DNA from: an uncultured Spirochaetota bacterium | Lineage (GTDB): Bacteria; Spirochaetota; Brevinematia; Brevinematales; JAOACQ01 | Length of the DNA stretch: 64,000 nucleotides | Reading direction: 5' to 3' | Assembly (NCBI GenBank): GCA_963783575.1 | Contig: CAWAOD010000005.1 | Location: 1 to 64,000, forward strand | Part shown: one piece after another, positions 1 through 64,000 of the stretch | How positions within the stretch are numbered: position 1 is the first letter of the stretch | Layout of the letters: every line of letters starts with the position of its first letter | The notes under the pieces: model-generated | The model's database searches: none | Seen by the model: only the letters and a program-made list of their open reading frames with translations | Told to the model about the DNA's origin: nothing | Position numbers and translations under genes: made by a program

Positions 1-2600
1 AACGCCCAGCCTTTCAGTCGATAAAGAAAAAGGTTTATACAACTGCTTCGGATGCGGAGAGGCCGGGGACGCTTTCGATCTGGTGGAAAAGATGAAAAGC
101 TTCGATTTCAAAGAGGCTTTGAAGTTCCTCAAGGATTGGAAAGCAGCCCTTCGGCTTGGTTTCGTTCTCACCGGTTTCCGCTGATTTACCACTTGAGGCG
201 GAACCTCTTGCTGTTACTGCCCCGGATCAGGGCGGAGCAAAAAACAAACCGCCGGAGAATTCGGCCGGCGCGGTCTTAAATTCTCCGGACGGCGATAGAC
301 TCAAAGGCCTGAACACGGTAAAAAACTATTATCATAAAAGGCTTTTCGACCATCCGGAAGCCCTGAATATCTCAAGAAAAGAGGCTTAACAAACGCGGAA
401 CATTATGAACGCTTTCAGATCGGCTTTGCCGACGGGGGTTTAAACCTTGTCATTGGTGAAAATCAAAAGCAGGCTTTAACCGATGCCGGAATATTAAACG
501 AGAAAGGGCGGGAACATTTCCTGAACTGCCTTATTTTTCCAATCTTTAACGACAACAATCAAACCATCGGTTTTTATGGTCGTGATATTAATGACAGTTC
601 AGGATTCAAACACCGCTATTTAAAAGGGCCACACAGTGGCGTTTTTAATCGTAAAGCTAGTAAAGTCTATGACGAAATAATTTTAACGGAGTGTATTATT
701 GATTGTCTAAGCCTTATTGAAACCGGTTTTGAGAATGTCCAGCCGATCTATGGGACAAATGGATTTACTGAAGAACACTTGCAAACTTTGAAGGCCGACA
801 GGGTTAAAACGTTTATTCTGGCGCTGGATAATGACGAAGCCGGGACGCTTGCCGGTGAAAAGCTGAAAGAAAGCTTTATTAATGAGGGTTTCAAGGTCAA
901 AATTGTTTCTCCTTTCGGCGGTAAAGACTGGAATGAAGCCTTAAAGGCTGGCGCATTGAAAAAAGATGACCTTAAAGTCTTAATTGAACAAGCCGCTATC
1001 TTTGAAGCAGAGAAAGATATTGAAAGTGACGCGTCACACGGCCTGAAGGTTACTCAGGAAGGATTCAGTACTATATTTGCATTTACCGACATTAGCTTAC
1101 AAGGTTTCGGGAGTTAAAGAGATATTTATTACAAGCCTGAGGGTCAATATCAAAGCGGAAACGGAGACGACAGATATTTTGATAACCTTGACCTGTATTC
1201 CGCCAGGTCGAGAACAAATTACAGCTTTCAGGTTTCCCGGATTTTCAGCATAGAACCTAAGCGGATCGAAAAGGATTTGATCACAATCCTTGAATACTTT
1301 GAGGACGAACGCGAGCGGCGGGGCCGCCTGGAAAATGAGAAAAGGATCGAAGACGGAATTAACCGAAAAAGAACGGGAAGCCGGGCTTAATTTCCTGAAA
1401 AGTCCCGGTCTGTTTCAGGAGATCGTCAAAGACATGGAAACATTGGGTTATGTCGGAGAAGACTTAAACAAGCAATTGTTATACCTTTGCGCCAGTTCCC
1501 GGATACTTGACGACCCGATAAGCGTGTTGATTCTTTCTGAGTCGGCTTCAGGAAAGTCCATGCTGGTTGAGACGGTGAAGAAATTAATTCCTTCTGAAGA
1601 TGTTGTCGCCGTTACCTCTCTTTCAGACCAGGCCTTAAACTACATAAAAGACTTAATGCATAAGTTTTTGATTCTCGGTGAAGCTGTTCATTCTGATGTC
1701 ATCGAACACCAGATCAGGGAGATACTTTCAGGTAAAGAACTTTCAAGGCTTGTGACTGTGAAGGACGAGAAAACCGGAAAGATGGAATCAAAGATTGTCA
1801 GAACCCCGGTGATCGTGGCCAGCGTCATGAGTTCGACAGGTTACAGCATAAATCCCGAAAACACATCAAGATGTTTTGTCATTAATACGGATGAATCGAG
1901 GGAACAGACCCGGAAAATCCATGAGATACAACGGCAGAAATATACATTATCCCGCCATTTTGAAAAAGCTTCAGTAATTCCCGAAATCATTAAAAAACAT
2001 CAAGCCGCTCAAAGGTTACTGCGTAAGATGCTTGTCGTCAATACCTTCGGCGGTTTCCTGAACTTTCCAGACAATCTGATGAGAACACGCCGGGATAATG
2101 ACCGCTTTCTTGACCTTATCGCCTGCGTTTGTTTTCTCCGGCAGTATCAAAAGCCCGTCAAATGGGAAGGGCTGACGGAATTTATCGAGTGCGATATTGA
2201 CGACTACCGGATAGCTTACAACATAATGATTAACGGCATACTGGCTTCCACAATGCTGGAAATGTCAAAGAGCGCCCTGGAGCTTTATGAGGCTTTAAGG
2301 GATATGGCCGTAAAATTATCAAAGAAAAGCAATCTGAAACCCAATGAAGTGAATTTTACACAAAGGGAAATCCGGGAAAATACCGGCTTTGGCCAGAGCT
2401 GGATAAAGCAAAACTTAAGGGTGCTGGTTGACTTTGAATATATTTCTATCCAGAGAGGCGGGGGAGAAAGGACGAAAGGCTTTTACCGTATAAGGGAGGA
2501 TGAAGAAATCAGGAAACTTAACCTTTCAATGATCCCGACGCCGGAAGAAATACAGGAAAAGATAAAAAATACAGATTCTAAAACTGGGCAAACTGGGTAA
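1..2600 (+). pseudogene. Primase-ATPase fusion, copy 1, frameshifted and 5'-truncated by the window
   Basis: Frame from nt 2 reads TPSLSVDKEKGLYNCFGCG (CHC2 zinc finger). ORFs 156-389, 779-1117 and 1290-2600 match successive parts of the intact 11481-14207 protein. Indels near ~150, ~363, ~1097 and ~1160 could be sequencing errors. Confidence 0.8.
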
Positions 2601-2670
2601 AACTGGTCATTGTCCAGTTTATAGCTGTAAAACCAATATTATCAAGCTTTCTTAAAACTGGGCACAGTTT
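2579..2670 (+). repeat. AAACTGG(G) direct and inverted repeats, putative replication origin/iterons, copy 1
   Basis: aaactgggca aactgggtaa aactggtca ... ccagttt ... aaaactgggcacagttt, overlapping the primase stop codon. Confidence 0.6.
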
Positions 2671-2714
2671 CCGGGAGGGAAAGGCCGGAAAAAAGAGACG
2701 AAGGAGAAAACAAA

Positions 2715-3974
2715 ATGTCTATAGAAAACTTAATTCAGGACTTTCTATCTTACTACAAAATACGGGGTTTTAAACATCAGGGCTTGATCGTCAAAAAGAA
2801 CGCCCTGCTTTTGTTTACGGCTTACCTCCGGGAAAAGCTGAATATTACAGAACCAGAAGGCTTGAGAAGCCTGACGAAAGAAAAGTTTGAAACTTTCGCC
2901 GATTATCTCAAAACCAAATTTCTTAGTAAAGACACAATCCGTACTTATGGCCAGGTCGCTAAATGTTTTCTAATGCGGAATGATCTTCTGCCGACTGGCA
3001 CGGGCTGGGGCAAGGCGAAGAAGGACTTACTCACCGGCCTGCCGGAGGAAATGATTTCCGTTTACTTTGAATACGTTGAAAAGCGGAAGAATGAAGGATA
3101 TCCCGCTTCAACAACCGGCAGGCTAGCGGAACATGCCCGGAACTTTTTGAAGTATCTTGTCTTTGAACGGAATGTTACAAGGTTTATTGACTTAAGAAAA
3201 GACGATGTAAAAGACTATGTTAAATACCTTGCCGATCAAACAGACATTGAAGGAAACCGCCTTTACGCTCCTTCTACCTTGCGGCAGAAAACCAACCTTG
3301 TCAAACCGTTCCTTATTTTTCTATCGAAGAAAGGGCTTTGCGGTGGGTTTTCCGGGCAGATGGGAAGCGTCAGGGCTGAAGACAAGGTTTCAAGAAATAT
3401 CCTGAACCGCAAGGAAGTTGTCAAGCTGTTTAACGTGAAGGCCGAAACCCCGCTTGAGTTTATGCTCAAAACAATTCAGGTAGTTTTGTATTCCTCCGGC
3501 GTGCGGATCGGAGAGCTTCTGGCTCTTAAGATTGAGGACATTAATTTTGAGGATCAGGAAGCCGTAATATTTGAGGCAAAGACGAACAATGAAAGGATTG
3601 TCCAGCTTGGCGATGTCGGCACGGCCTACCTGAAGCTTTTTATCGATAATGTCCGGCCTAATATCTGTCGTGGCTTTGTAGAAGGCACTCGTGCCTTTCC
3701 ATCGGCTTACGAAGGGAAAAACCCATGCAATGAAACCGTAAACCGGTATTTATCGAAAGCATGTACAAAAGCCGGTATCAAAAAGAAGATTACCTGTCAT
3801 TGCTTCCGGCATTCCTACGGAAGTCATTTACTTGAAAACGGGGCGGGAATCAAACAGGTTTCCGATCTGTTAGGCCATGAAAAGCTGGCCACAACGGAAA
3901 GATATACAAAGCTTTCACCGGAGCATCTCAGATTGACGCTTCTCAAGTATCATCCGAGGGAGTCATTAAAATGA
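2715..3974 (+). CDS. Tyrosine recombinase A (XerC/D-like, extended N-terminus)
   Basis: Catalytic motifs SSGVRIGEL, HCFRH, LLGH, TTERY; RBS aaggag upstream. Confidence 0.95.
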   Translation: MSIENLIQDFLSYYKIRGFKHQGLIVKKNALLLFTAYLREKLNITEPEGLRSLTKEKFETFADYLKTKFLSKDTIRTYGQVAKCFLMRNDLLPTGTGWGKAKKDLLTGLPEEMISVYFEYVEKRKNEGYPASTTGRLAEHARNFLKYLVFERNVTRFIDLRKDDVKDYVKYLADQTDIEGNRLYAPSTLRQKTNLVKPFLIFLSKKGLCGGFSGQMGSVRAEDKVSRNILNRKEVVKLFNVKAETPLEFMLKTIQVVLYSSGVRIGELLALKIEDINFEDQEAVIFEAKTNNERIVQLGDVGTAYLKLFIDNVRPNICRGFVEGTRAFPSAYEGKNPCNETVNRYLSKACTKAGIKKKITCHCFRHSYGSHLLENGAGIKQVSDLLGHEKLATTERYTKLSPEHLRLTLLKYHPRESLK

Positions 3975-4987
3975 ACGAACTCAAGATTGAAACCGTTAAA
4001 ACAATCGTTTCCGAAATCCTTACCAGCCGGAATTATTCGCCAGCCTCAATTGACAGTATGATCCGTATCCTGAAACGCTTCAATAATTATCTTGAGAGCT
4101 TGAAGAGGATGCATTCCATTGACTACCGGGACGTGAGGGAAAGCGATCTTTACGGATTTATGGAATATCTTGAGAAAGACTCTAAAAGAGGCATAAAAAA
4201 AGAAACTGTCCAAAACAACGCTTTGGCCATGAAGCGTCTTTTTCAAATACTTGAAAGAGAGGATAAAATACTTCAAAATCCATTCGGCGATGTTGAGATG
4301 AAAGGAAAGCGGCATAACATCCGGGATAAGGTGCTTTCCGAAAAAGAAATGAGGGACTTTATTGACGCTGTACCGGTCGATAATCCACTTGACTTCCGGA
4401 ACCGGACAATATTAGAACTTCTATACGGTACAGGCATAAGAGCAAGGGAACTCTGCAACCTTGAATTAACCGATATATTTCTGGATGAAAAAATGATTTT
4501 TATCCGAAACGGAAAAGGCAAGAAAGACAGAATCCTTCCGCTTGGAGAAACGCCGGTAAAATACCTTGCGGAATACATTAAAAAGATCAGGCCGAAATAC
4601 TCCCGGCTTCCCCGAAAGAAAGACCAGTCAAGGAAGTTGTTTCTGGGTAGTTTCGGGAAGTCTCTTTCAACCGGCGGACTCTCCGGGATTATCCGAAAGA
4701 TCAAGGAAGCCCAGGGAATTACAAAACCGGTTTACCCTCATATCATCCGTCATTCTTTCGCTACTCACCTTTTAAATGCCGGGGCGGATATCAGAGAAGT
4801 CCAGCTTCTTTTAGGGCATACAAGCCTTGACTCCACACAGATTTATTTGAACCTTTCGACTGCTTACTTGAAGGAAATTTACAGGAAATACCACCCGCTG
4901 GAAAACGAATTGTATTTTGATGTGTTATCGAGAGAAAGCCATATTTTTGAATGGAATAAATTTGATAAAAGCGGAGAAAAAAGGTAA
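3971..4987 (+). CDS. Tyrosine recombinase B (XerC/D-like)
   Basis: TGIRAREL, GKGKKDR, HIIRHSFATHLL, LLGH, TQIY; overlaps the stop of recombinase A. Confidence 0.95.
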   Translation: MNELKIETVKTIVSEILTSRNYSPASIDSMIRILKRFNNYLESLKRMHSIDYRDVRESDLYGFMEYLEKDSKRGIKKETVQNNALAMKRLFQILEREDKILQNPFGDVEMKGKRHNIRDKVLSEKEMRDFIDAVPVDNPLDFRNRTILELLYGTGIRARELCNLELTDIFLDEKMIFIRNGKGKKDRILPLGETPVKYLAEYIKKIRPKYSRLPRKKDQSRKLFLGSFGKSLSTGGLSGIIRKIKEAQGITKPVYPHIIRHSFATHLLNAGADIREVQLLLGHTSLDSTQIYLNLSTAYLKEIYRKYHPLENELYFDVLSRESHIFEWNKFDKSGEKR

Positions 4988-5009
4988 TATCTATATGGAG
5001 AAAACAATA

Positions 5010-5519
5010 ATGGAAAAAGAAAAAGTTTATCTGGATTCAACGATTCCGAGCTATATTGTTTCGCAGTTAAGCCGTGATTTTATCACGCTTTACCGTCAGG
5101 AAATGTCTATTATGTGGTGGGAAAAAGAGAGAAAAAGCTATGATTTGTATATCTCTGAAGTTGTGCTGGATGAGATTAAGGCCGGAGACTTGTTTTATTC
5201 TCAAAAACGGCTGGAATTGGTACGCAATTTAAAGGTTCTTGAATACAAGCCGGAGATTAAAGAAACAGCTTGGAAGTATATGGAATATTTTAATTTTTCA
5301 GAAAAACTTTTTGGCGATATGTATCACATTGCTTATTCAGTCCATTACAAAATGGGCTGTCTGCTGACATGGAATTTTTCACATCTGGCTAATGCTCAAA
5401 TTCGTGTGAGGCTTGAAAAATATAATGAGAAACTAGGCTTTGCAACACCGCAGATCGTCACGCCGGAAGAATTGAGAGAATTTAATCCATGGGAGGATAG
5501 CGAAGATGAAATCTATTGA
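5010..5519 (+). CDS. PIN-domain (VapC-like) toxin
   Basis: VYLDSTIPS, ISEVVLDE, D-x-x-H, LLTWNFSH. Start moved from 4917 to ATG 5010, which has a ggag RBS. Confidence 0.8.
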   Translation: MEKEKVYLDSTIPSYIVSQLSRDFITLYRQEMSIMWWEKERKSYDLYISEVVLDEIKAGDLFYSQKRLELVRNLKVLEYKPEIKETAWKYMEYFNFSEKLFGDMYHIAYSVHYKMGCLLTWNFSHLANAQIRVRLEKYNEKLGFATPQIVTPEELREFNPWEDSEDEIY

Positions 5520-5694
5520 TCCGATTGTAGAAGAAATGACGAATGCCGGGAAGAAAATACAGGAAGAATGCGGAAACGATTGGGATAAATTTGCTGAAAG
5601 GATTCAGGAGAATGAAAAGAAACTGAAAGCCGAAGGCTGGAAATTTGTCTCGGAAGTACCGGAACACAAAGAAGAAACGCCGGTTGCCTGTTAA
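5506..5694 (+). CDS. Small protein, putative partner/antitoxin of the PIN toxin
   Basis: 62 aa, overlaps the PIN gene stop, DPIVEE motif, homologue present in all three copies. Confidence 0.6.
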   Translation: MKSIDPIVEEMTNAGKKIQEECGNDWDKFAERIQENEKKLKAEGWKFVSEVPEHKEETPVAC

Positions 5695-5711
5695 TTTAAA
5701 GGAGACATGGC

Positions 5712-5966
5712 ATGTTTACATTGGTTAAATCGAAGCCGGTAGCAATGTCGGCGCGAGCTATAGATGTTAAGGTTACGAAAGAGGAATTGACGGTATTTCT
5801 TGAAGACGGCCGCGTGGTTTCCGCGCCGTTGGAATGGTTTCCACGATTAAGGAATGCTTCGGAAATCGAATTGAGCGAATGGGAATTTATCGGCGGCGGG
5901 ATCGGAATACATTGGGAATCTATAGATGAAGATATTTCCGTTAAAGGTTTGCTGGAAGCTGAATAG
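5712..5966 (+). CDS. DUF2442-like small protein (TA-associated)
   Basis: LEDGRVVSAPLEWFPRL...GIHWESIDEDISVKGLL; RBS aaggag. Confidence 0.8.
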   Translation: MFTLVKSKPVAMSARAIDVKVTKEELTVFLEDGRVVSAPLEWFPRLRNASEIELSEWEFIGGGIGIHWESIDEDISVKGLLEAE

Positions 5967-6045
5967 CATAAATTTCTGGTAAGTAAAAGGTTATAGGTCG
6001 TAAAAGCGGCATGAAAGGCCGTCTTTATTAAGTTTTGCTGCTCTG

Positions 6046-6888
6046 CATGGGTTTAGAGGGAATAGACCCCCCAGTTCTCCACAGGAGAATACACCATTGC
6101 AACTTTCATCTAAATTAACTGATAGAATTATTAGTGCAAATGGTATACCTCTGAACCCTGAAGAAGATTCAGCAAGCGCTACGATGTATGGTAAAACGTT
6201 GAACACTGTAAAAAGTATATATACTGTAAATATGAACGATTCGAATGCAGGAGAAGAAATAAAAACGGATGTAATTGCACAATTAAAGAACAACAAAATA
6301 GATCCATCTACAGGTAATCCCTATGTTATGATAAATGGAGTAAAAATAGAGTTTGATAAAAATCAATTGTCAAACATAGGCTTTGATGAAAATAATATGC
6401 AAGTAGCAATTGGGGGAAATACAAATCTTGTTTATGCAGTAGAGTACAGTGAACCTGAAACCTTTAAAGCATTAGTAGAATTTGCGGCTGCAAACCCAAC
6501 CCAAAACGGAGAACCAATTACAGTAGCAAGTATGTGGAGGCCACAAGTATCAGATAGAGCACACTTTGAAGGCAGAGCTGTTGACTTTGATAGTTTTTCT
6601 TCAGGTACTAAAGTAAATGCAGCTGAATCGGGAACAGTAAAATTGGCAGCACTTGGTGCTCCGGCTAATCATTATTCGGGCTATGGCTACTCTGTGGTAA
6701 TAAAGGGCAGTGACGGAACAGAGTATTTATATGCTCATAATCAAGAAAGCTCTTTCCAAGTTCAAAATGGAGCAACAGTTAATACAGGCAATTATATTTC
6801 GCAATCTGGTAGTTCGGGTCTGACATTTGGTAATCCTCATGTGCACTTTGAAGTAATAACACCTAATAATTCAATATATATACGATAA
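6046..6888 (+). CDS. Toxin-tip-like ORF 1: zinc metallopeptidase with M23-like C-terminal domain; true start uncertain
   Basis: SMWR...HFEGRAVD, then AAESGTV, GYGYSVVI, YLYAH, SGSSG and PHVHFEV. The frame is open upstream of the called TTG (6097) through the conserved junction HGFRGNRPPSSPQENTP. Confidence 0.7.
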   Translation, partial: HGFRGNRPPSSPQENTPLQLSSKLTDRIISANGIPLNPEEDSASATMYGKTLNTVKSIYTVNMNDSNAGEEIKTDVIAQLKNNKIDPSTGNPYVMINGVKIEFDKNQLSNIGFDENNMQVAIGGNTNLVYAVEYSEPETFKALVEFAAANPTQNGEPITVASMWRPQVSDRAHFEGRAVDFDSFSSGTKVNAAESGTVKLAALGAPANHYSGYGYSVVIKGSDGTEYLYAHNQESSFQVQNGATVNTGNYISQSGSSGLTFGNPHVHFEVITPNNSIYIR

Positions 6889-6903
6889 AGGCAGGTAATA
6901 AAT

Positions 6904-7875
6904 ATGAAATTAAAAAAGAATTTTGTGATAATGTTATTTATATTGATCATATCTAACGGACTTGCTTGGACGTCTGAACCAGAAAACCAACTGACAAATG
7001 AGTATTTTATCATTGGAACAAACGTTATGCTTAATGAGGTTCCGGATACTGGAGCAAAAGGGATTTTGTTGATGAATGAGTTTGATAAAGTTATGTTATC
7101 AGCTTCAAAGCCTGTAAATGACAACTATAATGTAATATTGAACGGAACAAACGGATGGGTTGATGTTTTCAATGTATCTTTGATACCCACAGATTGGATA
7201 AAGTTTAATAAAATAGATGAATTAATTTTATATTTTCCTAAAAATTTTAATTTTACATTTCATGAAAGTGAAAAGACAACAAATCGAAATAAAGATGGTT
7301 CAAAAGCAATTGAATATAAAATAGGTAATGATAATTTTTTGCTGGATATAAATTATATTTCAAACAAGACTTTTGAAAGTGAAGACAAGGCAACAATGAA
7401 TTATTATGGAATTAATGGATATTTTTATTCAGATTATAGTGCAGAAAATGGTAATAAGTTATTTGAATTAATGTTAGTAAATGAAATAAAAAAAGAATAT
7501 TATCAATTGGATTACTATTTTTCATCGGATAAACCTACCTATGAAGAAGAACTTACAGCAAAAAAAATATTATTTTCTGTTCGTATCAAAGACACAAACA
7601 AGTCAAGCGAGAAGCCATCCTCAGAATCAACAAGCTCCATATGCACCCTCACAGGCGACAATGTAAACGTGCGGGCGGAAGCGGCGACGAACGGAGCGGT
7701 GCTGGTAAAGCTCTCCAGGGGAGCGATTGTGACACTTTTGAAGCGGTCGGATATGGCTTTGACGGTGGGGGACAAGAAGGGGTTTTGGGCGTACATCGAT
7801 ACCCAGGTAACCAATAAGGATGGGGAGACGGTGAAGGGGTGGGTGTTTGATTATTATTTGAAACCGCTTGAGTAA
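6904..7875 (+). CDS. Secreted SH3-domain protein, putative immunity protein 1
   Basis: N-terminal signal peptide; SH3b-like GTNVMLNEVP..GWV and GDNVNVRAE..GWVFDYYL; directly follows the toxin ORF. Confidence 0.7.
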   Translation: MKLKKNFVIMLFILIISNGLAWTSEPENQLTNEYFIIGTNVMLNEVPDTGAKGILLMNEFDKVMLSASKPVNDNYNVILNGTNGWVDVFNVSLIPTDWIKFNKIDELILYFPKNFNFTFHESEKTTNRNKDGSKAIEYKIGNDNFLLDINYISNKTFESEDKATMNYYGINGYFYSDYSAENGNKLFELMLVNEIKKEYYQLDYYFSSDKPTYEEELTAKKILFSVRIKDTNKSSEKPSSESTSSICTLTGDNVNVRAEAATNGAVLVKLSRGAIVTLLKRSDMALTVGDKKGFWAYIDTQVTNKDGETVKGWVFDYYLKPLE

Positions 7876-8100
7876 AGAGGCTGTAACGGAAGCTTGCCGT
7901 TCAAAACTGTCTTTATGTAATTTGGCAAACTATCGCCTACTTTGCGATAAACGCCATTGAAACGGCGTCTATCTGGAAAGTAGGCGAAATTTGACGTGGG
8001 GTGCAGAGACTTCGACACGTGAGCATGCCGCGCCTGCCCGGCGAAAGTAATCTATTCTGCGGAAGTTTTCGGCGGGCGCCCGGATCAGGATGATGAAAGA

Positions 8101-8147
8101 AGCAGGTAAAATACCTTATTTTGGAGGTGATTTTACCTGCTTTTTTT
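8101..8147 (+). terminator. Rho-independent terminator
   Basis: Stem agcaggtaaaat...attttacctgct followed by a T run. Confidence 0.6.
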
Positions 8148-8730
8148 GTTGTGTGAACCTCACGGCCACGATTATTATACCGCTAAATCCGGAATTATCA
8201 AGGTCAAGCTCCCGCTGGTCGTGATCGCTGATGCGATCAACCTTGACAATTCCGGCTTTCGCTGGTTATGTGGTTATGGCCGTTCGGGGAAAATGTTATA
8301 ATTATAATCCCCGAAACCCTAATGACAGCGACCGGCGAGGATGGGAAAAAACAAGGGCAAAATGGGAAAAATACTACCCGACAGGGTGGAGATTTTTTTC
8401 ATTTTGGCGAAGCGAACCCTTGAACGACAGCGGTTTTTTCCTGTCCGGAGCGGTAAAATACACGAGGGTTGAGGGGTTCAAGAACCGGATCCGGAAAAAG
8501 TTAGATCTAGAAATTTCGATTTTTGATAACCGGGATCCGGAGCCCCGGAAGGTGATATCTAAACGGCAATATTTACAGCCGGGGCGGTGGGAGGGTGTGG
8601 AGGGTGCGGAAAGCTTGATAAGATGCGCCAGCCCGGTTTTTCCGGTGTGCCGCCGCCGAACGTTTGGCATAGACCCTGATGATAAAGGAACCGGTGATAA
8701 TAAAGTTTTAAAGTTTAAGTTAATATGACA

Positions 8731-8890
8731 ACTTAACATAATTTAGCCTTATGGGCAGGCGTTTGAACTATTGAGCCGTTTAATTATCGTAAAAACTCGA
8801 TTCAAGACTTTCAGAAGTATTTTTAAATGACGGGTTTAAAAAAAGCGCGATTGAAACGCTTGCTTGACGATAAGGCAAATTATGTAAAAG
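8731..8890. other. Inverted pair of dif-like (Xer-type) sites
   Basis: acttaacataa-tttagcc-ttatgggcagg (8731-8759) and cttgacgataa-ggcaaa-ttatgtaaaag (8863-8890). Compare E. coli dif GGTGCGCATAA-TGTATA-TTATGTTAAAT. Confidence 0.75.
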
Positions 8891-9029
8891 GCGGCCGGAA
8901 AAACAGACTTGCCGCCGAATGCCTGGGCGTCATCTCCGTCTAGCTAGCCCAGGCGTGAGAAGGCAAGAGAAACGGCACGGGATATCTAAACGGCAATGAT
9001 TATAGGAATTGGGGGGATAACTCAGTTTA

Positions 9030-9440
9030 TTATTTTGTAATGACTTCAATTTCTTCAATTCTCTTAAAATCATCAACGTTAATGGTTACAAGCTTATTAA
9101 TTCCGCCAGCCAGCATAATGGAAACAATTTCAAAGTCATAAACCCGGTTACCTATTGGTTTATACTTTAATACAAGGTCGTTAAATATTTCTGTGCTGAA
9201 AGAATCCGGGTAAACGATTTGGAACCGTAAAGGAATCTTTTCCAATTCATTTTCAATGATCTCGTAAAGGCCAAGTTTGGACATAACACAGGTAAATTCA
9301 GTGATCGATTTACTGGCGAAGTAGATATATCCAGGATTATGTTCAATGATTTCTCTGGAGTATTCAAAAAATTCTGATTTTTTATTGAACGAGTAAACAA
9401 GGATATTGGTGTCAATAAAAAAATAGCTATCAATCTTCAT
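9030..9440 (-). CDS. PIN-domain (VapC-like) toxin
   Basis: FFIDTNILVY...VYDFEIVSIM...VTINVDDF. Start moved to ATG 9440, which overlaps the antitoxin stop. Confidence 0.85.
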   Translation of the reverse strand: MKIDSYFFIDTNILVYSFNKKSEFFEYSREIIEHNPGYIYFASKSITEFTCVMSKLGLYEIIENELEKIPLRFQIVYPDSFSTEIFNDLVLKYKPIGNRVYDFEIVSIMLAGGINKLVTINVDDFKRIEEIEVITK

Positions 9441-9627
9441 GGGCAAAATCCCTGATGTTAATTTTGTCCAGGTCTTTGCTGAATTCATAGACGCCAAAGT
9501 CAGAAGTTTGCTTTTTATCCTTCTCAGTTACAATCCAGACTTTGATTTTAGTATTATCTTTGAGCGGAATCGGTTTATTTATTTCAATATGTCCTTTATG
9601 ATAGACACCATCGATTAATTGATGCAT
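9430..9627 (-). CDS. Putative antitoxin (AF2212/DUF104-like)
   Basis: IDGVYHKGHIEINKPIPL, 65 aa, coupled upstream of the PIN gene. Confidence 0.7.
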   Translation of the reverse strand: MHQLIDGVYHKGHIEINKPIPLKDNTKIKVWIVTEKDKKQTSDFGVYEFSKDLDKINIRDFAHED

Positions 9628-9721
9628 AATTTTACCTCCCGAAGAAAGGATAAAGATTCTTCTTTGTTATATCAAGTTTTATTTAATAATCAAGAAATGG
9701 TATCCATAGTATCTCCTTGAT

Positions 9722-10072
9722 TTATTGGGTAACTATATGTTTAATCTGGTTTTTAACCAGAAAAGCATTGATCAGTTCTTTAATGACTTTCTTGTCGTTT
9801 TCCGGTAAGTTTTCCACAGCCTTAAAATCCCTTAAGAGTTCTTCATCACTGAAAGAAACTTTGACGGCGTTGTCGGCATCGTCGTTTAAAAGGTAATCAA
9901 TAGACACCTCAAAGACGGAAGCTAGTTTCTTTAATGTCTCTGTGGAAGGCACTTGTTGATTCCCTTCGTATTTACCGACATGAGAATAATGTACACCGAT
10001 AAGGTTGCCTAATTCAGTCTGACTTAGACTTTTCTTTTTTCTAAATTCTTTTATTTTTTCGCCTAAAGTCAT
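9722..10072 (-). CDS. XRE-family HTH repressor
   Basis: LGEKIKEFRKKKSLSQTELG...YE...PS...LASVFEVSIDYLL; divergent from the main operon. Confidence 0.9.
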   Translation of the reverse strand: MTLGEKIKEFRKKKSLSQTELGNLIGVHYSHVGKYEGNQQVPSTETLKKLASVFEVSIDYLLNDDADNAVKVSFSDEELLRDFKAVENLPENDKKVIKELINAFLVKNQIKHIVTQ

Positions 10073-10173
10073 AATAATTTCCTCTTATACTAAAATACGC
10101 TGTTTATATTATAATTATATGAGAAAACAAGATAAAAATCAATTCAAAAAATGCTATTATAGAATAAAAGGAC

Positions 10174-10202
10174 TTGACAAAATAACATGGATATGTTATA
10201 TT
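10174..10202 (+). promoter_or_regulatory. Sigma70-type promoter of the element operon, copy 2
   Basis: TTGACA-17 bp-TATATT; an equivalent promoter sits at the same place in copy 3. Confidence 0.7.
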
Positions 10203-10260
10203 ATGACGTTCGGGTGTTATATTAAAATATTTTTTAGATAAGGAAAAAAGATAACAAAAG

Positions 10261-10397
10261 AAAGCCCCTGTTTCCCAAAGTTTGGCGACCTAAAAGAAAC
10301 AAGGGCTTTTAACTCCGAGGGTTTAACCTCGAATTTATTATACATTATTCATTGAACTAAATCAAGAAGCATTGCTTCAATTCGAGGCGTAACCCTC
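10261..10397 (+). promoter_or_regulatory. Putative structured 5' leader (two stems)
   Basis: Stems aaagccc...gggcttt and gagggtttaacctcgaa/ttcgaggcgtaaccctc; the equivalent in copy 3 co-varies. Confidence 0.5.
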
Positions 10398-10428
10398 CAT
10401 AAAATTTTATTTTTAGGAGGGACCCGTC

Positions 10429-10707
10429 ATGTCAGGTCTTATCAGTACCACAGACCTTTATGAAGTATGTTTTTATCTAATGCAGGGCTTCAAAATCGAA
10501 AAGGTCGAGATCGTAAACCAGAACCACAAGGAAATGGGAAAATTTATTTTATCCGGCGAAGGAATCCAGAAGGCGCAGCTTGTTTATTTCAACGGTGAAG
10601 CCACAGTCAATATTATGGACTTCCGGCGTACTTACAGCCAGTTGACAACGCTTGTAGGGCAGGCAAAAAGGGAACTCAGGGAAATGAAAGCCCCCGGCTC
10701 TATTTAG
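10429..10707 (+). CDS. Small conserved element protein (DUF5659-like, tentative)
   Basis: RBS aggagg; TTDLYEVCFYL motif; homologue at 26300-26575. Confidence 0.65.
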   Translation: MSGLISTTDLYEVCFYLMQGFKIEKVEIVNQNHKEMGKFILSGEGIQKAQLVYFNGEATVNIMDFRRTYSQLTTLVGQAKRELREMKAPGSI

Positions 10708-10717
10708 GGGGCTGGCC

Positions 10718-11479
10718 ATGACAAAAACAATTGTTTTCAGTAACCAAAAAGGCGGAGTTGGCAAAACCACGACCACCAGAGAGTTAGGCATTTACCTTTC
10801 AGAAAAAAACTTTAGAGTCTTATTAATCGACTGCGACCCTCAAGCGAACCTTTCTAAAAGCCTTGTCGATATTCCGGGCTTTGGTTTATATGAAGCGTTG
10901 GCAGGTGGAGAGTATGAACCGGAAGATGTAAAGCTTAATTTGTCCCTATTATCCGGCGGGGTGAAGCTGGCCGGGCTGGAGAAATCTTTAATTGGAGAAG
11001 TTGACGCTTTTACAAGGCTCAAAGATTTATTGGAAGGTGAAATCTTCCAGACTTATGACTTTATTTTAATTGACAGTCCGCCATCCTTGAGTGTGCTAAC
11101 CGGTAACGCTTTAACCGCATCGAACTTTGTTGTTATTCCTATGAACCCTTCGCTTTATTCAATGCAAGGCACTAATGATTTAATGGCCACGGTATCAAAG
11201 ATCAGGAAAAACTTCAATCCGGGTTTGCAGCTCCTCGGGGTGATAATCAACGCTTATGAATCTAATCCGGTAATTACAAGACAGATCCATGGAGAGATCC
11301 GGGAAGCTTTCGGGGAAAAAGTCTTTAATACGTCAATTTCTAGATCTATTCGTATTGAAGAAGCTATCGCCTTGAAATCCGGCGTTATATCTCGTACCCG
11401 TGTCGATGGGCGGCCATCGAAGGCCGCTGAAGAGGTCAAGGCCATCGGTGAGGAAATGCTTTTAAGGCTGGGGGTGTAA
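10718..11479 (+). CDS. parA: ParA/Soj family ATPase
   Basis: NQKGGVGKTTT, LIDCDPQAN, ILIDSPPSL. Confidence 0.9.
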   Translation: MTKTIVFSNQKGGVGKTTTTRELGIYLSEKNFRVLLIDCDPQANLSKSLVDIPGFGLYEALAGGEYEPEDVKLNLSLLSGGVKLAGLEKSLIGEVDAFTRLKDLLEGEIFQTYDFILIDSPPSLSVLTGNALTASNFVVIPMNPSLYSMQGTNDLMATVSKIRKNFNPGLQLLGVIINAYESNPVITRQIHGEIREAFGEKVFNTSISRSIRIEEAIALKSGVISRTRVDGRPSKAAEEVKAIGEEMLLRLGV

Positions 11480-11480
11480 A

Positions 11481-14207
11481 ATGACCGGGATGCCTCCAAA
11501 ACGAGACCCGCTAAGAGGGCAAAAGACCCTGCGGGTCACAGATTTTCTTGAGGAGTTTGAAGTTGACGACATCAAACGGAAAGTCGATATTGTAGAATTG
11601 TTTGAAAGCTTCGGCGTAAAGCTTACAAAGTCCGGTAAAAGCTTCAAAGGTTTCTGTCCATGGCACAAAGACAGCAAAACTCCAAGCCTGTCTATTAGCC
11701 GGGAAAAGGGCTTATTTCACTGTTTCGGCTGTGATGAAGGCGGAACAGTTGTCGATGCCGTGATGAAATTCAAAAGCATTGATTTCAAAGAATCGTTAAA
11801 ATTCTTAAAAGAATGGCCCGGAAGTCCTTTAAAAGAGGTTCCTTTAACTGTCCGGAAGATGGAAGTCAAACCCGAAGAAAAACAAACATCTACAGAGAGC
11901 GGAAACATTCATAATCTTAATGCAGTAAAGAATTATTATCATAAAAGACTTTTCGACCATCCGGAAGCCCTTGAATATCTCAAGAAAAGAGGCTTAACAA
12001 ACACGGAACATTATGAACGCTTTCAGATCGGCTTTGCCGACGGGGGTTTAAACCTTGTCATTGGTGAAAAGCAAAAGCAGGCTTTAACAGATGCCGGAAT
12101 CTTAAACGAGAAAGGGCGGGAACATTTCCTGAACTGCCTTATTTTTCCAATCTTTAACGACAACAATCAAACCATCGGTTTTTATGGCCGTGATACTAAT
12201 GACGGCTCAGACTTCAAACACCGCTATTTAAAAGGGCCACACAGCGGCGTTTTTAATCGTAAAGCTAGTAAAGTGTATGATGAAATCATTTTAACGGAGT
12301 GTATTATTGATTGTCTAAGCCTTATTGAAACCGGCTTTGAGAATGTCCAGCCGATCTATGGAACAAACGGCTTTACAGAAGAACACTTACAAATTTTGAA
12401 AGCCGACAGGGTTAAAACGGTCATTCTGGCGCTGGATAATGACGAAGCCGGGACGCTTGCCAGTGAAAAGCTGAAAGAAAGCCTTATTAATGAGGGTTTC
12501 AAGGTCAAAATTGTTTCTCCTTTCGGCGGTAAAGACTGGAACGACGCCTTAAAGGCTGGCGCATTGAAAAAAGATGACCTTAAAGTCTTAATTGAACAAG
12601 CCGCTATCTTTGAAGCAGAGAAAGATATTGAAAGTGACGCGTCACACGGCCTGAAGGTTACTCAGGAAGGATTCGGCACCATATTTGCATTTGTTGATAT
12701 TACTTACAAGGTTTCGGGAGTTAAAGAAACATTTATTACCAGCCTGCGTGTAAATATCAAAGCCGAGAACGGAGACGACAGATATTTTGACAACCTTGAC
12801 CTGTACTCCGCCCGGTCAAGATCGAATTACAGTTTTCAAGTTTCCCGGATTTTCAGCATTGAACCGAAACGGATCGAAAAGGATTTGATCACAATTCTTG
12901 AATACTTTGAGGACGAACGCGAGCGGCGCAGCCGCCTTGAAAATGAGAAAGAATCGAAGCCGGAATTAACCGAAAAAGAACGGAAAGCCGGGCTTAATTT
13001 CCTGAAAAGTCCCGGTCTGTTTCAGGAGATCGTCAAAGACATGGAAACATTGGGTTATGTCGGAGAAGACTTAAACAAGCAATTGCTATACCTTTGCGCC
13101 AGTTCCCGGATACTTGACGACCCGATAAGCGTGTTGATTCTTTCTGAGTCGGCTTCAGGAAAGTCCATGCTGGTTGAGACGGTGAAGAAATTAATTCCTT
13201 CTGAAGATGTTGTCGCCGTTACCTCTCTTTCAGACCAGGCCTTGAACTACATCAAAGACTTAATGCATAAGTTTTTGATTCTCGGTGAAGCTGTTCATTC
13301 TGATGTCATCGAACACCAGATCAGGGAGATACTTTCAGGTAAAGAACTTTCAAGGCTTGTGACTGTGAAGGATGAGAAAACCGGAAAGATGGAATCAAAG
13401 ATTGTCAGAACCCCGGTGATCGTGGCCAGCGTCATGAGTTCGACGGGTTTCAACATAAATCCCGAAAACACATCAAGATGTTTTGTCATTAATACGGATG
13501 AATCGAGGGAACAGACCCGGAAAATCCATGAGATACAACGGCAGAAATATACATTATCCCGCCATTTTGAAAAAGCTTCAGTAATTCCCGAAATCATTAA
13601 AAAACATCAAGCCGCTCAAAGGTTACTGCGTAAGATGCTTGTCGTCAATACCTTCGGCGGTTTCCTGAACTTTCCAGACAATCTGATGAGAACACGCCGG
13701 GACAATGACCGCTTTCTTGACCTTATCGCCTGCGTTTGTTTTCTCCGGCAGTATCAAAAGCCTGTCAAATGGGAAGGGCTGACGGAATTTATCGAGTGCG
13801 ATATTGACGACTACCGGATAGCTTACAACATAATGATTAACGGCATACTGGCTTCCACAATGCTGGAAATGTCAAAGAGCGCCCTGGAGCTTTATGAGGC
13901 TTTAAGGGATATGGCCGTAAAATTATCAAAGAAAAGCAATCTGAAACCCAATGAAGTGAATTTTACACAAAGGGAAATCCGGGAAAATACCGGCTTTGGC
14001 CAGAGCTGGATAAAGCAAAACTTAAGGGTGCTGGTTGACTTTGAATATATTTCTATCCAGAGAGGCGGGGGAGAAAGGACGAAAGGCTTTTACCGTATAA
14101 GGGAGGATGAAGAAATCAGGAAACTTAACCTTTCAATGATCCCGACGCCGGAAGAAATACAGGAAAAGATAAAAAATACAGATTCTAAAACTGGGCAAAC
14201 TGGGTAA
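11481..14207 (+). CDS. DnaG-like primase (CHC2 zinc finger + TOPRIM) fused to a P-loop ATPase/helicase-like domain and a probable C-terminal winged helix
   Basis: CPWH...CFGC, GFYGR, LTECIID, LALDNDEAG, KDWND; SESASGKS Walker A-like motif; SRCF; C-terminal FTQREIRE. Confidence 0.88.
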   Translation: MTGMPPKRDPLRGQKTLRVTDFLEEFEVDDIKRKVDIVELFESFGVKLTKSGKSFKGFCPWHKDSKTPSLSISREKGLFHCFGCDEGGTVVDAVMKFKSIDFKESLKFLKEWPGSPLKEVPLTVRKMEVKPEEKQTSTESGNIHNLNAVKNYYHKRLFDHPEALEYLKKRGLTNTEHYERFQIGFADGGLNLVIGEKQKQALTDAGILNEKGREHFLNCLIFPIFNDNNQTIGFYGRDTNDGSDFKHRYLKGPHSGVFNRKASKVYDEIILTECIIDCLSLIETGFENVQPIYGTNGFTEEHLQILKADRVKTVILALDNDEAGTLASEKLKESLINEGFKVKIVSPFGGKDWNDALKAGALKKDDLKVLIEQAAIFEAEKDIESDASHGLKVTQEGFGTIFAFVDITYKVSGVKETFITSLRVNIKAENGDDRYFDNLDLYSARSRSNYSFQVSRIFSIEPKRIEKDLITILEYFEDERERRSRLENEKESKPELTEKERKAGLNFLKSPGLFQEIVKDMETLGYVGEDLNKQLLYLCASSRILDDPISVLILSESASGKSMLVETVKKLIPSEDVVAVTSLSDQALNYIKDLMHKFLILGEAVHSDVIEHQIREILSGKELSRLVTVKDEKTGKMESKIVRTPVIVASVMSSTGFNINPENTSRCFVINTDESREQTRKIHEIQRQKYTLSRHFEKASVIPEIIKKHQAAQRLLRKMLVVNTFGGFLNFPDNLMRTRRDNDRFLDLIACVCFLRQYQKPVKWEGLTEFIECDIDDYRIAYNIMINGILASTMLEMSKSALELYEALRDMAVKLSKKSNLKPNEVNFTQREIRENTGFGQSWIKQNLRVLVDFEYISIQRGGGERTKGFYRIREDEEIRKLNLSMIPTPEEIQEKIKNTDSKTGQTG

Positions 14208-14277
14208 AACTGGTCATTGTCCAGTTTATAGCTGTAAAACCAATATTATCAAGCTTTCTTAAAACTGGGCACAGTTT
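14186..14277 (+). repeat. AAACTGG(G) repeats, putative origin/iterons, copy 2
   Basis: Same sequence as 2579-2670. Confidence 0.6.
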
Positions 14278-14321
14278 CCGGGAGGGAAAGGCCGGAAAAA
14301 AGAGACGAAGGAGAAAACAAA

Positions 14322-15581
14322 ATGTCTATAGAAAACTTAATTCAGGACTTTCTATCTTACTACAAAATACGGGGTTTTAAACATCAGGGCTTGATCGTCA
14401 AAAAGAACGCCCTGCTTTTGTTTACGGCTTACCTCCGGGAAAAGCTGAATATTACAGAACCAGAAGGCTTGAGAAGCCTGACGAAAGAAAAGTTTGAAAC
14501 TTTCGCCGATTATCTCAAAACCAAATTTCTTAGTAAAGACACAATCCGTACTTATGGCCAGGTCGCTAAATGTTTTCTAATGCGGAATGATCTTCTGCCG
14601 ACTGGCACGGGCTGGGGCAAGGCGAAGAAGGACTTACTCACCGGCCTGCCGGAGGAAATGATTTCCGTTTACTTTGAATACGTTGAAAAGCGGAAGAATG
14701 AAGGATATCCCGCTTCAACAACCGGCAGGCTAGCGGAACATGCCCGGAACTTTTTGAAGTATCTTGTCTTTGAACGGAATGTTACAAGGTTTATTGACTT
14801 AAGAAAAGACGATGTAAAAGACTATGTTAAATACCTTGCCGATCAAACAGACATTGAAGGAAACCGCCTTTACGCTCCTTCTACCTTGCGGCAGAAAACC
14901 AACCTTGTCAAACCGTTCCTTATTTTTCTATCGAAGAAAGGGCTTTGCGGTGGGTTTTCCGGGCAGATGGGAAGCGTCAGGGCTGAAGACAAGGTTTCAA
15001 GAAATATCCTGAACCGCAAGGAAGTTGTCAAGCTGTTTAACGTGAAGGCCGAAACCCCGCTTGAGTTTATGCTCAAAACAATTCAGGTAGTTTTGTATTC
15101 CTCCGGCGTGCGGATCGGAGAGCTTTTGGCTCTTAAGATTGAGGACATTAATTTTGAGGATCAGGAAGCCGTAATATTTGAGGCAAAGACGAACAATGAA
15201 AGGATTGTCCAGCTTGGCGATGTCGGCACGGCCTACCTGAAGCTTTTTATCGATAATGTCCGGCCTAATATCTGTCGTGGCTTTGTAGAAGGCACTCGTG
15301 CCTTTCCATCGGCTTACGAAGGGAAAAACCCATGCAATGAAACCGTAAACCGGTATTTATCGAAAGCATGTACAAAAGCCGGTATCAAAAAGAAGATTAC
15401 CTGTCATTGCTTCCGGCATTCCTACGGAAGTCATTTACTTGAAAACGGGGCGGGAATCAAACAGGTTTCCGATCTGTTAGGCCATGAAAAGCTGGCCACA
15501 ACGGAAAGATATACAAAGCTTTCACCGGAGCATCTCAGATTGACGCTTCTCAAGTATCATCCGAGGGAGTCATTAAAATGA
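14322..15581 (+). CDS. Tyrosine recombinase A, copy 2
   Basis: Protein matches 2715-3974. Confidence 0.95.
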   Translation: MSIENLIQDFLSYYKIRGFKHQGLIVKKNALLLFTAYLREKLNITEPEGLRSLTKEKFETFADYLKTKFLSKDTIRTYGQVAKCFLMRNDLLPTGTGWGKAKKDLLTGLPEEMISVYFEYVEKRKNEGYPASTTGRLAEHARNFLKYLVFERNVTRFIDLRKDDVKDYVKYLADQTDIEGNRLYAPSTLRQKTNLVKPFLIFLSKKGLCGGFSGQMGSVRAEDKVSRNILNRKEVVKLFNVKAETPLEFMLKTIQVVLYSSGVRIGELLALKIEDINFEDQEAVIFEAKTNNERIVQLGDVGTAYLKLFIDNVRPNICRGFVEGTRAFPSAYEGKNPCNETVNRYLSKACTKAGIKKKITCHCFRHSYGSHLLENGAGIKQVSDLLGHEKLATTERYTKLSPEHLRLTLLKYHPRESLK

Positions 15582-16594
15582 ACGAACTCAAGATTGAAAC
15601 CGTTAAAACAATCGTTTCCGAAATCCTTACCAGCCGGAATTATTCGCCAGCCTCAATTGACAGTATGATCCGTATCCTGAAACGCTTCAATAATTATCTT
15701 GAGAGCTTGAAGAGGATGCATTCCATTGACTACCGGGACGTGAGGGAAAGCGATCTTTACGGATTTATGGAATATCTTGAGAAAGACTCTAAAAGAGGCA
15801 TAAAAAAAGAAACTGTCCAAAACAACGCTTTGGCCATGAAGCGTCTTTTTCAAATACTTGAAAGAGAGGATAAAATACTTCAAAATCCATTCGGCGATGT
15901 TGAGATGAAAGGAAAGCGGCATAACATCCGGGATAAGGTGCTTTCCGAAAAAGAAATGAGGGACTTTATTGACGCTGTACCGGTCGATAATCCACTTGAC
16001 TTCCGGAACCGGACAATATTAGAACTTCTATACGGTACAGGCATAAGAGCAAGGGAACTCTGCAACCTTGAATTAACCGATATATTTCTGGATGAAAAAA
16101 TGATTTTTATCCGAAACGGAAAAGGCAAGAAAGACAGAATCCTTCCGCTTGGAGAAACGCCGGTAAAATACCTTGCGGAATACATTAAAAAGATCAGGCC
16201 GAAATACTCCCGGCTTCCCCGAAAGAAAGACCAGTCAAGGAAGTTGTTTCTGGGTAGTTTCGGGAAGTCTCTTTCAACCGGCGGACTCTCCGGGATTATC
16301 CGAAAGATCAAGGAAGCCCAGGGAATTACAAAACCGGTTTACCCTCATATCATCCGTCATTCTTTCGCTACTCACCTTTTAAATGCCGGGGCGGATATCA
16401 GAGAAGTCCAGCTTCTTTTAGGGCATACAAGCCTTGACTCCACACAGATTTATTTGAACCTTTCGACTGCTTACTTGAAGGAAATTTACAGGAAATACCA
16501 CCCGCTGGAAAACGAATTGTATTTTGATGTGTTATCGAGAGAAAGCCATATTTTTGAATGGAATAAATTTGATAAAAGCGGAGAAAAAAGGTAA
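15578..16594 (+). CDS. Tyrosine recombinase B, copy 2
   Basis: Protein matches 3971-4987. Confidence 0.95.
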   Translation: MNELKIETVKTIVSEILTSRNYSPASIDSMIRILKRFNNYLESLKRMHSIDYRDVRESDLYGFMEYLEKDSKRGIKKETVQNNALAMKRLFQILEREDKILQNPFGDVEMKGKRHNIRDKVLSEKEMRDFIDAVPVDNPLDFRNRTILELLYGTGIRARELCNLELTDIFLDEKMIFIRNGKGKKDRILPLGETPVKYLAEYIKKIRPKYSRLPRKKDQSRKLFLGSFGKSLSTGGLSGIIRKIKEAQGITKPVYPHIIRHSFATHLLNAGADIREVQLLLGHTSLDSTQIYLNLSTAYLKEIYRKYHPLENELYFDVLSRESHIFEWNKFDKSGEKR

Positions 16595-16616
16595 TATCTA
16601 TATGGAGAAAACAATA

Positions 16617-17126
16617 ATGGAAAAAGAAAAAGTTTATCTGGATTCAACGATTCCGAGCTATATTGTTTCGCAGTTAAGCCGTGATTTTATCACGCTTTAC
16701 CGTCAGGAAATGTCTATTATGTGGTGGGAAAAAGAGAGAAAAAGCTATGATTTGTATATCTCTGAAGTTGTGCTGGATGAGATTAAGGCCGGAGACTTGT
16801 TTTATTCTCAAAAACGGCTGGAATTGGTACGCAATTTAAAGGTTCTTGAATACAAGCCGGAGATTAAAGAAACAGCTTGGAAGTATATGGAATATTTTAA
16901 TTTTTCAGAAAAACTTTTTGGCGATATGTATCACATTGCTTATTCAGTCCATTACAAAATGGGCTGTCTGCTGACATGGAATTTTTCACATCTGGCTAAT
17001 GCTCAAATTCGTGTGAGGCTTGAAAAATATAATGAGAAACTAGGCTTTGCAACACCGCAGATCGTCACGCCGGAAGAATTGAGAGAATTTAATCCATGGG
17101 AGGATAGCGAAGATGAAATCTATTGA
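16617..17126 (+). CDS. PIN-domain toxin, copy 2
   Basis: Matches 5010-5519. Confidence 0.8.
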   Translation: MEKEKVYLDSTIPSYIVSQLSRDFITLYRQEMSIMWWEKERKSYDLYISEVVLDEIKAGDLFYSQKRLELVRNLKVLEYKPEIKETAWKYMEYFNFSEKLFGDMYHIAYSVHYKMGCLLTWNFSHLANAQIRVRLEKYNEKLGFATPQIVTPEELREFNPWEDSEDEIY

Positions 17127-17301
17127 TCCGATTGTAGAAGAAATGACGAATGCCGGGAAGAAAATACAGGAAGAATGCGGAAACGATTGGGATAAATTTG
17201 CTGAAAGGATTCAGGAGAATGAAAAGAAACTGAAAGCCGAAGGCTGGAAATTTGTCTCGGAAGTACCGGAACACAAAGAAGAAACGCCGGTTGCCTGTTA
17301 A
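17113..17301 (+). CDS. Small putative antitoxin, copy 2
   Basis: Matches 5506-5694. Confidence 0.6.
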   Translation: MKSIDPIVEEMTNAGKKIQEECGNDWDKFAERIQENEKKLKAEGWKFVSEVPEHKEETPVAC

Positions 17302-17318
17302 TTTAAAGGAGACATGGC

Positions 17319-17573
17319 ATGTTTACATTGGTTAAATCGAAGCCGGTAGCAATGTCGGCGCGAGCTATAGATGTTAAGGTTACGAAAGAGGAATTGACGG
17401 TATTTCTTGAAGACGGCCGCGTGGTTTCCGCGCCGTTGGAATGGTTTCCACGATTAAGGAATGCTTCGGAAATCGAATTGAGCGAATGGGAATTTATCGG
17501 CGGCGGGATCGGAATACATTGGGAATCTATAGATGAAGATATTTCCGTTAAAGGTTTGCTGGAAGCTGAATAG
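17319..17573 (+). CDS. DUF2442-like protein, copy 2
   Basis: Matches 5712-5966. Confidence 0.8.
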   Translation: MFTLVKSKPVAMSARAIDVKVTKEELTVFLEDGRVVSAPLEWFPRLRNASEIELSEWEFIGGGIGIHWESIDEDISVKGLLEAE

Positions 17574-17652
17574 CATAAATTTCTGGTAAGTAAAAGGTTA
17601 TAGGTCGTAAAAGCGGCATGAAAGGCCGTCTTTATTAAGTTTTGCTGCTCTG

Positions 17653-18381
17653 CATGGGTTTAGAGGGAATAGACCCCCCATTTCTCCACAGGAGAATGCA
17701 GGTAGTGCAACTGGCAGTTATTCTGACACTGGCGGATATTATAGTCCAAAGGAAGAAGACGCGGCAGCATCATATAAGGGATTATCCGAAAAAGCATTGT
17801 ATGATAAAGTCTACAATTTGTACAAAGATGAGTTAAAGAATTATAAAGTATTTACAATTGATGGAATAAAATATTATGAGGCCACTGTAGACGGGGTTAA
17901 AGTCAGAATGTCTTCAGCAGATTTTGATTCGCCCAGCAGTGCGGTGTCATGGGTTGGTAACTCCCCAATAAATAAGGCCATTGACGGACTAAAACCGGAG
18001 GCTCTGGTAGTCTTAATTGATGCCGCTCATAAAAACAATATAGACACAGTACAGATTTCGAGTATGTATAGAAATAATCCAACATTATATGGGGAAAACG
18101 ATCCTCATAGTTTGGGTAACGCAATTGATGTATCAAAAATGTGGCAGGGTAATACTGAATATGATTTTAGTCGAAATCTGAGTACTGTTGGAGAAAATAT
18201 TACAGCACCCCAATTCCAAGGAGATATTTTTGATACTCTTCGAAATGATTCCAGAGTTAGACAGATATTTGATCCTTGGGATTTGCAATATAATAGAAAT
18301 TCATATTCACAGAATTTGGGTCAAGGTACTTATAAACAAATTCCACAACAGCATTTTACCCATTTGCATATAGGGATATAA
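17653..18381 (+). CDS. Toxin-tip-like ORF 2: M15/Hedgehog-DD-peptidase-like zinc peptidase; true start uncertain
   Basis: ISSMYR...HSLGNAID...HFTHLHI (SxxR, Hx6D, HxH). The frame is open upstream of TTG 17797 through HGFRGNRPPISPQENA. Confidence 0.65.
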   Translation, partial: HGFRGNRPPISPQENAGSATGSYSDTGGYYSPKEEDAAASYKGLSEKALYDKVYNLYKDELKNYKVFTIDGIKYYEATVDGVKVRMSSADFDSPSSAVSWVGNSPINKAIDGLKPEALVVLIDAAHKNNIDTVQISSMYRNNPTLYGENDPHSLGNAIDVSKMWQGNTEYDFSRNLSTVGENITAPQFQGDIFDTLRNDSRVRQIFDPWDLQYNRNSYSQNLGQGTYKQIPQQHFTHLHIGI

Positions 18382-18383
18382 AT

Positions 18384-18995
18384 ATGGAGGATAATATGCA
18401 TAATTTAATGAAATTCCTAATCGTCTTCAGCATATTTTTATTTAATATTTGTTATTCAGAGATAAAAGAATATGCAGTATCAATTGAAAACAATGTTATA
18501 GTATACATATCTCCAGATACAAATTCATCAAATTTAATTCATATGGAAATCGGACGTCTAATCCAGATAATATCAAATTCGATTCAAAATATTAATAATA
18601 TTAATGAGACTGGAAAGTTGGTTTTTATTGATTCATTATATAGAAATATTGGATCAAGAACAAGTATAAAAGGCTGGGTTCCAAGTTTCAACATTGCTCA
18701 GCAGAAAGATTTTATAAAAGTAACTAATTTTGGGCAATATGTTTTGAAAGGTAATATTGGAGACACAGTTTTAGATTATTCTTTTAATAAAAATGGTACA
18801 TTTAAGAAAAAAATATATGGTGAAAATGAAAAATATTTATTGGGAAATATTTTTCAAAGAGGACATATTATTGAAGCTATGAACAAAGATATTTTTAACA
18901 GCGATTTTTTTTATCTTGATAATGAGAACAATTTATTTACTATTTATCCTGATGATAGTGGTAATCCAATACAAGCAAAACGTCTGGATAAGTGA
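18384..18995 (+). CDS. Secreted protein with SH3-like region, putative immunity protein 2
   Basis: Signal peptide; VIVYISPDTNS...IKGWV; follows toxin ORF 2. True start may be the ATG at 18396. Confidence 0.65.
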   Translation: MEDNMHNLMKFLIVFSIFLFNICYSEIKEYAVSIENNVIVYISPDTNSSNLIHMEIGRLIQIISNSIQNINNINETGKLVFIDSLYRNIGSRTSIKGWVPSFNIAQQKDFIKVTNFGQYVLKGNIGDTVLDYSFNKNGTFKKKIYGENEKYLLGNIFQRGHIIEAMNKDIFNSDFFYLDNENNLFTIYPDDSGNPIQAKRLDK

Positions 18996-19204
18996 TTATT
19001 AATAAAGCCCTGCTGGAGAAGAACTGGCTGGGCTTTTTTAGTTCTGGCGGGGAATCTGCGGCGAAGGCGAAGGTCTGAGGCTGGAGAAAGCAAAATCGTC
19101 TTTCGTCGGGGACGGATGGAAAACTCCGGCGCGCTTCCGGCTGTCAGCACTGCCTGCGTTATCCATCCGTCCCGCTCCTCAAGCCGCCTGTCGAAACCCT
19201 GCGC

Positions 19205-19349
19205 TCATTACATAATTTGCCTTATCGTCAAGCTGGCGGGCGAAATCCTCCGCTCCCTACAGGAAAAGCCGCCGTCCTAACGGCTTTTTCTTCCGGTCGC
19301 TCCGTCAGAAGTGTAACCAGCCAGCCGATAAGGCGAAATTATGTAAAGT
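19205..19349. other. Inverted pair of dif-like sites, opposite orientation to 8731-8890
   Basis: tcattacataa-tttgcc-ttatcgtcaag (19205-19232) and ccagccgataa-ggcgaaa-ttatgtaaagt (19321-19349). Confidence 0.75.
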
Positions 19350-19480
19350 AGCCCCAATTCTAAAAACTTCAATCTTTATCTTTACCGGTTCTTTTATTTG
19401 TAGGTACTGGGTCTAACGCTCAGGGTTTCGACAGGGCTGACGCCGTCATCAAGCTTTGTCGCAGGCCCCAACCCGCCCGT

Positions 19481-21496
<2,016 letters not shown>

Positions 21497-21840
21497 GCGC
21501 CGGCGAAAGTTTAGGAATTCTGCAAAGTGCCGTTCGGCTCCCCGGATTGGAACGATGGAAACGGCAACCAGCCAGGACAATTATACCATTCAGAAATGAT
21601 TTATCAAGGGTAAAGTCGCTGACTCGCTCCCGGATTCTGCGGAATCCGCCCTTGACAAATCATTTCTTCACTGGTTTTGCGGTTAGGCTGGTTGGGTAAA
21701 ATATTGATGGCAAAGCCCCCAGTAATGACCGCCACGAGTGAGGAAGGAAAAAGTCAAGGGCATGCGCCGCAGCGCAGGCGACCGATAGGGAGTTTACCCT
21801 TTACTTTTTCCTGACGAACCGTATAATTCCGTTGCTGGGG

Positions 21841-23814
21841 GTACGCCAAGATAAACTGGATTGCGCTAATGAGCTGAAAGGTGCTCATCTCATTAATTGC
21901 CTGTTCGGTGAGGAGCGAACCAAGCGTCCGTGGAGGCAACGAAGCGGGCGGAGTCTTGGGGAGCGAAGATGCGAGCCGTAACGCAAGTGAATCCGATAGC
22001 CTCGTTATGGGAATTAAGAAAAGCGGGAGTGGTCAAGTTGTCCCCAAAATCGAAACCTGATACCTGCGGTGAAGAAACTGGCATAAGCAGCCGCAGGACT
22101 CTCCGGGGTAAGGAAGGAACGGCGCGTATTGAAAGTGCGGTCGCGGAACTTGGGAGACCCTGCCTGTTCCGGAAACGGTATCTGCTGACAATCCGAAGAA
22201 GAAAGGAAGCGGAAAAGACAGGCAGGGAGTCGGATTAATCCATAGTAGCGAGGAAGCGGGTAACGACCGTGGAGCGAAGGGATTAACGTTGACACGTAGC
22301 GGCAAGGGACACATAGTCCAAACTCAGAATTGGAGGAAACTGTGGAAAAGGAACTATGCCGTATAGCGGAAATTGCAAAGGAGGACAAAAAGCTAAAGTT
22401 TATCAGTCTTGCACACTTATTAAACATGGACAATCTGAGAGAGTGTTTCTATCTGCTTAAGAAAGGCAGAGCGCCCGGTATCGATGAAGTAAACCTGGAA
22501 GACTACGAGGCAGACCTTGAAGGCAACCTGACCCGGCTGGTGGAAAGGCTTAAGAAGAAGTCATACAAGCCGAAACCGGTGAGAAGAGTGTATATTCCCA
22601 AGGCAAGTGGAAAGCTAAGACCGTTAGGGATACCAGCGGTAGAAGACAAGATCGTACAAATGGGAATTACGAGAATACTGGAAGCGATCTATGAGCAGGA
22701 CTTTCTGGAATGCTCATATGGGTTCAGGCCGAAAAGGGGATGCCATGATGCGTTGAAAGCATTAAGTGTAATGATAACCGAGAAACCTGTGGAATATATC
22801 ATCGATGCGGACATAAGAGGGTTCTTCGACAATGTTGACCACGAGATTATGATCAAATTGCTCAGGTACAGAATATCTGACAGTACATTGCTCCAACTGA
22901 TTGAAAGGTTTCTAAAAGGCGGGGTAATGGAAGAAGGCAAATATCAGGAAACAGAAAGAGGAACACCTCAAGGAGGAATATTGTCGCCGGTTCTGGCAAA
23001 CATCTACCTGCATTACGCTCTGGACAAATGGGTGGAATATGGCAAAGCGGCAGTGAAAGGGTATCTTGGACTGGTAAGATATGCGGATGATTTCATCATC
23101 TGCACAAGGTTCAAGAAAACGGCCCAGAAAACGCTAAAAGCTCTGAAAACAAGGCTTGGCATATTCAAGCTAGAGTTGGCGAAAGAGAAAACCAGACTGA
23201 TAGAATTCGGGAAGCTTGCTGAAAAACGGGCAAAAGAGAAAGGGATAAGAACGGAAACATTCAACTTTCTGGGATTTACCCATTACTGCTCGAAAAGCAA
23301 GCGCAAAAGGTTCAAGGTAGGGCGTATAACCGAAGGGAAAAAGCTGAGACAAAAGCTTAAAGACCTGAGTGTCTGGCTCAAAAGGGAAGTCCAGAAAGAT
23401 ATACGAATATGGTGGCCAATACTTAAAAGCAAAATGCTGGGACACTACAGATATTACGGAGTAAGTGAGAATCTTGACGGAATGGCCAAATACTACTATG
23501 AAGTAAAAGGAATGGTCTTTAAATGGATGAACCATAGAAGCCAGCGTAAGAGCTTCAACTGGAAACAGTTCTACAACTATCTGAAAAAGTACAAACTACC
23601 GAGACCGAAAATCTACCATAGCTTTTACAAAACCTATATCCTTAGCAACGAAGTGAGTATCAATGAAGAGCCTATTGCGGGAAATCCGCACGATGGGTTC
23701 TGTGAGGGGGAAGGGTCAGGATGAAAGATATACGGACACTAAGGCACGGAAGGGGAAACCTGGAAACGGAACTAAGCCGGAATCTAACTATCAGGACAGA
23801 CTTCTCTACTCGAC
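21841..23814 (+). mobile_element. Group II intron 2 (no endonuclease domain; class E-like, tentative)
   Basis: 5' GTACG; domain V gagcctattgcgggaaatccgcacgatgggttc near 23668; 3' ...ctactcgac; putative EBS1 cccca (22042-22046) pairs with exon end tgggg. Confidence 0.85.
22330..23724 (+). CDS. ltrA: Group II intron reverse transcriptase/maturase
   Basis: [37 protein letters not shown]. Confidence 0.95.
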   Translation: MEETVEKELCRIAEIAKEDKKLKFISLAHLLNMDNLRECFYLLKKGRAPGIDEVNLEDYEADLEGNLTRLVERLKKKSYKPKPVRRVYIPKASGKLRPLGIPAVEDKIVQMGITRILEAIYEQDFLECSYGFRPKRGCHDALKALSVMITEKPVEYIIDADIRGFFDNVDHEIMIKLLRYRISDSTLLQLIERFLKGGVMEEGKYQETERGTPQGGILSPVLANIYLHYALDKWVEYGKAAVKGYLGLVRYADDFIICTRFKKTAQKTLKALKTRLGIFKLELAKEKTRLIEFGKLAEKRAKEKGIRTETFNFLGFTHYCSKSKRKRFKVGRITEGKKLRQKLKDLSVWLKREVQKDIRIWWPILKSKMLGHYRYYGVSENLDGMAKYYYEVKGMVFKWMNHRSQRKSFNWKQFYNYLKKYKLPRPKIYHSFYKTYILSNEVSINEEPIAGNPHDGFCEGEGSG

Positions 23815-23820
23815 GCGCGT

Positions 23821-24423
23821 TTAGTGCTTTGGAGTTGGGTTTAAATATTTTTTCATATTAATAGCTAAAGAACGTGGAGCATAAAAAATTAATCCTATCA
23901 TAAAGCCTGCGGAGATAATAATGATATCTTCTAAGACTTTAATATTTAAAAGCGGTAGATTTTTCTTCATGAAATCTAAATAAAGTGCTATATAACCAAG
24001 AAACATGGTGAAAACATAAAGGATAAGAGCAGCCCATTTAAAAATTTTGTCGAAAGTATTAATTTTGATTTCAAATCCATTTTCATTGAATTTAAAGAAC
24101 TTAATGGCTCTTTTTATTACTTTCCAATCAAATTCTCGTGGTAATCCACTCTTTTCAATTAATATGAATTGTTCTTGTTTTAAAGATATACCACAAATTT
24201 TAGTAATTAAATTCTTGGTGAAATAATTGTTTGTAATAGATTTTATTGTTTCATCAAGCTTAGAATTATTAATTTCATTTAATAGTTGTAAATCAATTTG
24301 TTTTCTCCCCGTGAAATTAAAATTCTTAAAAGCAGATTGGAAAAACGCCGTAATTATTACAAGAATGATTGGAAATATGAATTCCCGGACAACAGAAAAT
24401 ATACTTACAACTTCTTTTGTCAT
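23821..24423 (-). CDS. AT-rich membrane protein of unknown function (cargo)
   Basis: 200 aa with three hydrophobic segments; RBS aaggag on the minus strand. Confidence 0.7.
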   Translation of the reverse strand: MTKEVVSIFSVVREFIFPIILVIITAFFQSAFKNFNFTGRKQIDLQLLNEINNSKLDETIKSITNNYFTKNLITKICGISLKQEQFILIEKSGLPREFDWKVIKRAIKFFKFNENGFEIKINTFDKIFKWAALILYVFTMFLGYIALYLDFMKKNLPLLNIKVLEDIIIISAGFMIGLIFYAPRSLAINMKKYLNPTPKH

Positions 24424-24627
24424 TTTAATCTCCTTTTAAAAGTATCGTCTTATATTAAAAAAAGATTATTCCCTGGAGCCACGAAAGGAGATATCTGAAC
24501 GGCGGTAACTATCGGCGGGGCGGTGGGAGTGGCGGGAGGGTGCGGCAAAGCTTGAAAGATGCGCCAGCCGTAGCCCTGTTTTTCCGGTAGCCGGGTACGC
24601 CTCTTGCTTACTCCTCTTCTTTGGCGT

Positions 24628-24788
24628 ACTTTACATAACTTGACCTTATGGGCAGGCGTTTGCACTCTTGAGCCGTTTAAAGACTGTAAAAACTTAATAC
24701 AAAGCCTTTCAGAAGTATTTTTAAATGACGGGTTTGGAAAAAGCGTGATTAAGCTTATTGCTTGACCATAAGGTAAGTTATGTAAAAG
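24628..24788. other. Inverted pair of dif-like sites
   Basis: actttacataa-cttgacc-ttatgggcagg (24628-24656) and cttgaccataa-ggtaag-ttatgtaaaag (24761-24788). Confidence 0.75.
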
Positions 24789-24931
24789 GCGGACGGAAAA
24801 ACAGACTTGCCGCCGAATGCCTGGGCGTCATCTCCGTCTGGCTAGCCCAGGCGTGAGGGGGCAAGAGAGACGGCACGAGATATCTAAACGGCAATGATCA
24901 TCGGAAATTGAGGATTTTCGGGTGTTAATAT

Positions 24932-25393
24932 TTATTTTGAAAGTAGTTCTTCGGGGGAATGAGCAGTAATTTCTTTGTAAATTTCAAAGTCTTTTTTGTT
25001 GTAAGTGAGGATGTGTTTGATTCCATTTTCCAGCATAGTTGCTGCAATTGTCGCATCGTGGATATTTTTACCAGAGATTTGATGTTTTTCAGCCATTTTC
25101 ATGAGCCGGTCAATAGTTTCAATTTCGATGTTTAAAACCTCGAAATTTTCCCTAAACTCTTTGACCTTTTGGTTTGCGTCTTTGATAGGCAGTGGATTTT
25201 TGAGGAATTTCTTATTAGTTGAAACCGAAAGAAACTCTCTTATTATCTGGGTGGAAATGAAAACAGGATGTTGATTTTCCACTAACTGCCTTAGTATCTT
25301 AACTGAACTGGTATATTTTAAGGGTTCAAAGTCTTCCAGTGAAGCGTATACAAGAATGTTAGTATCGATAAAGAGCTTAGATTCTCGGTTCAT
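24932..25393 (-). CDS. PIN-domain (VapC-like) toxin
   Basis: LFIDTNILVYA...IHDATIAATM...LTYNKKDF. Start moved to ATG 25393. Confidence 0.85.
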   Translation of the reverse strand: MNRESKLFIDTNILVYASLEDFEPLKYTSSVKILRQLVENQHPVFISTQIIREFLSVSTNKKFLKNPLPIKDANQKVKEFRENFEVLNIEIETIDRLMKMAEKHQISGKNIHDATIAATMLENGIKHILTYNKKDFEIYKEITAHSPEELLSK

Positions 25394-25601
25394 AAATATC
25401 TTCCCTGGTAAAGTCTTGAATTTTACCGCCACATTTGAAAGTAGTCCAATGGAATTTGGTTTTCTTCTTCGGTGTTGTCTCTTCATTTCCAAGAACAACT
25501 ACTTCGGCTTTGTGATTGAACAAATCACGCAATTTTGCGGGAAGAACAATCTTTATTTCTCCTTCATGATTGATATTTACATCAGTTTTATATGCCAGCA
25601 T
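25377..25601 (-). CDS. Putative antitoxin
   Basis: 74 aa coupled upstream of the PIN gene; ends FTREDIYE. Confidence 0.7.
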   Translation of the reverse strand: MLAYKTDVNINHEGEIKIVLPAKLRDLFNHKAEVVVLGNEETTPKKKTKFHWTTFKCGGKIQDFTREDIYEPRI

Positions 25602-25614
25602 TTTATAGCCTCCA

Positions 25615-25956
25615 TTATTTTGAGTAAGCCATTTTGGCTTTTGTATCTCTTAAAAAAGCATCCAGAACGGTCAGAATATGCTCTTTTTCCGGTTCGGGTA
25701 AATGCTCGATTTGAGAAAGTCTATCAAGCATTTTTTTATCTCTTAATTCTGAGAATTGGTCATTTTCATCGACCAGATAGTCTATACTGACACCTAAAGA
25801 GTCGGCTATTTTTTTAGCAACTTCAATTGATGGTTTTATTTCGTTTCTTTCGTATCTGCCAATTATGGGGCCGCTTGTTCCAATTTTCTTAGCGAGTTCG
25901 TATTGAGACCAGCCTTTTTCTTTTCTTAAAGATAAAACTTTATCCCCGAATTTCAT
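25615..25956 (-). CDS. XRE-family HTH repressor
   Basis: FGDKVLSLRKEKGWSQYELA...YERNEIKPS...LGVSIDYLV. Start moved to ATG 25956 (RBS gagg). Confidence 0.9.
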   Translation of the reverse strand: MKFGDKVLSLRKEKGWSQYELAKKIGTSGPIIGRYERNEIKPSIEVAKKIADSLGVSIDYLVDENDQFSELRDKKMLDRLSQIEHLPEPEKEHILTVLDAFLRDTKAKMAYSK

Positions 25957-26045
25957 ATCCTCACCTATATATGATAAATTACACTTAAATTCCTCTATAT
26001 TATTAATTTTAATGTAAAAATATGATTTAGTCAACACTAAAAGTA

Positions 26046-26074
26046 TTGACAGAATAGAATGAATAGGTTATAAT
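26046..26074 (+). promoter_or_regulatory. Sigma70-type promoter, copy 3
   Basis: Perfect TTGACA-17 bp-TATAAT. Confidence 0.75.
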
Positions 26075-26299
26075 TGATAAAAATAGGTGACAAAGAAATA
26101 TTTTTGTATGAAAGTTTGATAGGGATAAAATTATATAGAAGGTTAAAAAAAGCCCTGCTTTCCTGAGATTGGCGTCCGAAGAAAGCAGAGCCATAAGTGA
26201 GGAAAACTCCTCGAAACTTACCTAAGTTATTATAGCATAAGCTGAAGCTTTAATCAATCCATTCGAGGCGTTTTCCTCCAAAATATTAAGGAGGAGAAC

Positions 26300-26575
26300 A
26301 TGTCGCAAACTCTGATCACGTCGGATTATTACGAGGCAGGATATTATATCTGCCTCGGCTATGCGGTTGAAAAGGTGGAACTCGTCAAAGAAGCGAAGAA
26401 ACCAGCCGGAAAATTCACTTTCTCCGGAGAAGGTCTAACTCAGGCGCAGATTGAGTATTTTAACGGCCAAGCCGTTGTTAATCTTCTGGATTTTCGCCGG
26501 GCTTACGTTCATTTGAATGCTTTGCTTGGAACGGTGAAGAAAGAGTCGCGCCTAAAAGCCCCTGAATCCAATTAG
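26300..26575 (+). CDS. Small conserved element protein (DUF5659-like, tentative)
   Basis: Homologue of 10429-10707 (GKF..SGEG...AQ..YFNG.A.VN..DFRR.Y). Confidence 0.65.
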   Translation: MSQTLITSDYYEAGYYICLGYAVEKVELVKEAKKPAGKFTFSGEGLTQAQIEYFNGQAVVNLLDFRRAYVHLNALLGTVKKESRLKAPESN

Positions 26576-26584
26576 GGGGCGGCC

Positions 26585-27343
26585 ATGAAAACCATTGTTT
26601 TCAGTAACCAGAAGGGCGGAGTCGGCAAGACGACCTGCACCAGGGAGTTAGGCATTTACCTTTCGGAAAAGAATTATCGGGTTTTACTTATCGATAGCGA
26701 TCCGCAGGCTAACCTTTCAAAGTCTCTTGTCGATATTCCGGGCTTTGGTTTATTTGAAGCATTAACCGGCGGAAACTATGAGCCGGAAGACGTAAAGCTA
26801 AACCTTTCGCTTTTATCCGGCGGGGTGAAGCTGGCCGGGCTGGAGAAATCTTTAATTGGAGAAGTTGACGCTTTTACAAGGCTCAAAGATTTATTGGAAG
26901 GTGAAATCTTCCAGACTTATGACTTTATTTTAATTGACAGTCCGCCATCCTTGAGTGTGCTAACCGGTAACGCTTTAACCGCATCGAACTTTGTTGTTAT
27001 TCCTATGAACCCTTCGCTTTATTCAATGCAAGGCACTAATGATTTAATGGCCACGGTATCAAAGATCAGGAAAAACTTCAATCCGGGCTTGCAGCTCCTC
27101 GGTGTTATTATCAACGCTTATGAATCTAATCCGGTAATTACAAGACAGATCCATGGAGAGATCCGGGAAGCTTTCGGGGAAAAAGTCTTTAATACGTCAA
27201 TTTCTAGATCTATTCGTATTGAAGAAGCTATCGCCTTGAAATCCGGCGTTATATCCCGACCCCGTGTCGATGGGCGGCCGTCAAAAGCCGCCGAAGAAGT
27301 CAAGGCCATCGGTGAGGAAATGCTTTTAAGGCTGGGGGTGTAA
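26585..27343 (+). CDS. parA: ParA/Soj family ATPase
   Basis: NQKGGVGKTT; near-identical to 10718-11479. Confidence 0.9.
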   Translation: MKTIVFSNQKGGVGKTTCTRELGIYLSEKNYRVLLIDSDPQANLSKSLVDIPGFGLFEALTGGNYEPEDVKLNLSLLSGGVKLAGLEKSLIGEVDAFTRLKDLLEGEIFQTYDFILIDSPPSLSVLTGNALTASNFVVIPMNPSLYSMQGTNDLMATVSKIRKNFNPGLQLLGVIINAYESNPVITRQIHGEIREAFGEKVFNTSISRSIRIEEAIALKSGVISRPRVDGRPSKAAEEVKAIGEEMLLRLGV

Positions 27344-27344
27344 C

Positions 27345-30083
27345 ATGACCGGGATGCCTCCAAAACGAGACCCGCTAAGAGGGCAAAAGACCCTGCGGGT
27401 CACAGATTTTCTTGAGGAGTTTGAAGTCGATGACATCAAGCGAAAGGTCGATATTGTAGAATTGTTTGAATCTTTCGGCGTAAAGCTTACAAAGTCCGGT
27501 AAAAGCTTCAAAGGTTTCTGTCAATGGCACAAAGACAGCAAAACGCCAAGTCTGTCTATTAGCCGGGAAAAGGGCTTATTTCACTGTTTCGGCTGTGATG
27601 AAGGCGGAACAGTTGTCGATGCCGTGATGAAATTCAAAAGCATTGATTTCAAAGAATCGTTAAAATTCTTAAAAGAATGGCCCGGAAGTCCTTTAAAAGA
27701 GGTTCCTTTAACTGTCCGGAAGATGGAAGTCAAACCCGAAGAAAAACAAACATCTACAGAGAGCGGAAACATTCATAATCTTAATGCAGTAAAGAATTAT
27801 TATCATAAAAGACTTTTCGACCATCCGGAAGCCCTTGAATATCTCAAGAAAAGAGGCTTAACAAACACGGAACATTATGAACGCTTTCAGATCGGCTTTG
27901 CCGACGGGGGTTTAAACCTTGTCATTGGTGAAAAGCAAAAGCAGGCTTTAACAGATGCCGGAATCCTGAACGAGAAAGGGCGGGAACATTTCCTGAACTG
28001 CCTTATTTTTCCAATCTTTAACGACAACAATCAAACCATCGGTTTTTATGGCCGTGATACTAATGACGGCTCAGACTTCAAACACCGCTATTTAAAAGGG
28101 CCACACAGCGGCGTTTTTAATCGTAAAGCTAGTAAAGTGTATGATGAAATCATTTTAACGGAGTGTATTATTGATTGTCTAAGCCTTATTGAAACCGGCT
28201 TTGAGAATGTCCAGCCGATCTATGGAACAAACGGCTTTACAGAAGAACACTTACAAATTTTGAAAGCCGACAGGGTTAAAATGGTTATTCTGGCGCTGGA
28301 TAATGATGAGCCGGGGCAGATAGCCACAGAGAAATACAAAGAAAGCCTTATAAATGAGGGTTTTAAGGTTAAGATTGTTTCTCCTTTCGGCGGTAAAGAC
28401 TGGAACGACGCCTTAAAGGCTGGCGCATTGAAAAAAGATGACCTTAAAGTCTTAATTGAACAAGCCGCTATCTTTGAAGCAGAGAAAGATATTGAAAGTG
28501 ACGCGTCACACGGCCTGAAGGTTACTCAGGAAGGATTCGGCACCATATTTGCGTTTGTTGATATTACTTACAAGGTTTCGGGAGTTAAAGAAACATTTAT
28601 TACCAGCCTGCGTGTAAATATCAAAGCCGAGAACGGAGACGACAGATATTTTGACAACCTTGACCTGTACTCCGCCCGGTCAAGATCGAATTACAGTTTT
28701 CAAGTTTCCCGGATTTTCAGCATTGAGCCGAAACGGATCGAAAAGGATTTGGTCACGATCCTTGAATACTTTGAGGATGAGCGGGACCGGCGGGGAATGG
28801 AAAACGAGAAGCGGGAGAAAATCGAATTAACCGGAGAAGAAAGGGAAGCGGGACTTAAATTCCTGAAAAGCCCTGAGCTATTTGACGAAATCGTTAAGGA
28901 TATGGAAAAGATCGGGTATGTCGGCGAGGATTTGAACAAACAACTTCTTTACCTTTGCGCCAGTTCCCGGATACTGGACGACCCGGTAAGCGTGCTGATT
29001 CTTTCGGAGTCGGCTTCCGGTAAGTCCATGCTGGTTGAAACGGTGAAAAAATTAATCCCGCCGAAAGATGTTGTTTCCGTTACCTCTCTTTCAGATCAGG
29101 CTTTGAACTATATCAAAGACTTAATGCATAAGTTTTTGATTCTCGGCGAAGCCGTTCATTCTGACGTCATCGAACACCAGATCAGGGAGATACTTTCAGG
29201 TAAGGAACTTTCAAGGCTTGTAACTGTGAAGGATGAGAAAACCGGAAAGATGGAATCAAAGATCGTCAGAACCCCGGTGATCGTGGCCAGCGTCATGAGT
29301 TCGACAGGTTTCAACATAAACCCCGAAAACACGTCAAGATGTTTCGTTATTAATACTGATGAAAGCCGGGAACAGACCCGGAAAATCCACGAGATACAAC
29401 GGCAGAAATATACATTGTCCCGTCATTTTGAAAAAGCTTCAGTTATTCCCGAAATCATTAAAAAACATCAAGCCGCTCAAAGGCTGCTGCGCAATATTTT
29501 AACTGTAAATCCTTTCGGCGAAGCCCTCGGCTTCCCCGACAATCTGATGCGGACACGCCGGGATAATGACCGCTTTCTTGACCTTATCGCCTGCGTTTGC
29601 TTTCTCCGCCAGTATCAAAAGACCGTCAGATGGGAAGGGCTGACAGAATTTATCGAGTGCGATATTGACGACTACCGGATCGCATACAACATAATGATTA
29701 ACGGCGTACTTGCTTCTTCTCTTATGGAAATACCGAAAGGAGCGGTTATTTTATATGATGAAATCAGGCTTATGGTCCGGGATATGGCGGAAAAAGCGGG
29801 GATAAAGCCGGAGGAAGTCAGCTTTATTCAAAGGGACATACGGGAATATTCGAAGTTCAGCGCGGACAGCATTAAAAAGTATTTGAACAACCTTGTCGAC
29901 CTTGAGTATATCCAGATCATCAGCGGAAGAATCCGGGGGACAAGGCTTTCATACCGTTTAAGAAAGGATGAAGAACTTGAAAAGATCGACCTTTCGGCCA
30001 TACCAACACCTGAAGAAATGGCCGAAAGAATCCGTAAGTCAAAGAGTGGGGAAAAAGAAGAAAATGACGGCGAAGCTTTATGA
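27345..30083 (+). CDS. Primase-ATPase fusion, copy 3
   Basis: N-terminal half near-identical to copy 2; C-terminal ~120 aa divergent. Confidence 0.88.
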   Translation: MTGMPPKRDPLRGQKTLRVTDFLEEFEVDDIKRKVDIVELFESFGVKLTKSGKSFKGFCQWHKDSKTPSLSISREKGLFHCFGCDEGGTVVDAVMKFKSIDFKESLKFLKEWPGSPLKEVPLTVRKMEVKPEEKQTSTESGNIHNLNAVKNYYHKRLFDHPEALEYLKKRGLTNTEHYERFQIGFADGGLNLVIGEKQKQALTDAGILNEKGREHFLNCLIFPIFNDNNQTIGFYGRDTNDGSDFKHRYLKGPHSGVFNRKASKVYDEIILTECIIDCLSLIETGFENVQPIYGTNGFTEEHLQILKADRVKMVILALDNDEPGQIATEKYKESLINEGFKVKIVSPFGGKDWNDALKAGALKKDDLKVLIEQAAIFEAEKDIESDASHGLKVTQEGFGTIFAFVDITYKVSGVKETFITSLRVNIKAENGDDRYFDNLDLYSARSRSNYSFQVSRIFSIEPKRIEKDLVTILEYFEDERDRRGMENEKREKIELTGEEREAGLKFLKSPELFDEIVKDMEKIGYVGEDLNKQLLYLCASSRILDDPVSVLILSESASGKSMLVETVKKLIPPKDVVSVTSLSDQALNYIKDLMHKFLILGEAVHSDVIEHQIREILSGKELSRLVTVKDEKTGKMESKIVRTPVIVASVMSSTGFNINPENTSRCFVINTDESREQTRKIHEIQRQKYTLSRHFEKASVIPEIIKKHQAAQRLLRNILTVNPFGEALGFPDNLMRTRRDNDRFLDLIACVCFLRQYQKTVRWEGLTEFIECDIDDYRIAYNIMINGVLASSLMEIPKGAVILYDEIRLMVRDMAEKAGIKPEEVSFIQRDIREYSKFSADSIKKYLNNLVDLEYIQIISGRIRGTRLSYRLRKDEELEKIDLSAIPTPEEMAERIRKSKSGEKEENDGEAL

Positions 30084-30200
30084 ATATTGCTTTTGCCGGG
30101 AAGCGGGGAAAGTGGGGAAAAGTGGGGAATTCCCCGCTTTTGATTTTTAAATCCTTTATTTTCAAGGCTTCCCGGCTGTAAGAAGGAGTGGGGAAAGGTT
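30044..30200 (+). repeat. AGTGGGGAA repeats, putative origin/iterons, copy 3
   Basis: agtggggaaa, agcggggaaagtggggaaaagtggggaattccccgct and gagtggggaaa, at the same position as the AAACTGG repeats of copies 1 and 2. Confidence 0.6.
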
Positions 30201-30245
30201 TCCGGGAGGGAAAGGCCGGAAAAAAGAGACGAAGGAGAAAACAAA

Positions 30246-31505
30246 ATGACAATAGAAAACTTGGTTAAGGACTTTCTATCTTACTACAAAATCCGGGGTT
30301 TCAAACACCAGGGCTTGATTGTCAAGAAGAATGCCCTCATTGCCTTTACGGCCTTTATTCGAGAGAAATTGAGGATTAACGAACCGGAAGGTTTTAAAAG
30401 CCTGAGAAAAGCCGATCTGGAAAACTTTGCCGGTTATCTTCAAGCTAAATCCCTGAGCATTGATACCATCCGCACTTATATTCAGGTTTCCCGCTGTTTC
30501 TTGAAACATTGCGGGCTTGGTGTTGAACAAACCGGCGGCGGCAAGCCTCAGATTGACCTATACGCCGGGCTGCCGGAGGAACTGCGTTCTATTTGCCTTG
30601 AATACGTTGAAAAGCGGAAGAATGAAGGCTATCCCGCTTCCACAACCGGCAGGCTCGCCGAGCATGCCCGGAACTTTTTGAAGTATCTTGTCTTTGAACG
30701 GAATGTAAACAGCTTTTCCGATCTCCGCCGGGACGATGTAAAGGATTATGTTAAATATCTTGCCGATCAAACTGACGGTAAGGGCAACCGTCTTTACGCT
30801 CCGTCTACATTGAGGCAGAAAACCAACCTTGTCAAACCGTTCCTTATATTTCTTTCAAAGAAAGGCTTATGCGGCGGGTTCTCCGGGCAGATGGGAAACG
30901 TCAGAGCCGAAGACAAGGTTTCAAGAAATATTCTATCAAGGAAAGAGGTTGTCAAGCTGTTTAACGTCAAGGCTGAAACACCGCTTGAGTTTATGCTTAA
31001 AACAATTCAGGTTGTTTTGTATTCCTCCGGCGTGCGGATCGGCGAGTTACTGGCTTTGAAGATCGAAGACATAAATTTCGAGGATCAGGAAGCCGTCATT
31101 TTCGAGACCAAGACGAACAAAGAGAGAATCGTCCAGCTTGGAGATGTCGGAACTGCCTACCTGAAGCTTTTTATTGATAATATCCGGCCTTTGGTATGCC
31201 GGGGCTTTTTAGAAAACACTCGTGTTTTTCCATCGGCTTACGAAGGTAAAATCCCTTGCAATGAAACGGTGAACAGGTACTTATCGAAAGCATGTACAAA
31301 AGCCGGTATCAAAAAGAAAATCACCTGCCATTGTTTCCGGCATTCCTACGGCTCGCATTTATTAGAGAATGGAGCCGGAATCAAACAGGTTTCCGATCTG
31401 TTGGGCCATGAAAAGCTGGCGACAACGGAAAGATATACAAAACTATCGCCGGAGCACCTTAGATTGACGCTTCTCAAGTTTCATCCACGAGAGGCAAAAG
31501 CATGA
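30246..31505 (+). CDS. Tyrosine recombinase A, copy 3
   Basis: Same catalytic motifs; N-terminus diverged. Confidence 0.95.
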   Translation: MTIENLVKDFLSYYKIRGFKHQGLIVKKNALIAFTAFIREKLRINEPEGFKSLRKADLENFAGYLQAKSLSIDTIRTYIQVSRCFLKHCGLGVEQTGGGKPQIDLYAGLPEELRSICLEYVEKRKNEGYPASTTGRLAEHARNFLKYLVFERNVNSFSDLRRDDVKDYVKYLADQTDGKGNRLYAPSTLRQKTNLVKPFLIFLSKKGLCGGFSGQMGNVRAEDKVSRNILSRKEVVKLFNVKAETPLEFMLKTIQVVLYSSGVRIGELLALKIEDINFEDQEAVIFETKTNKERIVQLGDVGTAYLKLFIDNIRPLVCRGFLENTRVFPSAYEGKIPCNETVNRYLSKACTKAGIKKKITCHCFRHSYGSHLLENGAGIKQVSDLLGHEKLATTERYTKLSPEHLRLTLLKFHPREAKA

Positions 31506-32509
31506 ACGAACTCACTTTTGAAGCCGTCAAAACAATCGTTTCCGAAGTCCTCACCAGCCGGAACTATTCCCAAAGCTCTATACAAAGCCTTACCCGCATA
31601 CTGAAACGCTTCAACGATTATCTTGAAAGCAGAAAGATTCCTGATTACCGGGACGTGAGGGAAAGCGAACTTAACGGATTTATGGAATACCTTGAGAGAA
31701 GATCTAAGCGGGGCATTAAAAAAGAAAGCGTTCAAAAAGATGCTATGGCCATGAAACGGGTGTTTCAAATGCTTGAAAGAGAAGATAAAATCCTGCAGAA
31801 CCCTTTCGGCGATGTGGAAATGAAAGGAAAGCGGCATAACATACGGGACAAGGTACTTTCAGAAAAAGAAATGCGGGACTTTATCGATGCCGTACCGGTA
31901 GACAATCCGCTCGATTTCAGAAACCGGACGATCCTTGAAGTCCTTTACGGTACAGGCATAAGAGCAAGGGAACTCTGCAATCTGGAAGTAACAGACATTT
32001 TTCTTGACGAGAAAATGCTTTTTATCCGAAACGGCAAAGGTAAAAAGGATAGAATCCTTCCGCTCGGTGAAACGGCTTTAAAATATCTTGCGGAATATAT
32101 CAAGAAAATCAGGCCGAAAAAGGCAATACAGCCTATTAGAAAATATCGAACCGGTAAATTATTCCTCGGTAACTTTGGAAAGGCTCTATCAACCGGCGGC
32201 TTAAGCGGCATTATCCGCAAGATCAAGGATGCGCAGGGATTTACAAAAACTATTTACCCTCACATAATCCGCCATTCCTTCGCAACGCATCTGCTCAACG
32301 CCGGTGCGGATATCCGGGAAGTCCAGCTTCTTTTAGGGCATACAAGCCTTGATTCAACACAGATTTATTTGAACCTTTCAACGGCCTATTTAAAAGAAAT
32401 TTATCGGAAATATCATCCGTTAGAAAATGAATTGTATTTTGATGTATTATCAAGAGAAAGCTATATTTTTGAATGGAAATTATTTGATAAAAAGATGCCG
32501 GATGGTTAA
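31502..32509 (+). CDS. Tyrosine recombinase B, copy 3
   Basis: Same catalytic motifs. Confidence 0.95.
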   Translation: MNELTFEAVKTIVSEVLTSRNYSQSSIQSLTRILKRFNDYLESRKIPDYRDVRESELNGFMEYLERRSKRGIKKESVQKDAMAMKRVFQMLEREDKILQNPFGDVEMKGKRHNIRDKVLSEKEMRDFIDAVPVDNPLDFRNRTILEVLYGTGIRARELCNLEVTDIFLDEKMLFIRNGKGKKDRILPLGETALKYLAEYIKKIRPKKAIQPIRKYRTGKLFLGNFGKALSTGGLSGIIRKIKDAQGFTKTIYPHIIRHSFATHLLNAGADIREVQLLLGHTSLDSTQIYLNLSTAYLKEIYRKYHPLENELYFDVLSRESYIFEWKLFDKKMPDG

Positions 32510-32531
32510 AATACTTAAGTAGGAGAAAAAA

Positions 32532-32801
32532 ATGATTACAGAATACAAAGTGGCGGAAGCTAAAGAAAATCTGGATCAGCTTCTGGATATGGCCAATTCG
32601 AGCCATGTACCGATTAAAATCATAAGGAAGAAATCTCCTTCCGCTTATGTTATATCGGAAGACGATTATGATTCGCTTGAAGAAACTCTTTATCTTCTTA
32701 GTAATCCGGCTAATGCGGCGCATTTGAGAAGATCGATAAAAAGCAAAAAGAGAGTCCGGTTTAATTCCTTAGAGGATTTGAAGCATGAAATTGGACTTTA
32801 G
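32532..32801 (+). CDS. yefM: Phd/YefM antitoxin
   Basis: EAKENL...ISEDDYDSLEETLYLLSNPANAAHLRRSI. Confidence 0.9.
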   Translation: MITEYKVAEAKENLDQLLDMANSSHVPIKIIRKKSPSAYVISEDDYDSLEETLYLLSNPANAAHLRRSIKSKKRVRFNSLEDLKHEIGL

Positions 32802-33042
32802 CAGCGAGGCTTTCAGCGATTTGCATGAATGGATAATTACGGAAAAGAAGAAAGCTTCAAAAATCATGGATTTAATAGCCGATATACAAAAGCATCCGTT
32901 TGAAGGGATCGGAAAGCCTGAACCGCTCAAATATGAATGGTCCGGTTATTGGTCAAGAAGAATCGATGGTGAGCATCGTCTTGTTTACAGGATAAAGGGA
33001 GACGCCATCGAAATTGCATCTTGTAAATATCATTACAGTTAA
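32785..33042 (+). CDS. yoeB: Txe/YoeB toxin
   Basis: PFEGIGKPEPLKY...GYWSRRIDGEHRLVY...CKYHY. Confidence 0.92.
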   Translation: MKLDFSSEAFSDLHEWIITEKKKASKIMDLIADIQKHPFEGIGKPEPLKYEWSGYWSRRIDGEHRLVYRIKGDAIEIASCKYHYS

Positions 33043-33057
33043 TTGAGGTAGGCGAAG

Positions 33058-33234
33058 ATGAAATCTATTGATCCGATTGTAGAAGAAATGACGAATGCCG
33101 GGAAGAAAATACAGGAAGAATGCGGAAACGATTGGGACAAATTCGCTGAAAGGATTCAGGAGAATGAAAAGAAATTGAAGGCTGAAGGCTGGAAATTTGC
33201 CTACTTAAAACCACAGCGTAGAAAAGCCAGTTAA
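33058..33234 (+). CDS. Orphan homologue of the 62-aa small protein (58 aa, not in the ORF track)
   Basis: MKSIDPIVEEMTNAGKKIQEECGNDWDKFAERIQENEKKLKAEGWKF followed by a different tail. Confidence 0.7.
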   Translation: MKSIDPIVEEMTNAGKKIQEECGNDWDKFAERIQENEKKLKAEGWKFAYLKPQRRKAS

Positions 33235-33235
33235 T

Positions 33236-34249
33236 ATGAATCAGTCGACCTATGTAATCTGCCGAAACGCTGCTTTAATACTTTTGTACACCGTGGCCAA
33301 GTCGAAGGCTATAAAAGCGAAACAAGCGGCTCTGGCCATGGAGTGTACAAAAGCGAAGCGGGGGAAAGCGGCCGCTAAAAAAGCCGCAACTCTCATGGGG
33401 TTTACAGGGAGTAGTTCCCCCAGTTCACTACAGGGGAATACTCCAAATATAGAACCAACATCTTTGCATACAGGCAATTATGCGAATGATTATGGAGCTA
33501 ATATAAATCCAATTACAGGTTCAGTAAATTATGCAAATGATTATAATGCTCCGATAAACCCGAATTATACGGATAATCCAACAAATTACAGGGACACTTC
33601 CTGGCATGGACAGGAAAGCCTTGATAAGGTAAATGATGCATATCAAGACTTTAAGAATCAATACAAAAATGGTAAAATACCTTTCAATAGTTTAACTTAT
33701 GACAGTATTAAAGACTTTGCTGATGATCATAATATGACCGATGCGGAAAGGCTTTATTTCACAGAAAGAATTGCCCATGATAATCCTGAATTTTATTCAA
33801 ATACTAAACTTGCCTATATTGGGACATTCCCAGAGTTAAAAACTCAAACATATTGTGATCGGTACGCATCTTATGTAACCAAGATATATACTGGAAATTC
33901 AGATTTGGAAGCCGCAGGTCATTGGGGTGTACCGTATGCGAATCAATATTTTCAAGATAATTCATATAATACTTATAACGTATCACATGGACAAGATATG
34001 CAAGAGATGGCAAATTTTGGTAAATTGACGTATGCTTCTGATTCAGGACATATAATTGTTATTTCACCTGGAAATGGAAAATGGTCAGAAGATATTTACA
34101 CAATAGGTGAAGAAGATATGCAAGTTTATTTACCTGCTATTGCCCAACAAGGGAGAGATAACTACTTAAATGGTTTAGGCGGAAATTATAACTTACGTAA
34201 TGCTTATAAACCAATTCAAATACCAAATATAATTTATTATAACAAATAG
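33236..34249 (+). CDS. Toxin-tip-like ORF 3: papain-fold (CHAP/NlpC-like) amidase candidate; start uncertain (ATG 33394 possible)
   Basis: TYCDRYASYV...SGHIIVISPG...IAQQG (Cys-His-Gln); contains the junction GFTGSSSPSSLQGNTP. Confidence 0.55.
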   Translation: MNQSTYVICRNAALILLYTVAKSKAIKAKQAALAMECTKAKRGKAAAKKAATLMGFTGSSSPSSLQGNTPNIEPTSLHTGNYANDYGANINPITGSVNYANDYNAPINPNYTDNPTNYRDTSWHGQESLDKVNDAYQDFKNQYKNGKIPFNSLTYDSIKDFADDHNMTDAERLYFTERIAHDNPEFYSNTKLAYIGTFPELKTQTYCDRYASYVTKIYTGNSDLEAAGHWGVPYANQYFQDNSYNTYNVSHGQDMQEMANFGKLTYASDSGHIIVISPGNGKWSEDIYTIGEEDMQVYLPAIAQQGRDNYLNGLGGNYNLRNAYKPIQIPNIIYYNK

Positions 34250-34270
34250 TGATGGAAGGAGCGAATTATT

Positions 34271-35152
34271 ATGAAAAGATATATTTTAATATCTTTACTG
34301 ATATTATTTTGCTTAAATATAAATCTCCTATATAGCCAAAAAGTAATAAATTATCAGAGAATAATTGAATTTTCCGAAAATCAATGGGGTCATGGATTTG
34401 TTATTTCAGCAGACAATTCATTTTTAATTAGTATTTCAGAACATAGTGATAAGAAAGGGTTGAATTGGATTTATTGGTATAAAGATGGAGAAATTACAAA
34501 AAAAATTGATAACGCAATGTTTGGTTCTACAAGTCCTGATGGTAAGTATTATGCTTATATTAATAAAAAGAATGTTTACATATTTAAAAATGATGATACT
34601 CTAATTAATAAATTTGAATTTAAAGGAATGTTATACAAATATATGTGGGATTATAATTCTAATTTCATATTTACAATTGAATTAGTTAACAATCTTTATA
34701 AGATAATTAGATTTGATTTTTTAAATAATAGAAAAGAGGAGATATTAAGTTCATCAAATTATTTTTATCCAATTCCTGTAAAATCAAAAGATATTTTATA
34801 TTTATTGAAAAATTATAATTTTTCAGATAACTCCACAGAAGATTACAAAATAGTAAAATATAATATTAATACAAAAATATTCAATGAAATACATTTACCC
34901 GATGAGAATTATAATATCTTGAATTCATTTACAATATCACCAGATGAAAAATTCATTGTTTATGTAGATAAGAATGACTTAAATATGAATATTATTGAAG
35001 TTAATGAAAAAAAAGTCATCATTAGATTTAAAGTTAATGATTTTCCTGAGAGTTTTAGTTGGGAGTCAAATGATTTATTTTTCATATTTTCTATGGATAA
35101 TAGAGGTATAGATAAATTCAATATGCAAGATTATTTGAAGCCGATAGAATAA
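34271..35152 (+). CDS. Secreted TolB-like beta-propeller protein, putative immunity protein 3
   Basis: Signal peptide; repeats ISADNSFL, SPDGKYYAY, ISPDEKFIVY. Confidence 0.65.
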   Translation: MKRYILISLLILFCLNINLLYSQKVINYQRIIEFSENQWGHGFVISADNSFLISISEHSDKKGLNWIYWYKDGEITKKIDNAMFGSTSPDGKYYAYINKKNVYIFKNDDTLINKFEFKGMLYKYMWDYNSNFIFTIELVNNLYKIIRFDFLNNRKEEILSSSNYFYPIPVKSKDILYLLKNYNFSDNSTEDYKIVKYNINTKIFNEIHLPDENYNILNSFTISPDEKFIVYVDKNDLNMNIIEVNEKKVIIRFKVNDFPESFSWESNDLFFIFSMDNRGIDKFNMQDYLKPIE

Positions 35153-35196
35153 AGCTTCCCGGTTTTTTTATTTTCTCCTTTAGAGCATCCAAACCG

Positions 35197-35340
35197 GAGC
35201 AAAAAGGGAGGAATTCCGAGCAAAAAGCTTCGAAGTCGGAGCTCAGAGGTCGGAATTTGGAGTAAAAAGCCCCGGTGTCGAAGCTCTGAACTAGGAAACC
35301 TGAGTAAAAAGCTTCGGCTTCGAGACTCGGAACTCCGGTT
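35197..35340 (+). repeat. Degenerate 21-bp-period tandem repeat
   Basis: gag(c/t)aaaaag at 35197, 35218, 35260 and 35302; agctc variants at 35239 and 35281. Confidence 0.6.
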
Positions 35341-35533
35341 TACACATTAGCAAAATCTGACGGCAAAGCGAGAGCATGAAGAAAGTAGAAAGATTTTATT
35401 CAAGCCTCGTCAGCCCCATTCCTTACAAAACTGGCAGGCTCGCCGTCTCACACTGCCAGTTTTTCCAGTCAGGGGCATTCCTCGGCTTGCGCGCTCTATT
35501 GGCGGAAGTCAGAGGCAACCGAACCCGCTGACG

Positions 35534-35561
35534 CTTTAACATAATTGTTCTTATGGTCAGG
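35534..35561 (-). other. Single dif-like site
   Basis: Reverse complement cctgaccataa-gaacaa-ttatgttaaag; followed by ggcgaaatcctccgctccc as after the 19205-19232 site. Confidence 0.7.
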
Positions 35562-35773
35562 CCGGGGGGCGAAATCCTCCGCTCCCCAGCAGCATCTGAA
35601 GCGAATCTGAAGAAAAAGTCCAGGATTTTGGACTAATAAAAGAGACATAAAAAGGAATGGACAGAGAGGGAAATTAGGAATGTGGTTATTGGAATAAGGC
35701 GAATAAAAGAAAGGAAGAGGAATGGAAGGCAGCAAAAATATCCATATTGTCTTATTTAACTTTAATAATTTTC

Positions 35774-37027
35774 TTAATATTGGCATATAGGACAAGCGGC
35801 GAGACGATTTTCATGGATTCTTTGCAAACGGGCTTGTTCGAAACCGGATTGAATGGAAATAAAATCAGGTTTTTTACCAAAGTAAGCTTCGGCAGGAGTC
35901 TGGTATTTATGAGCATGGTGAGGCCGGACATGATTATATTCCTGGACTGCTGTTTCAAGATACCTTTCAAGTTCCTTAAGGTCATGAAATTTGGAACGCA
36001 AAAGCCAGGAATACTTGAGGGTTTTATTGACAGCTTCGATCATACTGTTTGAAAAATGAATATCTTTCAAAGCTATCAAATGTCTGATAGAGATTTTATC
36101 TTTAAGAAATTGTTTAATGAGGTCATTATCATTTTCAGTACCGCCATCCGTCAGAAATATGATATATGAATCAATATGTTCGGTAAAATTTCTGAAAATT
36201 TTATCATAGGATTCCTTCAGGTTGGAAAGAGCTATATCTGCAGATAGTGAAAGAGAAACTTTGTAAGAAATGATAAAACGTGAAAAATTATCAATGAGAA
36301 TATAGATGTAGGCTGTGAGTCCGTTAAGGAGTTTCAGGCAGGTAACATCGGCGTGGATGACCTCATTGGGAAAGGAAGCCCGGATTCCTTTTTCATAGCG
36401 GGGTTTTTTAATGATGAAGCGCTTAAACCCAAGAAGTTTTGAGTATTTATAGAAGGAATCGCGGCAGATAAAAAGCCTTTTTTTTCTGACAGATTCTGAA
36501 TGGATGGAATGAACAGACCACTTATGATATGCTGGATCAAATAAGATATTTTTCATTTCATAAAGTTCTCTTTGTGAAATCTGATTAGGCCAGACTTTTG
36601 GACATTTATGTATGGGCGAGATTAGGCACTTTGTTTTAAGAAGAAAGAATTTACAGGCTCTTTCAATGGTAAGTTTGAAACGGTTAACAAGGAAATAAAC
36701 GGCTTTTACGGTAATATCCTGAATTTTATCAAGATACCCGGCAGGTTTATGAATAAGCAGGTATTGTATTTTATTTTTAAAGGAATATACATGAACAATA
36801 ATCCTGGTCATTAATAGTAATGATTTTGAGGATGAGACGGTTTTAAAAAGGGGCATAAATTTGGATTCGAATTCCCTGTATTCTAGTCCAAAAAGAGAGG
36901 AAAGGTCGTAATTCATAAGATGATAATAGGATGATTTTGAAATATTATCGCGGATGGATTCATAATTTAAAAGGCCAAGCTGCAGAGCGAGTGTAAAACT
37001 ATGATCATATTTTCTTATGAAACGCAT
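35774..37027 (-). mobile_element. IS transposase, DDE/rve integrase core (IS3/IS481-like; element ends not resolved)
   Basis: PNEVIHADVT, IDNFSR, LTDGGTEN, NSMIEAVNKTLK, YNHVRPH...TPAE. Confidence 0.85.
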
Positions 37028-37568
37028 ATAAAGTCCTTATTCATTTAATTTAATAAAAAATGATAATGTAAAAGACAGGCTATAGTCAATATGACTTTGG
37101 TTACATTTTGATGTGACGTCTGTCATATTTTTAGAATGATAAAAATGTGACAAATATCATATTGACAATCGGGGTATTTGTAGGATATAATAATTCCGTA
37201 ATGGTAACAAATGTTAATAGAATTAAGGCAGCTTGTACAACCAAATGCGCAGGCACACGTCTCCGGTTGCTTACGGAGCTTCTTCTAAGGCGTACACGAT
37301 GTACGCCGCTGAGCGCGGATGAGGCAGGATGCCGAATCGCGCGATTACGCAGTAAGCAAGCGGAGACGTGTGCCGGAGCAGTTGATGGAAAAGGGGGGAT
37401 ACTACTACTAGACAGGGCGGGACATAGCACAAAAAACTGAACAAGAAAAATGATGCCCGTAGGATGGAAAAAAGAGCTTTAAGAATAAACCTGGGTGGGA
37501 TCGGTATAGGGTGCCCTGTAAAGTCCCCAAAATTGCTTTAATTATTTTTCTTTTACAAGGCTTTCGAA

Positions 37569-37690
37569 GCGCGGCGTCCGAAACGGCACACTTTCCAGAG
37601 CGGCCAGGGACGGCCGCGGGCCGGAGATCTGTCCGAAGCAGGATGCAAGTTTACGGAGGCCTGGAAAGTGTGCCGTTTCGGACGCCGCGC
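37569..37690. repeat. Perfect 30-bp inverted repeat with 62-nt loop
   Basis: gcgcggcgtccgaaacggcacactttccag (37569-37598) and its exact reverse complement (37661-37690). Confidence 0.85.
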
Positions 37691-38384
37691 TCGACAGCAA
37701 CCCGCGCTCTCGCGCGATTATGTCGGTGCGGCCAGCGGAGCAATCGGCGGAGCGCTTAGAGGCATGATGAGCGGCGTTGATATGGGACAGGCGGGATCGA
37801 CTGTATACGGCGGTGTAAGCGGATCAATAGGCGCTTATAGCGGATATAATCAACAGAAAGCCGCTGAAGCTGCTCATAGGGATAACGCTCAGAACGAAAT
37901 GGCTGATAATTACAGAAAGAACAATGAAGATATGATGTATGATTACAAAAGGGCTAAGTTTGAACAGGGATTAACACAGCCGATAGGTTATATGATTGGT
38001 GAAACTACTGCAGGGATAAGGACTGTGAGCAACACATCAAATTTACCGCCTGAATATCGTGTACGTGATACTGAAACATATAATTATGGCTTTGCTAGCG
38101 GATCACCGGGGGATCCTCGAATAATAACTGTTGGTGGAGTTGGAGATAATAAACAGTATTTAGATACTACCACTTTGCTGAACAATGATAATTATAAAAA
38201 ATTGGTCGAAGAAAAGCCAATGAAAATGCAAGAAATACTGCACGAAAGAGAAATGAATGAGAGTAATTATAATGAAAGGATATATTCGACGAAAAATTGG
38301 CGGAATACCGAAAATAAATTGAATGCTGCAATGGCTCAAATTGATACTAATATAAACGGTCAAAAAATGGCCGGCGGCGGTTGA
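37668..38384 (+). CDS. Probable fragment of a polymorphic-toxin-like gene (Gly/Ala-rich linker plus polar domain)
   Basis: GAASGAIGGALRG...GGVSGSIGAYSG followed by an AT-rich N/Y/D-rich region; no convincing start. Confidence 0.4.
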   Translation: MCRFGRRARQQPALSRDYVGAASGAIGGALRGMMSGVDMGQAGSTVYGGVSGSIGAYSGYNQQKAAEAAHRDNAQNEMADNYRKNNEDMMYDYKRAKFEQGLTQPIGYMIGETTAGIRTVSNTSNLPPEYRVRDTETYNYGFASGSPGDPRIITVGGVGDNKQYLDTTTLLNNDNYKKLVEEKPMKMQEILHEREMNESNYNERIYSTKNWRNTENKLNAAMAQIDTNINGQKMAGGG

Positions 38385-38694
38385 TTAATCAATGATATTG
38401 CAAATGTGCTGCAGCAAAAGGGGATTGATTTTTCACCACAAGATATAGACAGGCTTGCTGATGAAAATGATTGTTATATATATAAAAACAAAATCCTTGA
38501 TATTATAAGAACAATCCCATTTTTTGTAATAAGCATTGTTACCAACTTCTGGAAATGGGTTTTTCGGGGCTCTTCTGAATGATGGTTTGTGTGAACTGGA
38601 CTGATCTGTGCAAAAGAAATATTGACACTTTTTGTAAAAGTTCTTATAGAGGAGCCATTTTCGATAGTAACTCAAGCTCTCGAGCAATTCACCT

Positions 38695-39315
38695 TTAAAA
38701 ATATCCCTGCAGCAGGATTAATTTGAAAAAAGGAAGTTGAGTCATGGGAATATAAATAAAAAAAGCTGCTTCCATAAAAGGCAGGAAAGGTATTCTTTCC
38801 TTTTTTTTATAAACAACAAGGCGGATAAGCCCGTAGCATAAGGCAAATATAGCCGCCAAAAATCCTATGATGAAAACCGAATGTGGCATAACCAGAAGAC
38901 TCAGTCCTGTAAAAATCGCAACATCTCCAAGGCCCAGACCTCTGCCTTTTGTTATGATAAATGGTATCAGGAGAAAAAGCAGGCCTGATATAACCGCAAT
39001 TAAATTCGATATAAAAGGCAGAACTATTAAAACTCTCAATAATATTACCGGTATTAAAAATATTATAATTGAGAAAATCGAAACAGCTTGAAATTTTATA
39101 TCATAAATACTTAAGAAATTTAAAACAATGAATAAAAGCCAGTAGAGCAAAAAAATCTGAATAGGAATAAATTTATAAAAATAATAAAAGGCTGTTGAAA
39201 ACGCCATCAAAAAAATGATTATTGTAATTCGGTTTATCCTGTAAATATAAAAATAGGTTAAATAGGATACAATTAAAAATCCGGCTGATAAAAGTATTTT
39301 CAACAGCATTTTCAA
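38695..39315 (-). CDS. Prepilin peptidase-like (A24) membrane protein
   Basis: LSIYDIK, GLGLGD, IPFLPF. Confidence 0.7.
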   Translation of the reverse strand: MKMLLKILLSAGFLIVSYLTYFYIYRINRITIIIFLMAFSTAFYYFYKFIPIQIFLLYWLLFIVLNFLSIYDIKFQAVSIFSIIIFLIPVILLRVLIVLPFISNLIAVISGLLFLLIPFIITKGRGLGLGDVAIFTGLSLLVMPHSVFIIGFLAAIFALCYGLIRLVVYKKKERIPFLPFMEAAFFIYIPMTQLPFFKLILLQGYF

Positions 39316-40169
39316 TTGTCCCGGGAATGTTTTTGTAACAGTGTTAAAAAGTCCAGACTGCTTTTGATTACAGAACGGGTTTCGTCATTGTCATCCAGAG
39401 CATCGAAGGCATGGCGGCCGGTTTTATGACGGATTAAGGTTATGTTTAAGCCTTTTTCTCCTGCAAGCCTGTAAAATTCCTCGTTTGAATCTTTAATGAT
39501 CTTCATGCTGTCCCTTTCTGATTTTACGGTAAGAAAAGGCGGCAGGCCGGTGTTTGTTAAAGGACTGAAAATTTTCAGGATATCGACAGGAGAATATTCC
39601 GGGTATTTTGTTTTTAACAGGCCGTAATATATTATTACGCCTTTTATATAATCCTGATTTTCCCTTAAAATCCAGCTAACTCCTGCTGCTCCACCGGCTG
39701 AAAAGACCCATATAAATATATTGTCCCTGTCAAGCCTGTATTCTTCACTATGATTTCTTAAAAAATTCACCATATCTTTAAAGTCTTTTTCTGCAAGATC
39801 ACCATTTTTTCCCATGTCTGAATTACCGTGATTGAAAGTTATGCCCGCGAATCCTTTTGAAGCCGCCAATCTGCCGTAGTCTTTAAATATCTGCCAGTTT
39901 TTTGCATTTCTTATGAGGAATTTCGGTCCGTCGCCATGGATAAAGATAACACAGGGATAAGCGCCTGATTTATTTTCATCGGGTGGAAGATAAAGATCAA
40001 ACATTAATATTTTTCCGTTTCTTTCATTATAAATAAGATTTTTCTTAATTACTGTGTTTTTGTGATCCTCTATTTTGTACAGAAGATTTTTTCCTGTGAT
40101 ATAATGAATGTAGAATATGGAGAAAATTACATAAATAGCTATAACGGCAAGTATAATTATTATGGGCAT
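39312..40169 (-). CDS. Alpha/beta hydrolase
   Basis: DLYLP, IFIHG, FSAGG, HAFD. Confidence 0.85.
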   Translation of the reverse strand: MPIIIILAVIAIYVIFSIFYIHYITGKNLLYKIEDHKNTVIKKNLIYNERNGKILMFDLYLPPDENKSGAYPCVIFIHGDGPKFLIRNAKNWQIFKDYGRLAASKGFAGITFNHGNSDMGKNGDLAEKDFKDMVNFLRNHSEEYRLDRDNIFIWVFSAGGAAGVSWILRENQDYIKGVIIYYGLLKTKYPEYSPVDILKIFSPLTNTGLPPFLTVKSERDSMKIIKDSNEEFYRLAGEKGLNITLIRHKTGRHAFDALDDNDETRSVIKSSLDFLTLLQKHSRDN

Positions 40170-40187
40170 AAATACTCCTTATTTTAA

Positions 40188-41333
40188 TTAAAACAGGACC
40201 TCAAACCTGATCGCGTATTCCAGTTTCGGCGAAATAACCCATGTCAAACCGTCTATATTATTATCATAATACCGTAAATAGGCGGTCATATTAACGTTCT
40301 GGAAGATATTTCTGAAATACTGAGCGGTCAGGAATGTAGCCGGCTGAAGCGGATTATAGATTACGCTCAGGCTTGCCTGCTGAATTTCATCGATCTGGTA
40401 CTGGCTTAAAAAAAAGAGATAATGCCGGTTATAAAAAAGCCTGTTTATTGTGGAAATATTCCCGGGTGTTACCTGATCAGGGTCTATCGGTTTTTCATTA
40501 TAATAATATTCAAGGAGAAAGATGAGTTTACTGTCAAAAAATGAGTAATCGGCGCCGAGCATGCCCTCGAAATAATTGCTTATATTATCATTAAAGAAGT
40601 GTTCGACAGCTTCCCCATGGATTCCTATCTCAATGTCACCTTTGAAGGTAAGCCCTGCAATCGCTTCATTTCCGGCGCCCCTGTATATTCCAATAGCGGA
40701 TAAATCATAGCCCGAGATATTCGCGAAAAGCTTAACCGCGGAAGTGTTATTTGATAAATGGGAAGTTAAAGATGTAACGAGGTCAAGCCCTGCGGTTGAA
40801 TTGAAGGGGACCTTTATCTCGGCAATATCAGAACCGTTCCTTGTAAAATTGATGTCGCTGAGGTCGATGGCAGAAAAAACATTAATCGGCGAGAATAATT
40901 CACCCACCCCGAAATTAATTATCTGCCTGCCCAGTGTGATGTCAGCAAAATCGGGATACAATTCCAGATAGAGTTTTCTCAGGTTGAACATTATGGCGGT
41001 TTGATTCCCGGAGGAAAAGAGAGCCGGTAGAGCGGTTCCATACTGGGCCATGTAAGAATCGGCATATTCCCCGTAAAAAAGGTTAACATCAAGGCTTCCT
41101 TCGATTTTGGCGGAGCTTCTGTCACGGTTCAGCAAATTAAGCCTTAATGTGTTTTCCCCGGCATAGGCGAATGTCGTATTATTCGAATCATAGCTGTAAT
41201 ATTGATTGATGATATTATCATTGATGATGCGTCCGTTTATATCAAGCCCTTTATTATCGTTATCCTCTGCGGTTGAAATGCTGGCAGAAGCAAAAATAAA
41301 AAATGTTAATATTGAATATTTTAAATTACCCAT
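40188..41333 (-). CDS. Probable outer-membrane beta-barrel protein
   Basis: Signal peptide; GRQIINFG..FSP; terminal Phe; lies in a Lol-like operon. Confidence 0.65.
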   Translation of the reverse strand: MGNLKYSILTFFIFASASISTAEDNDNKGLDINGRIINDNIINQYYSYDSNNTTFAYAGENTLRLNLLNRDRSSAKIEGSLDVNLFYGEYADSYMAQYGTALPALFSSGNQTAIMFNLRKLYLELYPDFADITLGRQIINFGVGELFSPINVFSAIDLSDINFTRNGSDIAEIKVPFNSTAGLDLVTSLTSHLSNNTSAVKLFANISGYDLSAIGIYRGAGNEAIAGLTFKGDIEIGIHGEAVEHFFNDNISNYFEGMLGADYSFFDSKLIFLLEYYYNEKPIDPDQVTPGNISTINRLFYNRHYLFFLSQYQIDEIQQASLSVIYNPLQPATFLTAQYFRNIFQNVNMTAYLRYYDNNIDGLTWVISPKLEYAIRFEVLF

Positions 41334-41763
41334 TCTCCCCTCCTTCGGAGAGCCTGTCCTGAGCTTGGCGAAGGAGGTTAGGGGTGGGTGGCATATTAAG
41401 GATATTATTTTTTATCCAATCTCTAATGCTATTCACAACTTTCTCAGGGTTTTTTCTTACTTCCATATCAGAAAATCTTATACATTTTATTCCAAGTTTT
41501 TCAAGTTTATACTGACGAATATAATCGTCTTCCTTCATTCCATTGTGAGTTATACCATCTATTTCAATAGCTAGCATTAGTTCCTTACAAAAAAAATCCA
41601 CAATATAATTGTCTATTGGCTTTTGCCGGTCAAAATTAAAGCCAATTATATTTTTACCTTTTAGATATTTCCATAGAAGTTCTTCTGATAATGTGCTATT
41701 TTTACGAAGTTTTCTGGCTAATTCTTTTAATCTGGGATTGTATGCTAATATCTTCCATTTCAT
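41326..41763 (-). CDS. DUF559 (Vsr-like) endonuclease
   Basis: ARKLRKNSTLSEELLW...RQKPIDNYIVDF..LAIEIDG..H. Start moved to ATG 41763. Confidence 0.88.
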   Translation of the reverse strand: MKWKILAYNPRLKELARKLRKNSTLSEELLWKYLKGKNIIGFNFDRQKPIDNYIVDFFCKELMLAIEIDGITHNGMKEDDYIRQYKLEKLGIKCIRFSDMEVRKNPEKVVNSIRDWIKNNILNMPPTPNLLRQAQDRLSEGGENG

Positions 41764-41830
41764 ATTACCCACCCCAAGCCCCTCCGCAGGAGGGGAAATT
41801 GTATTACAGAGCTGAAGCAGAGAAAAAAGT

Positions 41831-42580
41831 TCATCTCTCAAGATACCGGATTGAGAAAATATTCTCGTTTACCTTAATGTCGAATTTAATATCTGTCATA
41901 GTCATAACGGTTTTGCTGTTTTCTCTGAGTTTATCGGATATCTCCGATTTTACAGGGTAATACCTGTCGCCGATCTTTTCAACATCCAGGCTTCTGGATT
42001 CTTTAAGCAATTTTCCGCTTAATGCGTACATCTCTTCCTTGAGTTGAATATAACGTTCCTTATCTATCCACATTTTTCTTACATCATAAGGAACATTTTT
42101 TACTTTAGCTTTTAATGTAATTATCCAGCAGTCCCTGCCGTCGACAGTTTCATTGCCTGTAATTTCTATGGAATACTTTTCATAAAGCGATTCGGATTCC
42201 AGCGCGTCCTCATAAGAAACATCGCTGCCCATGATCCCCTGTTTGAGCATATGTCCCGAAATAAGGAAGGTATTATTCTCCTCGCCGTCATGAATCCACA
42301 TACTCTTGTCCAGCTTGAGGTATTTTGTGTTGATGTCTTCTTTATTTATAAATTCCACATAAGCCTTTTTATCCCCTATTGCGGTAACCTTCATAACCTT
42401 CGACCTGGGCTTTTCATCCCCCCCCGGGAGTATCTCCATTGTACCGGTATATTCCATTGTGCCGAATTTTATGTTTGCGTCGACTTTCCTGAGTATTTCC
42501 TCACCTGTGATAGAATATAGAAAGGTGTTCAATAAAAATAAAAGGCTTATTAATAAAATGGCTTTTTTTGTTGTATCCAT
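41831..42580 (-). CDS. LolA-like outer-membrane lipoprotein-sorting protein
   Basis: Signal peptide; MGSDVSYED; F..RYL C-terminus. Confidence 0.8.
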   Translation of the reverse strand: MDTTKKAILLISLLFLLNTFLYSITGEEILRKVDANIKFGTMEYTGTMEILPGGDEKPRSKVMKVTAIGDKKAYVEFINKEDINTKYLKLDKSMWIHDGEENNTFLISGHMLKQGIMGSDVSYEDALESESLYEKYSIEITGNETVDGRDCWIITLKAKVKNVPYDVRKMWIDKERYIQLKEEMYALSGKLLKESRSLDVEKIGDRYYPVKSEISDKLRENSKTVMTMTDIKFDIKVNENIFSIRYLER

Positions 42581-42869
42581 AAATTTTCTCCTTTATAACC
42601 TGTATGTAATGTCAAAAGTTTTCGATTATTTGTTTAATAACTTAGTACTATATTTACAAATAAAGTCCTGTTCTATAACCTCCCCTCCCGTGGAGCGATG
42701 CATTGAGCCTGCCTGCCTGGTAGCAGACAGGTCGAATGTGGTAGTGGGTCGTCTCGATAGTATAGAAAGAAGCGGTAGACTCGACGATCGGTTCCCGAGT
42801 CCACTTCTTCCTGCTTTACAGCTGTAATCCGAAGCTATTAAGAAGTTTTTTACCAATCCTAGCAGCCTT

Positions 42870-44150
42870 TCACACACTCTTTATCGCGTCCACTGCGTTC
42901 ATCTTCGCTGCCTGCCTGGATGGTATTATTGAAACAACAGAAGCAACTATGATCCCTAAAAACATAATCCCGATAACACCGGGAACACTCAAAGTAATTT
43001 TGATTACATTATCTATGGGCATATTCATCTGCCCTACTGAAGCGGAAAAATCTATTCCGTTGATAATAAAGTAAAGGGATAATACCAGCCCCAGTACAAT
43101 GCCGGCAACACTTCCGACAACGCCCAAAGCAGACCCTTCAAAAAGGAAAAGAAGAAGCACTTCACCTCTTGAAAATCCCATACTCTTGATAATCCCTATT
43201 TCTTTTCTTCTCTCCAGGACCACCATCATCATAATATTGGTGATGATAAACGCTCCGAGAAAAGCAATTATCACGTAAATGGTACCATAAACACCGGTCA
43301 ATTCCTGCAAGGTCTGGGCATATCCTCCGGCTTTTGTCCAAGGCACAACGGCAAGATTCCGGTAATCATTATTTCCTTTTAATTTCGCACTGATCTCTGC
43401 CGCGACCCTGTCCGCGTTCCGGTAATCTTTCAGCATGAAAATGATCTGCTGGGCGGAATCTCCACTATGCATAATTTCTTTAGCGTCCTTCAGCGGCATC
43501 TGGAAAATTGTGTCATCCAATTCGTTCAAACCGGTCTTAAATATTCCTACCAGTTTCAGCGCAGGAACATGGGGTGCGGAATCGCTCCCCATGACCAGAA
43601 CGGTGGTGACATCCCCAATTTTAAGGTTGAGAGTATCGGCCATTTTTTGGCCCATAATCACTTCATGGACTTTTTTCGTTCCCGGGGCTTCGAGAGGGCT
43701 GTTTTCACTGAAATAGCTGCCGGAAACCAGGCTTTTATTCAGCATCAAAAGCTTTTTTTCATCATTCGGATCTCCGCCCATCGCTATAGCGGTTTTATTA
43801 TTGCCCTCGTGCTGAAGGAGAAGGCCGAAATTAAATCTTTCGGATATCATGTCTACTTCTTTAGCTATTTTTGAATCATTGGTAATCAGAGCAATGAGCT
43901 TCCGGGGTTCCGGGACATTTTGATCCACAGGCATAAACTGCTTTTTGTTAATAAATGCCTGGGTTGTTATCCTGATGTGCCCCGAATCGTTTTTAGTCGA
44001 GTTTTTTATCGCCGATGTCGAAATACCGCTGATAAAACCCTGCAGAAAAAAGAGCATCCCGATGGAAACTGCCACGGATGAAAAAGCAAGGATCGATCTT
44101 CTTTTATTTCTCAGGATATTCCTGAAAGCCATATTTATCAAATACATCAT
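42870..44150 (-). CDS. ABC transporter permease (FtsX/LolE family)
   Basis: AFRNILRNKRRS, ERRKEIGIIKSMG. Confidence 0.9.
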   Translation of the reverse strand: MMYLINMAFRNILRNKRRSILAFSSVAVSIGMLFFLQGFISGISTSAIKNSTKNDSGHIRITTQAFINKKQFMPVDQNVPEPRKLIALITNDSKIAKEVDMISERFNFGLLLQHEGNNKTAIAMGGDPNDEKKLLMLNKSLVSGSYFSENSPLEAPGTKKVHEVIMGQKMADTLNLKIGDVTTVLVMGSDSAPHVPALKLVGIFKTGLNELDDTIFQMPLKDAKEIMHSGDSAQQIIFMLKDYRNADRVAAEISAKLKGNNDYRNLAVVPWTKAGGYAQTLQELTGVYGTIYVIIAFLGAFIITNIMMMVVLERRKEIGIIKSMGFSRGEVLLLFLFEGSALGVVGSVAGIVLGLVLSLYFIINGIDFSASVGQMNMPIDNVIKITLSVPGVIGIMFLGIIVASVVSIIPSRQAAKMNAVDAIKSV

Positions 44151-44164
44151 AATTTAACCCCTTA

Positions 44165-45427
44165 TTAAACAAAATGGAGGCATTCCGTCGCATGCATCAG
44201 GGCCGCTTTTCTGGCCGGTACATAGGAGGCTATGACCGAGATGATAATGCCGAATATAAACATGCCCACGAAGGTTCCCGGGTTCCATTGGCCGAAAAAA
44301 ACGTAACTCATAGGAATACCCTGTGTGCTGATGTTTTTCATCATACTGGTCACGTCATATCCGACATAAATCAGCCAGAGGTTGGCTAAAAATGCTAGAA
44401 CCACCCCGATAATGCTGCCGATGAATCCGATTAATACGCCTTCGTACATAAACATCCGCATGATTTCTCCCTTCCGGATCCCCATGGCTTTCAGCACTCC
44501 GACTTCCCTGATTCTCTCATAAACGCTCATCAGAACGGAATTGACGATACCGATAGCCGCAATCAGCAGGATGAGTAAAGACATAATTCCGATAGAGGCG
44601 CTTTTCTGCTTCAGGAGGGCAAGGAATCCGCCGGCCAGTTCATTGAAATTATAAGCCTTCACTTCCGGAAACCGCTGTTTGAGTTGACCCATAACCCCCT
44701 GGATAACGCTGAGATATTTTTCGGCACTCAGTCCTTTTTTCCAGTCAATACGGACATCGGCTTCCGTATAAAGTCCGCCCAGGTCCAGAAATTCGTTAGC
44801 GGCCTGATAGGTGATATAGGCACTTCCGCTGTTCACATTGGGATCGGGAGTGTTGAGTAATCCGACAATTTCAAAATCCACCGCGTTATTAGCCTCAAAT
44901 TTGGTCGAAGATTGGAAAGTGACTATGTCTCCGACTTTTAGCTTCAGATCATCCGCCAGTTTTTTACCCAGCAGAATTTCAGTTGTACTGTTTGTGGAAA
45001 AATACCTCCCTTCCTGGATAAACTGGGAGGTTGTAAAAACGGTTTTATCCTTTTCCGGGTCTATCACACTGCCGATAACATTGAGAGATAAAGGCCCCGA
45101 TATCAGCTCTCCCAGAAAAGATGTTCTGGGTGTGACGCCTGAGACAAGTTTATCATTCTTCAAAAAGGATTCGATCTCATTATAATTTGTAACCCCATAT
45201 TTCAGGGGAAGCGCATTTTTATTCAGATCATAAGCCGATGTATATATTTTGAAAGAGGATTCGGTCAGATTGATCAAATTCTCAATCGCACTTCTATTGA
45301 TTCCCGTCATCAGGGAATCCATTGAAATATAGACCAATAATCCTGCCGATATGATAATCGCGGTCAGGAATGTTCGTCTTTTATGCCGCCATATATTCCG
45401 TGCGGCTATTTTAAAAATTGATCCCAT
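44165..45427 (-). CDS. ABC transporter permease (FtsX/LolE family)
   Basis: RNIWRHKRRT, ERIREVGVLKAMG. Confidence 0.9.
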   Translation of the reverse strand: MGSIFKIAARNIWRHKRRTFLTAIIISAGLLVYISMDSLMTGINRSAIENLINLTESSFKIYTSAYDLNKNALPLKYGVTNYNEIESFLKNDKLVSGVTPRTSFLGELISGPLSLNVIGSVIDPEKDKTVFTTSQFIQEGRYFSTNSTTEILLGKKLADDLKLKVGDIVTFQSSTKFEANNAVDFEIVGLLNTPDPNVNSGSAYITYQAANEFLDLGGLYTEADVRIDWKKGLSAEKYLSVIQGVMGQLKQRFPEVKAYNFNELAGGFLALLKQKSASIGIMSLLILLIAAIGIVNSVLMSVYERIREVGVLKAMGIRKGEIMRMFMYEGVLIGFIGSIIGVVLAFLANLWLIYVGYDVTSMMKNISTQGIPMSYVFFGQWNPGTFVGMFIFGIIISVIASYVPARKAALMHATECLHFV

Positions 45428-45429
45428 AA

Positions 45430-46116
45430 CTACCTCCTCTCATCGGAGAAAATATTCCCGTCTTTCAATACAACTATCCTTTTAGCGTATTTTTCAACTA
45501 GATGGTCGTGTGTGGAAAAAACAAATGTCGCCTTCCTTTTTTCATTGATATCGTGCATTATTTCTATGATTTCTTCGGCTGTATGAGAATCAAGATTTGC
45601 CGTCGGCTCATCTGCCAGGATCAGGATCGGGTCTTTAACCAGAGCCCTGGCGATCGCCACCCTCTGTTCCTGTCCGCCGGACAATTCCCTTGGATAACGG
45701 TCCTCCATTCCCCCGAGCCCGACATCGGCAAGAATGCTTTTAGCCCTCTTTTCCATTTCACCCTTTGAAAATCTTTTTTCTATGACCATAGGAAGCTCGA
45801 CATTCTCCCTTACAGTTAATACAGGTATAAGGTTGTAAGACTGAAAAATAAATCCAATGTTTTCTTTTCTATAATCCGAAAGTTCTTTCTCATTCATTTT
45901 TCCAAGTTCCCTGCCGTCATAAACAACATTTCCTTCCGACAGTGTGTCCAGGCATCCGATGATGTTAAGGAGGGTTGTTTTACCGCTTCCCGAAGGTCCT
46001 ACAACGGCCATAAATTCTCCCTTATCCACGGAAAGGTTAACACCCCTCAAGGCAAGGATATCAAGATCCCCTTTCTGATACTTTTTCTTAACATTTTCCA
46101 GCTTCAGCAATACCAT
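45430..46116 (-). CDS. ABC transporter ATPase (LolD/MacB-like)
   Basis: [23 protein letters not shown]. Confidence 0.93.
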
Positions 46117-46126
46117 AACTATCCTC

Positions 46127-46450
46127 CTATTCGCTTTTCTTCAGCGATTTTATGATGCTTTCCATCTCTGTTAAATACTCATCCAGAGCCGCAATGCCCT
46201 CCGGAGTGATTGAAATGTTTGTGAGGGGCTTGTTTTTTCTGAATATTTTATTTATTATAATATAATCAACTTCCTCAAGGCTTTTCAAGTGTATTGAAAG
46301 ATTTCCCGCGGTAAAGCCGAGTTTTTCCTTTAATTCGTTGAAGCTCACGGTTTCTTCCTTTATTCTGGTAAGATAGCTTAATATCAGAAGCCTGGCCCGT
46401 TCATGGATGATTTTATTTAAATTAAACTGTTTTTGTATGCCGGACGCCAC
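46127..46450 (-). CDS. Winged-helix transcriptional regulator
   Basis: IIHERARLLILSYL..FNELK..TAGNLSIHLKSLEE. Confidence 0.85.
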   Translation of the reverse strand: MASGIQKQFNLNKIIHERARLLILSYLTRIKEETVSFNELKEKLGFTAGNLSIHLKSLEEVDYIIINKIFRKNKPLTNISITPEGIAALDEYLTEMESIIKSLKKSE

Positions 46451-46500
46451 TATTTTCTCCTTAACAAGCTTGAAGGAACCATTATTAAATAATTGCTAAT

Positions 46501-47220
46501 TTATTTATTCTTCATGTCTATTAATCTTGTAATTTGAGTTATTACCGGGAAAAGAATATAACCGGCACCGGCTGAAACTGCCAGCCAGATAAAAGAGTTC
46601 AATGGGTTAGCGGAAATAAAAGGTACGCTGATAAGCCCGGTTAATATAAGCCACATTCCAAGAGACAATATTTCAAAAAGATTAATAAAACCTGTCATCA
46701 GGTAAAAACATATTCCCATGTCGGTACAGGCAACAGGCACTATAAATTGCGGTTTTTCGATTATTCCAAAATAAATTGATAAATAAAATATAACTCCCAA
46801 TAAAACAAAATATACGAAAAGCACTTCACGGGCAAAAAGCTTCAAAGTCATTCCGATATAGTTTTCATAGGGATATTTTTGTTTAAGGAATATGTAAACC
46901 GTCGTTTTTATCAAAGACGCGATGATTGTCGAAATAATCACCCCGATAATCAGCAATGTTCTATATACGGATGGTATATTTGCGTATCCAGAATATTTTG
47001 TGATCGAATAATAATACAGAAAAGAAAACACAACTGTCATTATACCTGTAAATAGCGATGTTATCTGTATTGACAGTGTGTAAATCATCTCTCTGAGCCG
47101 AATATTGTTTTTTTTGATCGACGTTTTGATAAACTTTATATCCTCAATCAGCTGGTTCAGATCGTCTATTTTGTTCTCTTCCATATTTATACTCCAACAA
47201 TTACTTTTTGTTATTATCAT
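46501..47220 (-). CDS. Membrane protein
   Basis: Multiple hydrophobic segments; start probably the internal MEENK. Confidence 0.7.
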   Translation of the reverse strand: MIITKSNCWSINMEENKIDDLNQLIEDIKFIKTSIKKNNIRLREMIYTLSIQITSLFTGIMTVVFSFLYYYSITKYSGYANIPSVYRTLLIIGVIISTIIASLIKTTVYIFLKQKYPYENYIGMTLKLFAREVLFVYFVLLGVIFYLSIYFGIIEKPQFIVPVACTDMGICFYLMTGFINLFEILSLGMWLILTGLISVPFISANPLNSFIWLAVSAGAGYILFPVITQITRLIDMKNK

Positions 47221-47293
47221 AAACTAGTTTGTGTCACAAACTAAATAATTATAATAAATTTAATCATGCCTGTCAAGAGTTTTTTGAAATAAA

Positions 47294-48643
47294 TTAATCT
47301 TTAAAAAATGCCAGGAATGCGTCTTCCGATATTTCCCTGATTCTTTTATAGAATGAGTTGTTCTTGCAGTTGTTATCGACGCTGAAAAGGGAAAATAAGA
47401 TGATGGAAGTATTCGCAAGCCCCTGCCGCGCCAGTATATCCTGGATTGTTTCCATTGAAATGCAGGGAACGGGGTAGGGCAGTTTGTATATTATAAAGCA
47501 CTGGTTCTGGTCTTTTAAAATCCAGAATTCCTTCTGCTTTTCAATAATACTGTCATCTTTTTGCTTATATTTTTTCAGGATATAATCCTCAAATTCAACT
47601 TCATTTGTGTTATAAACATATTGAAGCGACGGGTTTTTCTTCAAAACATCGTACCGGAGCAGTATCGAATCAAGGTCCTGGTAACTGGGGTTCAATTCGT
47701 AAGCGCTCTGCCAGGCTTCCAGAGCCTGGTAAATTTCCCCGCTTAACAGGTATGCCGTTCCTATTTCATAAAGTATACCGCATCTGTCATCCCTGGGTAT
47801 TTTTAAAAGATAATCGCTTCCAATCTGGATAGCCTGACGGTAATCGCTGTTTTTTATCAAACAAGTGACTACTTTAAGAAGCACTTTTGGCCTCAGATTA
47901 TCATCATTCAGTAGAGGTTTTAAAACCTTTATTGAATCGGCGTATCTTTTCAGGGCAAGATAATTATCTGCAAGAAGCATCAATGATTCGTTATAAAGTG
48001 CTATGGGTATTTCCATTTCTTTTTTTAATTCGAACCACTTATCAAGCTGGATTACGGATTTCTGATATTCAGCCAGCTTATTATAAACTTTTGCTAAAAG
48101 ATATCGTGAATCAAGAAATTTCGGCTTTTGTAAAATGAAATTTTCCAGTGAATCTTTTGCTTTCATATATTTTTTCATTTCGTAATTTATCTGTGAGATA
48201 CTCCATAGAGCCTTGGTGTTTCTCGGGTGGTCCCTTAGAACCAATTCAAAATACCCGAGCGCCTGCTCGGGTTTTTTAATAATATTGGATAATTCTCCGA
48301 GTTTTAAAAGAATCTCCGCACGCATATCTTCGCGGTTGTGATTCTCAAGATCGACAAGAGCCTTCTCATAATTTTCGATGGAACGCCTGTATTGGTTCAG
48401 CCCTTCGTAACCCTGGGCCATATAATTATATATCCAGAAGTCCGCGCTTCTTTTTTTTATAAATTTATGAGCCAGGTCAATTACTTTTTGATAATTTTTG
48501 GCTTCAAGCGATTTTCCCATCTCGCTGAGAATCGATTCGGCGCTTGCAATGTTATATATCAAAATTATAATGCCCACACAAACCAGGATACCTATAAAAA
48601 AAATAAAGTAAATCATCGTACTGCCGCCGCCTGCAGAATTCAT
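47294..48643 (-). CDS. TPR-repeat protein with N-terminal membrane anchor
   Basis: N-terminal hydrophobic helix and repeated TPR-like helices. Confidence 0.8.
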   Translation of the reverse strand: MNSAGGGSTMIYFIFFIGILVCVGIIILIYNIASAESILSEMGKSLEAKNYQKVIDLAHKFIKKRSADFWIYNYMAQGYEGLNQYRRSIENYEKALVDLENHNREDMRAEILLKLGELSNIIKKPEQALGYFELVLRDHPRNTKALWSISQINYEMKKYMKAKDSLENFILQKPKFLDSRYLLAKVYNKLAEYQKSVIQLDKWFELKKEMEIPIALYNESLMLLADNYLALKRYADSIKVLKPLLNDDNLRPKVLLKVVTCLIKNSDYRQAIQIGSDYLLKIPRDDRCGILYEIGTAYLLSGEIYQALEAWQSAYELNPSYQDLDSILLRYDVLKKNPSLQYVYNTNEVEFEDYILKKYKQKDDSIIEKQKEFWILKDQNQCFIIYKLPYPVPCISMETIQDILARQGLANTSIILFSLFSVDNNCKNNSFYKRIREISEDAFLAFFKD

Positions 48644-48889
48644 TTGATTCTCCGCCGCAATATTTCATTTAATAATAAAATTTTATAATAAAATGTTTTA
48701 TACAGATATATGGGCACTTCTAAAACTCATTTTTAGAAGTGCCTGTTTAAATTGCTGAAGTTTTTGTCTTTCTTTCATATACACTTACAAAAACTTAAGG
48801 GCAGTTCTTTTTTATAAAAAACTGGTTTTTAATGAGATTTTCGAACTGCCCATATATTATCGAACAACCGGTTTCAGAATTAAAACTTT

Positions 48890-49519
48890 TTAAGTAATAT
48901 AAACAAAATTAATGCCTTTTTCAATTATCTCCTTAATTTTTTCCTCATCAAGTACTGTGAACGATTTGAAAAGAGTTTCTCCATTCTGAATCATGACCGG
49001 TAATCCGATGATCATATCAGGCTTTAGCAATTTGGAATCGATCTTTTGATAAGAAACTGTTTTTTTGCCCTCTCTAGTTTCGGCAGGTATTTCTTCAGGT
49101 AATATTTTATTAAAGCTTAAACTTGAGATCTCCTCTTCGGTTATATTCAGAAGATGAGTGATTTTTGTCAGCAGTTTTCCGATATGAACCGGCTTAATTA
49201 AATAATATTGAGCACCGGCGGCCATTGCTTTTTCAACATCTTCCGGATGATGGCTTGAAGTAGTAATAATTGCTGGAATTTTTGCCGTCGCGGGATTATT
49301 TCGTATATTCTGGAGAATTGAAAACCCTGTTAAATCCGGAAGATTCAGGTCAAGTAAAATAATATCAGGCCTTTCGGATTCGGCCATATTTATTCCGGTA
49401 TTTCCGTCAGTCGCTTCTACAAATGCTATATTATAATTCCTTAATCCATCCCTGATGTTTTTCCTGGCGATATTGCTGTCTTCAATTAAAAGCATTTTGA
49501 GATAAAATAACCTTTTCAA
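48890..49519 (-). CDS. Response regulator (receiver domain)
   Basis: LLIED, PDIILLDLNLP, YLIKP. Confidence 0.9.
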   Translation of the reverse strand: MKRLFYLKMLLIEDSNIARKNIRDGLRNYNIAFVEATDGNTGINMAESERPDIILLDLNLPDLTGFSILQNIRNNPATAKIPAIITTSSHHPEDVEKAMAAGAQYYLIKPVHIGKLLTKITHLLNITEEEISSLSFNKILPEEIPAETREGKKTVSYQKIDSKLLKPDMIIGLPVMIQNGETLFKSFTVLDEEKIKEIIEKGINFVYIT

Positions 49520-49520
49520 A

Positions 49521-51449
49521 CTATTCCCCTTTTACATAATTGCATAACTTTTCTATGACATTCATATTAAGTGTATTACAAATATTTTTCGCTTCCGGAG
49601 TATATAAGAATTCTATCCTGTCCTTATAATGTGCGATTATTTTTCCCCTAACTATTTTTAGGGTGGAATTAATGAAGCTGTTTTTTTCTGTGAAAGGTTC
49701 TTCAAGAACACCTATCGCGGACGGTATCCATCTTTGAGGGAACAATCCCTCGTATTTGCCTCCATCCCGGTACTGATTTATCTCTGATTCAAGGAGTTTT
49801 AAAACAGCTTCGCTCCCTTCCTTTGATTGGCAGGACAGATTGTTATTTGAAAGCCACAGGATCAGGTTATCCTTATTCGGCACCAATAGAGCCGTTGTAT
49901 ATGTGTTCTGATTATTATACAGCATAATCTGTTCAATAAATAATGACTTATCGGTTATGGCTTCCTCAATCCCTTCCGGACTGTATTTTTCGCCGTCATT
50001 GCTTATCAGCAGGCTTTTATTCCTTCCCAGGACATAAAGGAATCCGTCATTATCCATATATCCCACGTCGCCGGTAAAAAGCCAGCCGTTACGAACGGTT
50101 TCTCCGGTTGCTTTTTCATTTTTCCAGTAGCCGGCCATAACATTTTCGCCTTTCACCGCGATTTCACCCTTTATGCCTGCCGGCAGATTATGACCGTTAT
50201 CATCGTATATTTTTATTTCCAGGCCTTTTACTACATAACCGGATGAACCTAGTTTATGCTTTTTCGGCACATTGGATGAGATGATCGGAGCCGCTTCGGT
50301 TAATCCATATCCCTGAAACATTGGAATGCCGATCGCATAAAAAAAATGCTGAAGTTCCAGATCAAGTAATGCGCCTCCGCCGATGAAAAATTCAAGCCTT
50401 CCGCCAAAGCTTTTTCTGATTTTACTGAAAATTAAAATATCATATAAAACATAAACCGGTTTTAAAAAAATCCTCATGCCTTTTCCACGGTTCCATCCTT
50501 CGGCGTTATACCTGTAAGCCAGCTTTAGGGCGGAATAAAACATTTTCTCGGTTTTCTGCCCTTTTTCACGAACAGCCTTCTCGATATTTTTTTTAAAACT
50601 CTTTGCAAGTGAAGGGACGCTCAATAAAAATGTAGGGCGTATCTCCTTAATATTAACCGGGATATTTTTTAATGTTTCGATCGGGGTCCTGCCGTTCTGT
50701 ACTGAAGCAATGGACGCCCCGTTTTTTATCAGGGTGTAGATTCCCACAGTATGAGCGAATGAGTGATCCCAGGGGAGTATAAGGAGCGAAACATACCGCT
50801 GAGGTATCGGAAGGAGGTATGTCGCCTGTTCGGTGTTTGCGGTATAATTCCTGTGAGTCAGGATTGTTCCTTTTGGATCGGCAGTAGTACCGGATGTATA
50901 GCAAATATTTGCGTAATCCTTTTCGTCAATTTCGTTCCAGATCTTTTCAAATTCTTTACTGTGCGATTTTAAATATTCCAAACCGCTGTCCATTAAATCA
51001 TTTTTATAAATTTCATCCATTTCAAATTTTTCCGGCTTGTCAAGAAGGATGGTTTTTTCAAGCAGGAGAAGTTCTTTTTTTACCTGCCTGATTTTTTTAA
51101 CCTGGCTTTCTGAAACGATTACCAGCCTGCATTCCGAATGAGCCAGCCGGAATTTCAGGTCTTCCAGTTCGTCAATCTTTATCGAAACCGGTACATTGAC
51201 AGCACCGGTATATAGAATGCCCAGCTCACACATTACCCAGTCGTTTCTCCCTTCGGAAATCAGGGCGATCCTGTCGCCTTTTTTAATACCGTAATTTATT
51301 AATCCCGCGGCGAAACTATAAACCCTTTCCTTCATCCGGCTATATGTTTCCGCTTTATATACTCCTTTGATTTTTTCCCATGTAAGGTTATTGGAGGCGT
51401 ATTTGTTTACACTGTCTTCAAAAAGTTTCGGTATTGTACGGCCCGCCAT
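49521..51449 (-). CDS. Long-chain acyl-CoA synthetase (FadD15-like)
   Basis: YTSGTTADPKG, QGYGLTE, TGDVG. Confidence 0.9.
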   Translation of the reverse strand: MAGRTIPKLFEDSVNKYASNNLTWEKIKGVYKAETYSRMKERVYSFAAGLINYGIKKGDRIALISEGRNDWVMCELGILYTGAVNVPVSIKIDELEDLKFRLAHSECRLVIVSESQVKKIRQVKKELLLLEKTILLDKPEKFEMDEIYKNDLMDSGLEYLKSHSKEFEKIWNEIDEKDYANICYTSGTTADPKGTILTHRNYTANTEQATYLLPIPQRYVSLLILPWDHSFAHTVGIYTLIKNGASIASVQNGRTPIETLKNIPVNIKEIRPTFLLSVPSLAKSFKKNIEKAVREKGQKTEKMFYSALKLAYRYNAEGWNRGKGMRIFLKPVYVLYDILIFSKIRKSFGGRLEFFIGGGALLDLELQHFFYAIGIPMFQGYGLTEAAPIISSNVPKKHKLGSSGYVVKGLEIKIYDDNGHNLPAGIKGEIAVKGENVMAGYWKNEKATGETVRNGWLFTGDVGYMDNDGFLYVLGRNKSLLISNDGEKYSPEGIEEAITDKSLFIEQIMLYNNQNTYTTALLVPNKDNLILWLSNNNLSCQSKEGSEAVLKLLESEINQYRDGGKYEGLFPQRWIPSAIGVLEEPFTEKNSFINSTLKIVRGKIIAHYKDRIEFLYTPEAKNICNTLNMNVIEKLCNYVKGE

Positions 51450-51450
51450 T

Positions 51451-52188
51451 TTATTTCCTCCAATAATTACTAAGGATGGTTGTACTGATAATATTCATCT
51501 TGATAAATAAAAAACCGCCGGTACCTTGCATAGTTAGTAATGATGGATACCAATTACTTTCACCCCCGGCAGTATTATAAAGGATTGTGTTTGTCATACC
51601 GCTTACAAACCTGGGCAGCGGATCCAGTGTAAATTTAACGGCGGCAGGCAGGCCGGTTGCTTCATCAATCCAGGCGGAACCGGTCTGAAATATATCCCCT
51701 GGCATTTTACGGCGGTATTCGAAAATATAGCATTCTTTATCATACCTGTATTCATGTATTCCGGTATTTGAAATCGTAATATTTGACTGGGAATCCGGGT
51801 CGAATGGATTCATATCCGATAAATTAAGGCTGAATTTTCTTTCATTCTTATTTTCCTTTTTTTCTTCAGGCTTGTTGAATTCTCTCATTTTTTTTTCGGT
51901 GACGTCATCCCCATTTTCTATGTATTTAATAAGAATGTTGGAAATTCCGCCATTTGTATTCGAGGATGTCTCCGCCCAGAGTTCTGTGCTGTTTTTAATT
52001 TTTCCATTATTGTCTTTCATAATATTTTTTAAATAAAGGTTTCCCGGTATCCAGTTTATGTTCAGTCTTGAGATTTCAACGGCTTTTTCCCAGAGGTTGA
52101 TTTGATTTGAAACATCGCAAAAGCACAATAAAGGGATAAGCATTAAAAAAGTTAAAACCGGATATTTTAATAACCTATAAATATACAC
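51451..52188 (-). CDS. Exported hypothetical protein
   Basis: Signal-like N-terminus; operon spacing with neighbours. Confidence 0.65.
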   Translation of the reverse strand: MYIYRLLKYPVLTFLMLIPLLCFCDVSNQINLWEKAVEISRLNINWIPGNLYLKNIMKDNNGKIKNSTELWAETSSNTNGGISNILIKYIENGDDVTEKKMREFNKPEEKKENKNERKFSLNLSDMNPFDPDSQSNITISNTGIHEYRYDKECYIFEYRRKMPGDIFQTGSAWIDEATGLPAAVKFTLDPLPRFVSGMTNTILYNTAGGESNWYPSLLTMQGTGGFLFIKMNIISTTILSNYWRK

Positions 52189-52242
52189 TTTTAATTTCCC
52201 TAATAAAATTCCAAATTGTCCTGTTTATCTTCCTGAATATTG

Positions 52243-53649
52243 TTATGCATCCTTCAAAAATGCTCCGTAACCCTTGTAAGTTTCATAAAGATCGGCTTTG
52301 CTGACTACCTCAAAAGGCGAATGCATACCGTCCACGCCTGTACCGCTGTCGACAACCTGAATACCGAGGTCGGCCAGATAAAGCGCGACGGTTCCTCCAC
52401 CGCCTTCATCAACCTTTCCGAGAACGCTTGGCTGCCATATCACATTATTTTCATTAAAGATTTTTCTGATTTTTCCCATCATCTCAGCAGAGGCGTCGCT
52501 TGCGCCGGATTTTCCCCTTGAACCGGTGTATTTTTCAAGAAGAAGGCCGTATCCCATTTTCGGGGAATTTACAGGGTCGAATACATCCTTGAACATCGGG
52601 TTGATTACGGCTCCAACATCTCCCGATATGGCGTATGATTTTTCAAGGGCTTTCCTTAAATCCTGTTCCCTGTATCCTGGCCGCAGGCGTTCCAATAACT
52701 CGCCGATTGAATTGTAAAGGAATCTGGACCGGATACCCGTGACTCCGAAAGAGCCAATCTCTTCCTTATCAACCAGCAGGGCGATTATTGTTTTTTCGGG
52801 TATCCCGTTAAAATCGACAATGGACCTGAAAGCAGAATAACTGCAAGCCCTGTCGTCATGGCCGTATGAACCGACCATGCTCCTGTCAATCCCGACATCG
52901 CGAGCTTTGAAAGCCGGAACGATCTCTATCTCGGAAGAAATAAGATCTTCTTCAGATACGCCGTATTTATCATTCAAAATCTTGAGAACCATTTCCTTGA
53001 CTTTGTCCTGAATATCTTTATCATTAACAGGAATGTTGCCGATTACAAGCCTTAAATTTTCACCCTCTATTCCTTCAAGGAGCTTTTTTTCTCCCTGAAC
53101 CTTGCCCGAGAGATGGATTAAAATATCATTGATGGTAAAAACGGGATCGTTTTCATCCTCTCCGATTACTATCGGGAGGACCGATCCGTCGGATTTTATG
53201 ATAGTGCCATGCAGTGCAAGAGGTATGTTTACCCACTGGTATTTTTTTATCCCGCCGTAATAATGTGTTTTTAACAGTGCCATATCGCTGTCCTCGATGA
53301 CGGGCATCGGCTTTAAGTCGAGCCTTGGGGCGTCAATATGGGAGGCGATAAGGTTTATGCCGTCCTTTATATCTTTTTCCCCAATAATAGCCAGAATAAT
53401 ATTTTTATTGTTATTCTTAATTATAATTTTTTTCCCGGGATTGAAAGTGCCCTCGGATAATTCCGTAAATCCCATTTTTTTTGCTTCAGTTTCAATAAAG
53501 CCGACGCATTCCCTTTCGGTTTTACATTTGCTCATAAACCTTTTGTAATCCTCCGAAAAATCGAAGATAAGGTTTTTTTCGGTTTCATTCACGGAAAGCC
53601 AAACATTCTTCCTTTCATAGGCAAAAGCGGATTTTTTCGATTCCTGCAT
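52243..53649 (-). CDS. M18 family aminopeptidase
   Basis: HIDAPRLDLKP, THYYGGIKKYQW, DKEEIGS, MHSPFE. Confidence 0.92.
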   Translation of the reverse strand: MQESKKSAFAYERKNVWLSVNETEKNLIFDFSEDYKRFMSKCKTERECVGFIETEAKKMGFTELSEGTFNPGKKIIIKNNNKNIILAIIGEKDIKDGINLIASHIDAPRLDLKPMPVIEDSDMALLKTHYYGGIKKYQWVNIPLALHGTIIKSDGSVLPIVIGEDENDPVFTINDILIHLSGKVQGEKKLLEGIEGENLRLVIGNIPVNDKDIQDKVKEMVLKILNDKYGVSEEDLISSEIEIVPAFKARDVGIDRSMVGSYGHDDRACSYSAFRSIVDFNGIPEKTIIALLVDKEEIGSFGVTGIRSRFLYNSIGELLERLRPGYREQDLRKALEKSYAISGDVGAVINPMFKDVFDPVNSPKMGYGLLLEKYTGSRGKSGASDASAEMMGKIRKIFNENNVIWQPSVLGKVDEGGGGTVALYLADLGIQVVDSGTGVDGMHSPFEVVSKADLYETYKGYGAFLKDA

Positions 53650-53768
53650 GGGAACATCTCCTATTTAATAAATTATCTGTGCCAGAAGCTCTTGATTGAA
53701 AAAGTAAATTTTGATTTGCGGTAATATTTTATATTGTCCTTTATGAACTGTCAACAAGGCGGATTGCT

Positions 53769-54374
53769 TTAATTTACCTTGAATGTTTTTCGGTGATATG
53801 GGGAAAAACCATGGCTTTTAATGGCTTCGCGGTGGGCTTTTGTAGGATAACCCTTGTTTTCGTTCCATTTATATATCGGGTATTCATTATGGAGTTTCCG
53901 CATAAGATCATCCCGGTAAACCTTTGCAATGATAGATGCGGCTGCGATAGTATGGCTTTTTTGATCGCCCTTTATGATCGGTTCAACCGGAATCGGGAGA
54001 TTAAGTTTCACTGCATCGACAAGAATATATTCCGGCTTTCGGGATAGTTTTTCCACAGCCATCTTCATTGAAAGTTTTGCGGCTTCTAATATATTGATCC
54101 TGTCTATTGTTTCGTTATCAACTATTCCGATAGAATAGCATACGCAGTCGGAAATGATTTTTTGATAGAGTATTTCCCTCTGTCGGCTTGAAAGGGATTT
54201 TGAATCATAAACCCCTTCAATTATAAATGAAGGTTCGAATATAACACATGCCGATACAACAGGCCCTGCCAGGGGGCCTCTTCCAGCCTCGTCTATGCCC
54301 GCAATAAAACGGTAACCCAGGTTCCACAATTTTTTCTCGTAATTTAACAGGTCTTCCGCTTTTGGTATGGGCAT
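53769..54374 (-). CDS. rnhB: Ribonuclease HII
   Basis: GIDEAGRGPLAGPV, DSK, IAAASIIAKV. Confidence 0.97.
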   Translation of the reverse strand: MPIPKAEDLLNYEKKLWNLGYRFIAGIDEAGRGPLAGPVVSACVIFEPSFIIEGVYDSKSLSSRQREILYQKIISDCVCYSIGIVDNETIDRINILEAAKLSMKMAVEKLSRKPEYILVDAVKLNLPIPVEPIIKGDQKSHTIAAASIIAKVYRDDLMRKLHNEYPIYKWNENKGYPTKAHREAIKSHGFSPYHRKTFKVN

Positions 54375-54382
54375 ACTGAAAA

Positions 54383-54856
54383 TTAAACTTTTTCAGTGAT
54401 AACGGCTGAACGGCCGAACCTGCCTCGAAGATAATAAAGCTTAGCTCTTCTGACCCGTCCCTTTCTAATCTGCTCTATTCTATCGATATAAGGCGAATGG
54501 AACGGAAATACCCTTTCGATAGCTACACCATAGCTGATCCTTCTGACTGTAAAGCTTTTTCTGGATCCGCCGTGTTTCATCGCAATGACAACCCCTTCGT
54601 AAGGTTGAATTCTCTGCTTTTCCCCTTCGATAATTTTCACATATACCTTAACGGTATCCCCAATATTAAATTTCGGGAACTTTTCGGAGTTATTGTTCTC
54701 CGCCAGAAGTGCATTTTCAATATCAACCATAGTGTTCTTAACCTTTTTTGGGGCTTTTATTTCTTCTTTAACTTCGGCTTTAACTTCTACCGGTTTATTT
54801 TCTTCCGGAGCGCTTTCAACAGCACCCGCGCTATTTTTCTGAATCTCGTCCGCCAT
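54383..54856 (-). CDS. rplS: 50S ribosomal protein L19 (N-terminal extension)
   Basis: [32 protein letters not shown]. Confidence 0.97.
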
Positions 54857-55646
54857 CTTTCCACTCCTTCGATATTTTTTCTATATTCTTCAAAAATTCT
54901 GCCAATTGCTGATTTTTTCTTCTTAAAGCCTTAATCTCGTTCCCTGTTTTACCGCCATCGGGTATAAAGCTGAAACCGTTTAATAAATCTATCCGGTTAA
55001 AATATGTTTTTTTTAAACTGTTGTACAACCGGTATTTCCCTATTTCCTTATGATTGCCCGATCTCAGCACATCGGGAACATTCATACCGGAAAATTCAAT
55101 CGGCTGTGTAAAATGATCGTGTTCAAGCAGGCCGTTTTCAAAACTATCGTTACCGGCCGATTCTGTTTTTATAAATCCTTCAATAAACCTGGAAACGCTG
55201 TCCATCACAATTAAAGCGGGCAGTTCGCCTCCGGTAAGGACATAATCGCCTATTGATAATTCTTCATCTACGTGCTTCCGGACTATCCTCGAATCTATGC
55301 CCTCATATCTTGCGGAAACAAGTATGACGCTTTCTTCTCCGGCAAGCCTTTTCGCGGTCCTGTTGTTAAACATTTGACCGCCGGGGCTTAAATATATGAC
55401 CCTGCTGCCCGGATGCTTTTTTTTTATAAGATTTATCGTTTGATCCAGGGGTTCCGGCCGGAACAGCATACCTCTGCCGGAGCCGAAAATCCTGCCGTCT
55501 ATCTGACCGTATTTGTTTACCGCATATTCCCTTAAATCGTAAATTTCTGCCGCGATCAACTTTTCTTTTATTGCGCGCGAGAGAACCCCATATTCAAGAT
55601 AATTCTTTATCAACTGAGGAAAAATCGTGATAACATTAAATATCAC
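54831..55646 (-). CDS. trmD: tRNA (m1G37) methyltransferase
   Basis: [27 protein letters not shown]. Confidence 0.96.
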
Positions 55647-55658
55647 TTCAGGTCTCTC

Positions 55659-56168
55659 TTATAACAAATCATCTATGTCTTTAATAATAACCCTTTTATC
55701 TGTTAACTCAACTTTTTCAACATATTTATTTTCAAATGGGACTACCACCTCTTTGCCGTTCGAATTCTTAATCATCAGCATATTTTTATTAGCCGTCTCG
55801 AAAATATTATAAACTTTACCGAACAGGTTGTCTTTGTAATAAACATCCAGATCAAGCAGATCTTTTATGTAATAACTGTCCTTTTTTAATTTGGGAAGCT
55901 CGTCCTCATCAATAAAAAGCTCAACACCTCTAAGCAAATCCGCCTGCGTCCGGTCTGCGCATCCGGCCACTTCAATAATAATCCCCAGGTTTGAAAGCCT
56001 GATATCGCTAAAATTTATTTCTTTATAACCATTTGAGCTTTTTTTGTCTTTTATGTAAAATTGTGTAAAATTCTTCAATTCATTAAAATCATCAATATAA
56101 AAATTAGCTTTTAAAAGTCCTTTCAGACCGTAAGACTTTACAAGCTTGCCGATAAGGAGAAAATTCAT
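55659..56168 (-). CDS. rimM: Ribosome maturation factor RimM
   Basis: IGKLVKSYGLKG, YYIKDL; conserved gene order. Confidence 0.92.
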   Translation of the reverse strand: MNFLLIGKLVKSYGLKGLLKANFYIDDFNELKNFTQFYIKDKKSSNGYKEINFSDIRLSNLGIIIEVAGCADRTQADLLRGVELFIDEDELPKLKKDSYYIKDLLDLDVYYKDNLFGKVYNIFETANKNMLMIKNSNGKEVVVPFENKYVEKVELTDKRVIIKDIDDLL

Positions 56169-56174
56169 ATCCTA

Positions 56175-56411
56175 TTAATCCAGAATTTCCAGAATAACTC
56201 TTCTGCCGTTTTTAACGGATACCGCATTAACAATTGTCCGAATTGATTTGGCGATTATTCCATGCCTTCCGATCACCTTGCCTACCTCGCCGGGCCCAAC
56301 CTTTAACTCAAGTATGTTCGACTTTTCACCGTCAACAACATTGACGCTGACTAATGCAGGATCATCCACCAGACTGGAAACAATAAGCTCAACAATCTCT
56401 TTTTCTCTCAT
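56175..56411 (-). CDS. khpA: KH-domain RNA-binding protein
   Basis: GKVIGRHG; lies between rpsP and rimM. Confidence 0.9.
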   Translation of the reverse strand: MREKEIVELIVSSLVDDPALVSVNVVDGEKSNILELKVGPGEVGKVIGRHGIIAKSIRTIVNAVSVKNGRRVILEILD

Positions 56412-56452
56412 TGAGTCTGACTCCTATTCATTTTTACAGAGCTGACCGTTAA

Positions 56453-56698
56453 TTAAACTGCCTTTCTTTTTTTCTTTGCCAGATCTTTTACTACTGTACT
56501 GACCTTTGCACCTTTTTTAATCCATTCATCATATTTTTGAATATCAATATCAAACGCGCCGTCTTTTTCAATCGGCTGATAATACCCGAGATAATCTAAA
56601 TAAGCCCCGTCTCTGGGCAACCGGTTGTCGAGAACAACTATCCTGTAATATGGCCTTTTCGTTTTACCTGTCCTTTTTAATCTGATATGAGCTGCCAA
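56453..56698 (-). CDS. rpsP: 30S ribosomal protein S16
   Basis: IRLKRTG..RPYYRIVV.D.R.PRDG. Confidence 0.97.
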   Translation of the reverse strand: MAAHIRLKRTGKTKRPYYRIVVLDNRLPRDGAYLDYLGYYQPIEKDGAFDIDIQKYDEWIKKGAKVSTVVKDLAKKKRKAV

Positions 56699-56954
56699 AA
56701 GAGTCCTCCCTTATAAAAATTAGAAATAATATTGTAAAAGCAATTTATAGCTTTGTCAAACAAACTGTTTGTTTGACAAACAAAGATACCAAATACAGGT
56801 ACTTCATTGCATGAGAATGGTATTATATACCGATTCATTGATTAATTTGATAATTTACTTTAAAATTTTATGCAAAGGGTTTGTGATTTGGATAAAGGTT
56901 CTTTCATTCTGAATGATTAATCATAAATCCTGCCGGACTGATAAAGGAAAATTT

Positions 56955-59465
56955 ATGAGTATAAAAAAATATGTGCATCAGATAAGAAAAAAGTTTCCAT
57001 TGACAACCATGCAGAAGATTTTTTTCGGCGCTTTAATTGCGCTGGGGCTGCTGACAGGTATCTTTATATCGCAGATAATCCTGACATTCTCGGATTTAAA
57101 AGACATAAAATCGCTTGAAAACTATTCGACATATTCTATTCCAACCAAGGTATATGATAAGAATGGAAAATTGATCACGGAATTCTATCTCCAGAAAAGG
57201 GAAATTATATCCTTTAAAGACATGCCGGAATCCCTGATAAAAGCGATAATTGCCATCGAAGACCCTGACTTTTACCATCACCATGGTTTTAACGCGTTAG
57301 CTATTATTAAAGGCGTGATACTTGATCCGATAATTGGGAAAAAGGCAAGAGGCGGTTCTACAATTACCCAGCAGCTCGCAAAAAACCTGTTTACTACCAG
57401 TGAGAGAAGTATATTCCGCAAAATGATAGAGTTATGGTATGCGTTTCAGATAGAGAAAAAATATTCAAAAGAGGAAATACTTGAACTTTATTTCAACCAG
57501 GTAAATCTTGGCCATGGATGCTATGGAGTACAGGCGGCTGCTCATTATTACTTTGATAAGGATGCCAGGGACCTCGATCTGGGTGAAACCAGTTTATTAG
57601 CGGGGATGGTTCAATTACCCAATGCATACTCTCCGATACTTTATCCATATAGGGGCTCAAAAACGCCATCAAGCGGTATTAAACTCAATGGTTAAATCGG
57701 GGTTTATATCTAAAGAAACAGCGGCCGATGCATTTGAGAATTTCTGGGGAAATTATTCTTCCATTATAAAAGCTAAAGGCATAATCGTACAGAGGAATGA
57801 AAATAACTATGCTCCTTATTTTACGGAATATGTAAGGTCAATTCTTCTGAAAAAATACGGAGAGGATATGCTTTATTCCGGCGGGCTTGAAATTTACACA
57901 ACTCTGGACATTGATAAGCAGAAGATTGCCGATAAGGAAATTGATAAAGGAGTTTCGAATGAACAGGCTAACTATGATCGGGATACAAAATCGACATCAT
58001 TAAAATATAAAGAGGGTTATGAAGACATTATTGATCTTTTAAGCCTGACGTTCGGTATTAATAATATCCAGGTGGGCTTTGCTAAAATAAAAAACAGGCT
58101 TGAAAACCTTGTTAAAAATTATGAGGATTACCTTTATCTGTCTTCCTATATTTTTGGTCTGGATTCGATTAACAAGAAGGTTAAAATAAGTTATCAATTG
58201 AGCAATATGGAGAGGAGAAAACAGGATCAGGTTGAAGCTTCCCTTATATCGATAAATCCTACCAACGGTTATATCGAAGCGATGGTCGGCGGCAGCGAGT
58301 TTAATTATGCCAATCAATATAACCGCTCTATTTTGGCGAAAAGACCTATGGGGTCTATGTTTAAACCGATCTATTATGCAATTGCCCTTGATAAAAAATT
58401 GATAACACCCGCTTCGGTGTATGAAGATAAACCTATGGTTTATCAGGACGCGGCCGGTAACCTCTGGGCGCCCAGAAACTATGAGGGTACTTTCAGCGGG
58501 AAACTTCGTGTTCGGCAGGCATTGCAATTTTCTGTTAACCTTGTTTCCATCCAGATATGGGATATGATGCTTAAGACACTGGGGTATAATAATATTATTT
58601 CGCAGATGGCAGAATATTTCGGTATCGATAAAGAAGAGGCTAAAAAGAGGGTAGCTCCTCAATTGTCATATGCTTTGGGGGTCGGCACTTTCTCTCCATT
58701 TGAAGTCGCGAGGGCGTTTTCCGTATACGCCAATGACGGAGTGTCAATCAAACCGATAGCCATCTTAAAAGTTAAAGATAGATACGGAAGGGTGTGGATG
58801 ATTTTGAAATGGAAAGAGATATGGATAAAAGCAGCAAATTGACAGTTATGAGCCGTGGAGCAGCCTTTCTGATGCAGAATATGCTTTATGACGTGCTCTA
58901 TCATGGAACAGGCGCCCCCGCCGCTATTAACGCCAATTTTCATTTAAATGCCGGCGGAAAAACAGGAACAACTTCAAACTGGAAAGAGGCCTGGTTTGCA
59001 GGCTTTACTAAAAATCTTGTAACTGTAGTCTGGTTCGGGTTTGACGACGCCAGGAAGTCCCTGGGAAGGAACCGTACCGGGGCTGTTGTCGCCGCGCCGG
59101 TCTGGATGAACTATATGAGGGATACTTTAAAAGATAATCCCGACATTCCATTTAATCCCCCGGACGAGGTTGTAGAAGCAAATGTCTGCTCCACAAGCGG
59201 TTTACTTCCGACGGAATACTGCCCGCATGTAATTACCGAGTATTTTTTAAGAAACACTGCTCCATCTAAAAAATGTGATATTCATTCAACATCAGGATCT
59301 GTCAACGATGATGACAAGCTTCAGGTTGAGATGCTGACTAACAGCCTCAACATAGATGAACAGCAGCTTAGTATTGAACCTGAAACGAACGGTGAAAAAC
59401 CTGAAGAACCTCGAAAAGATAAGAATCAAACCGAGAATTTCAATCTAAAGTCGGGAATAGAATGA
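56955..59465 (+). CDS. Class A penicillin-binding protein (PBP1A family), split by two frameshifts (~57650, ~58795)
   Basis: Transglycosylase EDPDFYHH and GGSTITQQLAK; transpeptidase SMFK, SVN and KTG, spread over three overlapping ORFs. Confidence 0.85.
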
Positions 59466-61084
59466 AGATTCTCATAATTGATGGTTTTATTGACGAACCG
59501 ACCTGTCTTGGTGTTCCTCCTTTTCTATCGACTTATGTCCGTTATACAGCCGGAGCGGCTGTTTGCGCGGGTATTAAAGATACTGATTATATTACAATTG
59601 AGTATTTGAGAAAAAATGACTTTATTCTCCGGGATGTTGATGTTGCCGTAATTATAGCCGGTAATCCAGTCCCTGGAAAATACTTGGGCGGTATGCCGAT
59701 AAAGGGGTTTGAACTTGAAATGATAGCGTCAAGGAACCCTGAAACCGCTTTCTTTGCCGGCGGACCGATCCAATTTGACGGCATTGATACTTTTCTTCCC
59801 CGAAATCTTAATATTATACATAAAGATATTGAGAGCTTTATCTATCATTATTTGCTTGAAGGGAAAAATAATGAATCTTTTCGAACGATCGATGAAATAA
59901 ATTTATTTTCCATAGCAGGAGCTTATATTGCGCAGAAACACCCGCGTTATCCCGAAATAATAGCGGAAATCGAGACGGGGAGGGGATGTCCAAGGCTTGA
60001 ACACTGTTCATTCTGCATTGAAGCCGGGTATAAGGTCGAATTCCGTAATCCTGTCGATATTATCCGCGAGGTTAAAGCATTATATTCAGCGGGTATAAGG
60101 CATTTCAGGATTGGAAAACAGGCTGATTTATACTCATACGGCTCTCAACTTCAAGAATGGAAAAATGGTTTTCCAAAACCTAATATTGATTGGATCAGAA
60201 AATTATATACTGGAATCAGAGACGGCGTTCCCGGTTTGAAAACCCTTCACCTCGATAATGTAAATCCCGGTACTTTAGCGGCTTTTCCCGATGAATCGGC
60301 TGAAATAACAGGCATAATTGTAAATAATAATACTGCCGGAGATGTCGCGGCGCTTGGAATGGAAAGCGCAGATCCCGGCGTGATTGAAAAGAATTTTCTT
60401 AAAGCTTTACCTTCCGGAATAATAAAAGCAGTTGAAATCATAAATAATACCGGGAATATCAGGGAGAACGGCATTCCGAAACTTCTGCCCGGTATTAATC
60501 TGATCCGCGGCTTGATAGGAGAAAGCCGTGAAACCTTCCGGATGAATTATGAGTTTCTAAAGCAAATTCTTGATAAGGGGCTTTTGCTGAGAAGGATCAA
60601 TATCCGCCAGATAAAATTATCAGGCAATAACTGCGGTGATAAACGTTTCAAGACATCTCCAAGGGAAGAAAAAAAGTTGGACGCTGTTTTCAGGAATTAC
60701 CGGGAAAAGATCAGGGATGAAATCGATAATCCGATGATTCAAAAAATATTCCCCGTCGGCACTATTATGAAGGATTTGATTGTTGAGGCCATTCGCGGTG
60801 ACTGGAGTATAGCCAGAGCTATCGGAAGCTACGCTATCGCAGTAAATATACCCAAGATTCTACCGGTTTTATCCGGGATAGACGTTTTTGTCGTCGGATG
60901 GCGCAACCGTTCCCTGATAGGATTGCCGAATCCATTAATAATAAAGAATTCAAGTCTTCAGGAGCTTAAACAAATCCCCGGGTTTTCAAAAAAAGCCGGA
61001 GAAATTTTTGCATCAGGAAATTTTAATAAATCGGTATTTTCTACTTCCCCTGCTTTTGAAAAGATTAAGGATTATTTGATATAA
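59462..61084 (+). CDS. Radical SAM protein
   Basis: ETGRGCPRLEHCSFC; DGFIDEPTCLGVPP N-terminus. Confidence 0.85.
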   Translation: MKILIIDGFIDEPTCLGVPPFLSTYVRYTAGAAVCAGIKDTDYITIEYLRKNDFILRDVDVAVIIAGNPVPGKYLGGMPIKGFELEMIASRNPETAFFAGGPIQFDGIDTFLPRNLNIIHKDIESFIYHYLLEGKNNESFRTIDEINLFSIAGAYIAQKHPRYPEIIAEIETGRGCPRLEHCSFCIEAGYKVEFRNPVDIIREVKALYSAGIRHFRIGKQADLYSYGSQLQEWKNGFPKPNIDWIRKLYTGIRDGVPGLKTLHLDNVNPGTLAAFPDESAEITGIIVNNNTAGDVAALGMESADPGVIEKNFLKALPSGIIKAVEIINNTGNIRENGIPKLLPGINLIRGLIGESRETFRMNYEFLKQILDKGLLLRRINIRQIKLSGNNCGDKRFKTSPREEKKLDAVFRNYREKIRDEIDNPMIQKIFPVGTIMKDLIVEAIRGDWSIARAIGSYAIAVNIPKILPVLSGIDVFVVGWRNRSLIGLPNPLIIKNSSLQELKQIPGFSKKAGEIFASGNFNKSVFSTSPAFEKIKDYLI

Positions 61085-61141
61085 TAAACTTATCATTTTG
61101 CCTGAATGGCAAAAATTATTTATAATTAATTGGATGTTAAT

Positions 61142-62083
61142 ATGTCAAGAAAAAAAGTTATTGTCATAGTGATACTTTTAAACTTGGTTATTGTGATTGC
61201 AGAGGTTTTTTTCGGGATTATTTCAAATTCAATGGCCCTGATTGCCGATGCCATTCATAATCTAGGAGATGTCCTGTCAATTATAATCGCCCTGATTGCA
61301 ATTGTTTACAGTGAAAAAAAGGCTACCCGCGAAATGACTTACGGTTATATCCGATCGGAAATGATGGCCGGGTTTATTAATTCGTTTTTCCTTCTTTTGA
61401 CTATGATTTATATCCTTTATGAATCCGTCCTCAAGATAATAAAGCCTGAACAGGTGAACGGATTTTATATGATCGCTGTTGCCGGAATCGCCCTGATTGC
61501 GAATGCCTTCTCCGCCGGTCTGCTGAGAACCGGGGAGGGCAAAAAACTGCAGTACAACCATTCGAATGAGGATAAATCATGCAGGGAAGATGGTGATTTT
61601 CATCATAATGATATGAATATTAAAACGGCTTATTTTCATATGTTAAGCGATGCCGGAATTTCCATCGGTGTTGTGATCGGCGGTGCAGTAATATATTTTT
61701 TCAGAATATATATCATTGATCCTGTTTTTTCAATTGTTTTTTCAGTTTATATTTTGTTTGAATCTTTTAAAATCCTGCGAGCAACATTTTTCAGCCTGTT
61801 AGATGTTGCCCCTGAAAACCTTCCGGATATTGAAAAAGAAATTTTGTCCCATGAGGAAATTATCAGTATTCATGATATCCACATATCAAAACCTTCATCA
61901 AAAGATGTACATTTTTCTGCCCATTTGATTTTCAAGGACGAAATGTCTCTGGAAGAAATTGAGGAATTACTGGAAATATTGCGTGTTGACCTGAAAAAAT
62001 ACGGCGTTACTCATCCTCTTTTCCAGCCTGAAACACAAAAATATCATAACAGGGATCCCTTCTGCCAGAGCCACTGTAATTGA
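61142..62083 (+). CDS. Cation diffusion facilitator (CzcD/ZitB-like)
   Basis: ALIADAIHNLGD, TYGY.R.E, HMLSD, HDIH. Start set at ATG 61142. Confidence 0.92.
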   Translation: MSRKKVIVIVILLNLVIVIAEVFFGIISNSMALIADAIHNLGDVLSIIIALIAIVYSEKKATREMTYGYIRSEMMAGFINSFFLLLTMIYILYESVLKIIKPEQVNGFYMIAVAGIALIANAFSAGLLRTGEGKKLQYNHSNEDKSCREDGDFHHNDMNIKTAYFHMLSDAGISIGVVIGGAVIYFFRIYIIDPVFSIVFSVYILFESFKILRATFFSLLDVAPENLPDIEKEILSHEEIISIHDIHISKPSSKDVHFSAHLIFKDEMSLEEIEELLEILRVDLKKYGVTHPLFQPETQKYHNRDPFCQSHCN

Positions 62084-62301
62084 CCCCTGCGACATCGTGT
62101 CGCTGCCGAACTTCGTTCGGCGGCCTTTATGATTAAAGAGGGGCTCTCATGGAACATCCTGTTCCCTTGGTTACTTGGGCTAATGTACGACGTCGTGTCC
62201 CCGTGGTTACTTGTTTGGTAAAAATCAAAATCAATAAGTTTTTCAGAGATTGATTTTACCTGCTGTTTATATTAAAATATATGGTTATCCGGAGTTAAAA
62301 A

Positions 62302-63615
62302 ATGGCACATATTTTAGTTATTCCAATCATACTTTTCCTTTTAATCCTGAGCAAAAAAGTTCTTAAAATATTTTATATACCTTCATTGATATCAATGGTA
62401 ATTCTGGGTATTTTATTTGGGCCTGCGGGATATAATTTTATTGAAAGTTTTATGAACTTTATCGGGCAGCCGGAAAAATTTCAATTAATTAATAATTCGA
62501 TCGAATCGTTTAGTTTGTTAGGAATGGTTTATTTAATGGTTCAGGCGGGCCTGGAATCCGATTTGCGTTTTTTTAAGCCCGTAAAACGTGAAATTATTAT
62601 TTTGACAATTTTAACGGTAATTTTGCCTTTATTGGGAGTGATTGCCGTATCTCTGAAATTCAACCTGAAGATAGCGGAAGCCGTACTCCTTGCCGCGGTT
62701 TTTATTTCACGATCAATCGGCGCTGTTATGGATGAAAGCGGTTTTAACAAAGTGAACAATGCAAAACTATGGGCAATTCTTACAGGGACTACCGAAATTA
62801 CAAATTTTGTATGCATGGTTTTGCTTATAGCCGCTTTACAGCTTCAGCAAATTGAAGGGAGTTCATTACTGGTTAATAATATTTCAATAATCAGAAAATT
62901 GTATTTATTGAATAATAAAATGTTAATAATGATTGTTTTTTTATTAATCGTATTGGTGTATTTATATTTATGCCTGATATTAATACCAGGAGTATTAAAG
63001 AATATTTTTGCAAGACTCAATAAGATTCGAATAAATTCTATTATGATAATTATAATAATTTTATTGTTTTTTTGTTTTACATCCGAGTTGATAGGTATAA
63101 ATTTATTGATCGGAGCTTATATCGCGGGATTATTTTTGTCTCAAACAGGTTTGGCTTTTTCTCCCGGCGAGGGAAAAAATATTTTCACAAGACTTGGTTA
63201 TTGGATTTTTCTGCCGTTCATTTTTTTCTATATCGGCTCAGGTACTCAATTCCAGTATTTTTTGCAATTGAATAATCTATTTTTCTTTTTACTGATATTT
63301 ACCGGAATGGTTATAACAAAATTTATTGCCGGTTTTCCGGTTTTTAAATTCTCAAACTTCAATGGCATTAAAAGTCTGTATGGAGGTATTGCGGGTGTGT
63401 CACATCTAGCTTTTACACTTATTATCGCCCAGATCGGCAAGGAAGCAGGTATTATCAATACGGAAATATTTACCTCGATTGTGACGGTGTGTATTATTAC
63501 AAGCATTTTTGTGCCTGTAATTTTAAAAATGATAATGCAGAGAAATCCGAAAATTATTAAAAGTCTTGATTCTGTTAATTTTGATAAAAGCATATTCGAA
63601 AAAAATATAATATAA
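62302..63615 (+). CDS. Cation:proton antiporter (CPA2-like)
   Basis: About 12 hydrophobic segments; [19 protein letters not shown]. Confidence 0.8.
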
Positions 63616-63625
63616 GGAAATTCCA

Positions 63626-64000
63626 ATGAATGTTTTGAAGATCATTTCGATGAAGGGAAAAGAAAAAATAACAATGCTTACAGCCTATGATTATCTTACT
63701 GCAAAAATCCTTGAAGAAGCGGGGATAGACATTATTCTGGTCGGAGATTCCCTTGGAAACGTAATAATGGGTTATGATAACACGATCCCTGTCACCGTTG
63801 AAGATGTTATTCACCATACAAAGGCGGTGAGGCAGGGTGCAAAGCAAAGCATGATCATTGCCGATATGCCGTTTTTAAGCTACGGCGTTTCAATTGAGGA
63901 TAGCGTTTATCAGGCCGGAAGAATAATGAAGGAAACCGGCGCGAACGCCGTAAAACTTGAGGGCGGCGTGGAATTTGAAGAAATTGTCCATGCAATGGTA
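63626..64000 (+). CDS. panB: 3-methyl-2-oxobutanoate hydroxymethyltransferase (runs off window end)
   Basis: Own translation: [23 protein letters not shown]...ILVGDSLG...ADMPFLSY...AVKLEGG. Confidence 0.95.

Follow-up and report, generated by a model that had tools for sequence, protein, structure and literature searches.

A motif of 42 bases in a spirochaete genome is the border between a mobile element, which encodes a primase and recombinases, and the tip of a Rhs toxin. We consider it probable that this motif is an attachment site, at which a circular element inserts into a Rhs gene by its own tyrosine recombinases, supplies a new tip and displaces the old one. The window in this work is the whole stretch of DNA that was analysed, 64,000 nucleotides in length (G000:C5:1-64000), and G001 is the assembly of a relative of the same genus.

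Results

Element units in the window

The window contains three tandem units, built of DUF5659, ParA, a CHC2/Toprim primase of ~910 aa, two tyrosine recombinases and a variable TA slot. Behind every unit lie a junction, a tip and a predicted immunity gene. The features of the units are as follows.

1-2600, plus strand: unit 1 primase gene, which the contig start truncates and which is frameshifted within the first 1.3 kb
2715-4987, plus strand: two tyrosine recombinase genes of unit 1 (419 and 338 aa)
4917-5966, plus strand: TA slot of unit 1 (PIN, DUF2442)
6068-17674, plus strand: element unit 2 as predicted by the preferred model, running from tip 1 through immunity gene, spacer, HTH, DUF5659, ParA, primase, two recombinases and TA to the left arm
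9722-10072, minus strand: HTH gene before the core of unit 2
10429-14207, plus strand: DUF5659, ParA and the 908-aa CHC2/Toprim primase of unit 2
14322-16594, plus strand: two tyrosine recombinase genes of unit 2
16524-17573: TA slot of unit 2 (PIN, DUF2442, as in unit 1)
17675-33416, plus strand: element unit 3 as predicted by the preferred model, running from tip 2 through immunity gene, spacer, core and leader to the left arm
26300-30083, plus strand: DUF5659-like gene, ParA and the 912-aa primase of unit 3
30246-32509, plus strand: two tyrosine recombinase genes of unit 3
32532-33042, plus strand: TA slot of unit 3 (YefM-YoeB)

Unit 3 has intact recombinases adjoining the junction, and both retain the catalytic motifs R, HxxR, H and Y. 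Both scored below the cut-offs for XerC, XerD and integron integrase; integron identity was rejected (TIGR02249, 118 and 115 bits versus a cut-off of 265), and a link to the IntKX group was examined and dropped. At strict thresholds, the first recombinase was found in 2 of 41 and 2 of 401 genomes, which were G000 and G001 only, so its close family is narrow among the genomes searched. The element cores are mosaics, and homologous exchange is therefore frequent.

The spacer of unit 3 carries two group II introns, at 19481-21496 (near-identical copies on C9 and C14) and at 21841-23814 (a copy on C15). Farther downstream, a glycine-rich frame at 37668-38384 lies behind an IS gene (35774-37027) and bears a weak likeness (E 0.04) to the C-terminal remnant of a Rhs. 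Long palindromes adjoin it, at 37242-37384 and 37568-37691.

The junction motif

The motif occurs three times in the window.

6049-6090, plus strand: junction copy 1, with an element-specific left half (6049-6067) and a right half shared with the carrier (6068-6090)
17656-17697, plus strand: junction copy 2, right half from 17675
33398-33439, plus strand: junction copy 3, right half from 33417

It was also present in four sister elements and one remnant. A preliminary description of this DNA had stated that copies 1 and 2 are nearly identical up to 6090 and 17697 and diverge directly behind. Our comparison agreed with it: two mismatches (3519 and 6074) were found within 2700-6090, and only 22 of 100 bases were identical in the stretch past the motif. 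The same description had extended a similar stretch of about 50 nt to copy 3; the similarity is real (84% over 44 nt, E 0.076 taken alone), but the conserved length is 42 nt. Its translations of the three junctions in the toxin frame were exactly reproduced.

When a matrix was built from the four non-window copies only, the window copies scored 50-53 bits against a background of at most 21. A degenerate pattern matched 6 times in G000, 2 times in G001 and 0 times in the reversed control. The junction motif is real, beyond chance. We treated as chance a match of 23 bits at C15:101813, which falls in an unrelated 943-aa frame.

The motif is constrained as DNA, not as protein. Over 7 copies, pS was 0.076 and pN was 0.222, values that come from 21 non-independent pairs and cover only 14 codons, the contrast nonetheless being large. 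For comparison, the leaders gave pS of 0.27-0.40, near 0.38 for the one adjoining the motif, with pN of 0.13-0.26, and the recombinase gave 0.505 and 0.059. Codon 11 of the motif encodes five residues across the copies with one single third base. At the same time, the DNA upstream of the motif is of at least three types, and the tips downstream are of at least eight. The motif thus stays conserved where the modules on its two sides are exchanged, and one half is common to the target gene; an attachment site has this look, and we infer this role from that arrangement. A palindrome at the C run is unsupported, because none of the 8 best placements of inverted symmetry has its centre there; the best symmetry of the junction falls within each half separately, not across the C run.

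Two solo remnants, C13:136100-136770 and C9:242400-243200 (minus strand), consist of the final 60-80 nt of the gene for the second recombinase, a TA pair and the junction. In a comparison with G001, which is 57% complete, for empty sites, their flanks were non-adjacent or not found. Non-tip DNA follows the junction in both remnants, and the TA slot may move as a cassette. The viral contigs gave 0 motif matches and only 2 unrelated recombinase loci.

A Rhs gene carries the right half of the motif

The junction had been proposed to be a frame-preserving crossover point for fusing silent orphan tips to a carrier protein. Such a carrier was found, a Rhs gene of 3,753 aa on C15 (RHS_repeat, TIGR03696), which contains the right half in the same frame and reads ...NNQTPISPPSSVAGNTPS... 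280 aa before its C-terminal end. Tips diverge right behind this stretch in both the element and the carrier contexts, which also favours the proposal. Two parts of it did not stand. The carrier contains only half of the motif, namely the right 23 nt, and the left half is absent; furthermore, not all of the tips are silent, and the motif most likely ends a whole replicative element.

When the right-half matrix was run over 4.9 Mb, the five element junctions ranked first (34-40 bits) and the carrier sixth (31 bits), the remainder scoring at most 20. In G000, the right halves of carrier and elements share 16-22 of 23 nt in the same codon phase, with exact runs of 6-15 nt; for copy 3 and the carrier site at G000:C15:37684 (minus strand), 20 of 23 bases are equal. 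An exact identity of 6-15 nt is too short for ordinary homologous recombination. Between the carrier and its sister copy C15a, identity was 24% in the 100-column bin that ends at the C run, and it rose to 98, 96 and 94% behind the run. Copy 1 (6049-6090) is likely an attachment site, with the crossover predicted at the C run 6068-6074. Two features of site-specific elements were found in G000, an intact recombinase by the site and a short direct repeat with the target gene. The DNA behind the carrier's immunity gene is also element-type (79 nt, 96% to that of another unit), as the insertion model predicts.

Other carriers were compared. P0012, 1 of 2 matches among 7,490 candidates searched, has the carrier's pre-tip and the same doubled motif with a different tip directly behind; upstream of the motif, about 57 aa are also common to it and the carrier. 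Among 7 carrier-type sequences, the doubled motif was present in 2, a single PISP in 1, and the motif was absent in 4. G001 has the same locus with a Rhs gene and two recombinase pairs. In its Rhs gene before the array, the right-half DNA site was absent (best 7.2 bits), and only the residues PISP are found, encoded with synonymous differences. This G001 carrier (G001:C17:34513-46899) is in several pieces, with short repeated insertions and a lipase-like tip at its end.

Directly behind the Rhs gene on C15 stand two complete units and the start of a third, and the contig ends within the third primase. C5 starts inside another copy; because the two end copies are only 76.5% alike, C15 and C5 were not joined. 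They are likely one array with a gap. One Rhs core was found in the assembly, which is 90% complete. The window tips begin about 330 aa behind PxxxxDPxG, and the core fragment is absent from them.

Distant relatives of the element

The primase matched 40 plasmid records, of which 12 were examined, among the 25 matches listed; the primase of these distant relatives is 31% identical. In Enterobacter (L052), an exact repeat of 7,698 bp runs from the VENN codons of cdiA to the VENN codons of the next unit, with an overlap of 13 bp. The order there is cdiA, tip X, immunity, HTH, primase, xerC, TA, leader, tip X, core, leader and tip Y. L053 and L054 share cdiA and 17.4 kb at 99.7%; their tips switch at the 13-bp VENN-coding word, and tip and immunity remain linked to the core that follows. 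The three Enterobacter records (L052, L053 and L054) are close kin. In Lonsdalea (L050), a circular record of 11.3 kb holds two units, and both tips start at one 14-bp DPIG-coding word. Inverted arms around the Enterobacter and Lonsdalea sites were seen by eye.

The leader of the Enterobacter element (L052:18862-19902) resembles a lipoprotein signal peptide fused to the VENN tip, and with such a leader a displaced CdiA tip would be exported alone.

Carriers were tested at 9 loci. Three records were left out: L050 has no carrier, L053 is truncated by the start of its record, and no border could be placed in L051 (Leptospira). In seven of the nine, an in-frame stretch with a sharp left border is common to the carrier and the ORF behind the recombinase, a count in which the shared words of L057 (11 nt) and of the first junction in L055 (10 nt) are no longer than chance allows. 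One of the seven has about 460 aa of homology. The shared in-frame stretch was absent in the other two carrier-bearing loci, L056 and L060.

The family was also seen in other settings. In Providencia (L060:4053-12920) the primase family lies behind an invasin-domain gene, and on the Leptospira plasmid (L051) it is found in tandem units of 16.4 kb with two recombinases.

The elements of the Enterobacter and Lonsdalea type have one recombinase, which is 23-30% identical to the spirochaete's two, so that it is by likeness that we infer the same mechanism for the spirochaete.

A pattern scan of metagenomes gave 17 loci. Seven are true relatives, closer than the plasmid ones, and the other 10 were rejected as chance matches in unrelated genes. 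The 42-nt motif was absent in the seven relatives (best 2.6 bits). Six of them have sequence behind the recombinase, and all six show Rhs pieces or a DPxG-like motif there, with differing start points; core pieces are retained in four. The same recombinase tail is followed by tips starting at differing points of the Rhs core in L029, L031, L034, L036, L030, L039 and P0011, and the tips of L029 and P0011 start at nearly one same residue.

Paired sites in the spacers

The spacers contain a second kind of candidate site.

8730-8891, no strand: dif-like inverted pair in the spacer, with 7-bp and 6-bp centres, the entry site in an alternative reading
19204-19350: further dif-like pair
24627-24789: further dif-like pair
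35533-35562: single dif-like site

We take these sites to be dif-like, and C14:285693 to be a host-like dif candidate, by likeness to the dif consensus. GC skew gave no terminus signal. Similar pairs are also present on G000:C15 and in G001. The two sites of a pair are separated by 55-130 bp, and pairs of either orientation stand around a stretch of variable cargo. Such pairs could fold like a CTX-type site, and could resolve circle dimers or invert the cargo.

The elements might enter at these spacer sites instead, by the host XerCD or by their own enzymes. The tip would then follow the core, and the junction would be a zone of short homology used for occasional RecA or illegitimate exchange. 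We regard this as unlikely. Paired inverted sites in each spacer fit such an entry, and in all 3 of its occurrences in G000 and G001 leader type A stands before one tip family, as for tips travelling with the upstream core. The mosaic cores with their frequent homologous exchange, the G001 carrier without the DNA site, the several differing start points on the carrier and the overlap of P0012 with it also point this way; homologous recombination would give the last two likewise. However, the exact identity with the carrier is only 6-15 nt, and the DNA conservation of the left half, which carriers lack, is left unexplained. Element-type DNA extends on both sides of the first and the last dif-like site. 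Moreover, the dif-like site pattern was absent in five of the six proteobacterial loci, whose units repeat junction to junction, and the sixth gave one loose match.

Tips, starts and leaders

The tips and their neighbours in the window are as follows.

6049-6888, plus strand: tip 1, with an M23 peptidase domain (Pfam PF01551, E 3.4e-16) and a possible own start, TTG at 6097
6904-7875, plus strand: predicted immunity protein 1, with a hydrophobic N-terminus and an SH3 domain; function predicted from position
17656-18381, plus strand: tip 2, with no Pfam match and no usable start found
18384-18995, plus strand: predicted immunity protein 2, with a hydrophobic N-terminus; function predicted
33236-34249, plus strand: leader, junction and tip 3, the tip being 71% identical to that of the C15 Rhs carrier
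34271-35152, plus strand: predicted immunity protein 3, with a hydrophobic N-terminus and weak beta-propeller matches; function predicted

All three window tips are homologous to the C-termini of full-length Rhs proteins or of a Rhs fragment. Tip 1 matched the C-terminus of full-length Rhs P0002 (BLASTP E 1e-13; 1 of 3 matches among 2,086 candidates searched), and tip 2 that of Rhs fragment P0013 (47% identity over 198 aa; the sole match among 1,462 candidates searched). Pfam and NCBIfam gave no family name for any new tip. The HxxxxxxD and HxH motifs of tip 2 hint at an M15-like peptidase (Atlas leads below 0.9), and the Cys...His pattern of tip 3 at an amidase; the Atlas lead for tip 3 was Tae4 (0.90, 49% of members). 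A single-sequence fold of copy 3 was discarded (pLDDT 40).

Tip 1 (6097-6888), tip 2, P0002 and P0013 are mosaics: they have in common a stretch SM(W/Y)R...H...G.A.D, after which one tip pair has M23 and the other an M15-like domain.

Copies 1 and 2 had been thought to lack a good in-frame start or RBS. This holds for copy 2, in which neither of the two in-frame TTG codons within the first 70 codons has an SD match of at least 4 nt, but not for copy 1, in which the TTG at 6097 is in frame with AGGAG 9 nt upstream. AGGAG is also found 9 nt before an in-frame start in the C11 copy of G001. In copy 3, no SD match accompanies the in-frame ATG at 33395; the reading frame already begins at 33236, 54 codons before it, with a leader of 54 aa (11 K/R).

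Eight of ten motif-bearing tips lie behind a conserved leader, which is in frame in seven of the eight. A leader-profile search of 1.84 billion proteins found 7, four from G000 and G001 and three new ones (P0005-P0007), each with the leader, the motif and a different tip. We take the HxG...GC pattern in P0005 and P0006 to be like that of L,D-transpeptidase-fold toxins. The leader family (33236-33397 in the window; P0004-P0010) is basic and helical, 42-54 aa long, and at least six types of tip are found with it; its peptide could serve in export or in crossing a membrane.

Another explanation is that the motif serves the expression of stand-alone tips (as a leader-linker peptide, an RNA structure with an RBS, or a -1 frameshift at G GGT TTA) and that no carrier fusion occurs through it. 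The in-frame leaders, with pN/pS of about 0.5-0.7, the AGGAG before the starts of copy 1 and the C11 copy, and the two hairpins (-15 kcal/mol) formed by copies 1 and 2 speak for it. So does the heptamer at the four 3-G loci, which we take to be slippery in form, the tip lying in the -1 frame. Against this, the fold is not conserved across 7 copies, the out-of-frame ATG has no SD match, the residues of the motif vary more than its silent sites, and the right half lies within the coding sequence of the carrier with a sharp homology border. We therefore hold this explanation to be quite improbable, while expression of stand-alone tips as such can be compatible with the attachment-site model. At 6046-6056 and 17653-17663, ATG GGT TTA contains a heptamer of the form X XXY YYZ; the tip is in the -1 frame, and a hairpin follows.

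The preliminary description had also suggested a one-base on/off switch, copies 1 and 2 being one G shorter than copy 3. That a switch, or a sequencing error, in this G run toggles tips 1 and 2 is very hard to credit: the difference is real (three G in copies 1 and 2 versus four in copy 3 and two other copies), and frameshifts occur elsewhere in the assembly, but phase-variable tracts have about 7 or more bases, far above the 3 or 4 G of this run, the 3-G form is present at four loci of the assembly, and the ATG of copies 1 and 2 has no SD match, the DNA upstream not being homologous to the leader of copy 3.

Discussion

In the attachment-site model, the free element would be a circle of tip, immunity gene, spacer, HTH, DUF5659, ParA, primase, two recombinases, TA pair, leader and site. 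Crossover at the C run would join the Rhs body in frame with the tip of the circle, and the tip that stood there before would end up, together with its immunity gene, at the far end, behind the element's left arm. There, the displaced tip may be expressed from a leader (copy 3) or from an internal start (copy 1), or may likely be silent (copy 2). Repeated insertions would build a tandem array, excision would restore or recapture a tip, and the host would retain every immunity gene through the insertions. For this lineage, no excised circle, empty site or chimeric read was seen (contigs of relatives only). The contigs of 4 runs over 15500-35400 and 32700-33900 showed no joint at a junction, and none bridged one.

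Some features of the model are known from other integrative elements. e14 in icd and SXT in prfC insert in a gene and restore its 3' end. The element would resemble them in the insertion by a tyrosine recombinase inside a coding sequence with the frame kept, and it resembles them in its tandem arrays. In contrast to them, the replacement would be a different functional domain with its own immunity gene. The CTX phage is an element that exploits Xer and has paired dif-like sites. Our spacers have such pairs too, but CTX-type elements have no recombinase of their own and are inserted at the chromosomal dif, whereas each unit here has two recombinases.

Displacement of Rhs tips has been described before. 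Jackson et al. 2009 (PMC2935791) reported detached tips strung behind full-length rhs, and proposed an episomal circle that enters by a single crossover through homologous recombination, a new tip coming in and the old one being shunted downstream; in the parts of that paper available to us, a stable circle is required and no integrase is noted with Rhs. Our model is like this displacement in that insertion of a circle swaps the tip and the old tip goes downstream. In contrast to it, the window tips ride a primase-ParA-two-recombinase unit, have no core fragment and share only the short exact runs with the carrier. Classical orphan Rhs tips differ from the window tips in having the PxxxxDPxG core fragment, and the orphan trait of no translation start applies to copy 2 only, copy 1 having its TTG with AGGAG and copy 3 its leader.

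Orphan cdiA-CT/cdiI modules have VENN codons as their boundaries, some sharing only the motif with cdiA (Poole et al. 2011, PMC3150448); the accessible sections of that paper call the mechanism unknown and name no recombinase or replicon. These modules likewise span from one short in-frame motif to the next. The boundary in the spirochaete is a Pro/Ser linker about 330 aa behind the DPxG of Rhs, and in the Enterobacter relatives it is the VENN codons themselves. In Salmonella, an orphan tip became active after a fusion of rhs-main and rhs-orphan through 522 bp of 95% identity (Koskiniemi et al. 2014, PMC3967940), which, as far as the available text tells, needs no mobile element, in contrast to our model. 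Rhs tips made from internal starts have been reported (Starsta et al. 2020, PMC7043789).

Recombinases near tips or immunity genes have been noted several times: Rhs-associated integrases with a suspected role in tip exchange in bee-gut bacteria (Steele et al. 2017, PMC5727410), XerC/D adjoining poly-immunity loci (Zhang et al. 2012, PMC3482391), and recombinases near tip and immunity genes (bioRxiv 10.64898/2026.07.13.738213, citing Martinkus et al. 2026). Steele et al. and Zhang et al. thus place a tyrosine recombinase by tips or immunity genes, yet give no attachment site, element unit or primase in their available portions. A Neisseria study, in its accessible part, places dif sites at effector clusters, and the available text of Kirchberger et al. 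2017 (PMC5361080) gives no integrase evidence in effector displacement. The openly accessible literature, covered in its main texts, gave no account of a primase-recombinase element with its site inside a toxin gene, and a prior description elsewhere is possible.

Taking the relatives together, we lean, with some reserve, towards a broader view. The primase/recombinase/TA elements may be a widespread, undescribed class of self-replicating elements whose attachment site is the domain border in a polymorphic toxin gene. Their insertion would re-arm a Rhs, CdiA or related carrier and keep the old tip with its immunity gene, the displaced tip coming to lie behind an element-encoded leader. The recombinases would have been retargeted in each lineage, from spirochaetes to proteobacteria.

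How tips are replaced while the old tip and its immunity persist has been an open question since 2009-2011. The junction supplies a named site, enzymes and a unit, so the mechanism is testable by a plasmid assay. Under the model, many of the blocks annotated as 'CHC2 primase-xerC' that lie behind toxin genes would be vehicles of toxin exchange, and it would supply recombinases for joining protein domains in frame at short sites. If true, this element class would be the missing engine of C-terminal displacement.

Follow-up and report, generated by a model that had tools for sequence, protein, structure and literature searches.

To our knowledge, tyrosine recombinases act on folded single-stranded DNA in just two natural systems, the attC sites of integrons and the attP sites of the CTXφ type. 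Both have shaped our understanding of gene capture and toxin acquisition. The attC sites carry the core motifs R'' and R' (RYYYAAC and GTTRRRY). In Vibrio cholerae, the attP(+) site of CTXφ arises when attP1 and attP2 fold on the phage plus strand. A XerC-only exchange with dif follows, and the product is resolved by replication. The pdif sites of Acinetobacter plasmids illustrate the duplex case. They are used by host XerCD as duplex sites, have 6-bp spacers throughout and bound kilobase-sized modules in alternating orientation.

The two attP sites of CTXφ are inverted, lie 90 bp apart and have central regions of unequal length, 12 versus 5-7 bp (PMC4246890). SE, a strand-biased circularizing integrative element, is reported to have two tyrosine recombinases and a single-stranded circular copy. 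Its core genes are intA, CDS2, intB and CDS4, and 19-bp terminal inverted repeats named C/C' lie at its ends (PMC9345347).

Here, we analysed a stretch of 64,000 nucleotides (the window) from an uncultured Spirochaetota bacterium. It contains pairs of inverted dif-like sites, carried by an integrative, probably self-replicating element of ~11 kb. In our best reading, to which we assign a probability of roughly one half, each pair is one attachment site of this element and acts in a folded form. Recombination on folded single-stranded DNA may have a third natural example in this site. The element represents a new and rare family from uncultured sediment bacteria, and no description of it or of its site type was found in open-access papers and preprints.

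A tandem element carrying pairs of dif-like sites

Contig C5 of a draft genome (4.9 Mb, 18 contigs, ~37% G+C) begins with the window. The first 35.6 kb hold three copies of the element in tandem. The gene order is a PIN gene and an HTH regulator (both leftward), a small ORF, a ParA-type ATPase, a DnaG-type primase and two tyrosine recombinases. We label the first recombinase RecA and the second RecB; the name RecA does not refer here to the host protein of homologous recombination. Further PIN and DUF2442 genes and a variable cargo are found 3' of RecB, the cargo including PIN toxins, an M23 peptidase and genes of no assigned function. Sites are written as D arm (nnTTWACATAA), spacer and C arm (TTAYSGKCWRG). 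A site is called S7 or S6 according to whether its spacer has 7 or 6 nt. The main features are as follows.

8635-8645, + strand: pair 1 outer stem, 5' arm ggtttttccgg, 85 nt upstream of S7
8730-8759, + strand: pair 1 S7, D arm AACTTAACATAA, spacer tttagcc, C arm TTATGGGCAGG
8760-8862, + strand: pair 1 loop, 103 nt
8863-8891, - strand: pair 1 S6, D arm CCTTTTACATAA, spacer tttgcc, C arm TTATCGTCAAG
8895-8904, + strand: pair 1 outer stem, 3' arm ccggaaaaac, adjoining S6
9030-10072, - strand: left-end genes of copy 2, a PIN-domain protein (9030-9497) and an HTH regulator (9722-10072)
10718-11479, + strand: ParA-type ATPase
11481-14207, + strand: DnaG-type primase, 908 aa
14322-15581, + strand: RecA, 419 aa (more copies at 2715-3974 and 30246-31505)
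15578-16594, + strand: RecB, 338 aa, XerD-like (more copies at 3971-4987 and 31502-32509)
19187-19201, + strand: pair 2 outer-stem arm cctgtcgaaaccctg, adjoining S6
19204-19232, + strand: pair 2 S6, spacer tttgcc
19321-19350, - strand: pair 2 S7, spacer tttcgcc
19351-24626, no strand assigned: inter-element segment, ~680 nt in the sister genome, whose version lacks introns
19421-19435, + strand: pair 2 outer-stem arm cagggtttcgacagg, 70 nt past S7
24576-24586, + strand: pair 3 outer stem, 5' arm ctgtttttccg
24627-24656, + strand: pair 3 S7, spacer cttgacc
24761-24789, - strand: pair 3 S6, spacer cttacc
24794-24804, + strand: pair 3 outer stem, 3' arm cggaaaaacag, pairing with 24576-24586
35534-35586, + strand: lone S6-type site and ~25 nt resembling the start of the pair 2 loop, at the right end of the array

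An earlier, sequence-only reading of this DNA had placed three inverted pairs at these positions, each with one 6-nt and one 7-nt spacer complementary but for one base, and had named flanking complementarities for two of them. All of this was recovered. The loops of pairs 1, 2 and 3 measure 103, 88 and 104 nt, and the spacer relationship holds in all three pairs. Both named flank pairings are present (8635-8645 with 8895-8904 in the fold of 8600-8925, and 19187-19201 with 19421-19435), and pair 3 has one too. The motif ACATAA-N6/7-TTAT occurs eight times in the window versus 0.59 expected, a count reached in none of 100 shuffles. Six of these occurrences are the sites of pairs 1-3 and a seventh is the lone site at 35534, which reads CTTTAACATAA ttgttc TTATGGTCAGG.

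Pair 2 has the architecture of pairs 1 and 3 in reverse order, and the full unit can be written (S7+ loop S6-) body (S6+ loop' S7-) inter-element segment. Most elements carry two pairs in opposite orientations, the two pairs of one element being mutually inverted. Copy 1 has no right-end pair, and copy 3 ends in the lone S6-type site followed by ~25 nt of loop'. Downstream of the lone site are AT-rich DNA and an IS3-family transposase gene. The loop is conserved among left-end pairs, in constant orientation. Arrays of the element span tens of kilobases. C5 and a second contig of the genome, C15, both start inside an element; they were considered as one broken array, and this was rejected, their overlap being only 76.5% identical. 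Synteny revealed no empty site for the right flank of the array.

In the inter-element segment, inverted conserved blocks adjoin each S7, and there is a palindromic middle (21498-21840). In the window, this segment is split by two group II introns (~19479-21497 and ~21841-23815, Rfam matches) and also holds a 0.65-kb insert with a 200-aa ORF. The intron positions were considered as evidence of folding and discarded, the intron target being the sequence ccgcccg ~100 nt from S7 and not the stem.

Two element-encoded recombinases and the host dif site

The genes of both recombinases are found in every element copy, adjacent and with nothing between them. RecA consists of a Xer-like catalytic domain with ~120 additional N-terminal residues. 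Alignment to XerD structures shows that both proteins keep the catalytic R-K-HxxR-H-Y set, and these residues are invariant in 27 RecA relatives. Against the XerD model, whose cut-off is 329.6 bits, RecB scores 235.4, RecA 145.3 and the host XerD 338.2. RecA and RecB both fall below the XerC/XerD equivalog threshold. The host's own XerD is encoded on C6 and a XerC-like gene lies on C9.

The RecA family is rare, with ~47 proteins at E < 1e-60 among 5.8 billion. RecA loci were found three times in 185,579 species genomes, and close copies in two of 401 Spirochaetota genomes. The plasmid, phage and viral-contig collections gave no close relative: the best match in viral contigs is 37% identical over the catalytic domain only, and the best one in the plasmid database is less than 33% identical. 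A search of 401 Elusimicrobiota genomes yielded one further weak candidate genome (G411), whose contigs gave no match to the covariance model described below.

In total, we identified 17 pairs, 14 of them beyond the three in the window. Six lie on C15 and four in the sister genome G285. Single pairs were found on the metagenome contig L025 (RecA 44% identical), in the Elusimicrobiales genome L040 (38%) and in L060, another Spirochaetota genome (36%). The last is a solitary pair within a defence island of G216, a genome from another genus of the host family; no empty site was found by synteny for it. Diverged elements at G216 C4 have operator-like palindromes and no dif-like pair. Pair and recombinases co-occur in four lineages: the present genome with its sister genome, L025, L040 and L060.

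The dif site of the host was identified by motif and conservation; GC skew is too weak on most contigs. It is the 28-mer ATTTCCTATAA GATATA TTATGTTAAGT, of which all 12 genomes of the host family contain exactly one copy, with no hit for a reversed-pattern control. In the present genome it is located at C14:285666, near the cumulative GC-skew maximum of that contig. Since the arrays lie on C5 and C15 and dif on C14, the element is not an IMEX (integrative mobile element exploiting Xer) seated at dif. The D arm of pair 1 S7 is identical over all 11 positions to the XerD arm of host dif; in C arms and spacers, the sites and host dif are not alike. These arm sequences would fit a RecB that reads the D arm and a more divergent RecA that reads the C arm.

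Spacers, predicted folds and rival explanations

The 7/6 spacer asymmetry is found in 16 of the 17 pairs; the L060 pair has spacers of 6 and 6 nt and no bulge. Eight different 6-nt cores occur (TTTGCC, CTTACC, GTCCGC, CGCAAC, CGCGAC, CATACC, TACCGG and TTTTTC). The extra base of the 7-nt spacer may be A, C, G or T and sits at spacer position 3 or 4. Pairing between the two spacers, with wobbles counted, involves six of six positions in 14 of 15 scored pairs and five of six in the remaining one; the L060 and G216 spacers, judged by eye, pair at six of six. Hence, complementarity kept under spacer variation, which the sequence-only reading had proposed and on which it had staked itself, extends to the homologues. 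Spacers were also compared over longer intervals. They match across the element body in one of four elements and across the inter-element segment in none of four. Because spacers match over the loop and rarely over longer intervals, each site has its partner at the other end of the loop.

On their own, compensatory changes in the spacers do not tell a folded site from other arrangements, since any two sites that must share an overlap would covary. The sites could be ordinary, separate duplex sites whose orientation alternates and which delimit modules (loop, body and inter-element segment) in a pdif-like manner. Recombination would then lead to inversion, co-integration or module exchange, and likeness within a pair would stem from common descent or from a shared partner overlap. 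We regard this explanation as rather unlikely, with arguments on both sides. Orientation alternates along the array over the seven sites (+ - + - + - + at 8730, 8863, 19204, 19321, 24627, 24761 and 35534), and the S6 spacer has the canonical 6 bp. The two S6 sites that flank element copy 2, those of pairs 1 and 2, agree over 24 nt in inverted orientation, and in G216 a related element is duplicated in inverted orientation over 6.7 kb, at 97% identity. On the other hand, separate duplex sites do not account for the 7/6 difference in 16 of 17 pairs, nor for spacers that match over the loop and so seldom over body or segment.

Loop lengths bear on the same question. They range from 28 to 106 nt, and four loops measure 28, 39, 40 and 44 nt. 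Owing to the stiffness of DNA, 28-44 nt is too short for the synapsis of two protein-bound duplex sites, so that two duplex sites of one such pair cannot synapse together. Inversion within a pair was considered and ruled out: an inverted loop or swapped C arms were seen in none of the pairs.

Single-strand DNA folding was applied to 14 pairs. In all 14, the minimum-energy structure pairs S7 with S6 in register, and the predicted folds bulge one spacer base on the S7 side. The z-scores against dinucleotide shuffles are between -2.6 and -7.8, values that say little by themselves because any inverted repeat folds. More telling are the imperfections. In 12 of the 14 pairs, the fold of the S7-to-S6 strand is more stable than that of the complementary strand. 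Position 7 of the C arm is unpaired in 12 of 14, and in the remaining two the mismatch is at position 6; the C-arm mismatch is purine-purine. C-arm position 10 forms a G·T wobble, again in 12 of 14. The bulge-less L060 pair retains a G·G mismatch. Counted over cells, G·T exceeds A·C (21 versus 6) and purine-purine mismatches exceed pyrimidine-pyrimidine ones (49 versus 10). Mismatches so biased to one strand argue against separate duplex sites.

The 30-pair stem was then compared over 14 site pairs. In total, 84.5% of cells are paired versus 76.1% when shuffled, and the covariation score is 0.219 versus 0.076, equalled in none of 500 shuffles; the pairs are kin and represent ~5-6 independent lineages, so these shuffle figures overstate the support. 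Both sides vary in nine of the 30 stem base pairs. In slid registers, pairing drops to 31-44%.

Covariation extends to the outer stem, which lies outside the recombinase arms and is for this reason difficult to reconcile with separate duplex sites. It comprises 9-21 bp, and its sequence varies by element end and by lineage while complementarity is kept. Within one element, hence with the same recombinases, the stem is tttttccgg/ccggaaaaa at one end and tcgaaaccctg/cagggtttcga at the other. Yet other sequences form the outer stem in L025 and in the solitary G216 pair, where it is perfect over 21 bp. Left-end and right-end pairs were also considered as hybrids of circle-borne and target-borne sites; this was rejected, the outer stems being complementary only as actually arranged.

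When the surroundings of 80 unrelated tyrosine recombinases (1.11 Mb) were searched with a covariance model, one weak match resulted (19.7 bits). As a further control served 11 matches to the bare arm pattern in viral contigs, corresponding to 10 distinct sequences; all are chance matches. Nine of the 10 control spacers pair at only 2-4 of 6 positions, and one AT-only case pairs at six of six. Four sequencing runs contained at most 0.16 of the sampled words, in short contigs only and with no joints at the sites, which makes them uninformative on circles.

A stable and covarying structure could also act as RNA. The pair would then be a transcribed hairpin, for example a terminator or else an antisense or regulatory RNA for the leftward PIN/HTH genes, and the loop of pair 2 does contain a terminator-like stem. 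No Rfam family matches the pairs, however, and their invariant parts are exactly the dif-type protein-binding arms. Pairs also occur in both orientations relative to the adjacent genes. Taken together, an RNA function appears very improbable.

The hairpins could also be replication signals, a reading that we consider unlikely. They would be single-strand initiation or origin elements read by the DnaG-type primase, placed on opposite strands so as to flank an origin in the inter-element segment, and their dif-like look would be secondary. Two pairs indeed flank the conserved palindromic middle, which folds at -51.3 kcal/mol (z -5.5), a layout that recalls the two opposed hairpins ssiA and ssiB of RSF1010. 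The element encodes ParA and a primase whose C-terminal half has an invariant GKS P-loop motif in seven of seven relatives; no Pfam family and no solved structure matches this half. If an origin is assumed in the middle and forks start there, the stabler S7-to-S6 strand is the lagging-strand template. This explanation may coexist with recombination. As a replacement for it, it is at odds with several features: the arms are of dif type, with a D arm that shares all 11 positions with the host XerD arm, the two Xer-like recombinases are never missing, and the array stops exactly at such a site. In addition, no middle could be recognised in L025 and L060, each of which has just one pair, and free spacer sequence with retained complementarity is the signature of a crossover region.

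A proposed folded attachment site and its relation to known systems

We favour the folded attachment site because the 7/6 asymmetry persists whichever base is the extra one, and because the imperfections, the strand-biased mismatches and the complementarity of the outer stem are conserved. In a possible mechanism, the S7-to-S6 strand would become single-stranded, either as lagging-strand template or via cruciform extrusion. S7 and S6 would then zip into a single dif-like duplex. The D-arm part of this duplex would be a canonical arm of the XerD type, to which the XerD-like RecB probably binds. Its centre would consist of 6 bp and one bulged base. The C-arm part would bear the fixed purine-purine mismatch and the G·T wobble, and would probably be bound by RecA. 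The outer stem would close the folded structure. RecA and RecB would bind the folded site and swap one strand pair with a partner site sharing the spacer, and the junction would be resolved by replication, as for CTXφ attP(+) x dif and integron attC x attI. Wherever tandem copies meet, pairs would be re-formed, and half a pair would remain alone at the array end. Folding in vivo, the assignment of proteins to arms, single-strand exchange and replicative resolution are what we infer here. Against this reading counts the mutual inversion of the left-end and right-end pairs of one element, which simple excision of the attC x attC type between them does not explain.

The inter-element segment is flanked by two pairs, and in each of them the S7-to-S6 strand points away from it in the 5' to 3' direction. 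If the primase served an origin in the palindromic middle, both hairpins would lie on lagging-strand templates. L040 fits this lagging-strand geometry.

Further points argue against a folded site. Pfam and PHROGs searches found no rolling-circle Rep, relaxase or filamentous-phage morphogenesis genes on the element, so that a Rep or relaxase as a source of single strands is lacking. S6 is a canonical 11-6-11 site that could work as a duplex, and spacers of 7 bp are normal for tyrosine recombinases. Two sites that need the same overlap with a common partner would covary too. Finally, the distant L060 pair is bulge-less, and the spacer of the lone site, ttgttc, is not predicted by the strand-exchange model.

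A more complete proposal can be made tentatively, and we hold it to be less probable than folding as such. The pairs would form a third structure-specific class of sites, a dif-derived hairpin recognised by an element-encoded heterodimer resembling XerC/XerD, with a variable 6-bp centre that sets the target and with exposure by primase-driven replication. Exposure by the element's own replication is suggested because the folding strands would be on lagging-strand templates flanking the palindromic origin. If true, the single-strand pathway arose more than once from Xer stock, and here dif-derived sites would be joined to their own two-protein recombinase on a replicon. This would be a heterodimeric structure-specific system in which the target-defining spacer is naturally variable. 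It would make testable the features that select the strand (bulge and mismatch) and the way in which replication exposes the site. With their variable cargo and their build-up in arrays, the elements are relevant to the genome plasticity of the uncultured host bacteria.

The sequence-only reading had likened the pairs to the CTXφ attP and had assigned them to the element's own recombinases. As regards the recombinases, an adjacent and complete Xer-like pair that travels with the sites in four lineages bears this out, and its action on the hairpin is kept as the conditional part. As regards CTXφ, the inverted pair stands; location at dif, use of host Xer and rolling-circle or filamentous genes do not. 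CTXφ shares an arrangement in which two dif-like 11-N-11 sites are inverted at a distance of ~90 nt and differ in the length of their central regions, their pairing within one strand (predicted in our case) into a Xer-type site with an imperfect centre, and tandem arrays of the element (PMC4246890). Unlike CTXφ, the present element has its own recombinases in place of host XerC/XerD, its arrays lie away from host dif, and it encodes a DnaG-type primase and ParA instead of filamentous-phage or rolling-circle genes. The folded sites differ as well. CTXφ has a large bubble, whereas the centre here is almost fully paired, with 6 bp and one bulge. An outer stem is present here, and most elements have two pairs in opposite orientation.

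Comparison with integrons shows a similar mixture. As in attC, the repeats are inverted and imperfect, structure prevails over sequence, the loop is variable (28-106 nt), and one strand has fixed unpaired bases, here by prediction and conservation. Group II introns lie beside the sites in both cases, and the recombinases belong to the Xer/IntI branch of tyrosine recombinases. Unlike attC, the sites have dif-type arms and no R''/R' motifs, and they occur in mixed orientation. The IntI model TIGR02249 gives RecA 111.8 and RecB 119.8 bits versus a cut-off of 265. There are two recombinases and not one, and the mobile unit is an 11-kb replicon as opposed to a promoterless cassette.

With pdif, the sites share dif-like 11-6-11 sequences that alternate in orientation and bound DNA segments. 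They differ in their intervals of 28-106 nt, in the 7-nt site found in 16 of 17 pairs, in a partner located across the short interval and in recombinases encoded by the element. SE is likewise integrative and has two tyrosine recombinases (PMC9345347). A dif-like pair, a primase and ParA are absent from SE as described there; the present element has ParA, primase, RecA and RecB, with the recombinase genes directly adjacent. Overall, the site resembles both the CTXφ attP and the integron attC, and it is a member of neither family.

Group II introns and the palindromic middle

The inter-element segment (window 19351-24626), which separates the right-end pair of dif-like sites from the next left-end pair, holds two group II introns and a conserved palindromic middle that recurs elsewhere in the window and at two loci from other contigs.

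19479-21497: first group II intron with a reverse-transcriptase ORF; Rfam domain V/VI match at 21344-21496
21841-23815: second group II intron with a reverse-transcriptase ORF; Rfam domain V/VI match at 23666-23814
21498-21840 and 8144-8360; L039:9985-10250; L040:587-842: conserved palindromic middle, within the inter-element segment

The first intron is preceded by the motif ccgcccg. Intron-like 5' ends lie beside pairs on C15, the second array-bearing contig of the genome, in the same relative position as in the window, and the Elusimicrobiales element L040 has one at about 523, in an equivalent position. A group II intron seems to home to this family of dif-like-pair elements. The middle is strongly palindromic, with a predicted long hairpin (-51.3 kcal/mol, z -5.5), and had no match in Rfam; possible roles are the origin of the element or a structured RNA.

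The primase and the array end

12681-14207: primase of the element, C-terminal 500 residues
35774-37027, - strand: IS3-family transposase gene, directly past the array end
37567-37692: long inverted repeat, almost perfect, each arm about 34 nt

Over these 500 residues the primase matched neither a Pfam family nor a solved structure, and the sole PHROG match there is one PHROG of unknown function. This part keeps an invariant GKS P-loop motif and is therefore probably a helicase or initiator domain of a novel type. The IS3-family transposase gene, next to the array end (the lone site at 35534), may have cut short the final right-end pair. The inverted repeat farther out gave a spurious plant microRNA match, scoring on both strands.

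Distant relatives

L060:362-1216 and 1294-1448: third tyrosine recombinase gene and pair
L149:10103-10265 (G216:C2:38103-38265): solitary, well-kept pair, spacers tttcttc/tttttc
G216:C4:1047537-1062473 (L151, L152): diverged relative in two copies (primase, RecA-like, RecB-like)

L060, from the Spirochaetota genome G175, is the most distant element of the set; its third tyrosine recombinase gene lies just outside the pair, whose spacers are both 6 nt (TACCGG) and therefore leave no bulge. In G216, from another genus of the host family, the solitary pair has a perfect 21-bp outer stem and no attached element body. It sits in a defence island, adjoined by RM, SIR2-HerA, a Phage_CRI-type Rep-like gene and other integrases, and could represent a relic or else a landing site. 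On G216:C4 the two copies, 97% identical, stand head to head as a 6.7-kb inverted duplication on either side of a 1.5-kb centre packed with TGGCAYGGGTTT palindromes; this locus yielded no dif-like pair.

Host dif and a viral contig

G000:C14:285666-285693, outside the window: host chromosome dif site, ATTTCCTATAA GATATA TTATGTTAAGT
L047:10001-10139, end of a 14-kb viral contig: AT-rich stretch with several dif-like palindromic sites close together

The host dif occurs once per genome in 12 of 12 genomes of the host family. The viral stretch, which the arm pattern matched by chance, may be the attachment region of a Xer-exploiting phage.
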